Shown: piece after piece, positions 1 through 64,000 of the stretch | Layout of the letters: the number at the start of each line of letters is the position of its first letter | Position numbering within the stretch: position 1 is the stretch's first letter | DNA from: Picochlorum sp. SENEW3 | Taxonomy: Eukaryota | Reading direction: 5' to 3' | Assembly (NCBI GenBank): GCA_034226945.1 | Contig: CP120459.1 | Span: 310,001-374,000 of the forward strand | Length of the DNA stretch: 64,000 bases | The notes under the pieces: model-generated | The model's input: only the letters and a program-made list of their open reading frames with translations | What the model was told of the DNA's origin: nothing | Database searches by the model: none | Made by a program: the position numbers and the translations under genes

Positions 1-2
1 AT

Positions 3-962
3 GAAGATGCATTTGAATTGTGGTCCATTATGTCTGCTATTCTGTGTATGACTGGCTTTGAGGATGATTCGATGGGTGTCTTGTTTAAACGGCATGCATG
101 TTTGTTTGCGAATGCGGTGAGGGATCCAGATAATTTGAAGCATTTGTTTGAATGGTTGCAACAGAATGGATTGCGTGATGATGATGTGATTCGAGTGATC
201 AATCGATTTCCTCTGATTTTACAGACACCAGTGCATGATGTGCTGGAGCCACGGGTAGAGTACTTGTGTGATGCGCTTGCCTTGGATCGAGAGGTGGTTG
301 TCAAGTCAGGGATTTTGAGGCACCCAGAATTGCTGAGTGTGGAGTCATCCTGGATTCAAGAGAGAATCGATTCATATACACTGTTGGGATTACAGTTGAG
401 TGATGTGCAGAAATTATTCACGGCACAGCCCTCGGCGTTTGCTGTTGACATTGACAGGTACTTGATCCCCATGACTCGTGTCCTAAAGGAGGAATTGCAA
501 GTACCAGATGATTTATTCGTTTCGATTTTGGTCAAATCTGGTATTCTGTCGCGCTCTGTAGCAACGATACAATCTCGTATACATCGATGGTCGGAATTAG
601 GGTTGGACAGAATTGATGTGAAGATTGCGTTGAAGAGATTTCCTAGGTTTTTATTGTATCCCATTCATGAGGACAAGTATACAATGAAGCTCGACTTTTT
701 ACGCATAGAAATGGGTTTGTCCATCAAGCATGCCATTCCCATGTTTCCACAATACCTGAGCTATAGTTTGGAAAATAGAATCGCACCCAGGGTGTTGGCA
801 GCCAAGGCAATCACTGGAAAGGTGCCTCGGTTGAGCACACTGGCGATGAGCGAGAAGGCCTATTTGAAGGCAAATAAATTACATAATGCTACCTATATGG
901 CAGTGTTAGACACGCTTCCAGCGAGTAAACGAGGGAAACGGTGGATGGACGTGTCAGAATGA
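3..962 (+). CDS. mTERF-family protein (5' end probably outside window)
   Basis: Repeated mTERF-like motifs (RFPLIL, RHPELL, RFPRFL, FPQYLSYSLENRIAPR); frame is open back to the window start. Confidence 0.85.
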   Translation, partial: EDAFELWSIMSAILCMTGFEDDSMGVLFKRHACLFANAVRDPDNLKHLFEWLQQNGLRDDDVIRVINRFPLILQTPVHDVLEPRVEYLCDALALDREVVVKSGILRHPELLSVESSWIQERIDSYTLLGLQLSDVQKLFTAQPSAFAVDIDRYLIPMTRVLKEELQVPDDLFVSILVKSGILSRSVATIQSRIHRWSELGLDRIDVKIALKRFPRFLLYPIHEDKYTMKLDFLRIEMGLSIKHAIPMFPQYLSYSLENRIAPRVLAAKAITGKVPRLSTLAMSEKAYLKANKLHNATYMAVLDTLPASKRGKRWMDVSE

Positions 963-975
963 ATGTCAGAATGTA

Positions 976-2448
976 TCATGCTTTTTTTTTCATTTTCGCA
1001 CTGTTTCTTCGTTTTAACACCTGTGCTAGTGTGGGCTGCTTGGAAACCTTTTTTTGTGGTTTCAAGGCACTCTCTCGTAGCGCATTGCTTACTTTAAGTC
1101 GCCTGATCGTGCTTGGTGATGGTTCCAAGCGAGCCATGGCACTCACTGTTGGCTGAGGCGTACTCATCGAATCTGGCGTCTCATGTCGACGACCCTCTCT
1201 TCTCGCCTGAATGATTTTATACGGATCGTATTCTTGGAACTCTTCTTCTTGTTGTTGAACATTCACACTCCACATTTTCACAACGTGATCATCTCCTGCA
1301 GAGGCAGCCTGGAAAATATTATCAGGGTTCCAGGCCACCGCTGTCACTTCCTTTTCGTGACCTTCCAAGACGATCGGCTCTGTACCATTCTTGTCATCTA
1401 GACTCCAAATATACACGTTGTTATCCGATGAGCCACTCATGAAATGTGTTCCATCTGGGCTGAAGTCAGATTTGACATAAAATGATTCAACAGAGTGCCC
1501 TCCAAACCACTGTATTGGCCCTGCTTGCGGTCTATTCACATCAAAAAGCAGATGATGCCCACCTGTATACGATACTAAAAGCCTAGTGCCATCAGGATGC
1601 AGTGCCAGTGACGTCACACCCCGTAGAGTGCTCCCACCAAGGGGTGGTTGTGACATGGTTGCCACACGGCATATGGATCGTGTCCTATTTGCCCGCGACA
1701 ATGCCTCCATCATACTATTAGTTCTATCCATGAGAGGGTGGTGCTCTACCACAGGACTCGCATCGTACCGCACATCCCACAATTTCACAGACCCATCTTG
1801 CCCTCCTGATGCTAGTACAGAGCTGTGCATGCCACGCAGAAAGCACAAGGACGTTACTGATGAATGTGGACTATCACACGAGTGCGCTTCTTCTAATTTT
1901 AACACAGGCTTGTTCTCCTCCGCCCCGTATTGTACTATGGGCTCGGCCTTTCCAGATGTGCTAAAACCTCTCAGTCTTGCATCGTAGAGAAACACATGCC
2001 CATGCCGTCCAGCAGATGCAAACACATGTGCGTTTTCGCTGTGTACGGATAAAGCTTTGTTGGTCCCAGGACCTCCCGAAAACGTCGCAATCCGCTTGGC
2101 ATACCCAGTATCCCAGAGATTGACTGTAAAATCCCCTGATGCTGTATACATCCACGTATCATTCTCTGCCCATGAGAGATCAAATATCGCAGTGTTGTGT
2201 CCCCGCCATTGAGCTGCCGGCATATTCTCAGACACTGAATCGCTCAGCATTGCAGGTGGCTTTTTATGCGCACGCACAATCGACACATACCCACTCTCGT
2301 CACCCATGGCAAGCAAACCCCGGTACCATCGTGAGGCAAACTTCATTGCAAACACTGGCGATGTATATATACCAGGCGCATCGCAGATTATTGATCCATC
2401 CTGCCTCCCAGAGGTTGTCAAATGCGATATAAACCGCGTCAGTGGCAC
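976..2448 (-). CDS. DTL: WD40 protein, Denticleless/CDT2 (DCAF) homolog
   Basis: GDESGYVSI, H-N-x-AIFDL-x-W, TASGD, GH-x-x-x-SFYVKS-x-FSPDG, GHEKEVTAVAW, then a basic C-terminal tail, all typical of CDT2/DTL. Confidence 0.85.
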   Translation of the reverse strand: MPLTRFISHLTTSGRQDGSIICDAPGIYTSPVFAMKFASRWYRGLLAMGDESGYVSIVRAHKKPPAMLSDSVSENMPAAQWRGHNTAIFDLSWAENDTWMYTASGDFTVNLWDTGYAKRIATFSGGPGTNKALSVHSENAHVFASAGRHGHVFLYDARLRGFSTSGKAEPIVQYGAEENKPVLKLEEAHSCDSPHSSVTSLCFLRGMHSSVLASGGQDGSVKLWDVRYDASPVVEHHPLMDRTNSMMEALSRANRTRSICRVATMSQPPLGGSTLRGVTSLALHPDGTRLLVSYTGGHHLLFDVNRPQAGPIQWFGGHSVESFYVKSDFSPDGTHFMSGSSDNNVYIWSLDDKNGTEPIVLEGHEKEVTAVAWNPDNIFQAASAGDDHVVKMWSVNVQQQEEEFQEYDPYKIIQARREGRRHETPDSMSTPQPTVSAMARLEPSPSTIRRLKVSNALRESALKPQKKVSKQPTLAQVLKRRNSAKMKKKA

Positions 2449-2835
2449 TGCACAGGACCAACCAATATTGTGTTATAACTGAACGAGAGAGCATTCAATA
2501 AAACCCTCCATCGCTACATACCTGTCCCTCCAACCAAGGATCTCCTCATAATACTTTGTGAAATACATCTATTCGTGCAATTCAGACCGAGCTGTGGCGA
2601 AGCAGCGACATCTCCAATGGTCGCCCGAGCCGAAGGCGTCCGGCATTCCATTCTAAAATCGGGAAATCGACATATATGTCTTTACAATATATGTAATAAA
2701 ATTATATGAGCATATGCAACCGCGTACACTGGAGTATATGACGCGGATGCGAAATCACAAATTTGAATTTTCAAATATGACAGATCTACGCTACAGATGT
2801 GACGTTGTCATGTAGTCACGAGGGCATGTCTGGCC

Positions 2836-3987
2836 TCACGTCGACACCTTGTGCTTCCAGATTTTGATCGTACAATCAGATGATGCCGCACTCGTTGCCA
2901 AGAGTGGGTTCACTTTGCTGGCATCCAAACCCAAGGTCACATCACAGTGACCTGTCCCTTTTGATTCTGCTGCCTTTCTACCACGTAATACCCCAAGGCA
3001 TGTCTTGTTATTCAGCTCCCAAATATATACATGATGATCTTCAGACCCTGACACCACGAATTTGTTACCATCGTCCGTCTTGACCATGAAGATGGACTTG
3101 AGTGCATACTTGACGTTCAAATGCCCCGAGTATGTCTTTTTCAACACCGGGCGAGCTTCCTGTCCTTGCGGCTTGTCCGCAATAAAGTCGAAAAGCAATG
3201 CCTTACTCTTCAACGTGCTTAACAAGACGTATTTATTGTTCGGAGTAAATTGAGCAGACACGACGGGTGTCTTGTCCTCATCCGGAACAATCGTCCTCAG
3301 GCATTCCTTTGTCTGACTTGACCATATTCGACTGCACGACAATCATGATGATCATAGACATACAGGATGTGTGACAAATATGGATTTGATCTTGAAACAA
3401 TATATGCGCATATACTCTTGAGAAGAAGAATCTACATACCATGAACCATCCAATGAGGATGTCGCCAAAAGTGGCTTCACCTGCTCCTTTGAATACACCA
3501 CGGACATGATTGGGTCGGAATGCGCAGAAATCACAGATATGACACCCCCAGTACGAATATCCCACAACCGAACAGTCTCATCAAAACTCCCCGTCGCTAG
3601 AACATTCCCAGAGGGAGCAAACGAGCACGATGTCACATGATGGGTATGCCCAGCAAGCTCCTGGACACACTTGCCACCCGATCGAGTATCCCATAATCGA
3701 GCCAGTTTATCATCAGACGTACTCGCAAGCGTCACACTATCCCAATTCCAATCTACATCCGTGATACTATAGTTGTGTTGTGCAAAACTATTCAAAATAG
3801 TGTGCTTCTCTACATCCCACACTTTCGCCGTAGAGTCCGCGCTTCCAGAAGCAACTTTCCTGCCATCTAAAGAAAATTTGACCGCAGGCACAGTATCAGT
3901 GTGTCCAGTGAGAGTTGCAGAAACAGAGAATCCGGGGGCATCTGGCAAATCTGTCCGATCCCTATACTCACTCAACGAATCCACCAT
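2836..3987 (-). CDS. WDR5: WDR5/SWD3-like WD40 protein (COMPASS subunit); one intron 3439-3332
   Basis: Splicing joins two ORFs into SSLDGSC|RIW; GSFDETVRLWD, AHSDPI, FTPNNKYVL, KTYSGHLNVKY and VSGSEDH match WDR5. Confidence 0.8.
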
Positions 3988-4463
3988 AATTTCTGCACAC
4001 TCGTGTCCCTCAAAATCTAATTATTCGCTATTTTCATGCCTGGAGTGGCGGAAGGGTCTGTAAGCATTTGGACATGGGCCTTGTTCCAAATCGACAAATC
4101 TGTATCTAATTCCGATCTCTGCGATTTAGTATAACAGTACCACCATGGACTCTGTGCCTGCTTGTATCCTTGGAATGAATCTCTTCTGGTATACATACAA
4201 TCTTTACCATCTATGAGTGTGGTCTGACAATGCTGTAGGTGGTGGGTGGTGGTCAAATACCAGCACTCGTGCTTCTAGTTGGCGTTTGATTGGACTCTCA
4301 GATCCATGGAGATCAGATAGTACCAGATATTTATGAAATAGTGTTGATACAGAGGTGCTCGGTGTTGTTGTATCGTACGGACCCAAGAAACAAGCAAGCA
4401 ACGAAGAACAAGAAGAAGAGCTCGTCAACAGCTGGTTGCAGGTGATTTTGTCTGACACGCATC

Positions 4464-7400
4464 ATGGCCGCGCTCGTCGGTGATGATGATGGTGAGAAGA
4501 ATCAAGGAAATGTTCATGATGATGAGAGCATGTGTTGTACGACGAGAACAAACTTGAGCCGGCAGCATGATGAGTACTTTGATCATGTATTGTCACAAGG
4601 GAGGTTGGAGGAGGCCATGGAAGCGTTTGATATGGCCTTTTTCAGCCATTTCGATCGCGTTGTACGTGTTTTAATCATCACTATAAAAAGTAGAAGGGAA
4701 GGTATTGTTGCTAAAAAAAGTACCATCTTGGATGCAGGTTTCCATGTATCAGGAACAGCCACAGTTGCTGGATCCAATACTGGAGGGATTTGTTGGACGG
4801 CTCGCATCCATCATGATGGATCGTGTGTCGTCTATGAAGTATGATGCAGATGATATGCTCAAGGTGGTGTATGTGTCAAAGTTTCTTTGGAAGTTGGCAT
4901 CAGTGCGAGGGTACAAGACAATATTGAGGTTTATGCCATGTGAGGTGTACTGTGTGGAACCTGTGTTTCATTTGTCCCAGGTAGTGACGGGAGGTGCGTG
5001 GAAGTCATCAAAAGACAATTCATGTGAAGAAGTCGCAGATGTGTCGACGTGGGAGTGCGAGTATGTGTGTCTCATGTGGAGTTCTCAGCTGGCCTTGGTG
5101 CCATTCAAATTTGATATTATAGATTCAAGTATGAATGTGGGGCAGGCGTATGATATTGCTCCGTTGGCCCAAACGTTGATTGATGTATGCAAAGATCAAT
5201 TGAAGTCGGCGAGTGCGACGAGAAACATGGCGGCAGTATGTTTGGGTAGGTTGCTTACTCGGCCAGATATGACCAAGGCTTTGATGGATTTTGCGACGTG
5301 GTGCCGTGATGTGCTACACGACGTATCTGAGAATAGTAGTTCAGATGCAAGAGATAGATATAGAGTGTTGTCATTTTTATTGCCTGGGATTATCCTCACG
5401 TGGTCGACCTTGTTCAAGATTGGGAGAGTGCAGGATGAGGGAATACATGCTCTTGCAGCAGAGTTTATTCCGCACGGGATGCGTGTGTTTGAGTCTGAAG
5501 GTGCAAAATCAAATCCTCTTTTGCGTAAATTATGCATCAAGATGACTCAGAGGGCTGTGTTGCTGTGCGTCACGGACGGCAAGGATGCTTGGTTGGCTGA
5601 TGAGGGGACCAGGGATACTGTAGAGATGAGTATTGACGCATTGATCACGGCGTTGGATGACCAGGATACTATTGTGAGGTGGTCTGGTGCGAAAGGAGTG
5701 GGAAGAGTTTCATCCAAACTCCCGTCGTCCTTTGTGAATCAGGTGATTGATTGGATATTGGAGCAGATGCATTCTGTTCTTGCCACTGAGAATAGCTGGC
5801 ATGGGGGATGCTTGGCTCTCGCCGAGCTTACACGTAGGGACCTTATACCTCGCTCCAAAGTATCTGAGATAATTCCTGTGGTTGAGAAGGGGTTGGAATT
5901 TGAAATTCGGCGAGGTTACACGAGTGTGGGTGCAAATGTTCGAGATGCAGCTGCATATGTATGTTGGGCGCTTGCAAGAACCCAATCAAAGGAAGAGATG
6001 CGAGGAGCTGTCTTGAAACTAGCACCGATCCTTATGACAACAGCATGTTATGATCGAGAGGTGAATTGTAGGCGAGCAGCAGCAGCAGCCTTCCAAGAGT
6101 GTGTAGGGCGACTTGGAGAATTCCCCCATGGTATTGATATTCTGACTATTGCTGATTATTTCACCGTGAGCCTTCGAAAAGCGGTGCGTCACTTTCCACA
6201 GAAAACAAAAAATGACTTGTGTGATGCTGAAGAAGACATCTCACCTTGATACATGTCTTTGCAGGCTTACATTGATGTAGCACCACAAGTTGCAGCATTT
6301 CCTGGGTATCATGTACATTTCGCGAGACATCTTTTGGAGAAGAAATTGAGACATTGGGAAAAATCTATCCGAGAACTAGCTGCGCAAGCTCTCGCATCGC
6401 TTGTCCATATCGATGTGGACTATCACTGTATCGAGTCTGTCCCTCGCCTGATCCAATCATGCCCAAGCACTGTGTTGGATGAGAGGCATGGAGCTGTTGC
6501 TGCCCTGGCATGTGTCATCCCTCAAATATATCGAATAAAGAATCGCAAAGATTGGATAGATGTCCGTGAACAAAAGCAGCTCGCGGATATCATTCCAACA
6601 TTGGTCAATGCTGGCTTGACCAAGGGCGTAGGGGGAGAGACAATGAGAGGGGCATTATGCCGCTTGATTGCAAGCCTGTCACAAATGCAGATTCCAATGA
6701 ATGATGATCAGATAATCTGCTTGTACGATATGTGTCGTGAAAATCTAAGCCATCCATCAGAGGATATTCAGTTGGAAGCATCTGCTGCGCTCTCTTCATT
6801 CCTGGACAGACACATTCCACGAGATTGCCTCGATGAGGACCGCGTGCTTACTGATTTGATCCACAACCTTCGTCCAGATTTACATTTCGGAGCGCGACGA
6901 GGTTCGGCAATGGTGTTTGGCAAATTTCCTTCCCGACTCATCAAACAGTACCAGAACGACATCCTCAATGCCCTCATTCCAACAGTGCATCCTGAGGAGC
7001 AGATAGCTGTCCGGGACGTCGAGACTCGAGTAAACGCAATACAGTCTCTCCCTCATGTTCTGAGCGTGATGGATACCTCTGATGCACTAGCATGGCTGGG
7101 CAACGTATTCGATGCACTCCTTGCAGCCCTAGATGACTATTCAACTGACAATAGGGGTGATATTGGTAGCTGGTGTCGGGATGCCGCGGTACGTGCGGCT
7201 ACCCATATCTTTGAGAATCACCCACCAAAATATTATGATCCATCAACATTAGATAAAGCGAGGCACATAGCATACAAGACTGCCCGTGTATCCATTGAGC
7301 GAATCAGCAAGGTACGCCAGACAGCTGGCTCATGCTTGAAGCAAAGCGCAGAACGATATGCAGATGAGCTCCAACTACAATGCATATACGATACTATTAA

Positions 7401-8100
7401 ATCCACCAAAGATGCCGATTTTCAAGAAGGGAAGGCAGTAGCACAGGTTGTCCAAGCAATCAGCCCATCTCACTCACAGCTATCAAAAGAAATTGTCAGT
7501 GGCCTTGTGTACTCCATTGGTGGCCTTGACGCAGCGCTCCAAGAAATGACTGCATCATCACTCGTGAACTTTATCAATAATTGCGATGAAGAGACTGCGG
7601 TATACTGCGGGGAGATTATCCTAGACTTGTGGGAGACCAACCTGAAGAACACGAGACTATCTGTCCCAAGCATCCTCACAGTAGACCATCTACTCTCCAA
7701 TTCTCCCCTCATGTACCACGACGATATTATAGTGAGATCTGTGAGTCTAATACAGAACGCGACGCTAGGTACCGGAGACGTGGGCAAATTATGCAGTGCA
7801 GCAGCGCTCTTGGGCACCATTGTTGGCAATGATACTGGTGGTGGAACCACACCAGATGCACCAGCCATCCGCGTCCTCGTATCACTGATGGGCAAGAAGT
7901 ACCCAAAAGTGCGAAAGATGGCTGCTGAGCAACTCTATACAGCAATGCTTATGTGGGATGAGGAGACAGCCTCAGGATCTGGTATCCTGTTTGACAAAGC
8001 CCAGACCATTCTGATGGACACAGCATGGGATGGACCGGCAGCGGTGGTTAGACCAGCTCGGGAGCGCTTGGCTGCAAGCCTTGGCTTTTCACTTCAGTAA
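4464..8100 (+). CDS. TBCD: Tubulin-folding cofactor D; introns 4662-4737 and 6184-6264
   Basis: YQEQPQLLDP, VRGYK, DTIVRWSGAKGVGR, WHGGCLALAEL, VRDAAAYVCWA, DREVNCRRAAAAAFQE, DDYSTDNRGDIGSW; GT-AG introns restore frame. Confidence 0.93.
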
Positions 8101-8304
8101 GCAACTCAATCGTATCCCTTACTATTTTATGCAAGTGTAAATTGCATTGAAGTATAATATTGACGATACTTGAGAGTATGCATCGAGTACATTGTGTTTG
8201 AATTCGACACATCTTGCGATTTTAAGGAAGACTCTCTTCAGCTCTTGGAGAATGGATCTACTGGTGTGAAATGAAAAGATAAATACTTTGGAAGAGAAGC
8301 TAAG

Positions 8305-11300
8305 ATGAGCAAGACAAAAGAGAGTCAGACAGTTGGCCAAAATCTTGGAAGAACAGAGCTGCCCTCTTTTTTCTTGTTGGATGTTGTTCTCATTCCCGAT
8401 GATGAGGAGTATATCTCAAAATACAAGGAATATATTTATGGGGATGGTTCCAGTGAGAAAGATACAAGTGAAGACAACTCTGCTGGGCCCAGTGGCAGTT
8501 CCAGGCCAGGCCAGTTTGGCTTTGGACAGCAGTCTCCTTTAAAACAGGAGGCGACTCCTTCTCGACCTACGGCTGATCATGCCAGTGGTTCCAACAGAGG
8601 TGGTCCGAATCAAGATAAATCTGCTGGGTCTAGTAGCAGTTCCAGACCAGGCCAGTTTGGCTTTGGTCAACAGTTTGCTTTAAGGCAGGAGGCGACTCCT
8701 TCTCGACCTACGGCTGAGAATGCCACTAATTCTAGTGAGGGCCGTCCAAAACAAGACAACTCTGCTGGGCCCAGTAGCAGTTCCAGACCAGGCCAGTTTG
8801 GCTTTGGACAGCAGTCTCCTTTAAAACAGGAGGCGACTCCTCCTCAACCTACGGGTGGTAGCACGAGTCTTTCTTCGCGAGCAGCACGTAGAAAGATGAG
8901 GGTGTGTAGAAATCGATGGGAAAAAGCAAGTAATGGAGGTGACTCTATGCATCCTCAGCTTGGTAGAACAAGTCAAAACGGTGTACCATGGAGAAAAACC
9001 ACGGTGCGTGAAGAGTATGATCATGGTGCGATATGGTATGTTCAATTAGATTCCATCTCGGCTAGGAAAGAATATGCGTCAAAGTGCGTAGAGGAGTTGC
9101 GCTGGGAACATTCCCAGAATACTGTTACAAAGGATTTGGCGGTAATAGAATCATACTCCTGTTTGGAGAAACCGACTCCTTTTCTCATGGCAGTGCTTCA
9201 GGGGAGATTGGCGTTGTGTAAAGTTTTCAGCCATTCTCAGTGGTTATGGGAAAGACGTTGGCCCATGTATCGTACTGATGTCAAAGCTTGCTCACAAATC
9301 ATGATGGGTGTTTTTGTGGCATGTATTCATGGACGAGTGGATATGTTTGAGTGTCTTCTGAAAGCGCTTTTAGAGGGAGGAATAGTGTCTAGTGCTACTG
9401 CATTATCGAGAATTATGCAGTCTAGGGATGAAAATGGAAGAACACCTTGCATTCTTGCATCAATGCATGGACATAACGATGTGTTACAAAGCTTCATCGC
9501 CTTACTCAAAACTCCAACTGTATCCGCTGGGTCTCTGTTCCCGTGGACTGCTCATGTGAATGCGCAAGACAGATTAGGCAAAACAGCACTCATGTATGCA
9601 TGCGAGTCTGGAAATCTTCAGATTGCGAAGACCCTTATCAAACAAGGTGTGAATCTTGATATGCAGGATAAGCATGACTTATCTGCACTTGAATATGCCA
9701 TGAGTAGGGATCACAAGGAAATTATATTGGCCCTGATCAACGCTGGTGCTGATCTGTTTATTAATGGAAAACAGATTTTGATAGGCGCTGCAGAGAAGGG
9801 GGATCTAGAGATGCTCCAGACGTTGATCAAGTTGAATTTCGATTTGAACAGAAAGTGTATTGCGGGACGGACAGCGGTCATGTTTGCCGTACATGAGGAC
9901 CAAGAGGAGGCAGTGCAAACTCTGCTGAAAGCTGGGGCAGATGCAGCTGTGCGCGATGAGAATGATGATACAATACTGACGCTCGCTGCAGAGCATGCAT
10001 CGGCTCGTATGGTTAATGTGTGCTTGGAATATATACCTGCTGAAATGATAGACTTCTGTACACTTCATGAGAGGTGGACAGCATTGATGCTTGCATCCAA
10101 GAGAGGAGATGAAAATATTGTCAAAGCCCTCTTGAAGGCCGGTGCATCCGTCCTGCATAAGCGAGATATTCATATGATGTCGACTATTGATCTCGTGAGC
10201 AATGGCGATCTTGAGAATAAAACCGCCATACTTGAACTCCTCAGGGAAAGAGAGGCAGCAGAGAGACTTGTAGAGCAAATGTCAATACAACAGATTAGTG
10301 AATGCGACCAAGGTGATTCAATCGCATATGACGATCTCAACATTGAGACAGACAGATCTATTGGACGTGGTTCCTTTAGTGTTGTGAAAATGGCAACCTG
10401 GAGAGGCATGGATGTGGCAGTCAAAGAGTTGACATCAAATCTGTCCTTGGACACACAAGACATATTGCGCTCAGAGGTGCAGACATTGTCGTCTCTGCGA
10501 CATCCTTCTATTGTATCATACTATGGTTATTGCGAGGATCCTCCGTGTATTGTTATGGAGCTATGCGCCGACTCACTGAGCAATCTGCTGCACCAATGTG
10601 CGCAAGGGGGTGACAGCAACTCAGATATTGGTCAGACAATGACATGGAAATGCCGCTTGCAGATTGCTACAGACACCGCTGAAGGAATGACGTATTTACA
10701 TAAGGCTAAAAACTATTATCATCGTGATCTTAGAACCGCAAATATTCTCATCACCAGTAGATACCAGGCCAAGATCTCAGACATGGGATTGACAAAGAAA
10801 GCACTCAAAGTAAGCAGAAACTCTGCTGGAACTATTGCAGCATCAACACCGAGGTGGCTGGCACCAGAAATTTTGTCAAATGGCCCATTCACGTCCAAAT
10901 CCGACGTGTACAGCTTTGGCACTGTGCTGTATGAACTTGCAACGTGGAAACAGCCATGGGCTGGCATTGAAGAGTACGGAATCCCTCATCTTATTCTTGT
11001 GAAGAAAGAGCGCCTCACAATTCCAGACTTGGAAAGTATACCTGGACCACAACCAACTGAAGGAGAAACATTCATCAAATTTAGGGAGATTGCAGATAGA
11101 TGTCTCGCAGTTGACCCATCTGACAGACCAGAGTTTGAAGAGATTGTCTCAGAGCTAAAGCAGATACTCAAACGCGAGCAAACGCCAGAAGATCAGCAGA
11201 TGTCTTCTTGCATTGTATGTCTCTCCAAGTCATCTGAATGTGCATACATCAATTGTGGACATTGCTGTGTGTGTGAGGATTGTGCACAAATTGACCCCTG

Positions 11301-11361
11301 CAGTGCTCAGTGCCCAATCTGTAGAAAAGCAGGGCGCCCAACAAAAATTTTCTTCTCGTAG
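8305..11361 (+). CDS. Multidomain protein: FG repeats, GLEBS-like motif, ankyrin repeats, TKL (Raf-like) kinase, C-terminal RING
   Basis: RPGQFGFGQQ x3; SISARKEYASKCVEELRWE; G-x-TALM ankyrin motifs; GRGSFSVV/VAVK/HRDLRTAN/DMG/RWLAPE/SDVYSFG; CIVC...CGHCCVCEDC...CPICR. Confidence 0.85.
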   Translation: MSKTKESQTVGQNLGRTELPSFFLLDVVLIPDDEEYISKYKEYIYGDGSSEKDTSEDNSAGPSGSSRPGQFGFGQQSPLKQEATPSRPTADHASGSNRGGPNQDKSAGSSSSSRPGQFGFGQQFALRQEATPSRPTAENATNSSEGRPKQDNSAGPSSSSRPGQFGFGQQSPLKQEATPPQPTGGSTSLSSRAARRKMRVCRNRWEKASNGGDSMHPQLGRTSQNGVPWRKTTVREEYDHGAIWYVQLDSISARKEYASKCVEELRWEHSQNTVTKDLAVIESYSCLEKPTPFLMAVLQGRLALCKVFSHSQWLWERRWPMYRTDVKACSQIMMGVFVACIHGRVDMFECLLKALLEGGIVSSATALSRIMQSRDENGRTPCILASMHGHNDVLQSFIALLKTPTVSAGSLFPWTAHVNAQDRLGKTALMYACESGNLQIAKTLIKQGVNLDMQDKHDLSALEYAMSRDHKEIILALINAGADLFINGKQILIGAAEKGDLEMLQTLIKLNFDLNRKCIAGRTAVMFAVHEDQEEAVQTLLKAGADAAVRDENDDTILTLAAEHASARMVNVCLEYIPAEMIDFCTLHERWTALMLASKRGDENIVKALLKAGASVLHKRDIHMMSTIDLVSNGDLENKTAILELLREREAAERLVEQMSIQQISECDQGDSIAYDDLNIETDRSIGRGSFSVVKMATWRGMDVAVKELTSNLSLDTQDILRSEVQTLSSLRHPSIVSYYGYCEDPPCIVMELCADSLSNLLHQCAQGGDSNSDIGQTMTWKCRLQIATDTAEGMTYLHKAKNYYHRDLRTANILITSRYQAKISDMGLTKKALKVSRNSAGTIAASTPRWLAPEILSNGPFTSKSDVYSFGTVLYELATWKQPWAGIEEYGIPHLILVKKERLTIPDLESIPGPQPTEGETFIKFREIADRCLAVDPSDRPEFEEIVSELKQILKREQTPEDQQMSSCIVCLSKSSECAYINCGHCCVCEDCAQIDPCSAQCPICRKAGRPTKIFFS
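8473..8853 (+). repeat. Three imperfect ~140-bp intragenic direct repeats encoding SAGPSSSSRPGQFGFGQQSPLKQEATPSRPT
   Basis: tctgctggg..ccaggccagtttggctttgg..caggaggcgactcct recurs near 8479, 8620 and 8761. Confidence 0.9.
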
Positions 11362-11750
11362 CACTCATACCGACGATGCATTGACATGATCACAAGCAAA
11401 TACGTGTAAGACATTTTTGGTCCAACCCTCGGGATGCATCGATCCACCTGGATCAGGCCCACGCCAATTAGAAGACACAAGCCAGGCCGATTATCTGAGA
11501 GAGCTTTTGCAGCATGCATTGTCTTTTCTCGGCGACAGCATGGTTCTAAACGTGACCCTCTAATGAGTAGACATATTCAACCGATGCAACAAGTACGTGT
11601 GCGTCACTACAACTGCAGTAGCCTTTGCAGCCGCGTCCTCCAGCAGGAGAACTCTCTCAAGTTTGGGTCCATCTCCTCTCTCATGACCGCTTACTAAAGT
11701 GTCCGGTCTTCCGCGGCGACGCTTTGTACGTGTATACTTCCCATGTGACT

Positions 11751-11790
11751 ATTCTAGAAGCCTTCTGGATGCTTCCAGAACCTTCCACAA
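11751..11790 (+). promoter_or_regulatory. Heat-shock element array (nGAAn/nTTCn)
   Basis: aTTCtaGAAg followed by cTTCt-gGATg-cTTCc-aGAAc-cTTCc at exact 5-bp period, ~50 bp upstream of a TATA box. Confidence 0.75.
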
Positions 11791-11834
11791 CGTGACACAT
11801 CAGCATCGTGTCGGAAACGCGGTTGGCGGATTGC

Positions 11835-11842
11835 TATAAATA
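11835..11842 (+). promoter_or_regulatory. TATA box (TATAAATA) of the His-rich repeat gene
   Basis: Consensus TATA ~140 bp upstream of the ATG at 11977, followed by an A-rich leader. Confidence 0.7.
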
Positions 11843-11976
11843 TGGGACGCGGACATGTACGACACCAGAATCAATTTCAATTGAAACTATAACAAGCAAA
11901 TATCTTTGATAAAAAAGACGTGTAATACACACATATATACTTCAAGGTATACTAGAACAAAGTCAATCGATACGTA

Positions 11977-14397
11977 ATGCAAGGAAACAACGGAAACGGA
12001 GCAAACCTGCACGGCATGTCATGTCGCGGAAGTTGTCACGACATGGACCAAGCCTCACTTGCATACCACCATACTCTTGCTATGCACTTGATGCATTCCA
12101 TGGGTACTATTTATGGGGCACATTCTCCAGCTGGGGGTTCAGGTAGCAGGGGATGCCACTCTGGATTAGATGCTGCACATGCTGCCCATGGAGCTGATAT
12201 TCATGCTGCCCATGGAATCAATGTCTCGGGAGGGCAAGGATGCCACTCTGGTATGGATGCTGCCCATGGAGGTGATATTCATGCTGCTCATGGAATCAAT
12301 GTCTCGGGTGGATGCCACTCTGGTATGGATGCTGCCCATAAAGGTGATATTCATGCTGCTCATGGAATCAATGTCTCTGGAGGACATGGATGCCACTCTG
12401 GTATGGATGCTGCCCATGGAGGTGATATTCATGCTGCTCATGGAATCAATGTCTCGGGTGGATGCCACTCTGGTATGGATGCTGCCCATGGAGGTGATAT
12501 TCATGCTGCTCATGGAGTAAATGTCTCGGGTGGATGCCACTCTGGTATGGATGCTGCCCATAAAGGTGATATTCATGCTGCTCATGGAATCAATGTCTCT
12601 GGAGGACATGGATGCCACTCTGGTATGGATGCTGCCCATGGAGGTGATATTCATGCTGCTCATGGAATCAATGTCTCGGGTGGATGCCACTCTGGTATGG
12701 ATGCTGCTCATGGAGGTGATATTCATGCTGCTCATGGAGTAAATGTGTCTGGAGGACAGGGATGTCACTCTGGTATGGCTGCTGCCCATGGAGGTGATAT
12801 TCATGCTGCTCATGGAATCAATGTCTCTGGAGGACATGGATGCCACTCTGGTATGGATGCTGCCCATGGAGGTGATATTCATGCTGCTCATGGAATCAAT
12901 GTCTCGGGTGGATGCCACTCTGGTATGGATGCTGCCCATAAAGGTGATATTCATGCTGCTCATGGAATCAATGTCTCTGGAGGACATGGATGCCACTCTG
13001 GTATGGATGCTGCCCATAAAGGTGATATTCATGCTGCTCATGGAATCAATGTCTCTGGAGGACATGGATGCCACTCTGGTATGGATGCTGCCCATGGAGG
13101 TGATATTCATGCTGCTCATGGAATCAATGTCTCGGGTGGATGCCACTCTGGTATGGATGCTGCCCATAAAGGTGATATTCATGCTGCTCATGGAATCAAT
13201 GTCTCTGGAGGACATGGATGCCACTCTGGTATGGATGCTGCTCATGGAGGTGATATTCATGCTGCTCATGGAGTAAATGTGTCTGGAGGACAGGGATGTC
13301 ACTCTGGTATGGCTGCTGCCCATGGAGGTGATATTCATGCTGCTCATGGAATCAATGTCTCTGGAGGACATGGATGCCACTCTGGTATGGATGCTGCCCA
13401 TGGAGGTGATATTCATGCTGCTCATGGAATCAATGTCTCGGGTGGATGCCACTCTGGTATGGATGCTGCCCATAAAGGTGATATTCATGCTGCTCATGGA
13501 ATCAATGTCTCTGGAGGACATGGATGCCACTCTGGTATGGATGCTGCCCATAAAGGTGATATTCATGCTGCTCATGGAATCAATGTCTCTGGAGGACATG
13601 GATGCCACTCTGGTATGGATGCTGCTCATGGAGGTGATATTCATGCTGCTCATGGAGTAAATGTGTCTGGAGGACAGGGATGTCACTCTGGTATGGCTGC
13701 TGCCCATGGAGGTGATATTCATGCTGCTCATGGAATCAATGTCTCGGGTGGATGCCACTCTGGTATGGATGCTGCCCATAAAGGTGATATTCATGCTGCT
13801 CATGGAGTAAATGTGTCTGGAGGACAGGGATGTCACTCTGGTATGGATGCTGCTCATGGAGGTGATATTCATGCTGCTCATGGAGTAAATGTCTCGGGAG
13901 GACAAGAATGCCACTCTGGGCTGGATGCTGCCCATGGAGCTGATATTCATGCTGCTCATGGAGTAAATGTGTCTGGAGGACAGGGATGTCACTCTGGTAT
14001 GGCTGCTGCCCATGGAGGTGATATTCATGGTGCTCATGGAGTAAATGTGTCTGGAGGACAGGGATGTCACTCTGGTATGGATGCTGCTCATGGAGGCGAT
14101 ATCCATGCTTTTCATGGAGTAAATGTCTCGGGAGGACAGGGATGCCACTCTGGTATGGATGCTGCTCATGGAGCTGATATTCATGCTGCTCATGGAGTAA
14201 ATGTCTCTGGAGGACAGGGATGCCACTCTGGATTGGATGCTGTGCATGCTGCCCATGGAGCTGATATTCATGCTGCCCATGGAATCAATGTCTCAGCAGA
14301 CCAGATATGCCAGGTGGATACAGATCAAGATGGAGAAGATGAGGATGCCCCAGCAGACGCAGGTGTTGATGGAGAGGATGGAAAAGATTGCCAATAA
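11977..14397 (+). CDS. His/Gly/Ala-rich tandem-repeat protein (28 x 24/26 aa) with acidic tail; function unknown
   Basis: 806-aa ORF with unique N- and C-termini, TATA and HSE upstream, TGTAA at ~14528 downstream; repeat length variants are all multiples of 3. Confidence 0.8.
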   Translation: MQGNNGNGANLHGMSCRGSCHDMDQASLAYHHTLAMHLMHSMGTIYGAHSPAGGSGSRGCHSGLDAAHAAHGADIHAAHGINVSGGQGCHSGMDAAHGGDIHAAHGINVSGGCHSGMDAAHKGDIHAAHGINVSGGHGCHSGMDAAHGGDIHAAHGINVSGGCHSGMDAAHGGDIHAAHGVNVSGGCHSGMDAAHKGDIHAAHGINVSGGHGCHSGMDAAHGGDIHAAHGINVSGGCHSGMDAAHGGDIHAAHGVNVSGGQGCHSGMAAAHGGDIHAAHGINVSGGHGCHSGMDAAHGGDIHAAHGINVSGGCHSGMDAAHKGDIHAAHGINVSGGHGCHSGMDAAHKGDIHAAHGINVSGGHGCHSGMDAAHGGDIHAAHGINVSGGCHSGMDAAHKGDIHAAHGINVSGGHGCHSGMDAAHGGDIHAAHGVNVSGGQGCHSGMAAAHGGDIHAAHGINVSGGHGCHSGMDAAHGGDIHAAHGINVSGGCHSGMDAAHKGDIHAAHGINVSGGHGCHSGMDAAHKGDIHAAHGINVSGGHGCHSGMDAAHGGDIHAAHGVNVSGGQGCHSGMAAAHGGDIHAAHGINVSGGCHSGMDAAHKGDIHAAHGVNVSGGQGCHSGMDAAHGGDIHAAHGVNVSGGQECHSGLDAAHGADIHAAHGVNVSGGQGCHSGMAAAHGGDIHGAHGVNVSGGQGCHSGMDAAHGGDIHAFHGVNVSGGQGCHSGMDAAHGADIHAAHGVNVSGGQGCHSGLDAVHAAHGADIHAAHGINVSADQICQVDTDQDGEDEDAPADAGVDGEDGKDCQ
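12154..14295 (+). repeat. Coding minisatellite, 28 units of mostly 72/78 bp, with higher-order blocks
   Basis: Unit tgccactctggtatggatgctgcccatggaggtgatattcatgctgctcatggaatcaatgtctc(g/t)gg...; 28 CHSG motifs counted. Confidence 0.97.
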
Positions 14398-14780
14398 TGA
14401 ATGTTCACATCTGAAAATGATTGCGAAATCTCACACGGTTACATGTATGATGGTATCACATGTGATGACTCATCATTTGCTACAGTTGCGTTCGGAGCAT
14501 TGTCACAACATCAAGTTTTCATGAATCTGTAACACTGAATACATGGCAACCATTATAACTAATCTCGATAGAAGCATATACCCTTAAGAAGAATGTACAA
14601 CGAGGCATGAGTTCATCCGTGTCGTGTTCATGTACGAATACGGCAAGCTTGAGCTTGTGGAAGACTTTGGTCTCAGAAGCTGCGCCAAGTGCAGTCTCAA
14701 AAAATTTGCTTTTTTTTCATCTCAAGAACATCCATAGTACTCAAAAATGTTCTTCATGGATATGTGTAACGTTAATTATC

Positions 14781-15896
14781 ATGAAAGAGACATTCAACGG
14801 ATGTAGTACAAAAAAAGGTATCGTGGTCGTCTTGGTCACCTTCACGTCTTTGGCTGCCTTCTTTACTCTATTGCCTTTTCAAAGCCACGGACATGGATCA
14901 TCAACGCATTTTCACATATTCACGAGGTCGGAGAAAAAGCTCATATGGGTTACCTCGATACATGGGGATCATCCTGATGGAATTTGCTATCTGAAAATGG
15001 CCCTGAAGAGTGCTGTTCAAAAGTGTACAAGTCTGTTTCCAGTCGTCCTTCATGCAGGTCAGGTAAGCCACCAAATAGATTTGAAACTCTACGGAAAGTT
15101 TGCTACATTCATCAACTTCGAATCAAACTATACATCAGTGCTGAAAGCTCGCTACCAAGTGGAGTCCATAGGTTCAGTATTTGCCCGCTTGGAATCTGCT
15201 TCTGTGTTGATGCACAGTATCAAATCAGGGGCTTTGCGCGGTAAAAATCTCATTACATCTCATTTTATGTACACAGATGTCGATATAATGTTCATGAGAG
15301 ATTTTCCTGTCCAAACGCTTTCCACTCCATCCTCTGTGGCCTTTAGTTCTCAAATACTACAAATTCCAACACCTGAAAATACAGGTGTGATGATCATTAA
15401 TACGTCATGGCTACATCAGGAAGTGTCTCATATCATGAGCTACGGTTTGGCCACAAATTTTAAACACGTAGCTATGGACCAAGGACTGCTTATAGACTAT
15501 TTGCACAAAATTGGTATCAAACCAGAGTATCTGGACCTGGTGTACAATTGGAAAGCATACTGGGGAGGTAATCGTACGACTCCCTTCATCGTCCATTGGC
15601 ACGGCCCAAAGCCATTAGACAATTGCAGCGAGTGCATCTACATGAACTACAAATCTGGTCAGATATCTAGAAAGTGGCTGGAGAATCCAATCAAAACGAC
15701 ATCAGTAGGAGGATCATTCATGATTGGAGATTTCAATGCATCACAGTGTGATCATAGTGAGATTTGTCCCCGAATTTATCTTGAAGTTTTGAGGGCTCAG
15801 CACAGCAATATAGGGGACTGGATTCGTCGTTTTGAGGAATACACATCCACATCAAACAATGTATGCTTGAATGAATCCTACCAGTCTCTTGCATGA
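14781..15896 (+). CDS. GT8-like glycosyltransferase, type II membrane anchor
   Basis: N-terminal TM (IVVVLVTFTSLAAFFTLL); YTDVDIMF (DxD), NTGVMIIN, DQGLL, YNW, IVHWHGPKP. Start chosen at MKETF. Confidence 0.75.
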   Translation: MKETFNGCSTKKGIVVVLVTFTSLAAFFTLLPFQSHGHGSSTHFHIFTRSEKKLIWVTSIHGDHPDGICYLKMALKSAVQKCTSLFPVVLHAGQVSHQIDLKLYGKFATFINFESNYTSVLKARYQVESIGSVFARLESASVLMHSIKSGALRGKNLITSHFMYTDVDIMFMRDFPVQTLSTPSSVAFSSQILQIPTPENTGVMIINTSWLHQEVSHIMSYGLATNFKHVAMDQGLLIDYLHKIGIKPEYLDLVYNWKAYWGGNRTTPFIVHWHGPKPLDNCSECIYMNYKSGQISRKWLENPIKTTSVGGSFMIGDFNASQCDHSEICPRIYLEVLRAQHSNIGDWIRRFEEYTSTSNNVCLNESYQSLA

Positions 15897-16073
15897 TGAG
15901 GAGATTGCAAGGAATCAATGAATGAATTCCTTGAAAGAATGCATTACTTTGTACTTTCCTGAGAGATGAATCATATCTCCCAAGATATGATTGTGTCAAA
16001 ATTCGATACTTGTGCATATCCCTTACAGACCCAACCCAAATTTAATTGTATTCATTTGACTACTTCTATAACG

Positions 16074-18686
16074 ATGATTCTCTCGCAATTCCCAGGCATG
16101 GGAGTATTCGAGAGGATACAAACTGGCGGACAAGGGATTACAGGAAACCGACAAAACCGGGGGATTTCTGTCAATACAGGGCGTTCTCATCTTCTCAGAT
16201 ATACCACTAGTACAATAAATAGATATGTGAGACTGCAAGCGAAAAATACAATGTCAGAGCAGGTCGATACTGCCAAAGAGGAAGACAGTACAGCTGGCCC
16301 CAAGGTGAGAAGGAGAAGAACCAAGACGAAAAAGAGGGAAGGATTGACGCTCACATCGACCGCATCTCATGGTGGGGTTGTCAAAAGTACACGATTGGTG
16401 GACAAGGATGCGGTTTCCATTGGGATTGACGTGACAGAGTGTGGAGATGATGCCGAGGTGGATGTGTTGTGGTATGTTGCATCTGCTTCTTTCATTTTTC
16501 TACCGGTATGTGGACTGACGAATGCTTTATTATTCTGTGTGTGTATCATCAGGGGCGTGTATCGAGCATCTCCAGATATATGGCAGTATCCAAAGGCGAT
16601 TCAGTCGCCTGATAGTTGTATGGACGAGACAATGAATGCCATGAGTACACGAATGACATGCAAGAAGGGGGTGCACAGTGTGGCATTCGATGTGCCTGCT
16701 GCACTGGCGCCGCTGACGTTTGCATACGTTCTTGTGATTCGGAGTGACAATGATAGAATTATTCCTCCGGCGAAAGGCGCGTATTTTACGACTCAGATTG
16801 GTGTAGAGCCTGGGAGTGCGAAGAGATTGGGCTGCATGCCTTTTGTGAAGCAGCATCAATCAGGAGCTACAAAAGATGTTGGCATCAACTTTGCAGTTGA
16901 ATGTCAAGGTTGTGACTATGTGTCTCTTGTATTGGTCAAGTCTGTGCAGGATGATAGTGAGTATGCACAGCAGGAGATTGCTTTGGATCCACACATGAAT
17001 CGGACAGGGAGTGTTTGGCATTGTGCAATACCATACTCTGATGATCTTGTTGGATATGGATGGCGGGTCAATGGGGATTTGAGCTGGGAGACAAATCACC
17101 GGATTTCTCCCGATAGGATATTACTGGATCCAGAAGCTTTTTCTGTGAAGTTTGTTGATACATCTGTGCAGTCTCTTTCTGGATTCCCTGTTATTGAGAC
17201 GAGACAGGGAGAGGAAAAGATTGCTCTGAGCGGCATTGATTCTACCATATCAAAAGATACGATGTCTGCGGTGAATGTGAATTCAACAGGTTATGGAATA
17301 TTGTCGGTCGATACGGCAACATTTGGACACAGCATGAGTGAGGTGAAGCATCCTGGCACATTCATAGGCATTGCAGAAGCAGCACCATATTTTGCATCAC
17401 TTGGCATTGCTGCGATCAAGATGAATCTTCCATATACTGTTGGAGGGTCCCAAAACCGTGCTGTATCATTTTTTGCGCCTGATCCATCCTTAGCGTCATC
17501 ATCTACGGACAATGTTGCAGCAGAGTTCAAGTCAATGGCTGACACGCTCCATGCGATTGGCATCAAGGTCATCATATCCTTGGATCTCACATTCACCGCA
17601 GAAGGGTCAGATGAAGATCCACACGTGATTTCATGGAGAGGATTAGATTATGGAAATTATTACAGGGAGAATGGTGTGTTGAATTGTGGAAAACCAGTCC
17701 TTCAGGAACACATCATTCGAGCATTGCGGCATTGGATGCTGGATCTCGGCGTGGGTGGTTTTGAATTCATGTACGCGGAAAATATGGTTCAGAATATGGA
17801 TGATGTCGTCATGGATGCACCTGCATTACCTGACGCGTTATGTCACGACCCAGTGTTGTCTCGCTGTATGATGATTGCCTCCCCCGGCAACAATCAGATG
17901 CTCCCAAGACAAGGTGCCAGGGGATTCCCGCACTGGGGAAGATGGATGGAAGCGCATGGCACCTGTGATTCACCTGTGATTCACTATTTTGCAACGCCAG
18001 TCTCGTCGATGACGCCATCCGTGGTAGAGAAATGCGCCCAGTTCATGTCTGGTCAGGCTGATCTCTTCTCCTCTCCACATCACAGTTTCCCAGGGAACTT
18101 GGCAACACGGAGACCGATGCAGTATTCCATCAGCGAGATTGATGGAAATGCATGGACATCTACAGATTCGTTAATATCAACCGCAGCCAGTGCAGCGCGT
18201 GCTGCGATGATTGCTGATGGGGTGGATTCTTGCTTGGTGACATCAGATTCCTTGACCAGAGCCATCCTGACCACGGTCATATTTTCATCAGGAACGCCCT
18301 GCATTCCACAAGAAGCAATCCATGATGATATTGACACATTCGTGGGAGAATGCCTCACGTGCCGCCCAGTCTTGTCCAACGTCTTGGATGGAGCCTCACA
18401 CAGAAGCTGGCATGCATCTGATGGAACAAGTCATGCATCATGGGATGCCATGAATACCCACGTGATAGGACGTCTTCTGACGAATGAATCAGGGAGCATG
18501 TATATTGTATTGAATCCAGAATACCATCCAGTTGATATCAGTCTGCCCCCAGTACCAGGAGCCTGGCATCAGATTGTAGATTCCTATTCTGGTGACGTGC
18601 AACCAGCAGGCATGCCAGTAGCAACACCCACCCAAACCATTGCTGCCAAATCTGTCCGTGTATTCACAGCCTCCGCAACAGTATAA
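16074..18686 (+). CDS. ISA2: Isoamylase-like GH13 protein, probably non-catalytic ISA2 type; in-frame intron 16472-16552
   Basis: NRTGSVWH, YGWRVNG, ILLDP, GTFIGI, SFFAP, EFKSMADTLHAIGIKVII, SWRGLD, LRHW; catalytic DGFRFD is replaced by GGFEFM. Confidence 0.7.
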   Translation: MILSQFPGMGVFERIQTGGQGITGNRQNRGISVNTGRSHLLRYTTSTINRYVRLQAKNTMSEQVDTAKEEDSTAGPKVRRRRTKTKKREGLTLTSTASHGGVVKSTRLVDKDAVSIGIDVTECGDDAEVDVLWYVASASFIFLPVCGLTNALLFCVCIIRGVYRASPDIWQYPKAIQSPDSCMDETMNAMSTRMTCKKGVHSVAFDVPAALAPLTFAYVLVIRSDNDRIIPPAKGAYFTTQIGVEPGSAKRLGCMPFVKQHQSGATKDVGINFAVECQGCDYVSLVLVKSVQDDSEYAQQEIALDPHMNRTGSVWHCAIPYSDDLVGYGWRVNGDLSWETNHRISPDRILLDPEAFSVKFVDTSVQSLSGFPVIETRQGEEKIALSGIDSTISKDTMSAVNVNSTGYGILSVDTATFGHSMSEVKHPGTFIGIAEAAPYFASLGIAAIKMNLPYTVGGSQNRAVSFFAPDPSLASSSTDNVAAEFKSMADTLHAIGIKVIISLDLTFTAEGSDEDPHVISWRGLDYGNYYRENGVLNCGKPVLQEHIIRALRHWMLDLGVGGFEFMYAENMVQNMDDVVMDAPALPDALCHDPVLSRCMMIASPGNNQMLPRQGARGFPHWGRWMEAHGTCDSPVIHYFATPVSSMTPSVVEKCAQFMSGQADLFSSPHHSFPGNLATRRPMQYSISEIDGNAWTSTDSLISTAASAARAAMIADGVDSCLVTSDSLTRAILTTVIFSSGTPCIPQEAIHDDIDTFVGECLTCRPVLSNVLDGASHRSWHASDGTSHASWDAMNTHVIGRLLTNESGSMYIVLNPEYHPVDISLPPVPGAWHQIVDSYSGDVQPAGMPVATPTQTIAAKSVRVFTASATV

Positions 18687-18904
18687 CGTAGATATGAATG
18701 ATCCAATGATGAATGTATCTTGTATAATCATATTCGATTGAAAGGAATGGACCCTATTGAGATCAACATCATCTCGAAAAGCCAGGGTGGTTGCTTCAAA
18801 TTACCAAACCTCCGATTGTTGCATCAATCCAAGCAGGACGCACCAGATGTACTATTAAAATTATTTAAAATAATTTACTCATCTCAGATACGATAATCAG
18901 CGCC

Positions 18905-20164
18905 ATGTTTGCCGCCTCTCAAATCAAACTGGCTGGTCTTCGCCTTTCTGTCAACCGCCCTGGTACGATGAGTTGTCATCTGTGGATATTTGGTATTTTT
19001 TATATGTTCTAAAACATATATGAGGGGGGAGGGATCAAAATGGGAGTGATCCTACTACAGTTGGGGGCGATCGCAACGCTGCTGTTCTCCGACTGGAGGG
19101 TGATTATGCTCTGATGCCCCATGGATGGGCTTGATATTCAAATTTTGAACCTTTTTATCACTCTAAATACTCCATATGCAGGTGGCAGAGTGCTCTCTGG
19201 GAAGAGAGGCCTGGTTGTTCAGCCTCGTATGGCCAGCTTTGATAGGCCTGCAGGGGGTGCTTCTCGTGGTATTCCAGTTCCAGCAGACTTGAAGAGTAGT
19301 GTTGTTGACAGTACTGTCAGTAGTAACAATGGTGGATCTGTGTCTGTGTCTGGAGAGGTGTTGACCAACAGTGTGTTGGGTCCAGCTGCCATTTATGAAA
19401 AGGCATCTGATATGGGGGCATACAAGGCTTCATTGCCATGGTGGAAGATTATACTGCTCGGAGCTATTGCTGGGTGCTATGTTGCTCTTGGAGGAGCATT
19501 GTTGTTGACGGTGGGGCCAAACTGCCCAGGTCTTGCCCAGTCAAATCCAGGATTGCAAAAGTACATCATGGGAGCGATTGGATTCCCATATGCTCTCCTT
19601 GCCATTCTCACCTGTGGTGCAGAGCTCTTCACAGGTAACACTGCGTTGGTGACCACTGCCGTGTATGAAGGAAAGGCAACCATCAAGCAGTTGCTCAAGT
19701 CATGGTCCTGCTCTTACTTTGGGAACATGATTGGGTGCGCCTTGGGAATTGCTCTCTTTTACAACACTGGGTTGATGCCACAGTTCACCAATGGAGCCGA
19801 GTCTCTTGCTCTGTATAAGACAGCCGCTCCACTGAAAGCAACATTCATGAAGGCTATTGCTGCCAACTGGTTTGTGTGCTTGGCTGTGTGGCAGTCCATT
19901 GCTGCACAGAGCTTTGGAGGCAAGTTTATTGCATGCTTGGGACCAGTTTCTGCCTTTGTCTGTGTTGGTCTGGAGCACTGCATTGCAAACATGTTCTTCG
20001 TTCCTCTTGGAATTATTGCTGGTGCTAATGTGACAATGGGACAGTTTTTGGTGAACAACCTCATCCCAGTCACTCTTGGAAACATTTTTGCTGGTACTGT
20101 TCTTGTTGCCACCATGTACTCATTGATCTATGGATCTCTTGGGAGGAAAATTACACAGAAGTAA
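18905..20164 (+). CDS. NAR1: Formate/nitrite transporter (NAR1 family), plastid transit peptide; intron 18963-19181
   Basis: GAELFTGNT, YFGNMIG, ANWFVCLAVW, GLEHCIANMF, NLIPVTLGNIFAG; exon 1 MFAASQIKLAGLRLSVNRP G|gtacg. Confidence 0.9.
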
Positions 20165-20208
20165 ACGATACACTTGACGATATTTTTCAGTTTTGTAAGT
20201 AAACAATT

Positions 20209-23049
20209 CTATTGCATGGGAGAGTCGCCCAATTGTTTTGCTGTATCTTGAAGTGGTGAAGCTGTTGTCCAATCTAGTGAGGTCCTTTCTTTGGGACCAT
20301 CTAGTGATTTCTTGATTCCTTTCATCGTTGATGAAAACGCTTTTTTGACGCTCCGTAAGGTGCTCTTCCCTTTTAGTCGACGAATTTCCATTCGGAGAGC
20401 TGAAATTTCATTGACGAGTTGCTGTTCATGCCTTGCAAATGCATCTTCTCGTTGGGCCAAGACCATCTTCTGTGCTGCCAGATTCATCGACATTGTGTTG
20501 TATGATTCTAGTAAATCTGCTGTGGTTTTTGCACTGAGTTGCGCTGTTTTGAGATCTCCGACCTCACCCTTTAGCTTCTGAGCCAAATCAGAATCACGTG
20601 CCATCTGCACAGGGGTATCACAGTGAATAACGCATGCACCTCAAAACAACAACACATTCATGTCGTACCTTGACGGTCAATTTTGATAGCTCTTCTTGGA
20701 GCATTTGAATTGCTTCATTATATAATTCTTCATCATCTGCGCCAGACTGCTTTTTGCTGATGAGACTGTCAAGGACGGATGACAAGGCTCCTGCCGACAC
20801 CATACCAAGATTTGCTGACTTGGCAAAGAGTTTCTCTGGAGAGTTTTCTCCTGATGATAGTCCTGCTGTCGGGGCAGATGGGGTAACGAATTCTTCTTGT
20901 TCTTTTGCTGGCGATTCGACCTTGACTGGAGTAAGCTTTTCTGGTGTTGCATGGCTCCTCTCTGTTGCCTGTGCCTCTCCCAGCTGGATCACATTTGGTT
21001 CTTCAGAGGAAAGCTCTTTGTACCGTTTTGATTCTTCTACAGCTTCATCTCTTTCCAATTTCAATGTCTCTATTTCTGCAAGAAGAATTTCTATCCTTTG
21101 GACTTCAGTGGGCGGCATTCTTGCATCTTGATTACTATTACTGGCCATCACACCTCCATCTCCCTCTCTCTCAAGTCCTGTGCTTGGTGTATCTGATCCC
21201 AGAGTGGGAGGAATTACAAAGTGCTCTGCAGGAATCGATCGTGCATCCTCACCATCATGTACCTGGGAATCATCGGTGTTCTTTGCCTGCTCTTCTTCAA
21301 GGCTATGTAATTTCTCAACAAACTCATCCTTTTCCTTGGTCACTTGCTCAATCACTTCTTCTTGCTGCTTTAATCTCAGATTCAAATTCATTATAAGTGC
21401 ATCCTTTTCCTTGAATGCATTCACTTGCTCATTTTCAATTTGTGCAAGCGATGCTGTCTTTTGCTCTTGTTCGGATACCATGGTATCCTTCAACTCTTTC
21501 ACATGTTGTACAAGCATCATGTTTTCCTCCTTCAACCTCACCTGTTCCCGATATAAATCCTCATATATTTTGGAGTCTTCTTGCGCTTCGTATACAGAAG
21601 TGTCCCTAGCTCGTTCAATATGTTCTTGCCGAGGTGGAGGTTCGTTCATGAATAGAGTATATTCATACTCCCCAATACTCTACACAACAGAGAAGAGAAA
21701 AATCAATCATACAGTCCTTGATCCACGATAATGTACCCTAAACCATACCTTGGCAAGCTTATCTTTGACTTTACAGAGTTCTACATCTTTTGCAGAAGCC
21801 GCGCGTGCAACAGCTGCATGCGAGGACCGCAATGCCAAAATGGCTCCCTCCTTCACAGCCAGCACATCTTGTAACATGCCAACCTCCTTCCGAAGCTCCT
21901 GTATCGTGAACGTACTATTCCCTGCACATGAAATGTTGCAAATATCGTTTCGATCGATAAAAAGACTACAAATACATGCAGAGAAAAGGAAAAAACAAAT
22001 CCTGGCCATCACATACCAAATTGTTCTGCCACATGCTCTGAACAGACAATCTTCTCAACCTCTCCATCAACAGACCCGAGAATCCGCTTCATTAAGACCT
22101 TGTTCGCCACATCTTCCTCTTGATACGACTGAAGCGATTTCTTACACGATTCTAACTCGGACGCAAGCGCCTCAACTTGAGCCGCATGCACCGCCATTGG
22201 CACAAACCCTCCACCTGCCATTCTCTCAGCCTCAGCAGCAACAGCCTTTTCTGATATATCCACAGCATCAGCCATTTTTTGAGCAGCTTCCATAGAAATA
22301 GCATCTGCCTCCGCCTTCAGCTTCTTTGCCTCCACCATCTCCTCTCGCTGCCCTTCCAACACCTCAAGCACCTCCTCCAGCTCTGCTTGCTTCCTTGCAA
22401 GTGCAGCCTTCAACTCCTCAACCTCCCCCTCTACAATCTTCCCAAACTGATGCTCTCCCCCCAACATATCCTCCATATCCTTCAACTGCCGTCTCAAATC
22501 CAAAATGACATTCTGATCATGCTTCCTCATCGCATTTGCCTCCTTGGCACTCTCAATGTCTGCCTGCCCCTGCTCTATGGCCATATCCTTTGCCTTTACT
22601 ACATTCTCAAGACTCTTAATCTCGTCCTTCAAAGACAATATATCCTTACGAGACTGAGCCAACTGATTGCGCAATTTGACCACATCCTCCATACTCCCAT
22701 TCATCACCTTTGAATTCGCTCCAGCACTGTCCAGCATCAGTCTGTTCAGCCTATCAGCCTCTTTGTTCGACGCTTCAGCTATCGCCTGCAATCTCTTCCG
22801 CTCTTCATCCCATTTTTTAGACATTCGTTTCATAGATTTTAATTCCGTCTCAGCTTGCAGCGCCCTCTCCTCTGCCTGCTTCTGACTCGACGCAAATTTG
22901 TCAATGACATTGTCCTTGAGTCCAAGTTGCTCTTGGATCACATCAATTTCCTTCTTGAGGCTCTTAATCTCATTCTTTTTTACTTTTAATTCATTTTGAA
23001 GATCTTTGACGTGGTATGCCAACGTCTCGCTGCCTCTGGGCGAGGCCAT
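20209..23049 (-). CDS. Long coiled-coil protein, MAP70-like (microtubule-associated), ~4 exons
   Basis: Four consecutive coiled-coil ORFs linked by GT-AG introns; segments resemble plant MAP70 (KKWDEERK, LENVVKAKDMAI, ELRKEV...KEGAI). Confidence 0.55.
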
Positions 23050-23601
23050 GGTTGAAACTCGCAAGAGTGTCCTCGTAGAGATACTCTCTGTACAGTATCT
23101 GTACTAAATATCTTACAAGATGTAATCTTGTTGTAATTAAATGTATATTGTGTCGAGCAGACGAGGATCCATAAGCAGTGGATCGATGTGGAACCGGTAC
23201 GAATGACACGTGTGTTACATTTTGAAAAATATTGGACACCTACATCCTTCAGTTCGCTAGAAGCGTGCCATGTACATACAGGGCCATTCCACGATCTGAA
23301 CTTGTATCGATTTTATGCGATCTGAGTGGATAGATGTACTTTGCGCTCCATAGAATACACCCCATGCCATGCATTTCTGTGACTCAGAAATGACCTGACC
23401 TGCAGCTGCAGGTCTGTGTGTAGATCTTAGATGAGATCTCCAAGCCAATCTAGATCAGCCACGTCGAAAAAACAACGATATGGTGGTTGCCATCTCTTCG
23501 ATTCAGGTTGATTAAATCATTAACGGATAATAACAGAGTACGATGGATTGTTGAGGTTGAGATACGAACGTAAAACCAAGGAAAAGTTAAGAAAACCAAA
23601 C

Positions 23602-25560
23602 ATGTCGACATATTTCCATGTCTTGGGACATGGCTTGATTTCATGTCCTCCGAGGCACAAGACATATAATAGTTGTTTCATTCAGCCTAGAAACTCTAAT
23701 ATTTCATCTCATGCCACGACGCAGCAGCAGCAGAATCAGAATCAGAATAGTAATAGAGACACAGTGTCGCAAAGCCTAGAGACAGTGAGAGGTGACACAT
23801 TATTGAGAAATTCTACCGCTGTGGTGCGTGATGGAGATTCTGTAGCATATATACTAGGAATATCCCATGTGTCAAAAGAATCGGGTCGGTTGATTGAGGA
23901 ATTGATCGAGGAGGTTGGGCCAGATGCTGTGCTGGTGGAATTGTGCCATGAACGGACAGGTCTCTTGGTGGATGAATCAGCTGCAAAAACGGGCAAGAAT
24001 GCGTGGTTTTCAGCATCTGTTGATATAAAAGGACTGCCAAAAGCGGAATATTGGCCCAAGAAGGCGGATTTGTTGAATTTGTTGAGGACATATCGAGGGT
24101 GTCCAGTCTCGACAGGGGGAATTCAGGGTGATGCAGATGCTCTCTTGGCAACCGGGCTGTTTGAATCGGTGACCCCCGTGACTGGGCCACCGCCGCAATC
24201 ATGGGACCCTATGTTTGTATATCCTCGAGAATCTGATGAGGTTATTCCAGGGGTGGAGCTGTCGAGTATCACGTTTAAAGTAACTCCCAGACGGTTGCCT
24301 CCTGTAGAGTCTCTCAAGGTTGTCTTTGAGAATGGGAATACAAATGAGCAGATGTCATCATTGATGCATGATATCATCATGAATTCAAATAGCAGTGGTA
24401 CTACATTAGATGCTCTCCTGCGTGTAAGGCACGAGTGTATGGGGAATGGTAGTATTATCACATATGAATGGTCAGACAGCAATGGCATGCATGTGACAGC
24501 ACGGGTGCTACAGGACCAATCGCATGGTAGTATCGTATCGGGATTAGAAAAGACGGTTCTTCAAGGAAAAGGAATAGGAATCGCGTCTTTTTCAAGACGA
24601 TTCATGGGACCCAATGGAAATGAAAACACTCCAAAAACACCTAATGGACACCTGGTAGAGGTGTCCCCATGGGAGAATCATCCCCGTGATGATACACAAC
24701 AATCTTCTACTACCCAAGGGTTTTTGGAATCTTTTGCTAACGCAGTCACGATGCAGTATGCAACATATCAAGCAGACGCTGGTCGCAAGGTGGGTATTGT
24801 ACCAGGATATGCATGGAGGGTAGCGCTTGCAGCAGCAGCACGATCACACGTACCATACGTGTTCCTCGGCGATCGGCTTTCAAGTGTGACGTCACAAAGA
24901 CTGTTACAAGCCATGGTGGCATCGTCCCTTCCTTACCTTGCCACCAGTGCGGCAGTATCTCTGGCAAGCTGGGTTGCACCACCAGTGCTGCTTCATGCAA
25001 CACCATCCCTGCCAGCATCCATCGTCATCACAGCTGCCTCCTTCGTAGCAGCCTTTTGGCCACTCTATTCTCCTATTCAAGAGATTCAAAAGTTTTCCGA
25101 AATGTCAGCATCGCAGATTGAAGATGCTGTGCGTGTCGCAGAGCCATTGCAATCAGCATCTGATGCCCCATTCTATCTATGGGGAGAAGACGCCCTCATC
25201 CGATGGCCTGGAGCAGAGACACCAGTAATTCACGAGAGAGATAGATATATGGCATTTGCAATATATTCTATTCTCAGGAATATTCCATCTGGGCTCACCC
25301 CAACGTATGCAGCAACATCTCAGGAGCATTATGGCACGGTGTATTCTTATGCCATGCCAAAAGGGTCATCACCAACCGTCTGCCCTCCAGGAAAGGGCCA
25401 AGGTCAGTATAGCATAGAGTCCACCGACGCTCCTCGAAAGGTTGTGGCCATTGTAGGAACTGCCCATGTTCGAGGCATGGAGGCAATTTTGGTCAATCTC
25501 CTGTCCAATCCCTCATCCTCGGGGAATGTGTTGGAGGAATTATCAACATCGTCTTCTTGA
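23602..25560 (+). CDS. TraB/PrgY-family protein with POTRA-like insert, likely plastid-targeted
   Basis: YILGISHVSKES, PDAVLVELCHER, VFLGDR, VIHERDRYMA, VVAIVGTAHVRGM; TM hairpin; insert LLNLLRT..G...IQGDADALLATGLFESV. Confidence 0.8.
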   Translation: MSTYFHVLGHGLISCPPRHKTYNSCFIQPRNSNISSHATTQQQQNQNQNSNRDTVSQSLETVRGDTLLRNSTAVVRDGDSVAYILGISHVSKESGRLIEELIEEVGPDAVLVELCHERTGLLVDESAAKTGKNAWFSASVDIKGLPKAEYWPKKADLLNLLRTYRGCPVSTGGIQGDADALLATGLFESVTPVTGPPPQSWDPMFVYPRESDEVIPGVELSSITFKVTPRRLPPVESLKVVFENGNTNEQMSSLMHDIIMNSNSSGTTLDALLRVRHECMGNGSIITYEWSDSNGMHVTARVLQDQSHGSIVSGLEKTVLQGKGIGIASFSRRFMGPNGNENTPKTPNGHLVEVSPWENHPRDDTQQSSTTQGFLESFANAVTMQYATYQADAGRKVGIVPGYAWRVALAAAARSHVPYVFLGDRLSSVTSQRLLQAMVASSLPYLATSAAVSLASWVAPPVLLHATPSLPASIVITAASFVAAFWPLYSPIQEIQKFSEMSASQIEDAVRVAEPLQSASDAPFYLWGEDALIRWPGAETPVIHERDRYMAFAIYSILRNIPSGLTPTYAATSQEHYGTVYSYAMPKGSSPTVCPPGKGQGQYSIESTDAPRKVVAIVGTAHVRGMEAILVNLLSNPSSSGNVLEELSTSSS

Positions 25561-25791
25561 GCTCATTTCCTTCGGTAAAAAAAGTTAAAATTAATTGACG
25601 ACAATCCGTCTGTCGTAGTCGTTTCAGACTACCTACGGTCGCTGTTGTTGCATTCGTCTCTCGGGACAGACAACCAATTCCACTCGGGTTGATCTGTCAT
25701 TATATCTGTCATATCGACATACAGATGGTATAACCTACTAATATTGTATTCAAAAAAGGGCACACAAGGGTAAACAAGGTTTCGTAGAAGT

Positions 25792-26649
25792 ATGGGTTTC
25801 GAAAACTGGTTCCCAATGATTTGCGTGAATTCGTGTCAGCATATGCTGCTCGACGCATTTCAACGATGGTTACGACCTGACTGTGATTCTTCGGAGGAAT
25901 ATCAACGACGGCGGAGGTCTATGAAGGGCATTATCATGTTATTGTTGAAGACCGCTGCCACGGGTGCATTAGCGACTGTGTTGGATGCGTTGATCGAGAT
26001 TCGACGTCGACACATGTATCTTGTATCATTACGAGAAGAGATTGGGGCAGATGCGATGGGTGGGGAGGAGGCTGGGGTGGTATCATCGCCATCTGGGTAT
26101 TTGGGCATTGGAAATCTCACTCGGGCTGGAATATCTGCGTGGAGATCTAGGCTCTTGATCGGTATAGACGAGTTGGAAAAGCAAGCGCTGCGATATGGGA
26201 TTCAGCCGAGTCATAGATTCTCACCGAATGAGAGCTTGGAGGATGTCGTGACAGAGAAGAAGAGAGATTCTGAGGGAAAGGATGATGCTGATGAAGTGCC
26301 ATGTGGTGCACACACGAAACAAATATCGACAACAGTCAAGCAGCTTATCCATCTCGTGGAGGCACAAGATCAGACAAGGCTTGAATCAGAGGTGGATACG
26401 TTAGTGGATGGACTGTTGGGTACAAGGGAGGATGCTGCAGAGTGTTGTACTATATGCATGGATGATGATGTTGCCACCCAGGTGGAGATAGCTGGGTGTC
26501 GACACGAACTCTGTTTTTCTTGTGCTCGGATGATTTGCGACGGAACGAATGCCCATCAGCTGCCTCAGTGTCCATTTTGTAGGCACCCCATAGAAGGGTT
26601 CAAACCCATTTATCATAGAGTAACGACGTCTTCTGTAGCGTGCGATTGA
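25792..26649 (+). CDS. C3HC4 RING-finger protein (putative E3 ligase)
   Basis: CTICMD...GCRHELCFSC...CPFCR at the C-terminus; true 5' end uncertain. Confidence 0.75.
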   Translation: MGFENWFPMICVNSCQHMLLDAFQRWLRPDCDSSEEYQRRRRSMKGIIMLLLKTAATGALATVLDALIEIRRRHMYLVSLREEIGADAMGGEEAGVVSSPSGYLGIGNLTRAGISAWRSRLLIGIDELEKQALRYGIQPSHRFSPNESLEDVVTEKKRDSEGKDDADEVPCGAHTKQISTTVKQLIHLVEAQDQTRLESEVDTLVDGLLGTREDAAECCTICMDDDVATQVEIAGCRHELCFSCARMICDGTNAHQLPQCPFCRHPIEGFKPIYHRVTTSSVACD

Positions 26650-26673
26650 TGTATATATATATATTTATTACTG

Positions 26674-27302
26674 TTATGCGGTTTTGAAAACCTTTTCCAT
26701 ATCTGGTTTGAACATGGACATTTTACGTGTTGGCCCCCAGCCAAACATCTTGGTCACAAGCACCTTGACAGATCCCTGACACAGCATAAAGATGAAAAAC
26801 TGCACATGGAAGACATGGTCATTATACAGTGATATATATAGACACTCAGAAGATGAACATCATAGATACGTACTGGAGAGAACTCGTTTGGCGCTGCATC
26901 TTCCAATCCTCTTTGGGTAATTTTTCTGATGAATGATGGTGGCTCAAAAGGCAATACTCCAGCGGGTGCCTTACCAAACATCTTCGGGACGATATTAATG
27001 CTCACAATCATTGTTGCAAACGTCAATATCCCAGTCACAATCTGAATCACAGCCATCTTACGACCAGCCTCGGCTTCAAAAGTCTTCTTTTTGGCAGCAT
27101 CCTTCTTCTTCCCAGAAGACCCACCCGACTCACCCTCGCCATCCGCCTTACTCGGTGGTTCATACTTTTCAAAATCTTTCTTTAATCGTTTGAAAGAAGC
27201 GGTTCTGTAAATCAGCAGATATCCAACTAGTTCAGCCAAGATGGCTGTGGCAAATCCATACCCAATCACCTGAAGAGGCACCGTATTTACTATAGAAACC
27301 AT
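26674..27302 (-). CDS. TMCO1: TMCO1/EMC3 (DUF106, Oxa1 superfamily) membrane protein; one intron ~26872-26799
   Basis: AELVGYLLIYRTASFKRLK, LPFEPPSFIRKITQRGL, spliced FFIFMLCQGSVK...GWGPTR. Confidence 0.8.
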
Positions 27303-27460
27303 TATATGTATCAATAATAATATTCTATAACTGTATTTAAATTAATATAGGCAGTATAGCAGACTCCAGGCAATTCACATGGATCCGAAATTCTGAATTT
27401 TCTGATTCACACAAGGAGCAGGCCTTGGCCAGCCTGAATTCCAATATCCAAAGGGACGTG

Positions 27461-27481
27461 TATATATATATATATATATAT
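27461..27481. repeat. (TA)n microsatellite
   Basis: tatatatatatatatatatat. Confidence 0.9.
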
Positions 27482-27582
27482 CAACATCGAATATATAAGA
27501 GTGTGTTACATTCTTCGCAACATATATAACTAATTACCTAGGTCGATTATGCATAGTCGCATCACAATACAAGGACTGACAT

Positions 27583-28286
27583 TTACTTTCTCATAGCAAC
27601 ACCCACAGTCTTTCCAGCACGGCCAGTCGTCTTTGTATGCTGTCCACGCACAGTGAATCCCCAGTAATGACGAAGACCACGATGATTTCTGATCTTCTTC
27701 AAACGCTCAAGATCCTCACGAAGTTTGGTATCGAGCTGAGAAGACACGAGCTGAGAGTACTTTCCATCCTTGACATCCTTCTGTCTGTTAAGGAACCAGT
27801 CTGGAATTTTATAGGAGCGTGGGTTGGCTACAATGTTCATAACTGCCTCAAGCTCTTCAGCACTCAATTCTCCTGCGCGCTTTCTCAAGTCTATTTCCGC
27901 CTTCTTGCAGCAGATGGTGGAGAAACGGCGACCCATACCTCTAATGGCAGTCAAAGCGTACAAGATCTTCTCCTTTCCGTTAACGTTGGTATTCAACACA
28001 CGGAGAATATGTGTGAAACTGTCTGGTGCCATAAGGGACTGCAAAACAAACAAGCACAACAAATTAGTCCTGCGCCGTCTCTACGAGGGACATTCAATGG
28101 GCTGCTCTTCACCACGACTCTTCCTTCTTGAACGCCATGTCAACAACCATAAAGTATTTTGATGTGTCATGTGTTGATGGATTCGCAGAAACACGTGGGA
28201 ATAGGTCGCGACGACGGCTGCCGTCCGTCAAGTCATGGCCGTCGGCCACAACTGGCAATGTCACTGTTTGATCAACGTACCCCCAT
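27583..28286 (-). CDS. RPS18: 40S ribosomal protein S18 (uS13); 6-nt first coding exon, intron 28280-28039
   Basis: ATGGGG|gtacgt...gactaat...ttgcag|TCCCTT gives [52 protein letters not shown]. Confidence 0.95.
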
Positions 28287-28578
28287 GATTGCTAATTCTT
28301 TCTAATTTATCTTCTTTTAAGTACCAAAGAATAGTAATGGAGGGAAGGAGATGGTGGATGTGAACTTTTGCCGTCTCTCTTTGGCCGGCCTGAGGGATTC
28401 GAGGAGTATATCGGTCAAATATGGGTTTGATTGGAGAAGCATGACGATGATCTTGTATTCGGTCAAACACAGTGTTTGACCGAGAGTAAAATAATACACA
28501 TTACAGAGGAACCAAAGCGTATGTATCTCTCTGTCTATCGTCGAGTATCGTGCGGGAAAAAAACATTGCACGCCTAAA

Positions 28579-30264
28579 ATGGCCAAGGAGGATCCGAGAA
28601 GCAGCATGCATGCTGCTGCGGATGATACGACCTGTGGACCCACTGAATTAGCTCACGGAGAAGGAAAAAACGATGAACAGGCTGTCAAAAAGGACAGGTT
28701 GGTGAAAGCATTGGATTCTATGATATACATGCCTCATATTAAGGAGATAGGGAAGGATATGGCGGTGCCTGGGCTGATGGTGATGGGTGGGGGACTGAGA
28801 CACAATGCAGTGGGTGATGTTGCCCAACCCGGAGGAGGTGGGGGACATGATGGGAGTCGGAAGCGGGTAGGAAGGCCTTGGGATAGAGGTGAATTGTACA
28901 GTAGATTGCAGACGTTCAAGTCGTTGACGTGGTTTGCAAAGCCACCAAAGATTAATGCACAAGAGTGCGCTCGGCGGGGGTGGGAGAATACTGGAATGGA
29001 TGAACTGACGTGTGAGACGTGTCGGTCGGTGATCAAGTTTCCAGTGAGTTTTCAGGATGATAGTTTTGATGTAGAGCCTGATCAGATGAGGAATGTGGTG
29101 GATTCGTTTGAAAAGAAGTTGACAGAGGCACATGAGACATTGTGTCCGTGGAGGTCCTCTGTGTGCTCCTTGTCCTTGTTTGAATTTCCCAGGCATCTTC
29201 CACAGGCTACTATTGCTGCTGATTTTAAGAGTAGATGTACAGTGTTGAGGAGGTTGCTGTGTCTTCCGCCAATGGCGGAGAGTGGGATGGCACAGTTGGT
29301 GGAGACGGCATCCAAGACTGTTGGCATGTTGAGAGATTTACACGTTGTTTTGAAGAAGGGGGATGCGTGTGCAGCGACGCCAAGGAAAGATTGGGAGGAC
29401 AAGCCGGAGTTCTCCGAGGACGTGTTTCGGACCCAGATGATGAAGATGTTGAGGACACATGTGGTGTCAAATTTTGAGCGTGAGGTGTTCTTGGCACGGG
29501 TGCACCTCATGGCCTTGTGCGGGTGGAGTTTGCGAATATTGAAAGGCGCGAGCACAGGTGATACTGACTTGCAGGACTTACCCCCGTTGCTGCCAGAGCA
29601 TACGGCTCTTCAGTGTACAGTGTGTGGTGCTCGAGTTGGGATGTGGTCCATGTTTGAAGGATGTGCTGCAAAGGCCTTTTCCAAGGCGGCGCTAGCTGAA
29701 AAACGTGCTCCATTGTATCAGAATGATAAAATTTCTTTTAGTATGAACCATCAGGTGGCGATGAATATGACGACCACGATTGCAGGAGGGATGTTACAGC
29801 CAAGTGTGCTTGGTATGGCAGGTGAATCTTCTGGTCCATTTGGAAAATCATCACCAGGAGCTTTCGAGTATGCAACGCCTCCAGCGAAACAGAAAACGTC
29901 CAAGAAACGGTCTTTAGAAGAAGGTACTGACAATACCAAGGCGAAAAAGCAGCACACACAGAGAAAACCATTGTCATCATCCAGTGCACTGTCTCAGTAT
30001 AGGGCAGCGTGCAATGCTGATTTCGACCCTGTTGAGTCCCATCGTCCGTTTTGCCCATGGGTGCACGCGACATCAGTGAATTCTAGTGATAGTCTATGCG
30101 GATGGCAGATCTATCTTGAGAACCTCGTCTCCACCTCTGGAGATGTGTCTGTTGCATCAGCCCTGGCCCACCAGGACGATCACGAAGCAGGCCAGAAGGA
30201 TGCATGGCGTGGAAAGGACGTGTTCCAGAAGGTGCTATCTTCCATCACGCGGAAGAAATCATAA
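28579..30264 (+). CDS. NIPA/Rsm1/Pml39-like zf-C3HC protein
   Basis: RPWDRGELYSRLQTF...WFAKP...CARRGW...CETC...H...CPW; MALCGW; CTVCGARVGMW; FDPVESHRPFCPW. Confidence 0.88.
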   Translation: MAKEDPRSSMHAAADDTTCGPTELAHGEGKNDEQAVKKDRLVKALDSMIYMPHIKEIGKDMAVPGLMVMGGGLRHNAVGDVAQPGGGGGHDGSRKRVGRPWDRGELYSRLQTFKSLTWFAKPPKINAQECARRGWENTGMDELTCETCRSVIKFPVSFQDDSFDVEPDQMRNVVDSFEKKLTEAHETLCPWRSSVCSLSLFEFPRHLPQATIAADFKSRCTVLRRLLCLPPMAESGMAQLVETASKTVGMLRDLHVVLKKGDACAATPRKDWEDKPEFSEDVFRTQMMKMLRTHVVSNFEREVFLARVHLMALCGWSLRILKGASTGDTDLQDLPPLLPEHTALQCTVCGARVGMWSMFEGCAAKAFSKAALAEKRAPLYQNDKISFSMNHQVAMNMTTTIAGGMLQPSVLGMAGESSGPFGKSSPGAFEYATPPAKQKTSKKRSLEEGTDNTKAKKQHTQRKPLSSSSALSQYRAACNADFDPVESHRPFCPWVHATSVNSSDSLCGWQIYLENLVSTSGDVSVASALAHQDDHEAGQKDAWRGKDVFQKVLSSITRKKS

Positions 30265-30340
30265 CTCTTTTGTTTGGGGTGGATTTTTTTTAAAAACGCA
30301 CATGTTTACAATTCATGTAAAAGAATCATACCATTCAAAT

Positions 30341-32275
<1,935 letters not shown>

Positions 32276-32304
32276 TCATTCAATATTGCATTTTAAAACT
32301 CAGT

Positions 32305-32817
32305 ATGGCTTTGGTTAAAGCCAAAGATATACCCCATGAGACGCTTGCGTTGCAAAAGCGGATAGAATTTGTCAAAGACCTCAAGGCATGTTTAAACGAC
32401 GACTCGAAACTCGTCACTGAGACGGTGAAACTGTACAGTGAGTTGATAGATGATATAATAAATGATGTTTGCTTGGCTGTACATCGGGATATTGTGTTGG
32501 GAATAGAAGATTCGAGTCGTGGCGACAGGGAGCACGGTGAGACGACGAAAAAGAGGGCTCGAGATGGGGAGGAGGATCCGGATGCGTTGTTGGAGAAGGC
32601 TGCATTGCATTATGGTACTCCAAAGATGTTGGGTGTTCAGATGGGGGGGAGTAAGGGTGCAAGGGATATGTTTGGGAATATGATACAGCCTGTAGCGTTG
32701 GACCAGGTGTCGTGCCCTAGCTGTGGCAGGAAGATTGCATCGGGAAGGTTTGCGCCTCATCTGGAGAAGTGCATGGGATTGGGTGGACGACAAGCGCGGA
32801 AAAATGTCGCAAATTAG
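32305..32817 (+). CDS. SGF11: SAGA DUB module subunit Sgf11 (ATXN7L3)
   Basis: LIDDII...VHR helix; zinc finger CPSCGRKIASGRFAPHLEKCMG. Confidence 0.9.
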   Translation: MALVKAKDIPHETLALQKRIEFVKDLKACLNDDSKLVTETVKLYSELIDDIINDVCLAVHRDIVLGIEDSSRGDREHGETTKKRARDGEEDPDALLEKAALHYGTPKMLGVQMGGSKGARDMFGNMIQPVALDQVSCPSCGRKIASGRFAPHLEKCMGLGGRQARKNVAN

Positions 32818-32858
32818 TCTGAAAGAATCCAAGAAAAGAATGGTATTACTATTTTAAA

Positions 32859-34604
32859 CTATTGTATATATTGTCTAAGGAGGTCATTCTCCATCTGTAA
32901 CCGTTTGATAAGGTCATCTTTGGCTGCCATCTCTGCGTCATATGCGCTTTTGGATACTATGCTGGACTTGCTTGTCTGCATAATAGTATCATCATTCTTG
33001 GTGCCATCGTCTGTTCGAGGGGTGGAGGATGTGCGTGTGCTCTGTGAGGGGGACTCTGTGCTCCTGATGATGTCTCTCCTGGGAGATGAATGCGACCTTG
33101 TTATGCTATGCTGCTTTGCAATCACGGGAGACGGAAGAGAAGGAATCTTTTTTAGTTGTTCCATGGACACGAAGAGAGGTTTTTCTTCTTCCAAGATTGA
33201 TACCTCACAAAATGGAGCTGGGCTTTCCAAACCAAGCGAGGTGATCACAGACCGTGGCATGACACTCGTGATCTTCTGTAGGAACTGATCCCGTACAGAA
33301 ATTTCTTTATCTCTGAATTTACCCATGCGTTCTGCTAATTCGGATGCGAATGTTGCGTACTTGTCTGAGAATTTGTTCCGGCGAATACATTCAGCAAGGC
33401 ACTGTTTGTATGCAATGGGCAACTGTCTGACGATTTCAAGTTGCTTCAGTTTTGCATTCTGCCGGCCAAGAGCCGTTATAAAGGGCTCCATAGCGTCTCG
33501 CATGGATCGAATCCTACTTTGTTGGGATGATACCGACCTCATAATCAATATCACATCAGAGAGGAGGGCAAACTTTGCCCTGGAAAAATTGATGGCAAAA
33601 TCGCTTGCATTCCTAATCAACTGTTCCACATCGACTCTCTCTTGTCGCATCAATTCTTGTCTACTGTTTTCCATATGACTCAACAGCTGATCCATATCGA
33701 CTGGAGGAGCCCTCAGGTACAGGTTTTCAACATCATCTTTCAACCGTGCAAATTCCAATTCCACCTCTTGCACCTGCCCACAAAACACGGATTCCGCTCG
33801 TTGACACTCTTTCGCAATATCTCTCAAAGAATCAATATCAACAAGATCAGACAGATGCACCAGGTGCGTCTTGGATTCTGCATCTTTGGACAAAATCTCT
33901 ATACTCTTTAATGTATCAACATCTGCCTCCCATGTCGACATGATATCGTCAAACTGTTGCTTCTGTTTCTCGAAATTCTTCTGGAAGTCATCCAGAATAT
34001 TGCTAATGTACACATAATGCGGTTCTACGCGCGTAATTGAATACTCCACAGCCATGGACATGACCCGTGTGTTTCCATACGCATTCTCACAGGCATCATA
34101 CATGCCTCTTGCCACCTCCACCATTTTTTCTTTCACACCAACACTATCTGTCGTATTCGTAGTATACTCCTCGATCCACTCATCACATTGCTTCCTATAC
34201 AGTTCTTCTTCTTGCTTCTGAGATTCTGAAAGCCTTTCAAACAATTCATTCACCTGGCCATGCTTCAGCACAGATTTATCATACACATAATACGCCTCTT
34301 GATGACCATACTCTTCCGGTACAGGGACCACTTTGTGCAGGATTTGATCCTCCTCCTGAATCCCTGTCACCAGCTTGAGCATGCCCTTCATCCTCTCAGT
34401 CTCCACATGGGCTCCAGCCTCTATTCCCACCTCTCCATGAGACCCACATCGTTCAAGTACATGCGTAGCTCCTGTGAATGTCTCATACACAACAATCACA
34501 GAGGCACCGTGGTGACCACTATCCTCCACCTCAGAAGAGCAGGGACCCTGCTCTCCTGGGTTTTCCCCTCGTTCCGCACCAATATGCCTTTCAGGGTTGC
34601 TCAT
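32859..34604 (-). CDS. ATG11: ATG11/ATG17-like autophagy scaffold (N-terminal portion only)
   Basis: TGIQEEDQIL, YVYDK ubiquitin-like start; QLPIAYKQCLAECIRR, LAERM...EISVRDQFL, LGL..PAPFCEV. Confidence 0.7.
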   Translation of the reverse strand: MSNPERHIGAERGENPGEQGPCSSEVEDSGHHGASVIVVYETFTGATHVLERCGSHGEVGIEAGAHVETERMKGMLKLVTGIQEEDQILHKVVPVPEEYGHQEAYYVYDKSVLKHGQVNELFERLSESQKQEEELYRKQCDEWIEEYTTNTTDSVGVKEKMVEVARGMYDACENAYGNTRVMSMAVEYSITRVEPHYVYISNILDDFQKNFEKQKQQFDDIMSTWEADVDTLKSIEILSKDAESKTHLVHLSDLVDIDSLRDIAKECQRAESVFCGQVQEVELEFARLKDDVENLYLRAPPVDMDQLLSHMENSRQELMRQERVDVEQLIRNASDFAINFSRAKFALLSDVILIMRSVSSQQSRIRSMRDAMEPFITALGRQNAKLKQLEIVRQLPIAYKQCLAECIRRNKFSDKYATFASELAERMGKFRDKEISVRDQFLQKITSVMPRSVITSLGLESPAPFCEVSILEEEKPLFVSMEQLKKIPSLPSPVIAKQHSITRSHSSPRRDIIRSTESPSQSTRTSSTPRTDDGTKNDDTIMQTSKSSIVSKSAYDAEMAAKDDLIKRLQMENDLLRQYIQ

Positions 34605-34837
34605 TGTAATATATAACTATAATAAATCATATTGACAGGGTAAGCAGATAGAACGAGACTATTTTTCTGGCCAACATTGACCCAAAGCGTGTCGTGTCGT
34701 TCAAAACCTCAAGTCCGTAAATAGACATTAAAATAAACTCGACGCGATCCCATACATCTGGACAATGCCCACGGTAGCCTGTGTCTACGACATTTAGGAA
34801 AATTAGGCAACAATAGTAACCATAGGACGGAGCAGCC

Positions 34838-36361
34838 ATGGGAAAGTCAAACACAGAGGAGGGCGATGTTGCCATGGCTGATGCCAACGATCACGTCGAA
34901 AAGACGAACAAGGAGGAAGATTCCAAGGTACAGACTATCCAGGACAAGTTATTGGATAATGTCAGGTTGATTGAAGAGGCTGTGAAGGAAAAGGAGCCGA
35001 GGTTGATCTCCTCCCGACTGTTGAGACAAACACAGGTTCTCAAGGGAGAGCTCACGGCAGAAGGGATTGTCCTATTTGTACAAACATATCTTGGTGGTGT
35101 GGGTGAGACGAGTCTGGAACGATGTCAGAATGTATTGAAGGAGTGCGGACATGGGTTCTCAGAAGTGGACTATGAGTCCAAGCCAGAAGAGATGGAGCAG
35201 GAGGAGGATGGGGCAACGCAAAAGAAGAAGAAGAAGAAGGCAGAGATTGCCGTCATAGAAGCAGAGTTGTATGCATATGTGGTGGCGAGTATGTATCTGG
35301 TGCAGAACAAGGCGTGGTCTGATGTCTTGCGTGTGTGCCAGGTGGGAGTGGGTGTTTTGATGGAGCACAACACTCGTATTGTAGATCCAATGGGAGCGAG
35401 GTTGTATTCATACATGTCTTTGGCGTCGGAAAAGATGGGGACGTTGTCCCAGATTCGTGGCATGTTGTTGCAGCTTTACAGGGCTGCTGTGCTGAGGCAT
35501 GATAGCATTGGACAGGAGACTCTTTTGAATCTCTTGCTGAGAAACTACCTTCATTATAAATTATATGATCAGGCAGAGGCATTGAGAGCAAAAGCACAGC
35601 CTGAGACGTACAAATCATCTGCCCAGCACTGTAGATTGTTGTACTACCATGGAAGAATTCAGGCTGTGCTGTTGGAATACTCTGATGCAAAGGAAGCTCT
35701 TGTGCAGGCCTCACGGAAGGCTCCGCTCGCGGCAAAAGGATTCCGATTACAAGTAGCGAAATGGTTGATTGTTGTGAGGCTGTTGCTTGGAGAGGTTCCA
35801 AATAGGTCAGAGGTTGCCCCAGCAGATTTGAGGAGCATGATGCACCCATACTTTGAGCTTGCAAAAGCAGTGGGTGCGGGAGACGTGAATGTATTTATGG
35901 AAGTAGCTTCAAAGTATCAATCTTCGTTTGAGAGCGATGGTCTCAGGCTTGTGGTGGCAAGGCTCCGTGCCAATGTCATTCGTTCTGGTGTGCGAAGGAT
36001 TGCAACAGCATATTCTAGGATTTCTCTCAGTGATATCTCAAACAAACTGGGTCTGTCAAATGTGTCTGATGCAGAGTATATTGTATCAAAAGCCATCCGA
36101 GATGGGGGCATCACTGCTGAATTGGACCATGAGACTGGCATCATGACATGCTCATCTGTTACAGATGTCTACAGCACAGATGAACCACTCAATGCCTTCC
36201 ATGCTCGAATCGCATTCTGTTTGGACGTGTATAATGAAGCATATAAAGCGATACGTCATGATCCCAAGGCTCGCAAGACATGGAATGCTTGGCCAAAGGA
36301 TGTGGAAGAGGAGGACATTGAAGCCATCTTGGAGGATTTCGAAGACTACTTTGACGAGTAA
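34838..36361 (+). CDS. RPN3: 26S proteasome lid subunit RPN3/PSMD3
   Basis: LRHDSIGQETLLNLLLRNYLHYKLYDQA, YSRISLSDI, DVYSTDEPLNAFHARIAFCL. Confidence 0.96.
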   Translation: MGKSNTEEGDVAMADANDHVEKTNKEEDSKVQTIQDKLLDNVRLIEEAVKEKEPRLISSRLLRQTQVLKGELTAEGIVLFVQTYLGGVGETSLERCQNVLKECGHGFSEVDYESKPEEMEQEEDGATQKKKKKKAEIAVIEAELYAYVVASMYLVQNKAWSDVLRVCQVGVGVLMEHNTRIVDPMGARLYSYMSLASEKMGTLSQIRGMLLQLYRAAVLRHDSIGQETLLNLLLRNYLHYKLYDQAEALRAKAQPETYKSSAQHCRLLYYHGRIQAVLLEYSDAKEALVQASRKAPLAAKGFRLQVAKWLIVVRLLLGEVPNRSEVAPADLRSMMHPYFELAKAVGAGDVNVFMEVASKYQSSFESDGLRLVVARLRANVIRSGVRRIATAYSRISLSDISNKLGLSNVSDAEYIVSKAIRDGGITAELDHETGIMTCSSVTDVYSTDEPLNAFHARIAFCLDVYNEAYKAIRHDPKARKTWNAWPKDVEEEDIEAILEDFEDYFDE

Positions 36362-36386
36362 TAATCATTATTATGCTAATGTTACA

Positions 36387-37001
36387 TTAATCCATTCTAC
36401 CTTTGAGCTCCCGCGCAATAACCTTGTCTGGGGTAATAATGTACATGACAGCACCCCACCCAGACAAGCAATCTCTATCCTGCCCCGCCAACAATGCCTG
36501 CGACGCAATCTCGAAAAGATCTTCAGGCTCCAACCCAGGCTTCCATAAAGACTCGCAAATACCCATCAAAGACTCGGGGGCAGTCCCTGCCACCATAAAG
36601 TCCTTGGCAGTCTCCATGGCACCAATACTATCCATGCCACACAGATACGGCGTCCCGTCCGCTTCCAACCCAGCAATCACCGGCTGAACAAAATAAGGAC
36701 CAAATCGTTTCTCATACAACGTCGTGGACACCAGCTGGCCAAACGACGATGGCTTGATATCCCTCTCCTCCCTGAGCTTGTACAGGTTGTGCTTGAACGT
36801 GAACCTCTGACTCAACGTCTCGGCATCCGTCGCCAACCCAGACAATCCTAAAAACAATCGATCATGAATCTTGTATATTTTCTTATGATCTGTCGCGTTT
36901 GTTTGAAGTTGCACACCCAGTCTCAGATCACTTCCTATAGCTACGCAGTTTTTGCCAGCCATGGCCACAATCGCAGACCCATTATATTCGGAAATACTCA
37001 T
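36387..37001 (-). CDS. PSMB3: 20S proteasome beta-3 subunit
   Basis: MSISEYNGSAIVAMAGKNCVAIGSDLRLG, LYEKRFGPYF, DRDCLSGWGA, LKGRMD. Confidence 0.97.
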   Translation of the reverse strand: MSISEYNGSAIVAMAGKNCVAIGSDLRLGVQLQTNATDHKKIYKIHDRLFLGLSGLATDAETLSQRFTFKHNLYKLREERDIKPSSFGQLVSTTLYEKRFGPYFVQPVIAGLEADGTPYLCGMDSIGAMETAKDFMVAGTAPESLMGICESLWKPGLEPEDLFEIASQALLAGQDRDCLSGWGAVMYIITPDKVIARELKGRMD

Positions 37002-37402
37002 ATTCTATCGTATCTAGAGTGGAAAGGCACGTGGCCAAAGACAAGAAGAAACGAATCAAACAATCAATCAATCAACCCGCGTTTCAGCAAGCACGATGCC
37101 TAACAGAGCGCCGACTGTTGTTATTTTACGTGTATTTCCACAAAAAAAATACAGTATGTTTATTAAGTTCAGAGATGCTTTGTTTCTGAAGGGATTCATC
37201 ATGGTGTTGTTTTTCGGTACATAATGTTCTTTTTACGGCGACATTCCCTGCCTCACCAAGAAAAAGCCAGATGAGATATGCATGCATGCCTTTCTATTGC
37301 TTTGAAATATATCTATTCAGCAAAGTAGGCGATATGCTGGAGAGATAGACTCCATTCAGATACAAACAGAGAAGATACAGCAGAGAGAAAAGGTCGCCTG
37401 GC

Positions 37403-38111
37403 ATGCCAGTGGAAGAGTCGACCGACCCCGAGGTGCCAGCGCAATGGCGATCTCAAACATTATATGATTTTCGACATATGCCGGATGGGCCACGAGGGTA
37501 TAAAGTTAGCGTGACGAAGAAGGGGCGAGTGGGGAGTAAACGAAAGCTGGAGGAATATAGTGAACAGGTGTGTTTTTTTTTGTTTACTTCTAACAGGCTC
37601 TTGATCCTGCACCCATGATGATGAAGATGATGATGATGATTTGATGCTAATACTACTCTTATAAATATATGCATAGGTTGAACAAGAAATGGATTGCCAG
37701 GGAACTGCGGGAATGATGGAGGATGGTGTGGAGTCTGTGACAAAGAGAGCAAAAGCAGATGTGAAACAGAATGCTGTGGGTGTTGGGAAAGGTTCTGGGA
37801 GGACATGGAAGGCTCCTGGGCAGAAAATGAGTACATTGAGGAGTGGTTCGAGTAAAAAATTGTCGACGAGTTGGGAGAAGAAGATGGCAGACAAGGCAGC
37901 ACTGAAGGATTTGAGAGATAGGAAAAAGGCAGCGTTGGAGCAGAGGAAGGAGGCAGCTCGCAAGGCCCGAGAGCAGAAGGAGGCTGCGAAGAAGAGAAAA
38001 GAAGAGAATAGACAAAAGTCGGTTGTGACTCAAGTAGTGAGTTCTGCGACTGCAAGGAAAATGGCAAAGAGTAAAAAGCAGCGCAAAAAGCTCGTCACAG
38101 TTGATGGATAG
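37403..38111 (+). CDS. Cgr1/CCDC86-like basic nucleolar protein; intron 37568-37676
   Basis: GKGSGRTWK, TSWEKKM, KKRKEENRQKSVVTQVV...KMAKSKKQRKKL; phase-0 intron restores frame. Confidence 0.8.
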
Positions 38112-38193
38112 ATGGATGGATGGATATATGCGTGCAAAAAAATATTGATTTTTACTTAGAATGCGATGCGTCTCTATGTAATACATGGATGCC

Positions 38194-38949
38194 TCATTCT
38201 CTACTGGCATTCGTATCATTGTCATCATCATCATACAAGAGGAGATTTGCGTCATCCGCAACAGGCACCATATCAATCATCATGCGCTCATACTCTTCAT
38301 CTGGATACTCAAACTGCAATCTCTTCGTGGGAACATACCGCTTCATATCCTTGGAATACCCAATGAAGAAATTCTCAAGCGCCCTATGCACAACCTTTCC
38401 ATCCTCCAACGCATCTATATTCTCCTCCGCCACATACTTGCTCAACCGAAATCCACCGAAAAACCGCGTACTATCCATTTCATCCGGCAACGCATAATAA
38501 AACGGCATATCTGGATTCCGAACCCCCATTTGCCGCATCCACTCCTCATCTCTCTGACACGTCTCATCAAACCCATAAATAATACCCTTGTATCCATACT
38601 TTTTATGCCGAAACACCTGCCCTATTTTATACTTTACAGCATCTACTATCTGAGATTTCTCTCGCCGAGTCCTCCGCATCTCCTCCACCACTCTATGATA
38701 ATGTGTGTTTAGCAGCCTCAGAGCCTCAAGCCCTCTATCAACATTCCCATCCGTTGACTCGAATCCATACCTGGCAAGGTATCGTACCGCACTGGCATCC
38801 TGAAGATTCATTTTCACACCGACAAGTTCTGGAAGAACAGCATTCACATGCGTCTGTTGTATCGAAAATGGCACATCTGAATGCTCTTTTGCCCATCGAA
38901 GAATTCCTCTGTATACGAGTCTGCTCAGAAGAGCATTCTTATCCCCCAT
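38194..38949 (-). CDS. YccV-like (hemimethylated DNA-binding) domain protein
   Basis: VKYKIGQVFRHKKYGYKGIIYGFD, PFYYAL, KYVAEENI, LQFEYPD. Confidence 0.85.
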   Translation of the reverse strand: MGDKNALLSRLVYRGILRWAKEHSDVPFSIQQTHVNAVLPELVGVKMNLQDASAVRYLARYGFESTDGNVDRGLEALRLLNTHYHRVVEEMRRTRREKSQIVDAVKYKIGQVFRHKKYGYKGIIYGFDETCQRDEEWMRQMGVRNPDMPFYYALPDEMDSTRFFGGFRLSKYVAEENIDALEDGKVVHRALENFFIGYSKDMKRYVPTKRLQFEYPDEEYERMMIDMVPVADDANLLLYDDDDNDTNASRE

Positions 38950-39164
38950 CACTCTGAAGTGCTCTATATATCCTAACACATATGGAATACACCGCCAAGA
39001 CCCGTGATACATCCAGAACGTGCCGTATCTGATTAATTAGGATGTTTAAGAAATTTGCCTCGAGATCAAAAGCCTAGCCGTGCTTTGATAAAAAACCACT
39101 CAGAAGGCCTTGCTGTGGCATTCTTTCCTTTAGAAATCTTTAATTAGAGTAACGTGTGAATACG

Positions 39165-40538
39165 ATGGATGCGAAAGGTCCCTGTGGTATGTGTAGTACT
39201 TGTCACGAGTGTGGTGTGTGTAGGCGGACGGGCGTTATATTTCTCCATGTTTCTGCAGACCTGTCGGGATATTGGGTTCTCTCCAAGACTGAGCACTTTG
39301 ATGAGTTTTTAAAAGCTCTGGGTGTCCCTTGGATTGTAAGAAAGGCTGCCATCAAATTTGGCAGCAATGGCATGGAAATTATCAGGCACGCGGGGACGGC
39401 TGTTCGCGTGACGAGTTTGAATCCAAAAGGCAGTTGGCATAGAATGTACGATACATCAAAGGCGTTGCAGGGGCAGGATGTTGCCGGGAATGCGTGCACG
39501 ATTCGGGCGAAATGGGACGGAAGTGTGTTGTGTACTACGCTGGAAGGGTCACCGTTTGGGACGTGTGAGACGCATCGATACGTGCGAGGGAGTACGATGG
39601 TTGTGAAGAGTTCTGTGAAGAATACAGAGGGGGTTGAGGCGACCTGTTATTGGTGGTATGAGAGGATGGAGGTGTTGGAGAGGGAGTTTGGTCCTACTCG
39701 GAGGATGTTGCACAAGCACTTGGCAGCAGATCAGAAGAGAGTGGATCATGCGACGAAGAAGGATACTATATTTATGAGGTCTATATTATTAGATTGGAAT
39801 AGATGGGAGAGTCCTGCTGATGAATATATTGTTGTGAATGGTAGCAAGGCGAGGCGCAAGAGTGTGCGATCCAGGCAGAGGAGTCCTGCATCGTCAGCAA
39901 CGTGTACGCCTGGGAGTATGTCGGCGTCGCCGTCTGGGACAGCGTTGAATAAGATGGGGAAAACAGAACAACAGCCACATCAGGAAGAAGTGTCGGCAAT
40001 TCTGTCGCAAAAGCCGACAGATCATGCGCGGCACCCTCTTCCAGTGCATCCAGTGAAGCGGGCAGCATCACCTGGTCTTCAACCAGAGGGAGTGCAGCGG
40101 GGGATGACGAGACGGTTTGGTTCATCGGATAATTTATCAGAAACGTCGTTTCAAAGAATACCTCATTATCGTAGTACGTCTAGTGATAGTTTGCCGAATG
40201 TCAATGTAGGACAGAAGAGTAGGGAAGTGCTAGAAAGGCCACCGCCAACAGCAGCAGAAGCCATGATGGCAATGAAACTGCACGAGTTTGTGGAAACGTA
40301 TGGAATCACATCGGTTATACCGGTAGTAAATCCACACGATACCACAGAACCTCAGCTGTTGGGTATGAGTCCTGAACAGGCTGAAGAGACAACGGCAAAA
40401 CTTCGTGAACTAGAAACAGAAATGCTCCTGCGTCGGCAGGAGGAATCGAATTCGTTCACATTCTGTGGACTCGTGGTATCGTTAGAGAGAGATACTATAC
40501 CAGATCATTTACGAGTATGGGAAATGACATTATTTTAA
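39165..40538 (+). CDS. FABP/iLBP-like beta-barrel domain plus disordered C-terminal region; in-frame intron 39187-39258
   Basis: DLSGYWVLSKTEHFDEFLKALGVPWIVRKAA matches the FABP N-terminal signature; ends GVEATCYWWYER. Confidence 0.7.
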   Translation: MDAKGPCGMCSTCHECGVCRRTGVIFLHVSADLSGYWVLSKTEHFDEFLKALGVPWIVRKAAIKFGSNGMEIIRHAGTAVRVTSLNPKGSWHRMYDTSKALQGQDVAGNACTIRAKWDGSVLCTTLEGSPFGTCETHRYVRGSTMVVKSSVKNTEGVEATCYWWYERMEVLEREFGPTRRMLHKHLAADQKRVDHATKKDTIFMRSILLDWNRWESPADEYIVVNGSKARRKSVRSRQRSPASSATCTPGSMSASPSGTALNKMGKTEQQPHQEEVSAILSQKPTDHARHPLPVHPVKRAASPGLQPEGVQRGMTRRFGSSDNLSETSFQRIPHYRSTSSDSLPNVNVGQKSREVLERPPPTAAEAMMAMKLHEFVETYGITSVIPVVNPHDTTEPQLLGMSPEQAEETTAKLRELETEMLLRRQEESNSFTFCGLVVSLERDTIPDHLRVWEMTLF

Positions 40539-40539
40539 T

Positions 40540-41142
40540 TCACTTCTTCTTCACACCAACAGAGTAATTGTAAATTCTTGCGAGCGCCACTTCTGTTGTC
40601 GTTACTTGATCCCTGACATAATTGCAATCATCAGCTAGAACTTCCAATTGTCGCGTACACGATTGCAACTGTTCTTCTAACAACGCCTTTGCTTCATCAA
40701 GACTATACTCTACCATGACCCCAGCTCCCAACCACAACCCCACATACCCAGCATGCTGTACTGTGGCCCTTGCATACACATGATCAGACAAGGAAAAGTC
40801 AAGATCCATATCTTCACCGCTATCATTCCTTTCAATCAACATATTCACTGCGTCCAAACATTTTTCAATCTCTGGCTGCTTCAGCTGAAGCCTTTGCTTC
40901 CTCTGTTGCAACTCCTGCTCCACATGGGTATATCGCTGCAGCATATCCCGTACATCTTCCAGCACGAGATCTACATCCTTTCCAGACTCTGCGTATTCAC
41001 CCAGACCATGGTAGGATAGTATGTAGCAAACGGTGTGTCATGAGCAACGTGTGCATACCGTACCTTTAACATAGGCCTGAACGTTTTCCACAAAGGTTGC
41101 TTTTGGAACAACCTCGGCAATCACAGAGCTATTCTCACCCAT
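40540..41142 (-). CDS. PFD3: Prefoldin subunit 3 (VBP1); one intron
   Basis: VPKATFVENVQAY, KQPEIEKCLD, FSLSDHVYARA, VGLWLGAGVMVEYS, RDQVTTTEVALARIYNY. Confidence 0.93.
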
Positions 41143-41521
41143 TCTTGTACTCTATTGTATGCATATATTGGATGATATTCAATACAGTCTCCCTTGTTTG
41201 ATTATTTGATAAAAATAACAAAGGAAGGCGAACGTCGTCAAAAGATGAACTGGCTCATGGGCTGATCCACAGGAAAGTCAATATTCGACCAATCACACAG
41301 ACAGTGTATCATTAAAGTAAGTTATGCATACTAAATACAACGCATGTGACGCCTTCATGTATGCATACTCGTAGTTGACTAGCTCTGATGTCTCTATTTC
41401 GTACATTATATAATATACTAAATATGGACTCTCTCATATTTATCATCATGATACTAGTGTCTCAGAGAGAAGCGATGGCTATCATTTAATTCATCTAAAA
41501 TATATAATAATAGAAGTCACA

Positions 41522-42430
41522 ATGTTGAGAACCACTCGAGTGTCAAGCACATCCCACGTCATTTGCTCGCAGAGAGCAGCTTGTGTCTCTTCTCCCAAAA
41601 TGGTCTGCCGATCTGGATCTGGGCGCATTGATTCCCGATTGAACAATCGATTTGGATCGTCATATATCCCTCGCGTGTACCAGAAGAGCAGAAGCGTGCA
41701 GGGCAGACGACTGAATGTGATCTTAAGAGCCTCTTGGAATGACGTCACATTCGGTCCTGCAAAAGTCGTTGAGCAGAAGAAGATTGCGAATGGAATGCAT
41801 CGTTTGCTGGTCGATGTTAGTGCAGACGTTTCCAAGGGGTATACTGTACCAGGGCAGTTTGTGCAGATCAAGGTGGAGGAGAGTAAGCCAGGGTTTTTTG
41901 CCATTGCGTCACCTCCAGATGTAAACAATGCTGGAATGGTAGAGCTCCTCGTGAAGAATGCAGGAGAGACGGCGGAGAAGTTGTGTGTGTTGGATGCTGG
42001 ATCAGAGATATCTGTGAGCGATGTGATGGGCAAGGGATTTCCATTGGATAGGATTCCATCAAATGAGTATCACACAGTGTATATTTTCGCTACTGGAAGT
42101 GGTGTGTCTCCAATCAAAGCAATTATAGAGTCCGATGCCTTGAAGGCAAAGGAGAGAAAGCTTGTCAAATTGTACTATGGAGCCAAGAGCAGAGATTCCA
42201 TGGCCTATGCAGACAGTTTGGAGGAGTGGAAGAAACTGTATGGAGTCGAGGTGGAGCCTGTGTTTTCTGAGACTGGTGTGTATGTACAAGATGCGTTTGC
42301 CAAGGAGAATCCGGCACTTGGACCTGGAGTGGCTGCTATTGTATGTGGACAGAAGGAAATGGCTGAAGCCGTGAGGAGCATGTTTGCAGAAGCAGGCATT
42401 GACGCTGATTTGATCCTTACTAATTTCTAA
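41522..42430 (+). CDS. FNR-like FAD/NAD(P)-binding oxidoreductase, plastid (pKIWI502-like)
   Basis: YTVPGQFVQ, FAIASPP, FATGSGVSPI, LYYGA, VCGQKEM, ILTNF. Confidence 0.85.
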   Translation: MLRTTRVSSTSHVICSQRAACVSSPKMVCRSGSGRIDSRLNNRFGSSYIPRVYQKSRSVQGRRLNVILRASWNDVTFGPAKVVEQKKIANGMHRLLVDVSADVSKGYTVPGQFVQIKVEESKPGFFAIASPPDVNNAGMVELLVKNAGETAEKLCVLDAGSEISVSDVMGKGFPLDRIPSNEYHTVYIFATGSGVSPIKAIIESDALKAKERKLVKLYYGAKSRDSMAYADSLEEWKKLYGVEVEPVFSETGVYVQDAFAKENPALGPGVAAIVCGQKEMAEAVRSMFAEAGIDADLILTNF

Positions 42431-42439
42431 ATGTTATCA

Positions 42440-43633
42440 TTATATGTATCCTAATCTACCCAGTTGTTTGTCGTTTGATCGCCATTTGGGGACAACTTTG
42501 ACGGACAAATCTAGATACACTGGGAGCTGTAAGAAATCTTCAATATCACTGCGCGATGATGATGAGAGCTGCTTGATTGCAGAACCCTTGGCTCCGACAA
42601 GCAATTTCACATGTCTCTCCTTTTCCACAATGACTTGTGCATGAATAAATGTCTTTTTGGGGGGCGGGCGCTGCTTAAATTGGGTCACTTGGACTGTGAC
42701 TTGGTATGGCAGTTCTTGTCTATACTGCAGAAATACATGCTTTCTAATAATCTCAGCCACGAAAAATCGCTCACTCGCCTCTGATAATATATCTTTAGGA
42801 TACAGCGAGGATCCTGTTGGGATATTCTCCAGTACCCACTCTTGAACGCGTTCAATATTTTCACCAGTCTGAGCTGATATTGGAATCACTGCAGATGCTT
42901 TACAATGATCTGTATACCAGGTATGGATATCTTCAAGCTCATTGGGATCCATAATATCCGTTTTATTCAGTAATACTACCATTGGAGGCCCACTCCAATC
43001 ATCCCCCGGTTGAATCATGTCCAATGCTTGCTCTGGCCTATCCGTCACATCAACTATGGCGATAAGCACATCTGCATCTTTAATGGCCTGCGTCACAGCA
43101 TTCATCATCCTCTCCTCCAATTCATCCCGTTGGTTTGTTATAATACCTGGAGTATCCAGGAAGACAACCTGATGCGATGGTTCAGACCAAATACCGAGAA
43201 CCTTGTGCCTGGTAGTCTGTGCCTTTTCTGTGACAATAGACAGCTGTTCCCCCAAAATGTGATTCATCAAAGAACTCTTTCCTGCATTAGGACGACCTAT
43301 AATTGCTGCAAAACCCATTTTGTGATCCGGTGGATCCTCTTGGAACACTATATCTTCGGTATCTTCTCGAATACGTTGAGCAATTTCTTCAGGGGACATG
43401 CCACCCTCCTCGTCGTCCTCCAGATCAAACTCATCCAAGGACGCATTGCACTTGCTGCAGTGGAATTTTCCATCTGTTAGGTAATTCCCGTGAAGCCCTG
43501 TGAATGGTTTTGCTCTATTGGTCAATACTAATCTAGTTCGCCATGCAATGCTCCGAGAAGATTTGCACGGAACCCTGTTACAGGCCACATTGTCAACCAT
43601 TACGTTTTGAAGTACTTTTAAAATAATTTTCAT
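42440..43633 (-). CDS. ERA: Era GTPase, organellar (start may be ATG 43600)
   Basis: GRPNAGKS, AQTTR, DTPG, NKTD, KH domain QELPY...LVGAKGSAIK. Confidence 0.95.
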   Translation of the reverse strand: MKIILKVLQNVMVDNVACNRVPCKSSRSIAWRTRLVLTNRAKPFTGLHGNYLTDGKFHCSKCNASLDEFDLEDDEEGGMSPEEIAQRIREDTEDIVFQEDPPDHKMGFAAIIGRPNAGKSSLMNHILGEQLSIVTEKAQTTRHKVLGIWSEPSHQVVFLDTPGIITNQRDELEERMMNAVTQAIKDADVLIAIVDVTDRPEQALDMIQPGDDWSGPPMVVLLNKTDIMDPNELEDIHTWYTDHCKASAVIPISAQTGENIERVQEWVLENIPTGSSLYPKDILSEASERFFVAEIIRKHVFLQYRQELPYQVTVQVTQFKQRPPPKKTFIHAQVIVEKERHVKLLVGAKGSAIKQLSSSSRSDIEDFLQLPVYLDLSVKVVPKWRSNDKQLGRLGYI

Positions 43634-43636
43634 TCA

Positions 43637-45501
43637 TTATCCACCGGCATGGGGCCATCTGGCGCTACCTTTATTTGGCAACCCAGCCATTCGACGTTCT
43701 GAGGCCCATTTCTCATAAATTGCCCCTTCTGAGACGTCATCGGAATGTTCGAATTCCATGTCACCAATCACAACAGTGTCTCCTTCTTTGATACCTCGAG
43801 CTCTCAAAGCTTTGGTGATGCCTGCTGCGTCCAAAACCCCTTGGAATCTGCGTGTAGCCTCATAGTATGACCAGTCTGTCATTTGTGTGAATCGTTCGAT
43901 CGCTTCTCCTTTTACTGTGAATACACGTGGCCCACTAAGGTCAACATCGATAAAAAATTCACCAATTCGGGCATCTGCACGTCGTAACGCCTCCTGCTCT
44001 ACTTCTCCAGAGGTGACCACTGCCTCTACAATCTCCTCCTCATCTGGAAGACTATCCAATACCGTTCGGACTCTTCTCACAATTTTATTCACTCCTACTT
44101 GGGCTACCGCACTGATTGAAAACATGTCATCGGTATCGACTCCACGATCGAGAAGGCCTTGTCGTATCTCATCCCAGTAGTCTGAAGAATCAGGAACATC
44201 CATTTTGTTGTATGCCACTACCTGTGGTTTACTAGCAAGTTGAGGGCTGAATAAGCTCAATTCAGTTTGAATAGCATCATAATCTCCCAAAGGATCTGGT
44301 GAGGTTCCATCAATGACGTGCACAAGTACCTTGCACCTCTGACAGTGTCTTAGAAATTGATGCCCCAAACCAATCCCAGAATGGGCACCTTCCAAAAGAC
44401 CAGGGACGTCTGCAAACACCGTAGATCTAAAATCTAAATTATTAACGCCCAAATTGGGCACGAGAGTTGTGAATGGATAATCAGCCACCTTTGGCTTTGC
44501 ATTGCTGACAACTGACAACAACGTCGATTTCCCTGCATTTGGAACTCCAATGATCCCAACATCCGCAACAAGACGGAGTTCCAAATCCAGCCATATTTCT
44601 TTACACATCTCTCCATACTCTGCCAAGGTTGGTGCATTATTCCTCGCCGACTTGAAAGCCATGTTGCCTCGCCCACCCCTGCCTCCCACAGCCAGCAGGG
44701 CTTTTTCGCCCTCCTTGAGAACCTCAACAAGCGGTGGATTACTTGCATGATCCCCTACTTTTCTAATGATTGTTCCTGGGGGCACTTTAATAACAGTGTC
44801 CTTGCCATTGGCACCGTGACAATCAGAACCCATACCTGCATGACCTGGCTGGGCTCTGAAATGAACCTGCTTGCGGAATGACGACAAGGAATTCAGCGAC
44901 GTATCAGCCTCCACATACACTGATCCTCCATTACCTCCATTGCCTCCAGACGGACCACCTTTCGGTACGAATTTTTCTCTCCTAAAGGCAACACATCCTC
45001 TGCCTCCATCACCACCCTTGACAAGGATCCTTGCTGTATCAAAACACCGAACCTCGGCAGGTAGCCTCTTCCCAGCAACTCTCTTTGGTCGATCATCCTC
45101 TTCCTCGACGTACTCTACCATGGCATCTGGGTCAATCCATTCCACATCATCATCTTCTTGCCCAGCATATGCCACATACTCGACTTCCGCCTCATCAGGA
45201 TACTCATCTTCTTCAGGCATATAATCAGCAGCAGCATCCATGGGAACCTTTTCTTTGGCCATATCCCGCTGCTTTTCAACATTCACCGTGGGACCTCCTT
45301 GTGCTTTTTTTCTCGGAACTGGCTTTGCACCAAACACGGGCGTGTAGTCCTATATATGTTCCGCATGCGTTATCTCTGCTCTTAAAATAACATTCAAAAC
45401 GAGTCACATACCTCATCCTGTCCTCTTCGCGCAGATACTCGGACCATTCGAGGCTGCATGACATGCGACCTGACGAATGTATAACATGGCCCAAAGGCCA
45501 T
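43637..45501 (-). CDS. OBG: Obg/CgtA GTPase, plastid; one 5' intron (~45410-45350)
   Basis: FRREKFVPKGGPSGGNGG, GVPNAGKST, YPFTTLVPNLG, DVPG, NKMD, C-terminal OCT domain (GIKEGDTVVIG). Confidence 0.95.
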
Positions 45502-45796
45502 TGTGTCGGGTATCATCTCATCCAAATGCAAATAAATATCGAATAAGAGTACATGAGACCCTGCAGAGAAATTCTTAATGGGGTCCAATGCCCAGGACGA
45601 ATCTTCATCAACCAGTACCTGTGTGGAAGACAAGTGTCGTTCGATTGGAAACGGTTCATTTTCATCAAATGCGCGCATGAATACATTCTCAGACAAAGAA
45701 TGTACCAATAGATGATCAAAATACCCATTAAGAAAGAACGATCTCTACCAAAATCTGACAGGTGACTGTTCAATTTCACTCACAGTCACCACCACC

Positions 45797-47729
45797 ATGC
45801 CTCTTGGGGGTCGTAGAGACTTTGGGGATTCCCGGTACATTGGTGTGGTGATACCATTTACCACATCTATTGAGGATTATATCGAGGTAGGTACATGGTT
45901 TGAAATCATCGGTAGATGAAGCAACATGCCTTTGTTTGACACACCATACCATGGTGCAGCTTGTCATGGACCAGGGATTTGACTTTGTTGTCTCGTGGCT
46001 GGTTGACCCTGACCATCGAATTCCTAGTATACATGAAAGGAGGCGCTCTGATGGTTCCATAGAGCCTCCTATGAAGCCTGAGACTGTGATGCACACCATG
46101 GTTTCTGGCCATATCAGTAACCAGATTGTTGGTCGCATCAGCGATTGGATTGATCCAGATGATCCATTGAATCCAGATTCTTCAATAATGAGTCTCGAAT
46201 TGAGTTGGGCAGGGCACTTGACGTGCCAAGCATGCATACTTCCATGTCCCAAACATGTGTATAGTCCCAACTATGCCCAGTGCATCATGTCGTATGTATC
46301 CAGCCCCACATCGTCTGTTGCTCTTTGGATGACCATTCCAGTACTATCCAAGGATGTTGATGATGATGATACGTGGGAGATGTGGAACTCGGTGAGGTTT
46401 CAGTGCAATCATCACAGTCGCTTGGGTGTTGTGCTGGAGGTTGGGTCTCATGTGCCTGATATCATGTCTCTTGAACGATGGTGGGGAGAGCCTGTGAAGG
46501 CTATTATATTCAAAAATGATGCATTTGTATGGAAGATAGATACCACCACTCCTTCCATGAGTGTGAATCATATACAGCTTTTAAAAAAGGCATTCTTGCT
46601 GGGTATCCAAATCATTGTGGATCTTCAGGGTGACGACATGCTGAGCATGTTGGGGAAATGCCATCGGTATCTATCCGATATATTCATAGAACAGCCTCCG
46701 CTCTCTGAAGATGATGTTTTGGAGATGCCATACAGAGATTATTTGCAGGCACCACTGCAGCCGCTCCAGGATAATCTTGAGTCTCAAACATATGAGACAT
46801 TTGAGCGAGACAGTCCCAAGTATATTGCGTATGAGCAAGCCATATATTGTGCTCTTGAGGATCCTGAAACTTCTTTTAGCTCCGCAGAGACCGTTGTGGT
46901 CATGGTGGTGGGTGCTGGGAGAGGTCCATTAGTGGCCAAGACCCTCTCAGCAGCACAACGAGCAAACCGCTCTGTTCAGGTCTTTGCTGTCGAAAAGAAC
47001 CAGAATGCAGTCGTTCATCTCTATGCAAGATCCAAAGCAGAGGGATGGGGAAACTCGGTCCAGATTGTTCATGCCGACATGCGTTCCTGGAATCCAACAT
47101 TTCAAGCAGATGTCCTGGTCAGCGAACTCCTTGGATCCTTTGGGGACAATGAATTATCACCAGAATGCTTGGATGGGGCACAAAAGTTCCTAAAACCCAT
47201 CGGTATTAGTATCCCATCGTCATATTCATCATACTTGAGCCCAATAACAGCGAGCAAAGCGTGGACGGAGGTGCAGCATAGAGACTCGCTGGAGCACTTT
47301 GAGACACCATTTGTCGTCCGTCTGCATCGCGTGAGTGAGATTGCTCCTCCGAAAAAGGCATTCACATTTCACCATCCGAACATGGATGGATCTGTCATTG
47401 ATAATACCAGGTACAGATCATTGGAGTTTGTCAACGCACGGAGCCATGGAATGACATGCCATGGCTTTGCAGGATATTTTGATGCCGTGCTGTACAAGGA
47501 CGTCATGCTCTCGATTCACCCAGACACCCACACACCGGATATGCATTCATGGTTTCCAATATTTTTCCCAGTATCCACCCCCTTTTACGTCCCAGCTGGC
47601 CAACACATCACAGCATCCATGTGGCGAAAATCAAACAGCACACGGGTGTGGTACGAGTGGAGCATCAGCAGACCAACCACAGTACCAATCCACAACCCAA
47701 ACGGACGATCATATCATGTAGGATTGTAA
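45797..47729 (+). CDS. PRMT5: Protein arginine N-methyltransferase 5; intron 45887-45959
   Basis: MPLGGRRD..SRY; YLQAPLQPLQDNLESQTYETFE, VVGAGRGPLV, SELLGSFGDNELSPECLDG, SWFPIFFP. Confidence 0.96.
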
Positions 47730-47842
47730 AAAAATCATAATAATACTATTACACATCATCATAGTATACAAATAGTCTTTCATTGAATATACATTGAATA
47801 TACAAGTATCGTACAACAGCAGCAAGATGATACATACATGGT

Positions 47843-48683
47843 CTACCTGTAATATCCTCTCCTCTTGGTAGAACCGCTGCTGTCTGTATGAGAACCAGAC
47901 ACAAACGTGTTTTTGGTCAAATGCTTTTTCATCACTTTTGCATCCTCCAAATCCATAAATTCAGGCAGGGACAAGGTGGCCTTCTTTGCCATGTCATTGC
48001 GAATTTGCAAAATCCTGTGCGCCAAATTCTGCGGATCAATCGTACGCTTCACATTCGTCGCCCTATCCACGATCACAGTTCCTTGAACATTGAATAAATT
48101 CTCGATAAATTCATTTCCAGTCGTCGGTGGATTGTCCGCGGCGTAATTGTTCAACCATTGGGCAGTCACCATATCCAGCTCTTGCAACTGATACAACAAC
48201 CTCTTCACAGATCTCGCCGTAAGAACTTTCAACAGAACTTTCGCAGTATCCCTAAACAACCCAAACACAACACCGCATCAATCATACTAGATACATGAGC
48301 TTCTAGGGTATGTATGTATACTTGTAACAAGCAAGCAAGCATGCTTGCTTGCTTGCATAGAACACTCAACGTACTTGTCGAACGGATTCGGATCACATTG
48401 ATCATCCATACCCTCCAAATTAGCCCTGCAACATCATCCATCCCATCAGTGGATGCCGTACCGAAACGTGCATCCCGCATGACACAGACGCATGCAACCA
48501 GTCCGACCACACCATATCGACACACCCAACGCACCATTTGTTTAAACCATTCGCCCGGACATAAAATCCACGCCTACGGTTCACAACCCGTGTCGCAACG
48601 TGGCGACATGACATTCCCCGAACAGAATGCTTCTGAGACAAAACGCATGCGCGAGGCACCGTTGCCATTCCTGTCAACGCCAT
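47843..48683 (-). CDS. RBCX: RbcX-like Rubisco assembly chaperone, plastid transit peptide, introns
   Basis: DTAKVL...TARSVKRLLYQLQELD...WLNNY...GNEFIENL...LAHRILQIR matches the RbcX pattern. Confidence 0.75.
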
Positions 48684-49287
48684 GTTGCATACAATAGTTG
48701 AATCAAAACAAAGAAGACAGTCCTGGCGAGTTTTCCGAGGGTTTTGATTCGAAATGAAACTGGAAGAATCACGTCGAGCAGCAGCAGCAGAGATGTACCG
48801 TTCTCGTTTTCAGAAAAAATATATCTGACAATAATAGTTTGTGTTTATTTGGTATGTATCTATTCGACTGGAAAGAGCGTCGGGTGAAACTGTATGTATC
48901 CAAGGGTAGTCGTTGAATTATTATTCCGACTTTCTTTTTGAACACTTCAAATTGCCCCAGTCAACTCTGGGAGGGTACATGTGTGGATCGGGCAGCCTCG
49001 ACACGTTCTTGTTACATGGGTACTGCTTGACTCGTTTCGTATTATTAGCAAAGACAAATTATTCATACTGCCGCGACACATGCACAATGCATGGCAACGA
49101 GTCGGTAGAAATACATGGCATTGTTTTGGTCGAGTTCCTCAGCGCAGGGGCTGTTGTTGTTCACTGCAAGCCCTTGACATGGTGGCATACAGGCATTCGC
49201 TCACAGCTACTGTAGAGGTTAATCATAAACCAAGATAGACGCGACATGGGTACTTTATTTTTAATGACGCGGAGAGCAATCCGACGC

Positions 49288-49983
49288 TTATGCACAGCTG
49301 GAAATGACCGCTGCCAGCACAACAAATGCGTGCAGAGACGGGCGCAGCATGGCAGCCCACGATGCTGGGCCCTCCGCAAGGTACTCGGCCATCTGTAGCT
49401 CTGCCAGAGTGTTGTTTCTTGGACCCTCGGGAATGTCAGTGAATGGACACACGCAATAGAAATCGCTCACCCCGTACTTGTTGCCCTCGTCAAGCTCGAA
49501 AGGATAGGCTACGTACTGTCGCAGAGCCCCATCCGCGTAGCTTCCGGTTAGCTGACCGGTGGTTTGGTTGTACGGATATGAGAAATTAAACATTTTCCCG
49601 GTGTCCATATTCTCCAGCACCTGATCATACACGCCCTCCGTGATGTTCGCGAACGTCTCAGCTGCCTCCCCGGACAAGCTCTCGTAGATTCCCCCGTGCG
49701 TGACACCCTCGGCGTTTGGATGCACGCCCCATTCGACAGATTTCCAATCAGGACCATTGAGAACACAGCAAAGCACATAGGGTCCTGAGGGAGAGTCGAT
49801 CTGCTGTTTGTGCACTCGTTGCTCGAGCTTCGGCAGGCCTGCGCCACCCTCCACAGTGTCTTTCACCTCATCCAGCAATTGGGCGCAGATAGGGTAATTC
49901 TTTTCGACCTCTTCCGATTGGTCTTGCGATCTCACCGAACCCAAAGCGGCAAGGAGAGCAACGAGGAGGTGGATCCGCGTCAT
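49288..49983 (-). CDS. Secreted, probably GPI-anchored protein with single Cache-like domain
   Basis: Signal peptide MTRIHLLVALLAALGSVRS; PYVL...VHP...G...FSYPYNQTTGQ...YV; hydrophobic C-terminus without cytosolic tail. Confidence 0.6.
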   Translation of the reverse strand: MTRIHLLVALLAALGSVRSQDQSEEVEKNYPICAQLLDEVKDTVEGGAGLPKLEQRVHKQQIDSPSGPYVLCCVLNGPDWKSVEWGVHPNAEGVTHGGIYESLSGEAAETFANITEGVYDQVLENMDTGKMFNFSYPYNQTTGQLTGSYADGALRQYVAYPFELDEGNKYGVSDFYCVCPFTDIPEGPRNNTLAELQMAEYLAEGPASWAAMLRPSLHAFVVLAAVISSCA

Positions 49984-50451
49984 CCCTTGTGGCGTTTTTC
50001 GAGCGACAGATGGATGGGTATTTTCACAGGTATTATTTCTCAAGTTGAGTCCATTCAATGGGCATCCTGCGGCACTGGAAGCGCCTTGATGTAGCCACCA
50101 GGCACATGCGCCTGGTGCGCACCAAATTCCGCGTCCTCTTTTCCTCGCCCAGTCAGGCAAGACCACCTAGTTGACGCCGCCCGGTAGGGCTCGAGGGTTG
50201 AGGTTGGATTTGCTTCGGGGGGGCACCGCTAGTAGACCACAGCAAAAATGGATAAGGGCGCCAGACTCCAGCTGGAGTCTGCAGGCAGTCTCTGTGAATT
50301 TCTTTTCGATTCGAAAATATTTGGCGGCGGTACAGGGTGATGCAGAATATTCTGCATGCCAATCATTTGTCTAATGTGGTATTACAGCATACACCTACTA
50401 CTATCATGATTATGAAAAACCATTACAATTAACACTATCACCCTTGGTTGC

Positions 50452-51018
50452 TTAGGCACTCACGGATGCAGTTCCACTGCGGAGCTTCTTGGCAGCCTGA
50501 GCCTTGGTCAACTTGCGTGGTCTTGAGGACTCGAGCTCGGCTGGGACAGCCTCGCTCTTTTCAGTAAGAATGAGTTCAACGTGGCATGGGCTAGACATAT
50601 ATGCATTGATACGACCGTGGGCACGGTATGTTCTACGACGTCCTCTGACAGCCTGGTTCACTTGGATGTGAGACACGTACAACTTGTCAGTATCCAGTCC
50701 CTTTGACTCGGCGTTTGACTCGGCATTCTTCAAGAGATCCAAGACATACTGGCAAGACTTCTTTGGCCATCTTCCCTGTCCAATCTTATTTCCCTCATTC
50801 TTTGCCTGGGCTGTGCGACCAACTCCACCGTTGAATCTGAGGAATGGAATGCAGCGCTTGTGGTCCATGACTGCCTCGAGGTATGCCTTTGCCTTGACAA
50901 GAGTCATACCGCGGACGGCACGTGCTGTCTCTGCAGTGTTCTTGAAGTGAACACGAAGGTCAGACCCGCGAGCCTTGGCTGTCTTGTTCACATCAGCATC
51001 TTTACTGTAGCGACCCAT
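50452..51018 (-). CDS. RPL17: 60S ribosomal protein L17 (uL22)
   Basis: [43 protein letters not shown]. Confidence 0.97.
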
Positions 51019-52029
51019 GATGCGTACTTTCTACAAAGATACAAATCTGCAAACATGATGAGAAAGAAAGGTATGTGAGACATGGATCGAGAGAGAAGAA
51101 GAAGAAGAAACGAAGAAGAAAGAATCGATCAGAGTAAAGAGTCCGGTCAGACAAGGTGTCTGAAGGAAGGCTGTCTGCTCGTCGAAACACCGCCGCAACG
51201 TCGTCGCCCTCGCCACCGCCACGGAACGATTGGCATGAGCCATGCCTCTATTCATATTCCTTTTACTGCTCTCTTTATATGCCGCACTGTATCTGTATCG
51301 GTCCCATGGTTGTCTGTTTTTGGCGGCCGAGTTGGGACCAACATGGTTCCAAGATGGCCATTCTGATCAGGACAAATATCTAATTCATTTCCCATTAAAT
51401 ATAACATGAAAGATGACTGTTTACTATCTCAATACTTGGGAGGCTCTTCAGTCTAGATATGCCACGTTTTCTTCTTCTTCAGTGCGAGCAGCCGTAGCGG
51501 CGTGGGCGACAACAGCAGTTTGCTTCCTCTTCTACGCTAGCCGTTCATCCAAACGTACCTAATAGTGTAAAATTAAAATTATGGTGGGCTGGCGGTGGTA
51601 ATTTGACACATATTCTGATCGCCGACGGACATGGTTTGGCTTTGGCGGAGGCAGGATGAAATCAGGTTGTACGTCCTGTGGAAAGAGTTGTTTGATGGGA
51701 CCTATCATCTGTCTCATGATGGTGGTCGGTCTGGTCATGTTCTGGCGCATAGATGATAGCAAGACGTCACTGTAAATAGATTTATAGGAATATACGAGGT
51801 ATAGAATCTATACACGTGACTGTGGGCGGGTATTGTTCTTTGAAGAACGTTGCATGTCTGTATAGCACATGCACTCAATTTGTAATTGCACTCAATACGC
51901 AAAAGGCATCAACTGTTATTAAAAAATACACAGGTATTTTTTATTACTAGGTAACCCAAATATCCTAATAATCCACGGGGGAGTAGCAACGGTCTTGACA
52001 TTGCCATAATACTATCAAGTGAGCCAGCC

Positions 52030-53607
52030 ATGGATGCGTATTTTACACCACAGAGCACGCAAGGGCATGTGCTCTGTTGCTTGTGTGGTATATCAATACC
52101 ACCAAATCCTTCAAACATGTGTGTCAACTGTATTAGGAATCAGGTGGATATCACAGAGGGGATTCAAAAGCAGGTGACAGTGTTGTGGTGTAAAATGTGT
52201 GGGAGGTATCTGCAGCCTCCCAAGCACTGGTTGCAGGCGGAGCAAGAGTCTAAAGAACTTTTAACATTTTGTATCAAGAGGATTCGTGGTTTGCAAAAGG
52301 TGAAATTGGTGGATGCTGGGTTTATCTGGACAGAGCCTCACTCGATGAGGTTGAAAGTAAAGCTGACTGTGCAAGCAGAGGTTATGAATGGAGCTATTCT
52401 GCAACAGAGCTTTGTTGTTGAATTCATAGTGGAACGTCATATGTGTCCTGCATGCAATCGACAGAATGCAAATCCAAATTCGTGGATTGCGTGTGTCCAA
52501 GTGAGGCAGCATGTTCAGCACAAGAGGACATTCTTCTTCTTGGAGCAACTTATTTTAAAGCATGGTGTGGATCAATCGTGCGTGAATGTGAAAAATATTC
52601 ACGAAGGTGTTGATTTTTATTTTAGTAATAGGGCGCATGCGAACAAATTTGTGGACTTTTTGCAATCAGTGGTGCCAATACGGCACCGTAGTGATAAACA
52701 GTTGGTGTCGCATGATGTGCATACATCGAATTATAATTACAAGTATACGTTCAGCGTAGAGCTTGCTCCTATTTGCAAGGATGATTTGGTATGCTTACCG
52801 CCGAAAGCTGCGACATCGCATGGTGGCATTGGGCCAGTCGTGCTGTGTACTAGAGTGACAAACGCATTGACCTTGATTGATCCAAAGACACTACAGGTGG
52901 CCACGATCGAGGCCCCCATGTATTGGAGGATTCCGTTTAGAGCAATGATGTCTAGTAAACAGTTGAGTGAGTTTATTGTGCTGGATATTGAGCCTGTTGA
53001 TGCGAAAGGATGCCATCAGCAGGGCAAGCTGCATTTGGCAGAGTGTGTGGTTGCTCGTCTCGCAGACTTTGGTGCTAATGACCAAACATACACGACATAT
53101 ACACATCTTGGACATATTCTACATCCTGGAGATCATGCGTTAGGGTTTGATGTGGCGAATGCAAACTTAGTGGACAGCAATCTAGACGCCGCAGAACAAA
53201 AAGGGTATCAACTTATGGATGTCGTGTTGGTTCGAAAGAGTTATGAAGAAAAACGACAGCGACGACGCGCAAAAGGAGTTTCAAGAGCATGGAAACTCAA
53301 AAGATTGGATATGGAGGTTGATGAAGAGGAAGATGCAAAGGCTGGAGGTAGAAGAAGGAATGGGGAGGTGTCTGCAGCAGAACAAGAAGCAGCCGACATG
53401 GAACGATTCCTTGAAGAGCTTGAGGAAGACGTTGATTTGCGTTCTCGTATTGCCATCTATAAGGATTCGCAAGCCGCAGCAGCAGCTAGAAATGCCATGG
53501 AACATGACATGCAAGACAGTGATGAGGATGACGATGTTCCAGAGATTCCATTAGAAGAGCTTTTGGATGATTTGGCAGCAATGCAGCTTGACGGAGAGAA
53601 CGCATGA
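52030..53607 (+). CDS. NMD3: 60S export adaptor NMD3
   Basis: CCLCG..IPPNPSNMC, WTEPHSMRLK, VQVRQ..HKRTFFFLEQLILK, FLEELEED, EIPLEELLDDL (NES). Confidence 0.96.
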   Translation: MDAYFTPQSTQGHVLCCLCGISIPPNPSNMCVNCIRNQVDITEGIQKQVTVLWCKMCGRYLQPPKHWLQAEQESKELLTFCIKRIRGLQKVKLVDAGFIWTEPHSMRLKVKLTVQAEVMNGAILQQSFVVEFIVERHMCPACNRQNANPNSWIACVQVRQHVQHKRTFFFLEQLILKHGVDQSCVNVKNIHEGVDFYFSNRAHANKFVDFLQSVVPIRHRSDKQLVSHDVHTSNYNYKYTFSVELAPICKDDLVCLPPKAATSHGGIGPVVLCTRVTNALTLIDPKTLQVATIEAPMYWRIPFRAMMSSKQLSEFIVLDIEPVDAKGCHQQGKLHLAECVVARLADFGANDQTYTTYTHLGHILHPGDHALGFDVANANLVDSNLDAAEQKGYQLMDVVLVRKSYEEKRQRRRAKGVSRAWKLKRLDMEVDEEEDAKAGGRRRNGEVSAAEQEAADMERFLEELEEDVDLRSRIAIYKDSQAAAAARNAMEHDMQDSDEDDDVPEIPLEELLDDLAAMQLDGENA

Positions 53608-53789
53608 AGGTTGATTATAGATTGATTCATTGTACTCATGTAACCATAGAGTGTCGACATGAGATCCGAATGGCCTCATCATCATCCCAGTAGTAGTCCG
53701 TGGCAACATGCCAGGACTCATCACATGAGACAACGTGATGCATTGTATGTATGCATGCATTCTCCAATCGCCGGTGCATTATAATGTGA

Positions 53790-55275
53790 ATGGGATATAT
53801 AGAGTATAAAATGAACGCCAATTGGTGCAGAAGAGCCAGTTCAGGGCCTTTGACATGCCGTCCCATTTCCAATTCGGCGGTCAGCAGGATCCGTGTGAGG
53901 GACAGCAATGTGCGCCATAGCTTTAGGAAATATGATATAATCAATAAGGAAATGCATAAAAATGGACCAGTAGTCAAAAGAATCGGAAAAGAAGGCAGCA
54001 TTGTAGCTGCCGCAGCCAGTGTATTCGCAGCAGGTGGGCGTTTTGCATAGTGTTGGTGTTTTCGGAGACATCTTATCAGACGATCGTCATCCAGCCTATG
54101 AATCAACCATGGTACTGACACTATATTATATTACTATTGCAGATGTAGCCGAAGAAGAGGACGGAGGCATGGTTGAGAATATCAAGCTTGGTCTCTTGTT
54201 TGCTTCCTGGTACCTGGCCAACATTTACTTCAACATGTACGTATCCTGTGCACTATTACATATTACACACGCACGCAAAACACTATTCATATTCCATATC
54301 CTCATCTCACACAACTATCGATGATGTTGCAGTTTCAATAAGCAGATGTTGAAAGTTTTCCCATACCCTGTGACCTGCACAGCCATCCATTTCATGGTTG
54401 GGAGTATCCTTGCTCTGACAATGTGGCTTTTGCGTATTCATCAGCGCCCAAAGCTTGAATCAGAGACCTTGAAATCTATCAGCCCATTAGCAGGAATCCA
54501 TGTGCTGGGCAATGTGTTGACAAATATGTCATTGAAAGCAGTGGCAGTCTCTTTCACCCACACCATCAAGGCCCTCGAGCCATTTTTTAGTGTCCTCATG
54601 TCCTTCATCTTTTTAGGATCCATCCCGACAATTCCGGTAGCTGCGTCACTTTTGCCAATTGTTGCTGGTGTTGCATTGGCATCCATCTCTGAACTCTCCT
54701 TCAACTGGACTGGATTTTTAGCTGCTCTAGGATCAAATGTCACATTTCAGTCAAGAAATGTTTTATCCAAAAAGTTCATGCTCAAGGGTACGTGATTTTA
54801 TTGTGAGGAAGAAGATTTCTATACTCAACAACAAGGTACTTGTTCTGACACACACATGTTCATGTACATGCTTGGTGCAGGAAAAGATGGCTTGGATAAC
54901 ATCAACCTCTTCAATATTATGACAATCATGTCATTCCTTATTTTGGCTCCAATAGCAATTCTTGTCGAAGGAGTCCAAGTGACCCCAGCCGTCATTCAGT
55001 CGCTCCCAGAAGGAATGGTCACCAAGGCCATCATTGCGAGTGTTGCTTTCCATTCATACCAGCAAATATCGTATCTGGTACTTCAGAGAGTATCCCCAGT
55101 CACTCATTCAATAGGAAATTGCATCAAGCGAGTCGTCGTCATTGTTGCTTCTGTCATTGCCTTCAACATTCCAGTGAGCCGACAAAATGCCATGGGAACA
55201 GCCCTGGCATTGTTTGGTGTCTTCCTCTATAGCCAAGCGAAAAGGGCTGAGAACGCCAAGGAAAAGGCGACATGA
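53790..55275 (+). CDS. PPT: Plastid phosphate translocator, PEP/phosphate (PPT) type; 3 introns
   Basis: [59 protein letters not shown]. Start may be 53811. Confidence 0.88.
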
Positions 55276-55659
55276 TCATAGATAGATCACATTTTGATAC
55301 TAAATATCTAGTACTACAATGTAATAATGTAAAATCCGGGTACATGCAGCCGAGATCTTGCCAACAGATCTCTGTACCATCTGAGTGCTCTGTCAAGAAC
55401 ATGGCATGCATGCATGCCATGAAGACCGCTTCAGCAGCGTCCCTACCAAACACATTACACTAAATTTATTCATAAGCAAGACGAAAGCGTCACATTTTGG
55501 TCATTCAGAGACAGATAGGTCGGGCTCCGCAGCCGGTTGACTGAGTTTTGTAGTTCAGTTCACGACGCAGAAAGCTTTCATTCGACAACGAAATCGGATT
55601 CATCTGAGTATATTACGAATAGTTTTGGAGGATATCAGAGGAGCATTGTACTGGTCGAA

Positions 55660-56619
55660 ATGCCGCTGTTGAACAACAACATTTTTGCGGCACTGAAAAG
55701 GACGAAGAAGGAGCCAGCGAAGGAGGTGGCTGAGGAATCAGAAAATGGTAATGGTATTACTATTGAAGAGCAGAATGAAAAGCACGATGAGATCGAAAAG
55801 GCAATTTTCGATTCATCCGCCGGCTTTGGGGACTGGGCCGAAGAGGCCGAAGGAGACTGGGGAGCCACTCCCGCACCCGCTGATATAGAAAATGACGATG
55901 GATGGACGATGCAGACATCAAAAACGAGCACAAAGAGTAAAAAGAGAGGAGGAAATAGGAAGAATAGGAACAAGAAGAAGCCAGAGGCTCTGGTGAGTCA
56001 GCAGGAGGAGGAGAAGGCTGAGGATGTTGCTGTGCCACCTGATATGGAAGAAATCATGGCGGAGATAGATGTGGAAGCTGAGCTTGGCATTGAGTTAGCA
56101 AGGTCTGACGATGAGGAAGATAGCAGTGAGGAAGAAGAAGAAGAGGAGGAGGAGGAGACTGTTCCACCCCCTGCAACGGTGACACAGCAGCAGGAACCAA
56201 AGCAGCAAAACTTATCCAAGAAGGAGATGCAGGAACGTAAAAAGAAGGAGTTGGAGGATTTGGATGCCATGTTAGCAGAGCTGGGAGTTGATACTCAGCA
56301 GCAACAGCAGACGCAGAGCAGCACCACATCTGCAAAGGCAGCAAAGCGCAAGGCGAAGAAGGAACGCAAGGCTGCATCTCAGGCAGGCAGCAATTCCGAC
56401 AATGATCAGAATACAGAGCAGAATACTTCCGGAAACGCTCCTTCAGGTCCCGCAATCGATCCAGATGCCGTCAAAGCTGCCAAGGCAGCTGTGAAGAAGA
56501 AGGCAGGAGCTAAAAAACCAGCATCTGCAGCCCAAGCTGCTGCCAAGGCAGCAGCAGCAGCAGCTAAAAAGAAAAAGGGCAAGGATGCATCTAAATTTAA
56601 TGAATTCCCCACGAGATGA
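55660..56619 (+). CDS. Charged low-complexity protein of a plant-conserved type; function unknown
   Basis: DWAEE motif, LSKKE...KKKELEDLDAMLAELG, C-terminal KKKK...FNEFPTR. Confidence 0.7.
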   Translation: MPLLNNNIFAALKRTKKEPAKEVAEESENGNGITIEEQNEKHDEIEKAIFDSSAGFGDWAEEAEGDWGATPAPADIENDDGWTMQTSKTSTKSKKRGGNRKNRNKKKPEALVSQQEEEKAEDVAVPPDMEEIMAEIDVEAELGIELARSDDEEDSSEEEEEEEEEETVPPPATVTQQQEPKQQNLSKKEMQERKKKELEDLDAMLAELGVDTQQQQQTQSSTTSAKAAKRKAKKERKAASQAGSNSDNDQNTEQNTSGNAPSGPAIDPDAVKAAKAAVKKKAGAKKPASAAQAAAKAAAAAAKKKKGKDASKFNEFPTR

Positions 56620-56693
56620 GTCGATATAGTATCTATTATTTTCCTCTAATACCATTCCACCGCACATCCAAATAATAATAATACGTTTTACAC

Positions 56694-57098
56694 TCAGTTG
56701 TTATTTTTCAAGTAGTACAATACGACCGCAATCAACACAATGAGCAAAGGAAGCAATGCCCTGAAAAGCCCTCCTCCCTGTTCCGCGTCTGCATGGCTCT
56801 GTTTCTGAGATGCCTTTGCTGCACCAGTAGATGCGTGCGCATCACCACCTTCAAACTCACCAATGTAATAATCGTTCAACATTTCCTGCGCTGTCGTACT
56901 ATGCCCAATCTCCTCAAAGTCCTCAGTACCATCCTTTCCAGAGGCAGCCACCACAATATCATATCCACCAGGGTGTTCATCCAAGAATCGAGTCACATCA
57001 TAGACCTTGCCATGAATAATCAACCAGCAATCCTCCTCTGAGCGATGCTTTGAACACTCTTCCAAAGAGTACACCTTCTTCTTCTCTGTCTCTGCCAT
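56694..57098 (-). CDS. CYB5: Cytochrome b5, tail-anchored
   Basis: CWLIIHGKVYDVTRFLDEHPGG, FEEIGHS, C-terminal TM. Confidence 0.96.
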   Translation of the reverse strand: MAETEKKKVYSLEECSKHRSEEDCWLIIHGKVYDVTRFLDEHPGGYDIVVAASGKDGTEDFEEIGHSTTAQEMLNDYYIGEFEGGDAHASTGAAKASQKQSHADAEQGGGLFRALLPLLIVLIAVVLYYLKNNN

Positions 57099-57479
57099 GA
57101 TGGATTGAGTGAATCAATGATTCAATAAATGAATACAAGTATTAATAAATGAATGAAATCCAGATTCTGTCAATCCTCCACGTGACTGTCAGTGAGGTCA
57201 CGTCGATCTTTTCTGTCAGCGTTCCTGACTGTTTCTGAGAAGCAGAAGACGTATTCTTCGGCTTTTTGTGGAAATGATGAAAATATAAATTAGAATGTGT
57301 CAATGTAATTCGACCAAGAGCGTTCATTACAATACATCGGGATGGGGCGGGAACATGCTCTCCTTTGCTGATCAATGTCTATGGCCATTCATTGTGAAGG
57401 AGGAGCCATTCGAATGCTCATCCACATTCTTTTTCTTTCAATGCATCCCTATCTACAGACACATGCGCATAAGCATGCA

Positions 57480-58844
57480 CTACGCTTCTGTCTTGATACG
57501 TTTGTTGCTCAATGAAGCATTGTTCTCTTCCAACCCTTTGAGGTAGTCCACAAGCTTGGTCACCTTGTCCTTCAAGGCATAGTCCATGGCTGTGTTACCC
57601 TCTCCATCTCTCACATCAACACGCGCCTTGGCAGACTCGACCAAATACTTGACAACATCATATTTCCAATAGAAAGCAGCCTGTAACAATGCAGTGCGCC
57701 CATGGCTCTCTCTGGCTTCCACATCAGCATGGCATTCTTCCACCAAAAAGGCAACGATGTCACGTTTACCATGCCCAGCAGCCATCAGGAGTGCATTAAA
57801 TCCTTCACAATTCGTCGCATTCAAATCAGCTTTACCCTTCTTCACTAGTACTTTGACGACATCAAGATGATTGTATGCAATCGCGAGTGCAAGCACGGTG
57901 TTCCCATCGAATTTGACATTCACATTAATCTTGCCCAAGCTCACCAGGTACTCGACAATAGCAACATGACCATGCCTGCAGGCAATAGAGAGAGGACTGT
58001 CCGAATTGTATACGTCTCTACACCTCACACTAGCACCCGCTCTTTTCACCAAATACGTGACAATGTTGAGTCGTCCAAACCGGCATGCCAACATCAGTGG
58101 CGTCCAGTAATCACCATCCTTGACCTGTGCTACATTTATACCCTCCTTCACCCCTTCTCTGAAGATGGGAGCCACCAAATGCGCATGTCCAAATTCACAC
58201 GCGTAATGCAGCAAGCATCGATCGTCTTGGTCCTGATACGACATGGGAATACCCGTCTTGTTCATCATCCTTGCCAGAATAGGATACACTGCCCCAACCT
58301 GGCATGCATATATTTGAGTCAGCTCAGGACATGAGAACGCCTGCTCGAGATCTTCAGCGGTACATTTGCCTTTATTGAACACAGCCAAGGCCTGCGACCC
58401 ATTCTTTATCGTCTCGTACACATGAGAGGGGATGTATCTTAATGCACGGTACTCTGCCATCTTTTCAAACTCCTCCTTGCTCAACTCCTCATCATAATCG
58501 ATGCACATCTCATCCAACTCCATTTGCCAATCCTCAGTATCTAGATTGACATACATCTTTCTGTGATAGCGGAAATCCACAGCCTTGTCCTTCTGAAGAT
58601 GCACTCCACACCTCACAGCAAGGTACCGTCTGGCAATATGCTCCTTGAGTTCTTCCTGGGGCAGCATCCCAATAGCATATAAACTCAACAATGCTCTCAT
58701 ATGATATATATTGTATGGATTGTAATAACGTGAGACGATTTTCTGACGAATAGTGGGGTTTCCAAGCACCTGTGCTGCCAGACTGGTTGGGTTTGGAACT
58801 GCCTTTGTTGTTGTATCAGATTCATTCCCAATGATCTGAGCCAT
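57480..58844 (-). CDS. Ankyrin-repeat protein
   Basis: ~7 repeats (TPLMLACRFG, SPLSIACRHGH, GRTALLQAA, GNTAMDYA). Confidence 0.9.
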   Translation of the reverse strand: MAQIIGNESDTTTKAVPNPTSLAAQVLGNPTIRQKIVSRYYNPYNIYHMRALLSLYAIGMLPQEELKEHIARRYLAVRCGVHLQKDKAVDFRYHRKMYVNLDTEDWQMELDEMCIDYDEELSKEEFEKMAEYRALRYIPSHVYETIKNGSQALAVFNKGKCTAEDLEQAFSCPELTQIYACQVGAVYPILARMMNKTGIPMSYQDQDDRCLLHYACEFGHAHLVAPIFREGVKEGINVAQVKDGDYWTPLMLACRFGRLNIVTYLVKRAGASVRCRDVYNSDSPLSIACRHGHVAIVEYLVSLGKINVNVKFDGNTVLALAIAYNHLDVVKVLVKKGKADLNATNCEGFNALLMAAGHGKRDIVAFLVEECHADVEARESHGRTALLQAAFYWKYDVVKYLVESAKARVDVRDGEGNTAMDYALKDKVTKLVDYLKGLEENNASLSNKRIKTEA

Positions 58845-59406
58845 GGTTTTTAATTATATCTATTTCTTTTTTCCTTTGTATGTGTATTTGAGATGGTAAA
58901 GAAACTGATTCGCTGTCAGAATACAAGAACCGTTTTTGTAGTTGTTGCGCAGAATTTGAAATTTCAAATCTCTTCAAGGTGGAATATATTTTGAATCTGA
59001 ATGGTGCAATTAGTTCTGTTTTTAATTTAATTTAATTTCTAATAATAGCGAGGTTAATTCATGGCGATGGATATCTGCCATCCTCAACTTTACTTGTCAG
59101 GATCTTGGCCTGGCCAGGCCACCATCATGGTGGCTCACTCAGCCAGATACCAATCTCCACCATATGCATTTGATGATCGTTTCAAGAGCAGCAGTAGATG
59201 CAAACACCATCATCATGTAATCCTGGGAGGGACATGGCTTGGCATGCCAACCATTTGATATTAAAACTCAAGATTGTCTCTCACATGCTTGAATCAGATG
59301 TGATGTGATGGTTGATGGATGCATGTTGTTACAAATGTAATGCAGATGCAATCATAGTATATGTGTAAGAGATGACGAATGATAGGACTACATTCACACA
59401 AGTTGA

Positions 59407-62400
59407 TTAAACCCTTCTTCTGGCTTCCTTGGCAGCAGCAACCATGTTTTTCAAGGATGGAATCACCTCGCTCCATCTCCTTGTCTTGAGTCCACAGTCA
59501 GGATTAATATGAATGCGATGGACGTCGCCTTGGACGATGCCCGCCTGTATGAACGACTCAATCTTGGCCAACATTGTCTCAACTGGAGGAACAATGGGAG
59601 AGTGCACATCATAGACTCCTGGGCCTATATCTCTCCGGTATCCATACGATGCAAGATATTGCATCATTTCGTCAGAAGATCTTGAGTTCTCAATTGTGAG
59701 AACATCGGCTGCATAGCATAAAAGAATGTAAGAATATGAGAAGTGACAAAAAATACAACATTGACGAATTGCTCGTACCATGCAAAGCATCAATGGACTC
59801 CAAAATGTCCTCAAATTCAGAGTAACACAAATGAGTCACAATCTGAACCTCGGGTCTGGCAACGCTGGTTGCCAATCTGAAGGCTTTTGTTGCCCAATCC
59901 AAGTACGCCGCCCATCTCTCCTTCTTCAAAGGAAGGCCTTCCCTGAGAGCAGGCTCGTCAACTTGACAAATGATGCACCCGTTGTTCTGAAGATCGTCCA
60001 CTTCTTCTCTGATGGCAAAACCAATTTGACGAAGCTGTTCAGATCTCGATATATCTTTACGAGGGAAACTCCAATTCAAGATGGTTACTGGTCCAGTGAG
60101 CATACCTTTGACTGGCTTTTTTGTAAGTTTCTGAGCCAGCTGGAATTCATGGACAGTCATGGAGCTTTTTCTGGAGACGTCCTCGTGAATGATTGGAGGT
60201 CTTACGTACCTTGATCCATATGATTGGACCCATCTGCAATATATAGTTGTAAACAGTCATGACACCTTGCAAGTGTCGAGGGCAGGAATCCATGGTACCA
60301 CATACCCGTGATTTGTGAAGGCAAAGCCATCCAATTTGAGGCCAAAGTATTCAACCTATAGTTCAGATAATATAATCCATCGATACAATGTTCCATAACA
60401 TAAACACACGCTGACAAGAAATACATACCATATCAGACCTCTCCGCCTCTCCATGCACAAGTACATCCAAACCAAGTGCCTCTTGAATACCAATGCAGTA
60501 TCCAATCTCGGCAGCAATGGCCTCTCTGTACTCCGTGTCAGAGATTTGCCCCTTCTTATACTGCAGTCTCACTTTTCGAATGGTCGAAGTCTGAGGAAAA
60601 CTTCCGATTGTTGTCGTCGGGAAAGCTGGATACACATGTTGCTTTTTCCTTCTCTCCTCATAGCTCTCAGACCGTGTCACCAAGTGCTCTTCAAATACAG
60701 CCTCTTTCATGGTCCTTCTCCCCAGACAGGGTTCTGCGCAACTGTCAAATCCCTTCTTGAGGGCATTGGATAAAAAAGACAACTCCTCGAGCTTTTGAAC
60801 AGCGAACGACAGCTTTTCTCGAAGGGTTGGATCAAAATTGTCCTCAAGCATGACATCATATGGAACATGTTGCAATGAAGTTGATGTCTGCGGTCGAACA
60901 AACCCATGTGTTATGGTAGTATTGGTCTATGATAGATGGGTAAAATGCTGTTCGTCACGTACCTGAACACAAATAGATTGGCTGTTTCCAAGCAAGCGCT
61001 TCAAAGACAGCAACACATTCATTGCCTCATTGGTATCTTTCCAGACACTCCTTCCATCCACCACTCCAGCACCGAGTCTCTTTGACTGCAGTACATATTA
61101 TATATAATACAGAATTATATATGACAGTTCACACCTTGACTGTGATAAGCACGAGAGATTTTACAGACCTGTGGAAATCCATGTGTGGCAATGAGGGTGA
61201 ACATCTCATTGCCACTTGTAGCTCCAGGAACACCACAAAAATCAAACCCAATGGCATGCACCGGGAGATTGATGACACACTGATACATTGCCTCGGAGAC
61301 GTCATCATAAGGAATAACCAAATGAATCGGCACTTTGTCAGTTGCAAGCCAATGGTATGTATCAGCTGTCACTGCAATGGTGTCTTCAGAGTCAAAGATG
61401 GTGAGACAAGGTTCGTGAACCTGTGACACGCAGACAGAAGAAACCTCAATTTCTTGAAGACACACATTCAAAATAGTAGGATGAAGGGGTTATCGTAATT
61501 ATACACATTTTTTGATAGGTGTTGTGATGATCCCCAACAGGTATCGCACACAGACTTTTTTTTTTCTTCAACACATCAACAGGCTCATATAGGACAAGGT
61601 GTTCCAAGGATATTGATAATTGTTTCGCTGTGATTTTCTCTTGCTGCTGACATGTCAAAAAAGCTCGTATAACAGTACCCTCAAGGATTTGAACCTTGAT
61701 GATCTCCATTTCTGGAGTGCTTTACCAGTCAGCCAAGGGTTCTAGAGCAAACATGCCAACACGCGCTAAGAGTACGCACTCTGGTATGAGCAATCTCATG
61801 TACCAGATAAATCACAGCGAGAAAAATCACACCAAGGAATGACATCACAGATACATGAACACAACAATGGCATACCTGAACTTCCGGCACCCCAAGCTCA
61901 CCAAGCCTGCCCATAAGTTCCACATAATGCGGTATCAACGCCTTGAGTAAGTTCAAGTTCAGAGAATCAAATGACCCTCTGCAGAGATACGCGAGAGTCA
62001 GAGGGCCAAGTATGAGAGGCACAGCCTTGTCCACCCCAATCACCCTCTGCCCTTTCTTCACCTTTTCCAACAAAGGACCCCAATTGGCGTTGGGCATCAT
62101 GTCACCCTCGACATCAGGAGCAAGATGATGATAATTCGTATCGAAATACTTGCTCATGTCCAATGCTGGGCACTCTGGAGTACCTCGAGCACAAGCAAAG
62201 TACTGTTCCAGACCTTGCAAGTGGCTGAATCTGTCAGGGACCAGACCAAGGTACGTCACCGCAAAATCCAACACGTGATCATACAATGTCCCATCAAGGG
62301 CCACCAGATCCACTCCCATGTCCGCTTGTTCCTTCCAAGCGCGGGCGTCAACCTCCTCAGCCGCCAACAGCAAAGCCTCGCCACTCAGGCCACCACTCCA

Positions 62401-62499
62401 GTAGGACTCGAGGGCTTTCTTCATTTCTCGCTTGGATCCAATCCTTGGAAACCCAATCGTCGAAGAACAGTAAAGATGTGATGATGCGATCTGAGACAT
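59407..62499 (-). CDS. METE: Cobalamin-independent methionine synthase, 7 exons, reading frame intact
   Basis: [80 protein letters not shown]; six GT-AG introns checked for phase (intron 1 = 61875-61421). Confidence 0.96.
61674..61742 (-). ncRNA. tRNA-like cloverleaf lacking an anticodon, inside METE intron 1
   Basis: GAACCCT TG GCTG ACTGGTA AAGC A CTCCA GAAA TGGAG ATCAT CAAGG TTCAAAT CCTTG AGGGTAC T: 6/7 acceptor pairs, D-arm with GG, perfect T-arm/B-box, 4-nt loop where the anticodon should be. Confidence 0.75.
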
Positions 62500-63152
62500 T
62501 CTGTCGGTAGTAACGTGTTGTAGGTTTGTTTGATCAGATATCTTGTCTCCACAGAGGACTTGTGATCAATAGAGCAATGAAACGCAAATTTCACTTGAAG
62601 AACACTTGCAGTTTGTATGCGGGTCGTAGAAATTCAGATATTGAATTATAATGTACGCATCGTGAGGCAGATTCAGCCATTATCATCGTGATCTGATCCA
62701 GTTTGATGGCCTGCACATCGACCTCCCTGTAGTTTTATGTTTGATCGGACACCTTGCCATATCGTAGTTTGACACGTGTTCATCCCCTATCAAATGAAAT
62801 CTTGACGGGGTGCCCCCGATGGAAAAAGACCAACTACCTCTTCTCCCATCAAGAGATGGTGTTGAAGGATCAACTACATCATTAATGATGACAGAGCAGT
62901 ATTGTTCTGTTAAAGACATAGGAGCACCAAAATTGCCAATATACGGCTGATTCATTGGAATCTCAGAGGTTACTTTTAAACTATTGCTGTAAAAAGTGAT
63001 ATTTGGATTGGGTTTGAGTCATGAATCATGATAGATCGTACCGATCGCTGAGGTGGTTGTGAAGCACTGCGTCAGTGTCACTCGCCACCGGCACCAATGT
63101 CGGATGTGAGAGCCATCACGTAAATGAGGACTTTTACAATTATCAGGCGTGC

Positions 63153-64000
63153 ATGATGGCAACAGCGGACGGGGAGATGCAAGCTTACGTACAGGACACA
63201 AGTCCCAAGCTTGGCCTCTACAGAAAGCCTTCGGGGAAACAGACACAGTATGAGAATTTAGTGGTCAAAGTCATTAAACCTGGATCACTAGGTGGATACC
63301 AAAATCATAATCGGGAAACTAAGGGACAGTGGCGAGGAGTTGCACGGTCCCCGCGACTGAAAAATCTACTTTTTGACACAGCAACAATGCTTGGTCACAT
63401 CTCCTTTGAGGCCACCCAGGCTGCACATTACCATGTATATAGATGCTTAGAAAATGGTATCGATCTTGGACCGATGGATTTCAATGGCTTTTGGTATAAA
63501 ATATTTGATGCAATAAAAGACCTTAGGTATGGTGGGGGTCTAAGCCATATTGACACGCCCCTCTACGATTCACTCAGGGAGTATGAAGAGAACGCCCCAT
63601 TGAGAAGAGGTGATCACCATCTTGATGGCGATGAACCTTTTTTGGGGATGTGGGATTTACCAGGGCACATGTATTGGAGACATGCTTGCCTCAAAGCTGC
63701 TGCAAAAACAAAGGAACAGAATTTGGGCATTATTCTTCAAACAAATGCATATCATAATTTGGGAAAGGTGATCAAGGTGCGTATTGCTGAATACTTTGGG
63801 GATAAATATGCTGATAATTTTCGTTCGCTCGTATCAGCTATTGCCAAATGCATCTGGGACGCTCAGCCTTTGGAGAAGGTCAAAGAGGGGTACAAGCGGC
63901 TGAGTGATCTCACGCAAGAGGAGATTAGAGAGATCGCTTGTCATGTCATAGATCCTATTCGGGAGAAATTTCCAGATGAGACAGGTCGAAAGGATAATTC
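63153..64000 (+). CDS. Partial ORF (282 codons, open at window end) resembling Fanzor1 N-terminal WED/REC region
   Basis: Manual translation without stops: ...LVVKVIK...RLKNLLFDTATMLGHISFEATQAAHYHVYRCLENGIDLGPMDFNGFWYKIFDAI...AAAKTKEQNLGIILQTNAYHNLGKVIKVRI; RuvC not within window. Confidence 0.55.
   Translation, partial: MMATADGEMQAYVQDTSPKLGLYRKPSGKQTQYENLVVKVIKPGSLGGYQNHNRETKGQWRGVARSPRLKNLLFDTATMLGHISFEATQAAHYHVYRCLENGIDLGPMDFNGFWYKIFDAIKDLRYGGGLSHIDTPLYDSLREYEENAPLRRGDHHLDGDEPFLGMWDLPGHMYWRHACLKAAAKTKEQNLGIILQTNAYHNLGKVIKVRIAEYFGDKYADNFRSLVSAIAKCIWDAQPLEKVKEGYKRLSDLTQEEIREIACHVIDPIREKFPDETGRKDN

Follow-up and report, generated by a model that had tools for sequence, protein, structure and literature searches.

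A Nup98-type GLEBS motif joined to ankyrin repeats, a kinase and a RING finger in a Picochlorum protein with predicted Rae1 docking

A single uninterrupted ORF of Picochlorum sp. SENEW3 carries a Nup98-type GLEBS motif together with ankyrin repeats, a protein kinase and a RING finger, a combination in one algal gene that appears to be undescribed and for which binding to Rae1 is predicted from the sequence. The ORF occupies 8305..11361 on the plus strand of the window (the whole stretch of 64,000 nucleotides analysed, positions 310,001 to 374,000 of contig CP120459.1); it encodes 1018 amino acids plus the stop, contains no internal stop, and has orthologues along its length. From the N-terminus, the product (P0001) consists of a short conserved motif, FG repeats, a basic patch, GLEBS, ankyrin repeats, kinase and RING; the last six had been proposed in a first-pass annotation of this DNA, and all are located within the one ORF. 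The best reading, on balance a probable one, is that a module able to dock Rae1 was captured from NUP98 by a kinase/E3 ligase, the docking itself being a prediction.

By sequence comparison, the GLEBS segment is a true homologue of Nup98 GLEBS, beyond a chance match. It covers 47 residues (aa 226-272, 8980..9120, plus strand; GVPWRK...EELRWEHSQN), exactly where it was first annotated, with its core SISARKEYASKCVEELRWEH at aa 250-269 (9052-9111), and is identified by BLASTP, profile, PDB and residue alignment alike. In BLASTP against the Nup98 P0146, P0001 gave 28/55 identities (E 7e-11) and its orthologue P0002 27/47 (E 5e-12), the likeness being restricted to GLEBS in each; identity to Picochlorum-type Nup98 is 51-57%, ungapped, reaching 57% over 47 residues in P0002. 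Chlorophyte-specific signatures are common to the segment and the Picochlorum-type Nup98s, and it is because GLEBS bears these (VPWRKT and SKSVEELRWE, for example) that the fragment looks like a nucleoporin capture, as the first-pass annotation had inferred. Run against 1.84 billion proteins, a profile of the segment (search A2) had 75 matches at E<=1e-3, 73 of them besides P0002 and P0004; PF21240 (Nup98_GLEBS) is present in 72 of these 73 and reaches its cut-off in 71, while 8 matches are genuine Nup98 proteins that also bear the autopeptidase domain (e.g., P0146, P0164). Since a phmmer query of aa 1-332 had zero matches in the PDB at E<=10, a 57-residue GLEBS segment was needed there: the best 4 of 5 matches come from structures of Rae1 complexes and are in each case the Nup98 GLEBS chain (3mmy_B, 7byf_B, 4owr_B, 7vpg_B), each weak alone (E about 0.4). 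When the GLEBS region of P0002 was used in a word-index search, 6 candidates and 3 matches came back, all of the same family, a result that says nothing about distribution.

The residues expected to matter most for docking are in place. E263 and E264 (VEELR) align with E201 and E202 of Nup98 (LEELR of 3mmy_B); the Nup98 pair contacts Rae1 through two conserved salt bridges, and charge reversal of the partner arginines in yeast Gle2 abolishes the interaction with Nup116 (PMC3783196). At two other positions the window copy departs from the common pattern: R254 (codon AGG) stands where, in the hydrophobic position of the I-S-A-M segment, 142/167 GLEBS instances have Met and only 2/167 Arg, and C261 where 145/167 have Ser. 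Both changes are private to the window copy, Met being kept at the 254-equivalent in P0002, P0003, P0004, P0121 and L001, and both Met and Ser in the sister strains. They account for the window GLEBS falling below the Pfam threshold: the profile search proposed for the motif gave 17.0 bits (E 0.0065; cut-off 27) for this copy, whereas the orthologues P0002 (28.6) and P0003 (29.7) pass; P0004 (19.8) and L001 (19.6) also score below the cut-off. M254R may weaken the motif of this strain, and the M254R/S261C allele may bind less strongly than its sister alleles, to judge from conservation at these sites. M254R had not been mentioned in the first-pass annotation.

Could the module be a decaying remnant, a nucleoporin-like tail captured by chance and now neutral or being lost, with the ankyrin repeats alone sufficient for function? 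The private changes at two highly conserved positions would fit, as would the instability of FG copy number and the AF2 model, in which aa 1-290 have pLDDT <50 (a weak indication, the alignment being shallow). GLEBS is also missing, by Pfam profile and alignment, from the P0005 lineage, and the module must therefore be dispensable in at least one relative. Yet the motif has been kept in two lineages that differ at 35% of residues, while the adjoining disordered sequence has diverged past alignment; both salt-bridge glutamates and 16/25 core residues are conserved, and the sister strains keep Met and Ser. The dN/dS ratio of GLEBS (0.24) is close to that of the ankyrin region (0.25) and of the whole gene (0.26), which shows, at the level of codon comparison, that it evolved under purifying selection as the folded domains did. 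Loss of function through decay is accordingly an unlikely explanation, and capture of a docking module by the enzyme remains preferred.

The distribution of relatives fits such a capture. Orthologues are 90-94% identical in the closest case (P0002, Picochlorum sp. BPE23), 65% in the ORF of L001 (932 aa), the single locus found in a scan of metagenome contigs, and 60-63% in P0005. The FG/GLEBS-ankyrin-kinase-RING architecture is common to two diverged lineages: in that of L001, P0004 and P0121 the motif is retained at 65% overall identity, with a core identical at 16/25 positions and flanks that can barely be aligned. The lineage of P0005, a third one, has the enzyme without GLEBS. Full-length relatives were seen only in Picochlorum-like algae, plus the distant P0222, an ankyrin-kinase-RING protein at 36% identity without FG repeats and without GLEBS; in the best reading this counts in favor of a chassis that acquired the module.

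The region ahead of GLEBS resembles a nucleoporin in its repeats. Nearest the N-terminus, a motif FFLLDVVLIPDDEEYISKYKEYIYGDG (aa 22-48, 8368..8448, plus strand) is conserved between orthologues, with a dN/dS of 0.21 and, over aa 20-48, identities of 18/28 to L001 and 18/29 to the GLEBS-less P0005; it has no Pfam match (all Pfam, E<=1). A possible kinship of this motif with GLEBS (EYISK... against EYVSK...) was considered and dropped, the match being non-significant (18.9 bits, E 1.7). A tandem array follows at 8471..8854 (plus strand; 141-nt unit, 2.7 copies, 84% matches) and encodes the three QFGFGQQ repeats of the first-pass annotation, found as GQFGFGQQ at aa 69-76, 116-123 and 163-170. 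Its copy number varies among orthologues: P0002 and P0003 have more, L001 has one FG motif, and P0005 has two FVFG. The basic patch RAARRKMRVCRNRWEK (aa 192-207, 8878..8925, plus strand, placed by its position in the translation) is a candidate nuclear localization signal, and L001 has a basic run, RTRRNSRYRMKKK, in the equivalent place.

Beyond GLEBS lies the enzyme proper. A linker (aa 273-345) in which 50/73 positions are identical in L001 leads into an ankyrin-repeat solenoid (about aa 291-660, 9175..10284, plus strand) with a conserved N-terminal cap beginning SYSCLEKPTPFLMAVLQGRL; Ank families are among the 12 Pfam families listed for P0001 (hmmscan, all Pfam, E<=1). The kinase (aa 680-951, 10342..11157, plus strand; PF07714, PK_Tyr_Ser-Thr, 178.7 bits) has Arabidopsis CTR1 as its best PDB match (3ppz, E 5.6e-41). 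Its motifs include the G-loop IGRGSFSVV, VAVK with K707, HRDLRTAN (806-813), DMG (826-828) and PRWLAPE, so that the catalytic lysine, the intact HRD and the DMG in place of DFG all stand as first described. K707, D808 and D826 (in DMG) are invariant in orthologues; DMG is invariant in four close family members, and P0222 has DLG. The domain is thus a TKL-group, Raf/CTR1-like kinase with intact catalytic residues and predicted activity. An AF2 model of the whole protein, made from a 5-sequence alignment, has a mean pLDDT of 46.5, with the ankyrin part alone at 60-90; the kinase falls below 50 because the alignment is shallow, not because it is disordered. The RING finger (zf-C3HC4_3, PF13920; aa 969-1007, 11209..11325, plus strand) ends 11 residues short of the C-terminus and, at 27.9 bits, just passes the Pfam cut-off (27). 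It has eight Zn ligands in C3HC4 spacing (C969, C972, C984, H986, C990, C993, C1003, C1006), and in the orthologue alignment A3 C969, C972, H986, C990, C993, C1003 and C1006 are invariant.

The kinase raises another possibility, that GLEBS here binds not Rae1 but its paralogue Bub3, making the protein a Bub1-like checkpoint or mitotic kinase. Bub1 and BubR1 are themselves kinases that bind Bub3 by a GLEBS-type motif, and in the algal protein, too, GLEBS is coupled to a kinase. That kinase is Raf/CTR1-like and not Bub1-like, though; the 47-residue match is of Nup98 type, closest to the alga's own Nup98 type; and P0001 has no match to the Mad3/Bub1 family (all Pfam, E<=1). Bub3 as the partner is quite improbable on these grounds, and Rae1 is retained as the predicted one.

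A distinct Nup98 gene with its own GLEBS, whose existence the first-pass annotation had suggested checking, is found in relatives, in a Picochlorum soloecismus entry, and RNA-library runs X1 and X3 contain a second locus, taken as a separate Nup98, that is at least 85% alike over 9069-9112. Contigs from the RNA libraries cover the gene in pieces only (short ones in X7 and X8), no single contig running across it. No splice joints within the gene appear in the four RNA-library runs, of which X1 and X3 may contain DNA; cover ends near 11420-11460, and neither that stop nor the uncovered parts prove anything. Two WD40 ORFs of the window were considered as Rae1 and rejected: that at 976-2448 has designed WD40 proteins and Denticleless as its best matches, and that at 3352-3987 is WDR5-like, by Pfam only.

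If the capture took place as proposed, the protein would be a lineage-restricted signaling enzyme of Picochlorum-like green algae, built on a chassis of ankyrin repeats, Raf/CTR1-like kinase and C-terminal RING E3, whose N-terminus gained the FG-repeat and GLEBS portion from the alga's own type of NUP98. The GLEBS hairpin would use its conserved EE salt bridges to dock onto the beta-propeller of Rae1/Gle2, while the FG repeats and basic patch may promote nuclear import or binding to transport receptors. Kinase and RING would in this way be brought to assemblies that contain Rae1, on pore filaments or export mRNPs and perhaps at the spindle, where the enzyme could either modify Rae1 or its neighbors or compete with Nup98 for Rae1.

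Another possibility, a decoy having been raised in the first-pass annotation, is that the fusion is an integrated decoy or guard: loaded with Rae1, the FG/GLEBS part would mimic the Rae1-Nup98 complex attacked by viruses, and binding of an effector would trigger an immune output through kinase and RING. Animal viruses are known to target Rae1-Nup98, the FG array differs in copy number between close strains, and search A2 found GLEBS, in other eukaryotes, on domains of innate-immune type (RING, Deltex C-terminal, PARP, TRAF zinc finger, LRR). No Picochlorum virus or effector has been tied to the gene, though, and the dN/dS of the motif gives no sign of an arms race. A scan of viral contigs with A2 found no match, but its patterns were drawn from the ankyrin cap and not from GLEBS, so that it is no evidence on viral GLEBS. 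A decoy is very unlikely overall.

GLEBS outside Nup98-family nucleoporins and Bub1/BubR1 is essentially undescribed, and a literature search found no paper on GLEBS in a RING ligase, an ankyrin kinase or Picochlorum, the matches merely mentioning the words together. A much broader idea, speculative and rather doubtful at present, is that GLEBS is a portable Rae1-docking cassette joined repeatedly, across eukaryotes, to ubiquitin ligases and immune-type signaling enzymes. Its recipients would be the kinase-RING here, plain RINGs in plants and crustaceans, and Deltex, PARP, TRAF and LRR proteins elsewhere. Were this so, Rae1 or Rae1-bound mRNPs would be either a hub of regulated ubiquitination and phosphorylation or a guarded viral target, and the Picochlorum protein would serve specifically to regulate or guard mRNA export. 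A kinase/E3 hard-wired to a Rae1 docking motif would give a direct handle on the phosphorylation and ubiquitination of mRNA export factors, and Picochlorum is a fast-growing, genetically tractable alga with a compact genome.

Among the closest known systems is the GLEBS of Nup98/Nup116/Nup145N (PF21240; PDB 3MMY), which shares with the algal protein a motif of hairpin length (47 ungapped residues), an I-S-x-(M)-x-x-Y-x-x-K-x-x-EELR-W-E core with both salt-bridge glutamates, and FGQQ-type FG repeats ahead of it, as in the Nup98 N-terminus. In place of the autopeptidase domain and the Nup96 part, the algal protein has ankyrin repeats, kinase and RING; the autopeptidase S59 domain (PF04096) is absent among the 12 Pfam families at E<=1. 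The motif also differs in detail: after EELR(W/L), all copies in the kinase family have EH and not the usual ED (Asp in 137/167 instances), giving EH(S/Y)Q against EDYQ, and this strain adds R254 and C261. Bub1 and BubR1 (Mad3) kinases carry a Bub3-binding GLEBS and so share with the algal protein, on its side by prediction, a kinase tethered to a Rae1-family WD40 propeller through a GLEBS-type peptide; they differ in GLEBS type and kinase family, and the algal protein has no TPR domain.

Ankyrin repeats with kinase and RING, or with RING, also occur in one polypeptide in plant KEG and in XBAT/XB3, neither of which has a nucleoporin-like N-terminus. KEG is arranged as RING-kinase-ankyrin-HERC2-like, and the difference in order first annotated is borne out: the algal protein runs from ankyrin repeats (from about 291) to kinase (680-951) to RING (969-1007), and no HERC2-type family is listed for P0001 (all Pfam, E<=1). 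A RING-type E3 bound to Rae1 away from the pore does have a precedent in the PHR ligases Highwire/RPM-1/MYCBP2 (PMC4806438), which are giant animal proteins unrelated to the algal one. There are also proteins of land plants (P0127 in Macleaya, P0139 and P0124 in Castilleja) and crustaceans (P0136 in Palaemon, P0192 in Macrobrachium) that combine one to five PF21240 motifs with a RING, in their case without kinase or ankyrin repeats; they are annotated merely as hypothetical or uncharacterized. These are independent fusions, and their recurrence suggests a general, as yet unnamed principle.

The GLEBS-kinase gene is one unbroken ORF of 1018 aa (8305-11361, + strand), and the FG repeats, basic patch, GLEBS, ankyrin, kinase and RING segments of the first-pass annotation were all found where it had placed them. 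From the N-terminus, the encoded window protein carries a conserved motif of no assigned role (aa 22-48, 8368-8448); three GQFGFGQQ repeats (aa 69-170) within a 141-nt tandem array (8471-8854, 2.7 copies); a basic patch (aa 192-207); the GLEBS-like segment (aa 226-272, 8980-9120); ankyrin repeats (about aa 291-660, Pfam); a kinase with K707, HRD and DMG (aa 680-951, Pfam), for which Arabidopsis CTR1 is the closest solved structure (E 5.6e-41); and a C-terminal RING whose eight ligands are all present (aa 969-1007; 27.9 bits, cut-off 27). At the N-terminus, DVVLIPxDE(E/D)YISxYxxYI(Y)G is conserved throughout the three lineages, even where GLEBS is missing; it matched no known family, and a slight resemblance to the EY.SK stretch of GLEBS falls short of significance (E 1.7). 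In the kinase, the HRDLRTAN catalytic loop and the PRWLAPE motif (10720-10869, aa 806-855) look more like tyrosine-kinase-type signatures than like HRDLK, the usual Ser/Thr form; the kinase may have dual specificity.

Against the Pfam profile Nup98_GLEBS (PF21240, cut-off 27 bits), the window copy itself is sub-threshold (17.0 bits, E 0.0065), whereas the orthologues P0002 and P0003 exceed the cut-off (28.6 and 29.7 bits); lower scores come from P0004 (19.8) and from L001, a metagenomic orthologue of full length (19.6). PDB matches of the window copy were weak (E about 0.4), the best four of five being Nup98 GLEBS chains from Rae1 complexes. A profile (A2) of the GLEBS segment and following linker of three family members, run with HMMER against 1.84 billion representatives, retrieved 75 proteins at E<=1e-3. 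Besides P0002 and P0004, 72 of 73 contain PF21240, 71 at or over the cut-off: P0121, a fragment of the window-protein family from the L001 lineage, scores 26.3 bits, and P0167 is an ankyrin protein without PF21240, picked up via the linker. Eight matches are bona fide Nup98 proteins with the S59 autopeptidase domain. In BLASTP against one Nup98, P0146, P0002 has 27/47 identities without gaps (E 5e-12) and the window protein 28/55 (E 7e-11), with no likeness outside GLEBS; the match spans both hairpin strands. VPWRKT and SKSVEELRWE are chlorophyte-specific features common to the window GLEBS and Picochlorum-type Nup98s, and differ from land-plant Nup98s (...Y..T... and KSHEELR at those sites). 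At the level of sequence, the orthologue scores, reciprocal search and pairwise match settle that the GLEBS is genuine, bearing out its original assignment to the Nup98 type.

A separate NUP98, proposed as a check, was found both in database entries and in relatives. The cluster of P0163, a second such Nup98, includes a Picochlorum soloecismus entry, "nucleoporin autopeptidase family", and among contigs of four public runs aligned to 7900-11800, those of two close relatives (X1 and X3) reveal a second locus. These match the window solely over the GLEBS core (9069-9112), both flanks being unlike it; hand-translated in frame, the flanks (...FNSISCMP and YQDGNKGG...) give the Nup98 form of the motif, as in P0146. 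The kinase GLEBS is therefore an additional copy and not the organism's sole one. Over those 44 bases the two loci are at least 85% alike in DNA; either a codon constraint common to both or gene conversion between NUP98 and the kinase gene might account for this. To a decoy or guard for viral attack, as suggested earlier, we give a slim chance. Two giant-virus kinases (P0214 and P0227) match the kinase-RING half: one from Marseillevirus is its best match outside the family (E 1.1e-62, 31% identical), and one from Insectomime virus ranks 22nd (E 5.5e-49); these are probably not meaningful, because they are on a par with plant kinases.

The best database match of the window protein is P0002, a 1065-aa hypothetical protein of Picochlorum sp. 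BPE23 (90-94% identical). The EukProt Picochlorum model P0003 wrongly continues into the next gene (11977-14397, +), which encodes an 806-aa His/Gly/Ala-rich protein made up of 27.6 copies of a 78-nt unit (12179-14294); that protein matched no Pfam family and may be metal-binding. Metagenomic relatives are P0004 (68%), P0005 (60-63%) and L001, a 13-kb contig with a 932-aa orthologue (65%) that has the N-motif, one FG motif, an acidic run, the basic patch, GLEBS, ankyrin repeats, kinase and RING. P0005 retains the N-motif along with two FVFG motifs and has no GLEBS in its continuous ORF; it may have lost GLEBS or never have had it. P0222, a distant ankyrin-kinase-RING protein (36% identity across the kinase-RING part), lacks both FG and GLEBS. 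In Nup98, GFGQQ repeats lie immediately ahead of GLEBS. From this order, the L001 plan and the GLEBS-less P0005 and P0222, we infer that the 5' part of NUP98 was taken up by an ankyrin-kinase-RING chassis that already existed.

The fused gene is under selection. Between window and L001, 602/921 aligned codons are identical (dN/dS 0.26), with 210/272 in the kinase (0.20) and 187/292 in the ankyrin region (0.25); GLEBS (aa 225-272) has 25/48 (0.24) and its core (aa 246-270) 16/25 (0.31), motif figures that involve small numbers and a dS close to saturation. Identity is 6/18 over aa 205-224, and the FG region (aa 49-186) is mostly unalignable. The case for co-translation lies in the open frame, its conservation and this dN/dS. 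No splice joints were seen across the gene in four public runs. One X3 contig (run type guessed) spans 8786-9647, from the last FG copy through basic patch and GLEBS to the first ankyrin repeats, and a second takes in 9649-11417. Pieces at 8264-8415, at 9079-9231 and at many sites closer to the 3' end come from two runs registered as RNA; none of this coverage proves transcription or one mRNA.

Splicing probably does occur nearby. The tubulin cofactor D gene (4705-8100, +) consists of two same-frame ORFs divided by one stop, which lies in a 78-nt GT..AG stretch (6187-6264, starting GTGCGT and ending TTGCAG); this is in all likelihood an intron, short and in frame. The surrounding ORFs encode standard eukaryotic proteins (tubulin cofactor D, proteasome subunits, PRMT5, NMD3). 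The window also encodes a NuBaID/zf-C3HC protein (28579-30264, +), from a nuclear-basket protein's family, a small protein with an XB3/XBAT31-type RING (25792-26649, +) and a separate ankyrin-repeat protein (57480-58844, -).

Two substitutions private to the window allele speak against GLEBS function in this strain, judging by conservation: M254R (AGG, 9064-9066) and S261C (TGC, 9085-9087). Among 167 GLEBS instances in A2 matches, anchored on Y-x5-EE and a few possibly false, position 254 has Met 142 times and Arg twice, and position 261 has Ser 145 times and Cys 7 times. X1, X3 and a third relative's run, X7, read A, not T, at 9085, giving Ser; all sister sequences keep Met254, and database orthologues have Met and Ser. 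All family copies have EH in place of ED after EELR(W/L). Such changes would suit an N-terminal module that is a decaying remnant, a reading we consider improbable; the GLEBS dN/dS speaks against it. Both salt-bridge glutamates are intact, the counterparts of Nup98 E201 and E202, which form conserved salt bridges with Rae1; in yeast Gle2, charge reversal of their arginine partners abolishes Nup116 binding (PMC3783196). That the GLEBS binds Bub3 instead is quite unlikely.

Docking on Rae1/Gle2 is the best-supported reading: it would place kinase and E3 on Rae1-containing assemblies or, alternatively, lead to competition with Nup98 for Rae1, and the FG repeats and basic patch might aid nuclear or pore access. 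What the data show is the homology, the fusion and the selection, with binding and localisation as inferences. Other GLEBS fusions exist among the A2 matches: PF21240 occurs with a RING at or over cut-off in 9/73 (P0127, P0135, P0136, P0139, P0143, P0172, P0185, P0189, P0192), with a Deltex C-terminal domain (P0135, P0175), a TRAF zinc finger (P0141), PARP (P0155) and LRR (P0182), named carriers being uncharacterised proteins of Macleaya, Castilleja, Palaemon and Macrobrachium. Across P0122-P0193, non-nucleoporin GLEBS proteins are all annotated as uncharacterised; tandem copies of the motif are frequent, with as many as 8 in one protein, and RING cases occur in land plants, shrimps and other eukaryotes. 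A full-text literature search, judged mostly by title and abstract, found no description of GLEBS fused to RING/ubiquitin ligase or ankyrin/kinase, and none of Picochlorum nucleoporins; in the two papers examined in text, the word GLEBS comes solely from a reference's title. For Rae1 bound to RING-type ligases there is a precedent in PHR/Highwire/RPM-1 (PMC4806438).

Follow-up and report, generated by a model that had tools for sequence, protein, structure and literature searches.

The window, a 64,000-nt stretch of nuclear DNA from a Picochlorum-type green alga, carries a gene whose 806-residue product contains 28 tandem units dense in potential metal ligands. We propose that this product may act as a flexible, cytosolic, pH-titratable and multi-site metal buffer (Cu, Zn or Ni) with a capacity that would scale with repeat number, and we give this functional reading a probability of about 0.4. 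If metal binding is true, the protein would represent a compact eukaryotic metal buffer whose capacity simply follows the unit count, which is 3, at least 11 and 28 in very close relatives, and a clear example of fast adaptive tuning by way of minisatellite expansion. It would furthermore provide a lead on how fast-growing industrial Picochlorum strains regulate their metals, and possibly a natural scaffold for metal capture; genetic tools have been reported for P. renovo (PMC6811619). If the gene is merely a young low-complexity open reading frame (ORF), it is ordinary.

In the open reading frame list, the ORF occupies positions 11977 to 14397 of the plus strand, exactly as placed by a first-pass annotation of the same DNA. 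An in-frame TAG stop lies 8 codons upstream of the start codon. The gene is flanked by a kinase on its upstream side and by a 429-aa ORF on its downstream side. The usual polyadenylation signal of chlorophytes is TGTAA, and a candidate signal of this type is listed with the other features in Table 1. Upstream GTAC cores were considered as copper-response elements and rejected, the three present being no meaningful excess over the approximately two expected. A tblastn search returned no second copy of the head, unit or tail elsewhere in the 64-kb window, and neither the tRNA scan nor the Rfam search gave a hit.

Table 1. Features of the repeat gene and its flanks, in window coordinates.
Feature	Position	Strand	Remarks
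TATA-like element TATAAATA	11835..11842	+	candidate core promoter read from the sequence, some 135 nt before the start codon
Start codon and unique 59-aa head	11977..12153	+	His/Met/Cys-rich (GMSCRGSC..., MHLMHSM)
28-unit array, 24-29 aa each	12154..14295	+	CHSG(M/L)DAAH-(G/K/A)(G/A)DIHAAH-G(I/V)NVSGG(HG/QG)
Acidic 33-aa tail and stop codon	14296..14397	+	two Cys (…CQVDTD…DCQ)
TGTAA	14528..14532	+	131 nt past stop; candidate polyadenylation signal, green-algal type
Antisense ORF, 704 aa	12166..14280	-	Ser/Met/Ile-rich; array only; judged a by-product of the repeat, not a gene

The array is open in the antisense frame too, and ORF length by itself is therefore no evidence of coding. The plus frame is nevertheless favored as a genuine nuclear gene by its codon usage, by the pattern of synonymous and nonsynonymous differences between units and by the conservation of the unique ends. 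More specifically, the codon score of the sense frame is 0.324, the highest of the six frames, with neighboring genes scoring 0.08-0.43. Among 21 distinct single-base unit variants, 9 are synonymous in the plus frame versus 23.5% expected (binomial P = 0.039), and the variant ratio is 0.41 in this frame and 0.79-1.84 in the other five. Unit-length differences within the array are all multiples of 3 nt. The unique head and tail are reached by the plus frame alone, the antisense ORF stopping short of unique sequence. As a real gene, the antisense ORF was rejected on its codon score of 0.025 and its variant ratio of 1.51.

Tandem Repeats Finder reported a repeat at 12179-14294 with a period of 78 nt, 27.6 copies, 89% matches and a score of 3213, and also found higher-order periodicity at 228 and 306 nt. 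Cutting the array at CHSG yields 28 units: 18 of 26 residues, 8 of 24, a first unit of 29 and a last one that is continuous with the tail. This split returns the number of units counted by the first-pass annotation, in a repeat far beyond chance, and the unit make-up described there also holds: every unit has one Cys and 4-5 His, and Met stands at position 5 in 25 of the 28, being replaced by Leu in units 1, 24 and 28. The claims of one NVS sequon per unit (28 counted) and of an acidic tail were likewise confirmed. Cys totals 32, comprising 28 in the units, 2 in the head and 2 in the tail.

Units 2-20 are composed of a few DNA-identical unit types and units 21-28 are each unique, giving the unit-type string ABCBDCBEFBCCBCEFBCCEGHIJKLM along the array. 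Judging from their DNA-identical copies, the inner units arose by recent amplification. The extra HAA and the Leu that had led the first and last units to be described as capping repeats are indeed common to both. They are, however, better read as ancestral-type units: they match the units of a 3-unit homologue at 25/29 and 24/29 positions, and the internal consensus of their own array at only 23/29 and 20/29. A proposed 8-residue sub-period is visible as a hydropathy autocorrelation of 0.45 at lag 8, but the value at lag 26 is higher (0.63). The accompanying division of the unit into three 8-mers fits only the 8 of 28 units that have 24 (3x8) residues; what remains of it is a single octamer that behaves as a module, (G/A)(G/A)D(I/V)HAAH, found in 0, 1, 2 or at least 4 copies per unit in two relatives.

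Among billions of proteins, only two relatives were found, and the gene is, as judged by sequence comparison, restricted to Picochlorum-type algae. One relative is a P. renovo gene model (P0001), mis-fused with a kinase, that holds at least 11 units; the other is a complete protein of 164 aa (P0002) that has the same head and tail as the window protein and just 3 units. The head is identical at 54/59 residues with the P. renovo model and at 49 of the first 57 with the 164-aa protein; a 24-residue block (head residues 20-43) is invariant in all three family members, and the tail is common to the window protein and the 164-aa homologue, where it reads …CQVDTD…DCQE. Despite this 86-92% head identity, unit number shows a 9-fold spread (3, at least 11, 28). 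The window protein has units of 24, 26 and 29 aa, the P. renovo model units of 21-34 aa and the short homologue units of 19-27 aa, so that the three proteins together show lengths of 19, 21, 24, 26, 27, 29, 32 and 34 aa.

A full-library phmmer search gave 27 matches at E <= 0.001, of which 6 were inspected; of the inspected matches, P0002 is a true relative and P0003, P0004, P0005, P0007 and P0008 are unrelated low-complexity repeats. A search with the head only scored 12 candidates and P0002 was the sole match. The statement that the protein belongs to no known family is borne out by Pfam (0 families at E <= 0.01), PDB sequences (0 at E <= 1) and the Atlas feature search, in which neither the 164-aa homologue nor the whole protein had a usable match. 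Literature searches for Picochlorum histidine-rich proteins, for the repeat motifs and for the gene identifier of P. renovo found no published work on the protein; for green-algal histidine-rich metal-binding tandem repeats and for Picochlorum with metals, nothing relevant was among the matches listed.

The composition of the 806 residues is dominated by G (23.3%), A (16.3%) and H (16.1%), followed by D (7.9%), C (4.0%) and M (3.8%). The ligand residues amount to 130 His, 32 Cys, 31 Met and 64 Asp, arranged in 40 HxxH, 25 HxxM, 26 MxxxH and 29 CH motifs, with MxxH at 0 and the HAAH tetrad in every unit. Metal binding is the reading that such a wealth of ligands most naturally suggests. We infer a metal-binding and flexible product with Cu, Zn or Ni as the candidate metals. 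The product is probably soluble and cytosolic. Hydrophobic stretches within its first 70 residues reach at most 3 residues, so there is no signal-peptide-like segment, as the first-pass annotation had also noted.

We hypothesize that each 24-26-aa unit forms a short metal-chelating cassette with two sites. A soft site, (H-G-)C-H-S-G-M, would offer thiolate, imidazole and thioether ligands suited to Cu(I), or to Zn, Cd or Ni, and an imidazole/carboxylate site, D-A-A-H-G-G-D-I-H-A-A-H, would suit Zn(II), Ni(II) or Cu(II). With 28 such cassettes, and thus tens of sites, the protein would buffer or sequester metal at high capacity and moderate affinity. The approximately 130 His would switch both binding and net charge near pH 6 (pI 6.09; computed charge +68 at pH 5 and -46 at pH 7). 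In the metal-free state the chain is most likely flexible, and it may become ordered once metal is bound. Unequal recombination would tune capacity through unit number and through the number of HAAH octamers per unit.

The 9-fold copy-number spread among proteins with nearly identical heads argues for a role in which capacity matters, and flexibility is suggested by 23% Gly, by units ranging from 19 to 34 aa and by the lack of a confident fold by any method. Several observations count against a metal buffer. Cys makes up only 4% of the residues, far from metallothionein; the P. renovo copy loses its frame after unit 11; and no neighboring gene is metal-related, although linkage has little meaning in a eukaryote. 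A flexible chain has against it the conservative hydrophobic positions (M/L, I/V, I/V, V) and the AlphaFold2 and Atlas models, both of a partly ordered repeat fold with pLDDT of about 60-64 and pTM of 0.52-0.59, which would better suit an ordered solenoid.

The first-pass annotation had instead proposed a beta-solenoid or functional amyloid. Such a protein would be a rigid three-sided parallel beta-helix with each unit as a rung and with His, Cys and Asn ladders holding metal or heme along its axis. We consider this unlikely and the beta-solenoid as not established. AlphaFold2 draws a beta-helix with three short strands per unit (MDAAH / IHA / INVSG) and turns of roughly 24-26 residues, in which it resembles right-handed parallel beta-helix proteins such as pectate lyase, tailspikes and autotransporter passengers. 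The best model places 231/806 residues at pLDDT 70-90 with a pTM of 0.52, and the Atlas's own model has a pTM of 0.59 and a pLDDT of 0.64; the lag-8 hydropathy signal and hydrophobic positions that vary only between M/L and I/V also agree with a helix. However, the mean pLDDT of this best model is 59.9 and the other four reach 29-45. Furthermore, the antisense-frame translation also comes out as an all-beta repeat (pLDDT 52.2, 0 residues at or above 70), although the sense model stands above this control in both measures. AlphaFold2 is known to invent beta-solenoids, which it makes from 32/78 random perfect repeats (PMC11795689, section 3.2.1), and the present locus is a warning case, in that the same DNA is modeled as a beta-solenoid when read in its coding frame and as a comparable all-beta repeat when read in the non-coding one.

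Right-handed beta-helix proteins dominate the top of the Foldseek list against the PDB, but there is no match at E <= 0.001 (best E 0.34, TM <= 0.31), and the Atlas structural neighbors are bacterial hypothetical proteins only, at TM <= 0.48. Because the HAAH octamer occurs in 0 to at least 4 copies and units span 19-34 aa, the repeat is a poor fit to a regular solenoid with a constant rung perimeter. A stable solenoid would also be impossible for the 3-unit family member alone, and large hydrophobic residues are scarce in each unit (M, I, I/V, V). A self-association prediction for residues 55-140 of the 164-aa homologue in 4 copies scored 0.02 and ended in 'no answer', an outcome with no bearing either way. 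Membership in the beta-helix class was rejected on the low model confidence, the missing Pfam and structural matches and the variable rung length, and a secreted curli-type amyloid on the lack of both a signal peptide and a Pfam match.

A somewhat less probable alternative is a His-titratable disordered polyampholyte that does not involve metal and acts as a pH-responsive condensate scaffold, an LEA-type stress protectant or a His/Met/Cys oxidant sink. It would account for the flip in computed net charge between pH 5 and pH 7, for the low-complexity Gly/Ala/His-rich composition and for a valency, or unit number, that varies freely between relatives. The fused P. renovo model is moreover salinity-responsive (logFC -0.93 at 35 versus 8.75 g/L, FDR 1.2e-4), but the value falls rather than rises at high salt and, because the model is fused with a kinase, it is not assignable to the repeat gene. 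A purely electrostatic role explains neither the single Cys that recurs invariably in every unit nor the Met/His head. LEA/dehydrin membership was rejected as well, there being no K-segment-like motif and no LEA/dehydrin Pfam match.

Comparably doubtful is a young ORF with a neutrally expanding minisatellite, possibly untranslated and with no selected protein function. The family is confined to three very close genomes, the many DNA-identical units imply a very recent amplification, and neither the literature nor expression data gave transcript or peptide evidence specific to the gene, the sole expression value being that of the fused P. renovo model. Against neutrality, the 24-residue head block is invariant and the tail conserved despite the spread in unit number, the synonymous excess is found in the sense frame only and codon usage resembles that of neighboring genes. 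The P. renovo copy is out of frame after unit 11, which favors the neutral reading; against it, every length variant in the window is in frame. The available portion of the source for the P. renovo assembly names PacBio RSII reads and carries no mention of short-read polishing, so this 1-nt loss may be an error; if real, it would mean that the tail is dispensable or that the gene is decaying there.

Very unlikely, finally, is a metal-templated beta-helix, in which Cu, Zn or Ni loading would stack the 28 units into continuous Cys/His/Asn ladders around a protein-encased line of dozens of ions, which would store metal or might even conduct or catalyze as a 'metal wire', with 3-unit relatives stacking end to end; if true, both the fold family and this eukaryotic way of holding metal would be new.

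A flexible metal buffer of the kind preferred here has partial counterparts among known systems. In bacteria, the copper-resistance proteins CopA and CopB carry repeated Met/His motifs, with copy numbers from 5 to 14 (PMC3056050). Like these PcoA/PcoB-type proteins, the window protein has tandem Met/His motifs (H-x-x-M and M-x-x-x-H) whose copy number varies between close relatives. Unlike them, it carries one Met plus a Cys per unit, no multicopper-oxidase or CopB domain (0 in Pfam) and no export signal, and its host is a eukaryote; membership in this family was rejected on 0 matches to the MXXMXHXXM ('MDH') motif in all three family members. The HAAH tetrad has a parallel in Ac-HAAH-NH2 and Ac-HAAHGH-NH2, which, according to a report that also cites earlier Cu(II) work on them, form imidazole-coordinated Ni(II) complexes at pH 4-8; being synthetic, these bis-histidine peptides show possible chemistry rather than the action of the protein (PMC9182408).

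Two further families were considered and rejected: metallothionein, as CxC, CxxC and CC are all absent from the window protein at 4.0% Cys, and the HMA domain, as GMxCxxC is absent from the window protein and the 164-aa homologue, occurring once in the P. renovo head, and Pfam gave no HMA match. Plasmodium HRP2 (AHH/AAD repeats) and Helicobacter Hpn are histidine-rich, low-complexity binders of metal or heme, with His contents above the 16% of the window protein. The window protein resembles them in its short tandem His/Ala/Asp-rich repeats, its dense ligands and its lack of a globular domain. It differs in its longer unit (24-26 aa) with fixed Cys, Met, Asn-Val-Ser and Gly turns; there is no sequence kinship, none of this kind being among the 27 phmmer matches. 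SilE/PcoE-type proteins are periplasmic, disordered Ag/Cu binders with HxxM and MxxH motifs. The window protein differs from this type in having 0 MxxH motifs, no homology and no signal peptide, and is like it in its 25 HxxM motifs and in a presumed disorder without metal that would give way to order on binding.

The repeat gene encodes a protein of 806 amino acids (see table), which was divided into parts by splitting at each CHSG. This gives a 59-aa unique head, 28 units and an acidic 33-aa tail; eighteen units measure 26 aa and eight 24 aa, while the first has 29 aa and the last merges with the tail. The underlying DNA forms a single array of 27.6 copies of a 78-nt period (Tandem Repeats Finder; 89% matches, score 3213), with higher-order periodicity at 228 and 306 nt. 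The protein is rich in Gly, Ala and His (G 23.3%, A 16.3%, H 16.1%, D 7.9%, S 7.8%, C 4.0%, M 3.8%), and its motifs number HxxH 40, HxxM 25, MxxxH 26, CH 29 and NxS 28. The first-pass annotation thus describes the protein accurately.

Coordinates of the repeat gene, its surroundings and other features in the window
Feature	Position	Strand	Remark
Repeat gene ORF	11977..14397	+	806 aa
Repeat array	12179-14294		78-nt period
Antisense ORF	12166..14280	-	704 aa
GTAC cores	11593, 11726, 11857		615-nt upstream region
TATAAATA	11835-11842	+	read upstream of ATG
Start codon ATG	11977	+	in-frame TAG 8 codons upstream
TGTAA	14528	+	read downstream of stop
Tubulin cofactor D	4705-8100	+	neighbour
TGA in tubulin cofactor D	6247-6249	+	splits two same-frame ORFs
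GTGCGT…TTGCAG	about 6184-6264	+	81 nt
Ankyrin-kinase-RING protein	8305-11361	+	neighbour, upstream
ORF directly downstream	14607-15896	+	no Pfam match (E <= 0.01)
Isoamylase-like protein			neighbour
Formate/nitrite transporter			neighbour
PRMT5			further neighbour
NMD3			further neighbour
Proteasome subunit			further neighbour
Obg and Era-type GTPases			further neighbours
ORF	20618-21649	-	no Pfam match (E <= 1e-5)
ORF	22009-23064	-	no Pfam match (E <= 1e-5)
ORF	39156-40538	+	no Pfam match (E <= 1e-5)
ORF	49288-50166	-	no Pfam match (E <= 1e-5)
ORF	55537-56619	+	no Pfam match (E <= 1e-5)
Methionine synthase ORF	61729-62499	-	256 aa

Two relatives were found. A word-indexed search returned P0001, the P. 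renovo gene model eukprot jgi/Picre1 NNA_004048, at near lengths (the only such relative in a set of 5.8 billion proteins) and P0002, a complete 164-aa homologue with three units, at shorter lengths. P0002 was also the sole family match among 12 candidates in a head-only search. An exhaustive phmmer run over 1.84 billion representatives, the only search to cover proteins longer than 1411 aa, gave 27 matches at E <= 0.001 including P0002; five examined of the other 26 are unrelated low-complexity repeats. Atlas, a protein database with its own structure models, contains the window protein letter for letter and returned no feature neighbours, and no paralogue was found within the window. On present data the family is confined to Picochlorum-like genomes, and the interest of the gene lies in this lineage restriction together with rapid repeat expansion.

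The first-pass annotation recognised no known family, and the protein indeed belongs to no curated one (0 Pfam matches). We found in it no HMA motif or domain, metallothionein composition, CopA/CopB MDH motif, curli-type repeats or LEA K-segment. It most resembles the histidine-rich low-complexity metal binders HRP2, Hpn and SilE/PcoE, a loosely defined class in which the Met/His repeats of CopA can also be placed; it shares detectable ancestry with none of these. Each unit offers two sets of ligands: Cys-His-x-x-Met, with His-Gly in front of it in nine units (counted as H.CH), and Asp-x-x-His … Asp-x-His-x-x-His. The conserved head carries GMSCRGSC and MHLMHSM. Published chemistry supports metal binding: HAAH-type peptides are described in PMC9182408 as coordinating Ni(II) through imidazole at pH 4 to 8, and earlier Cu(II) work on such peptides is cited there; the bacterial copper-resistance proteins CopA and CopB are described as having repeated Met/His motifs in variable number (PMC3056050).

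We favour, with a probability of roughly 40%, a protein that buffers or sequesters metal with high capacity and moderate affinity. The metal would in the first place be Cu or Zn, and in the metal-free state the chain is probably flexible. Its 130 His and 68 acidic residues give a computed charge of +68 at pH 5 and -46 at pH 7; any bound metal would come off upon mild acidification. That 3, at least 11 or 28 units are tolerated in near-identical genetic backgrounds suggests a function that scales with valency. An export signal was not found, in line with the earlier reading, and basic residues are very few, which points to a soluble and, by default, cytosolic protein.

The strongest rival, though an improbable one, is the true metal-ladder solenoid. 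The best AlphaFold2 model from the single sequence draws each unit as three short strands (mean pLDDT 59.9, pTM 0.52; 231 of the 806 residues at 70-90, none at 90 or above, termini below 50), the other four models scoring 44.8, 44.3, 38.7 and 29.4; the Atlas model has pTM 0.59 and pLDDT 0.64. Foldseek against the PDB produced no match at E <= 0.001 (best E 0.34, TM <= 0.31), and right-handed beta-helix proteins take most of the top places in its list, none significant. As a control, the antisense ORF from the same array DNA was folded: nearly all of it was again modelled as beta strands (pLDDT 52.2, pTM 0.45, other models 40.7-47.4, no residue reaching 70), so that a mid-confidence solenoid means little for near-perfect repeats. 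AlphaFold2 is reported to have assigned 32 of 78 random perfect repeats to the beta-solenoid class, with a possible effect on natural near-perfect repeats as well (Pratt et al., PMC11795689). The sense frame scores somewhat above the control, but the predicted solenoid is weak evidence, and unit lengths of 19-34 aa and the existence of a three-unit protein argue against a regular one-unit-per-rung stack. Slightly less probable again is a disordered protein whose role, pH-responsive or protective, does not involve metal.

The antisense frame is open as well, hence ORF length is no proof of coding; over the array the three plus frames contain 0, 11 and 35 stops and the three minus frames 1, 65 and 17. 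Four independent points favour plus frame 0. It alone continues into unique sequence at both array ends. These ends are conserved: the head matches P0002 at 49 of the first 57 residues and P. renovo at 54 of 59, no residue from 20 to 43 differs among the three family members, and P0002 has a tail (…CQVDTD…DCQE) of the window protein's type. Its codon score is 0.324, against 0.125, -0.435, 0.025, -0.38 and -0.076 in the other five frames and 0.08-0.43 in neighbouring genes. Finally, 9 of 21 distinct single-base variants between units are synonymous (binomial P = 0.039), the nonsynonymous/synonymous ratio per site is 0.41 versus 0.79-1.84 in other frames, and variable columns number 10, 6 and 4 at third, second and first codon positions (P = 0.09 for the third-position excess), all on small numbers. 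Within the window, length varies only by whole codons (72, 78 and 87 nt). Counting against the gene, no transcript or peptide assignable to it was found. As candidate copper-response elements, the upstream GTAC cores (three, about two expected from the window frequency) are not significant. A reading as a young ORF whose minisatellite expands neutrally is, like the non-metal role, unlikely.

P0001 is a chimera in which the kinase, minus its RING finger, is joined to the 5' leader of the repeat gene. Annotated only as a CTR1-like kinase, it matches the window kinase in its front part (810 of 1017 alignment columns identical, 129 gaps). By this comparison the window comes from a Picochlorum that is a near relative of P. 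renovo but not the same. The public model leaves out the RING finger and a portion of the kinase domain, so it looks mis-spliced. Its expression values (logCPM 6.03; logFC -0.93 at 35 versus 8.75 g/L salt, FDR 1.2e-4) consequently mix two genes. After the eleventh unit it departs from the His-rich frame, and its last 39 residues match the window +1 frame (longest common string VWMLPMEVIF). The first-pass annotation named frameshifts in relatives as a refuting result; this one, read from a gene model, may be real or an assembly error. The underlying assembly (14.4 Mb, 46.2% GC) is described as PacBio RSII reads assembled with FALCON, short-read polishing being unmentioned in the available part of the source.

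Typed by identical DNA, units 1-27 form the string ABCBDCBEFBCCBCEFBCCEGHIJKLM, which has 13 types, B occurring seven times and C eight; the block EFBCC is found more than once, and no type among units 21-27 is repeated. Such a pattern marks recent unequal crossing-over in the 5'-central part of the array. Both edge units, the first and the last, carry an extra HAA and Leu and had been likened to capping repeats. They match P0002 units at 25/29 and 24/29 positions but the internal consensus at only 23/29 and 20/29, and are better read as ancestral units at the edges of an expanded array. The octamer (G/A)(G/A)D(I/V)HAAH is an independent module: the first unit of P0002 (19 aa) and that of P0001 (21 aa) lack it, the inner units of the window have one copy each, and three P0001 units (32-34 aa) have two. 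In the frameshifted tail of P0001 there is a period of 8 residues (20/30 positions identical at lag 8), as several consecutive octamers would give in the +1 frame. The 8-residue sub-period noted earlier is accordingly real for this module and does not extend to the whole unit.

The neighbours are ordinary eukaryotic genes, GC is 43-50% and tRNA and Rfam scans of the window gave 0 matches. The ankyrin-kinase-RING protein has N-terminal Ser/Pro/Gly/Gln repeats (…SSSSRPGQFGFGQQ…), whose number differs from the P. renovo copy, seen as a 37-residue gap. The simplest reading of tubulin cofactor D is a single gene that contains a short intron in frame, since the GTGCGT…TTGCAG stretch covers its TGA. 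In the ORF directly downstream of the repeat gene, the first roughly 95 residues contain a hydrophobic stretch, membrane-spanning in appearance. The methionine synthase ORF holds only the N-terminal domain of the cobalamin-independent enzyme and probably represents a single exon of a longer gene.

Follow-up and report, generated by a model that had tools for sequence, protein, structure and literature searches.

The first intron of METE in Picochlorum sp. SENEW3 contains, in the sense orientation of the gene, a genuine tRNA mimic that cannot decode. Positions are given relative to the window, i.e., the whole analyzed stretch of 64,000 nucleotides. Because the same element is present in the same intron of many distant green-algal METE genes, it appears to be old and selected, and we place the probability that it is a conserved, selected RNA-level tRNA mimic at about 0.9. 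In the literature searched, tRNA-like elements in METE introns are not described, and the element is apparently undescribed. METE, the B12-independent methionine synthase, is central to the B12 ecology of algae, a field to which any regulatory role of the element would be relevant.

METE exon 1 (62499-61877, minus strand) comprises 207 codons ending in ...GVPEVQ and encodes the Meth_synt_1 domain (Pfam PF08267, E 7e-54). Intron 1 (61876-61421, minus strand) is a 456-nt, phase 0, GT..AG intron delimited by tblastn of P0177 and P0179 and by the junction in the former. P0177 is an NCBI model from Picochlorum sp. BPE23 with 99% identity, in which ...GVPEVQ is joined to VHEPCLT exactly at the intron 1 site. 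One public gene model of the METE locus, P0028, omits the start of exon 2. Intron 2 measures ~83 nt, compared with 456 nt for intron 1 in the window and 755 nt for intron 1 of L004, a metagenomic METE gene. The intron 1 site is common to 24 clusters of exon-1 ORFs. When the exon-1 frame is read unspliced, it stops at a TGA (61731-61729) within the D arm of the mimic, as the initial annotation had stated.

The cloverleaf (61742-61674, on the minus strand and thus the METE sense strand, as are all of its parts) matches positions 1-71 of the Rfam tRNA model RF00005 with 40.0 bits and an E-value of 5.4e-7 in a search of 601 nt. This score exceeds the gathering score of 29, yet the anticodon loop expected of a decoding tRNA (7 nt, U33, purine at position 37) is absent. 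The acceptor stem (61742-61736 with 61681-61675) forms six of seven pairs around an A2/A71 mismatch and is followed by a D arm (61733-61719) with GG in its loop. The anticodon arm is reduced to a hairpin (61717-61704) in which a CTCCA/TGGAG stem carries a 4-nt GAAA loop (61712-61709). A variable loop (61703-61699), a T arm (61698-61682; CAAGG-TTCAAAT-CCTTG), and a discriminator at 61674 complete the structure. The initial annotation had described a sense-strand cloverleaf in this intron with a near-perfect acceptor, D-loop GG, a perfect T arm, and a non-decoding anticodon arm, and each of these features holds. Detection is nevertheless filter-dependent, since ARAGORN found zero tRNAs over the whole 64-kb window and the match was missing from two Rfam scans of the window, appearing in the 601-nt scan only. 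The element illustrates how such RNAs can escape annotation pipelines (ARAGORN, filtered Rfam scans). No riboswitch, T-box, or other Rfam cis-regulator was matched in three Rfam scans. An antisense snoRNA-like match in the intron (61519-61574; 22.6 bits versus 46) falls where the intron varies most and was rejected as a chance similarity.

At both loci available as DNA, the cloverleaf is predicted to sit at the tip of a long stem formed by the intron flanks. The minimum free energy (MFE) fold of 61835-61620 reaches -73.9 kcal/mol (z -3.6), with none of 200 shuffles as good, and contains four helices, all on the minus strand. A short GCTC/GAGC helix (61748-61745 with 61666-61663) adjoins the acceptor, and an inner helix of 11-12 bp (61760-61750 with 61656-61646) includes in its 3′ strand the motif TGACAT, which also occurs after the L004 element. 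These are followed by a side hairpin (61807-61780) and by a 12-bp closing helix (61820-61809 with 61636-61625), a 12/12 inverted repeat by blastn. An alternative 5′ partner for the 3′ strand of the closing helix (61830-61819, minus strand) pairs with one bulge, and the centroid fold of the same segment adopts this register. The enclosing helices and the overlapping second partner that had been proposed earlier were thus all reproduced, the latter with its bulge. The proposed T6 tract also exists (61662-61657, minus strand) and could be a Pol III terminator or a U tract; it lies 11 nt past the discriminator. One strain contig has one extra T in this run, and in L004 a T8 run stands directly at the 3′ end of the element. 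With the cloverleaf swapped for GAAA, the 100-nt flanks in the window still folded better than nearly all shuffles (z -3.3; 1/100 as good), and flank complementarity in the same test was stronger in L004 (z -6.8; 0/100). Significance lies in the local domain and the flank test; folds of the whole intron were not significant (z -1.5 in the window, z -0.5 in L004).

In a comparison with other Picochlorum strains, the X11 contig carries 36 substitutions, of which 18 are in the intron and none in a 153-nt core (61611-61763), this full substitution picture being that of X11 only; for the intron-spanning X17 contig the comparison covered 11 of 20 substitutions, and for X10 a minority. The intron flanks differ by ~5% between strains, a rate at which ~8 substitutions would be expected in the core. 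The inner helix has no variant in its 5′ strand in X11. Among strains, the side hairpin is variable, with a change at 61790 in X3, X10, and X17 that converts a G-C to a G-U pair and changes at 61787 and 61788 in X11 that disrupt one pair. All four runs consist of contigs, which cross the element unbroken and contain no joints or ends within it. Runs labelled "RNA?" carry intron 1.

A metagenome search with an exon-1 profile, from which the best 80 of 216 relatives were examined, extended the comparison beyond the genus. Five of these 80 are eukaryote-like (52-57% identity), and L004 alone among them is informative. In L004 (52% protein identity), the intron lies at the same codon (VPEVQ/VHEP), the next intron site is also the same, and the element occupies 1305-1376 on the sense strand. 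When the L004 cloverleaf is aligned with that of the window, pairing holds in 38 of 40 cells, and both sides have changed in 6 of the 20 pairs; slid controls gave 0 and the observed score was reached in 12 of 500 shuffles, the DNA-level covariation involving two sequences only (window and L004). The anticodon loop of L004 has 7 nt (CATTGCA), with A33 and C37 and without U33. ARAGORN calls a tRNA in L004 but not in the window, and L004 reached no tRNA score against Rfam. Three other relatives (L001-L003) read through the METE site (VPEVQFHEP) without an intron and have another intron ~20 codons later, in which no tRNA-like match was found, while L005 ends upstream of the intron 1 site. A search of prokaryote genomes returned 79 loci, all titled bacterial, and L152 (47% identity) was without a tRNA.

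Deeper conservation was retrieved from the peptides encoded when exon-1 ORFs read into intron 1, using 24 clusters; P0049 and P0079 were left out, as the pattern match in them was not at the exon end. In 15 of the 24, the tail encodes the D and/or T arm or ends at the TGA of the element: nine encode both arms (two of these being the DNA loci), three encode the D arm and then end, and three end in LG or IG, as expected for a frame stop at the D-arm TGA. Tails of ≤61 aa in the other nine are too short to inform, and every longer tail among the 24 clusters shows the element. Clusters that are informative represent ~9 lineages with mutual identity below 70%, and exon 1 is only 46-69% identical among the green-algal METE genes that share the element. 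The D and T arms are its most conserved parts, whereas the distance from U8 to T54 ranges from 48 to 54 nt among relatives and the anticodon arm varies in length. The acceptors of P0089 and P0111 are unlike that of the window in sequence, yet all seven positions can pair in each. Peptide-based pair tests found 44/49 compatible positions in the acceptor (31-42/49 when slid) and 35/35 in the T stem (23-31/35 when slid), a weakly discriminating test because back-translation leaves third codon positions free.

As judged from these comparisons, selection acting through compensatory changes maintains the acceptor stem, the T arm, and the D arm with its GG, and all that persists of the anticodon arm is a hairpin whose length varies. 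The closest likeness of the element is to bacterial or plastid-type CAU tRNAs (tRNA-Met or tRNA-Ile2), from which it differs in its acceptor and in being without a decoding anticodon loop. A D-arm plus T-arm pattern searched against 2.9 million viral contigs had one match, a phage tRNA(CAT) that agrees with the element in its D arm, its variable loop (ATCAT), and its T loop (TTCAAAT) and speaks to resemblance only. In addition, the opposite strand scores 30.5 bits against RF04354, below the threshold of 65.7; by eye, the printed consensus of this family is the reverse complement of a CAU tRNA. This likeness tentatively suggests an old tRNA copy of organelle type that has since been co-opted.

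The reading we favor for its function, with a likelihood a little short of even, is that the element is excised from the METE transcript by the tRNA-processing machinery, in a manner like that of mascRNA and GUT15. The active form would be RNA, in either the Pol II pre-mRNA or the excised intron, and the conserved "top half plus elbow" would be what RNase P, RNase Z, and the CCA-adding enzyme recognize. Together, these enzymes could generate a ~70-nt non-decoding tRNA-like RNA whose level would track METE transcription and which might have a role in trans. The flanking stem may insulate the fold of the cloverleaf and could also keep the intron halves together, such that splicing can still be completed. 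Variable length of the anticodon arm is the pattern expected if the top half alone is read, and supports processing. Pairing between leader and trailer adjoining the acceptor is generally unfavorable for RNase P and RNase Z, however, and its presence in the window (GCTC/GAGC) and in L004 (an extended A-U stem) counts against such cleavage. The T run that follows the element in both DNA examples also counts against it, as it fits Pol III termination.

The element could instead remain uncleaved, with cloverleaf and stem binding splicing-associated or tRNA-binding proteins and thereby modulating removal of the long intron, a possible but doubtful role. It would suit the conserved site, strand, and RNA fold, the extension of flank complementarity beyond a tRNA-sized product, and the length of intron 1 (456 nt, or 755 nt in L004) relative to that of intron 2 (~83 nt). 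There are precedents: nimtRNAs reportedly increase splicing in a cloverleaf-dependent manner and are not processed as tRNAs (PMC7722341), an observation that also counts against excision of the METE element, and the tRNA-like sequence of GUT15 is reported to inhibit splicing of its host intron (PMC6152437). The predicted stem nonetheless leaves the splice sites apart, with ~56 and 204 nt of the window intron left outside it, and longer stretches in L004. Nor does an uncleaved element account for the retention of the parts read by tRNA enzymes against a drifting anticodon arm.

We regard as unlikely a nested Pol III/TFIIIC unit that produces its own short RNA with the T run as its end, that serves as a transcriptional roadblock or boundary in METE, or that does both. 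An autonomous gene need not keep one intron and one orientation across divergent lineages, the compensatory changes in acceptor and anticodon stem point to selection on RNA pairing and not on DNA boxes alone, and the complementary flanks lie outside a Pol III transcript. Such a unit would explain why conservation is highest in the D and T arms, and both the window and L004 fit the A-box and B-box consensus. T runs are likewise suitably placed, with T6 11 nt downstream in the window and T8 at the 3′ end in L004 and the relative P0016, but the tail of P0089, read by eye, permits no T4 within 14 codons after the element (other tails are ambiguous). Moreover, the tRNA-like RNA of GUT15 reportedly cannot be transcribed by Pol III despite its likeness to tRNA (PMC6152437).

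Quite improbable is the more specific proposal that an ancient plastid-type tRNA(CAU) copy became a METE module in chlorophytes, whose excision would yield both mRNA and a non-decoding tRNA(Met/Ile)-like RNA signalling methionine and SAM supply. The flanking stem would hold the cut intron halves paired after the cloverleaf has left, and the RNA, or its SAM-dependent modification state, would report to tRNA-sensing pathways or to METE splicing. If true, it would constitute a eukaryotic tRNA-mimic feedback device on methionine synthesis. The initial annotation had proposed a link of METE splicing or RNase P/Z cleavage to Met, SAM, or B12 status. Its non-decoding mimic at a conserved site stands, but the B12 connection is weakened, as control of METE by B12 is reported to reside in the promoter in P. 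tricornutum, with the same cited there for C. reinhardtii (PMC12538271).

An origin without function, as a tRNA gene in decay, plastid DNA copied to the nucleus, or a SINE derived from a tRNA, might explain the defective anticodon loop, the missing ARAGORN call, and the likeness to organelle or bacterial-type CAU tRNAs, but this very improbable reading is largely refuted by the shared site in ~9 lineages, the compensatory changes relative to L004, the core with 0 substitutions next to flanks diverging by ~5%, the single copy within the 64-kb window, and the contigs of 4/4 runs that cross the element unbroken. A SINE in particular was rejected on the orthologous site in L004 and 15/24 ORF clusters; no second copy was found within the 64-kb window, and no target-site duplications or other direct repeats were seen around the element, its flanks being an inverted repeat. 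SINE copies, duplications, and missing conservation or covariation were among the outcomes named in advance as speaking against the initial annotation, and the findings on them favor a real element.

Cas9 gene deletion has been reported in Picochlorum celeri (PMC10808502). Its fixation in one METE intron of divergent green algae, together with compensatory evolution and a conserved enclosing stem, makes the element a clean natural system for studying a non-decoding tRNA shape in pre-mRNA.

Few cases of tRNA-like modules in Pol II transcripts are known (mascRNA/MEN-beta, GUT15, and nimtRNAs), and none of these is known to have stayed with a single metabolic gene through deep evolutionary time. 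The mascRNA/MEN-beta RNAs have a tRNA-like fold in a Pol II transcript and a reduced anticodon arm, both shared with the METE element, and are handled by RNase P, RNase Z, and the CCA-adding enzyme. They are located at the 3′ ends of lncRNAs, whereas the METE element is intronic, and their family RF01684 had no match in the window and scored 14.2 bits in L004 versus a threshold of 42.5. Production of mascRNA and MEN-beta by RNase P is noted in the Discussion of the GUT15 report (PMC6152437).

The nimtRNAs, described as 281 organelle-derived intronic tRNA look-alikes in 76 host genes (PMC7722341), resemble the METE element, itself a putative organelle-type tRNA copy, in lying in nuclear introns and in having kept a cloverleaf, which in their case is reported to act on splicing. 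By the features that define them, the METE element has the intron and the cloverleaf, and its possible organelle homology consists of the sub-threshold RF04354 match and one phage tRNA(CAT). As reported, nimtRNAs are of mitochondrial origin and canonical architecture, in contrast to the apparently plastid or bacterial type, degenerate anticodon arm, and flanking stem of the METE element; they are also many, whereas the latter is one element in one gene.

The GUT15 intron of Arabidopsis is reported to give rise to a CCA-tailed tRNA-like RNA from a Pol II transcript, without a canonical anticodon arm (PMC6152437). Like the METE element, it is intronic, sense-oriented within a gene transcribed by Pol II, and devoid of a canonical anticodon stem-loop. 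For GUT15, tRNA maturation (CCA addition) and an influence on host-intron splicing are reported, whereas processing and CCA addition of the METE element are predictions. The host of GUT15 is an lncRNA and not a gene for a metabolic enzyme, and its abstract and Discussion describe no long flanking stem of the kind found in METE. Relative to GUT15, the METE element is further distinguished by its conservation across divergent algal lineages at one intron site.

METE, the gene for vitamin-B12-independent methionine synthase, lies on the minus strand, with exon 1 at 62499-61877 (Pfam PF08267, cobalamin-independent methionine synthase, E 7e-54). This exon is 99% identical to the Picochlorum sp. BPE23 model P0177, whose junction (...GVPEVQ joined to VHEPCLT) fixes intron 1 at 61876-61421 (minus strand, 456 nt, GT..AG); intron 2 measures about 83 nt. 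The Picochlorum renovo model (P0028, EukProt) shows 99% identity over matched stretches and 87% in the best local alignment. These identities place the window in Picochlorum or something closely related to it, among the trebouxiophyte green algae. P0028 splices from ...GVPEVQ past the first part of exon 2 (window 61420-61290 region), an exon 2 start present in P0177 and homologs, and the gene prediction seems to have been misled by the long structured intron. Named relatives matched as proteins include Chlorella variabilis, Myrmecia bisecta, Chlamydomonas eustigma and Haematococcus.

The initial annotation had proposed a tRNA mimic on the sense strand of intron 1, and this observation is confirmed. 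In a 601-nt scan, the Rfam tRNA model covers 61742-61674 on the sense strand at full length (40.0 bits, gathering score 29, E 5.4e-7), and the alignment places 4 nt in the anticodon loop instead of 7 nt. The element was called neither by ARAGORN nor by either whole-window Rfam scan, and the 64-kb window contains no second copy. The minimum-energy fold of 61835-61620 (MFE -73.9 kcal/mol, z -3.6, 0/200 shuffles as good) recovers every helix named in that annotation, the 12-bp closing helix being an exact inverted repeat, and the unspliced exon-1 reading frame does stop, as claimed, at a TGA within the D arm. Sub-threshold C/D snoRNA-like matches were also recorded in the window: snoR66 at 14693-14761 (minus strand, 26.1 bits versus 43), sR55 at 29749-29807 (minus strand, 22.1 bits versus 35) and SNORD53/92 at 61519-61574 (plus strand, 22.6 bits versus a threshold of 46). 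The last lies antisense to the 3' part of intron 1, the part most variable among strains, and is probably a chance match. Elsewhere, an 806-codon ORF at 11977-14397 (plus strand), with no Pfam match, contains a long tandem array (~12244-14157), with the same 12-mers repeated at a spacing of 72 or 78 nt (about 25 matches).

An orthologous element was recovered as DNA in L004, a metagenome contig whose METE exon 1 is 52% identical to that of the window. Its 755-nt intron lies at the same codon as window intron 1, and both genes have their next intron after ...GFPQ. The L004 cloverleaf (1305-1376, sense strand) has CCCTTGGCTGAC and the T-loop region in common with that of the window; it is below the reach of the Rfam tRNA model and is called 'tRNA-Gln' by ARAGORN, with A33 and C37 in its anticodon loop. 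Across the two cloverleaves, 38 of 40 cells pair, and 6 of the 20 pairs (pair 1-72, three anticodon-stem pairs and two T-stem pairs) have changed on both sides. Slid controls (n=6) yielded zero such pairs, and 12/500 shuffles reached the observed values. At the metagenome METE loci L001-L003, coding runs through the intron site without the element. A G-run/C-run hairpin that lies downstream of another eukaryotic METE gene in L001 (4034-4141) and L002 (2815-2922, minus strand) gave sub-threshold miRNA-family matches (mir-483, 37 bits, threshold 60) and is probably low-complexity pairing.

Wider but less exact evidence than the L004 DNA comparison comes from translated intron tails. A word-indexed exon-1 search gave 22 proteins from 489 candidates, and an exhaustive representative search with exon 1 gave 1916 matches. 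Among the best 150 of these 1916, many of the closest are ORFs predicted in prokaryotic style from algal contigs. Because such ORFs comprise exon 1 ending in (V/A/S)PEVQ and then continue into an intron, the intron site is common to these genes. Of 44 ORFs tabulated, 5, Picocystis included, read straight on without an intron at the site, 2 were set aside since the motif matched away from the exon end, and 37 enter the intron, forming 24 clusters at 90% identity. D-arm signatures (P-W-L, D-W-L/P or P-L-A-D frames, i.e. ..TGGCTGA..) and T-arm signatures (R-F-E-S, W-F-E-S, V-R-I, i.e. GGTTCGAATCC) are both encoded in nine clusters (window, L004/P0015, P0016, P0007, P0008, P0014, P0031, P0089, P0111). 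Three more (P0009, P0011, P0029) encode the D arm before the ORF stops, and another three (P0005, P0010, and P0170 of the P0013 cluster) end in LG or IG, weak evidence that matches the window ORF at its D-arm TGA. The remaining nine have uninformative tails of at most 61 aa, the element beginning 45-113 codons into the intron; no cluster has a longer tail without it. Conservation in orthologous introns, which the initial annotation had named as a check, is seen in L004 and in further ORF clusters. The informative clusters represent about nine lineages with 46-69% mutual identity in exon 1. In a 38-row tree of the exon-1 region, most fall in one 20-row group that includes Picochlorum (support 82/85); the P0013 lineage lies outside it, and P0089 and P0111, 82% and 59% identical to P0013, were left out of the tree.

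The acceptor, the D arm with its GG and the T arm are kept across relatives. The anticodon arm is retained as a hairpin whose sequence and size change. Along the sequence, U8 and T54 are separated by a distance of 48 in P0031, 50 in the window, P0089 and P0111, 52 in P0008, 53 in L004, P0007 and P0016, and 54 in P0014 (counted by hand for the window and L004); this variation is attributed to the anticodon arm and variable region, and the window-L004 difference is located in the anticodon loop. The P0089 and P0111 acceptors are unlike that of the window, yet 7/7 positions can pair. A peptide-based pair test, weakly above slid controls overall, gave 44/49 compatible for the acceptor (controls 31-42/49) and 35/35 for the T stem (controls 23-31/35).

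The enclosing stem was assessed by replacing the cloverleaf with GAAA, shuffling the 3' flank and refolding (100 shuffles per locus). The window flanks reached -62.1 kcal/mol against -50.9 ± 3.4 (z -3.3, 1/100 as good), and those of L004 -73.4 kcal/mol against -45.8 ± 4.1 (z -6.8, 0/100). Since the flanks beat their shuffles at both loci though unlike in sequence, except for a shared TGACAT downstream of the element, the common architecture is a cloverleaf topping a long imperfect stem. Folds of the whole introns of window and L004 did not reach significance.

Contigs of four public sequencing runs carry the intron and cross the element unbroken, with no joints. Differences are incompletely listed for X17 and X10 and completely for X11 (36 substitutions over 1601 nt), in which 18/36 are intronic, 11 at 61503-61610 and 7 at 61764-61857, together with three indel sites. 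None falls in 61611-61763, which holds the cloverleaf, inner helix and 3' strand of the closing helix; about 8 would be expected at the ~5% rate outside the structured core (Poisson P ~3e-4, for a stretch picked post hoc). The side hairpin varies, one change turning G-C into G-U and another breaking one pair, and the T run has one additional T in X17. Window 61000-62600 was also matched at ~97-99% in runs labelled with several organisms and in metagenomes from gut, lake water and mine drainage; either the alga, or its close relatives, has a wide distribution, or it often accompanies other organisms in their samples.

Judging by sequence resemblance, the probable ancestor of the element is a CAU tRNA of bacterial or plastid type. 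Its opposite strand matches RF04354 (Plastid-ycf2) at 30.5 bits (threshold 65.7), a family that lies antisense to plastid trnI-CAU and whose printed consensus, by eye, looks like a tRNA with anticodon CAU in reverse complement. The D-arm plus T-arm pattern matched once in a viral contig collection, to a phage tRNA(CAT) that shares its D arm, variable loop and T loop with the window element. That phage contig (L160, 1-3054) has 11 tRNA genes clustered in 3 kb.

Covariation together with the fixed site and strand argues that the element functions at the level of RNA, with that function linked in cis to METE; an element without function is highly improbable. No sign of a coupling to B12, Met or SAM emerged. 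PMC12538271 attributes B12 control in P. tricornutum to the METE promoter and cites promoter control of METE in C. reinhardtii. A nested Pol III/TFIIIC unit, for which boxes and T runs are present in both window and L004, is unlikely. Somewhat better placed, and still doubtful, is an uncleaved splicing element resembling nimtRNAs. Our best reading, with a probability of roughly 0.45, is a non-decoding tRNA-like RNA that would be cut from the METE pre-mRNA or from the intron once spliced out; the flank stem would insulate the cloverleaf fold and might keep the cut halves together.

A full-text literature search gave no account of METE introns carrying a tRNA-like element, and window scans found no Rfam family for it. 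The conserved portion is the one recognized by RNase P, RNase Z and the CCA-adding enzyme, and the same pattern of a conserved enzyme-read part is seen in mascRNA/MEN-beta and the GUT15 intron tRNA-like RNA. The latter, as described in PMC6152437, is derived from a Pol II transcript and CCA-tailed, with a non-canonical anticodon arm. The element belongs among the tRNA-like modules already known from Pol II transcripts. What sets it apart is that in divergent algae it stays in the intron of a single metabolic gene, that its anticodon arm is degenerate and that its enclosing stem is conserved.
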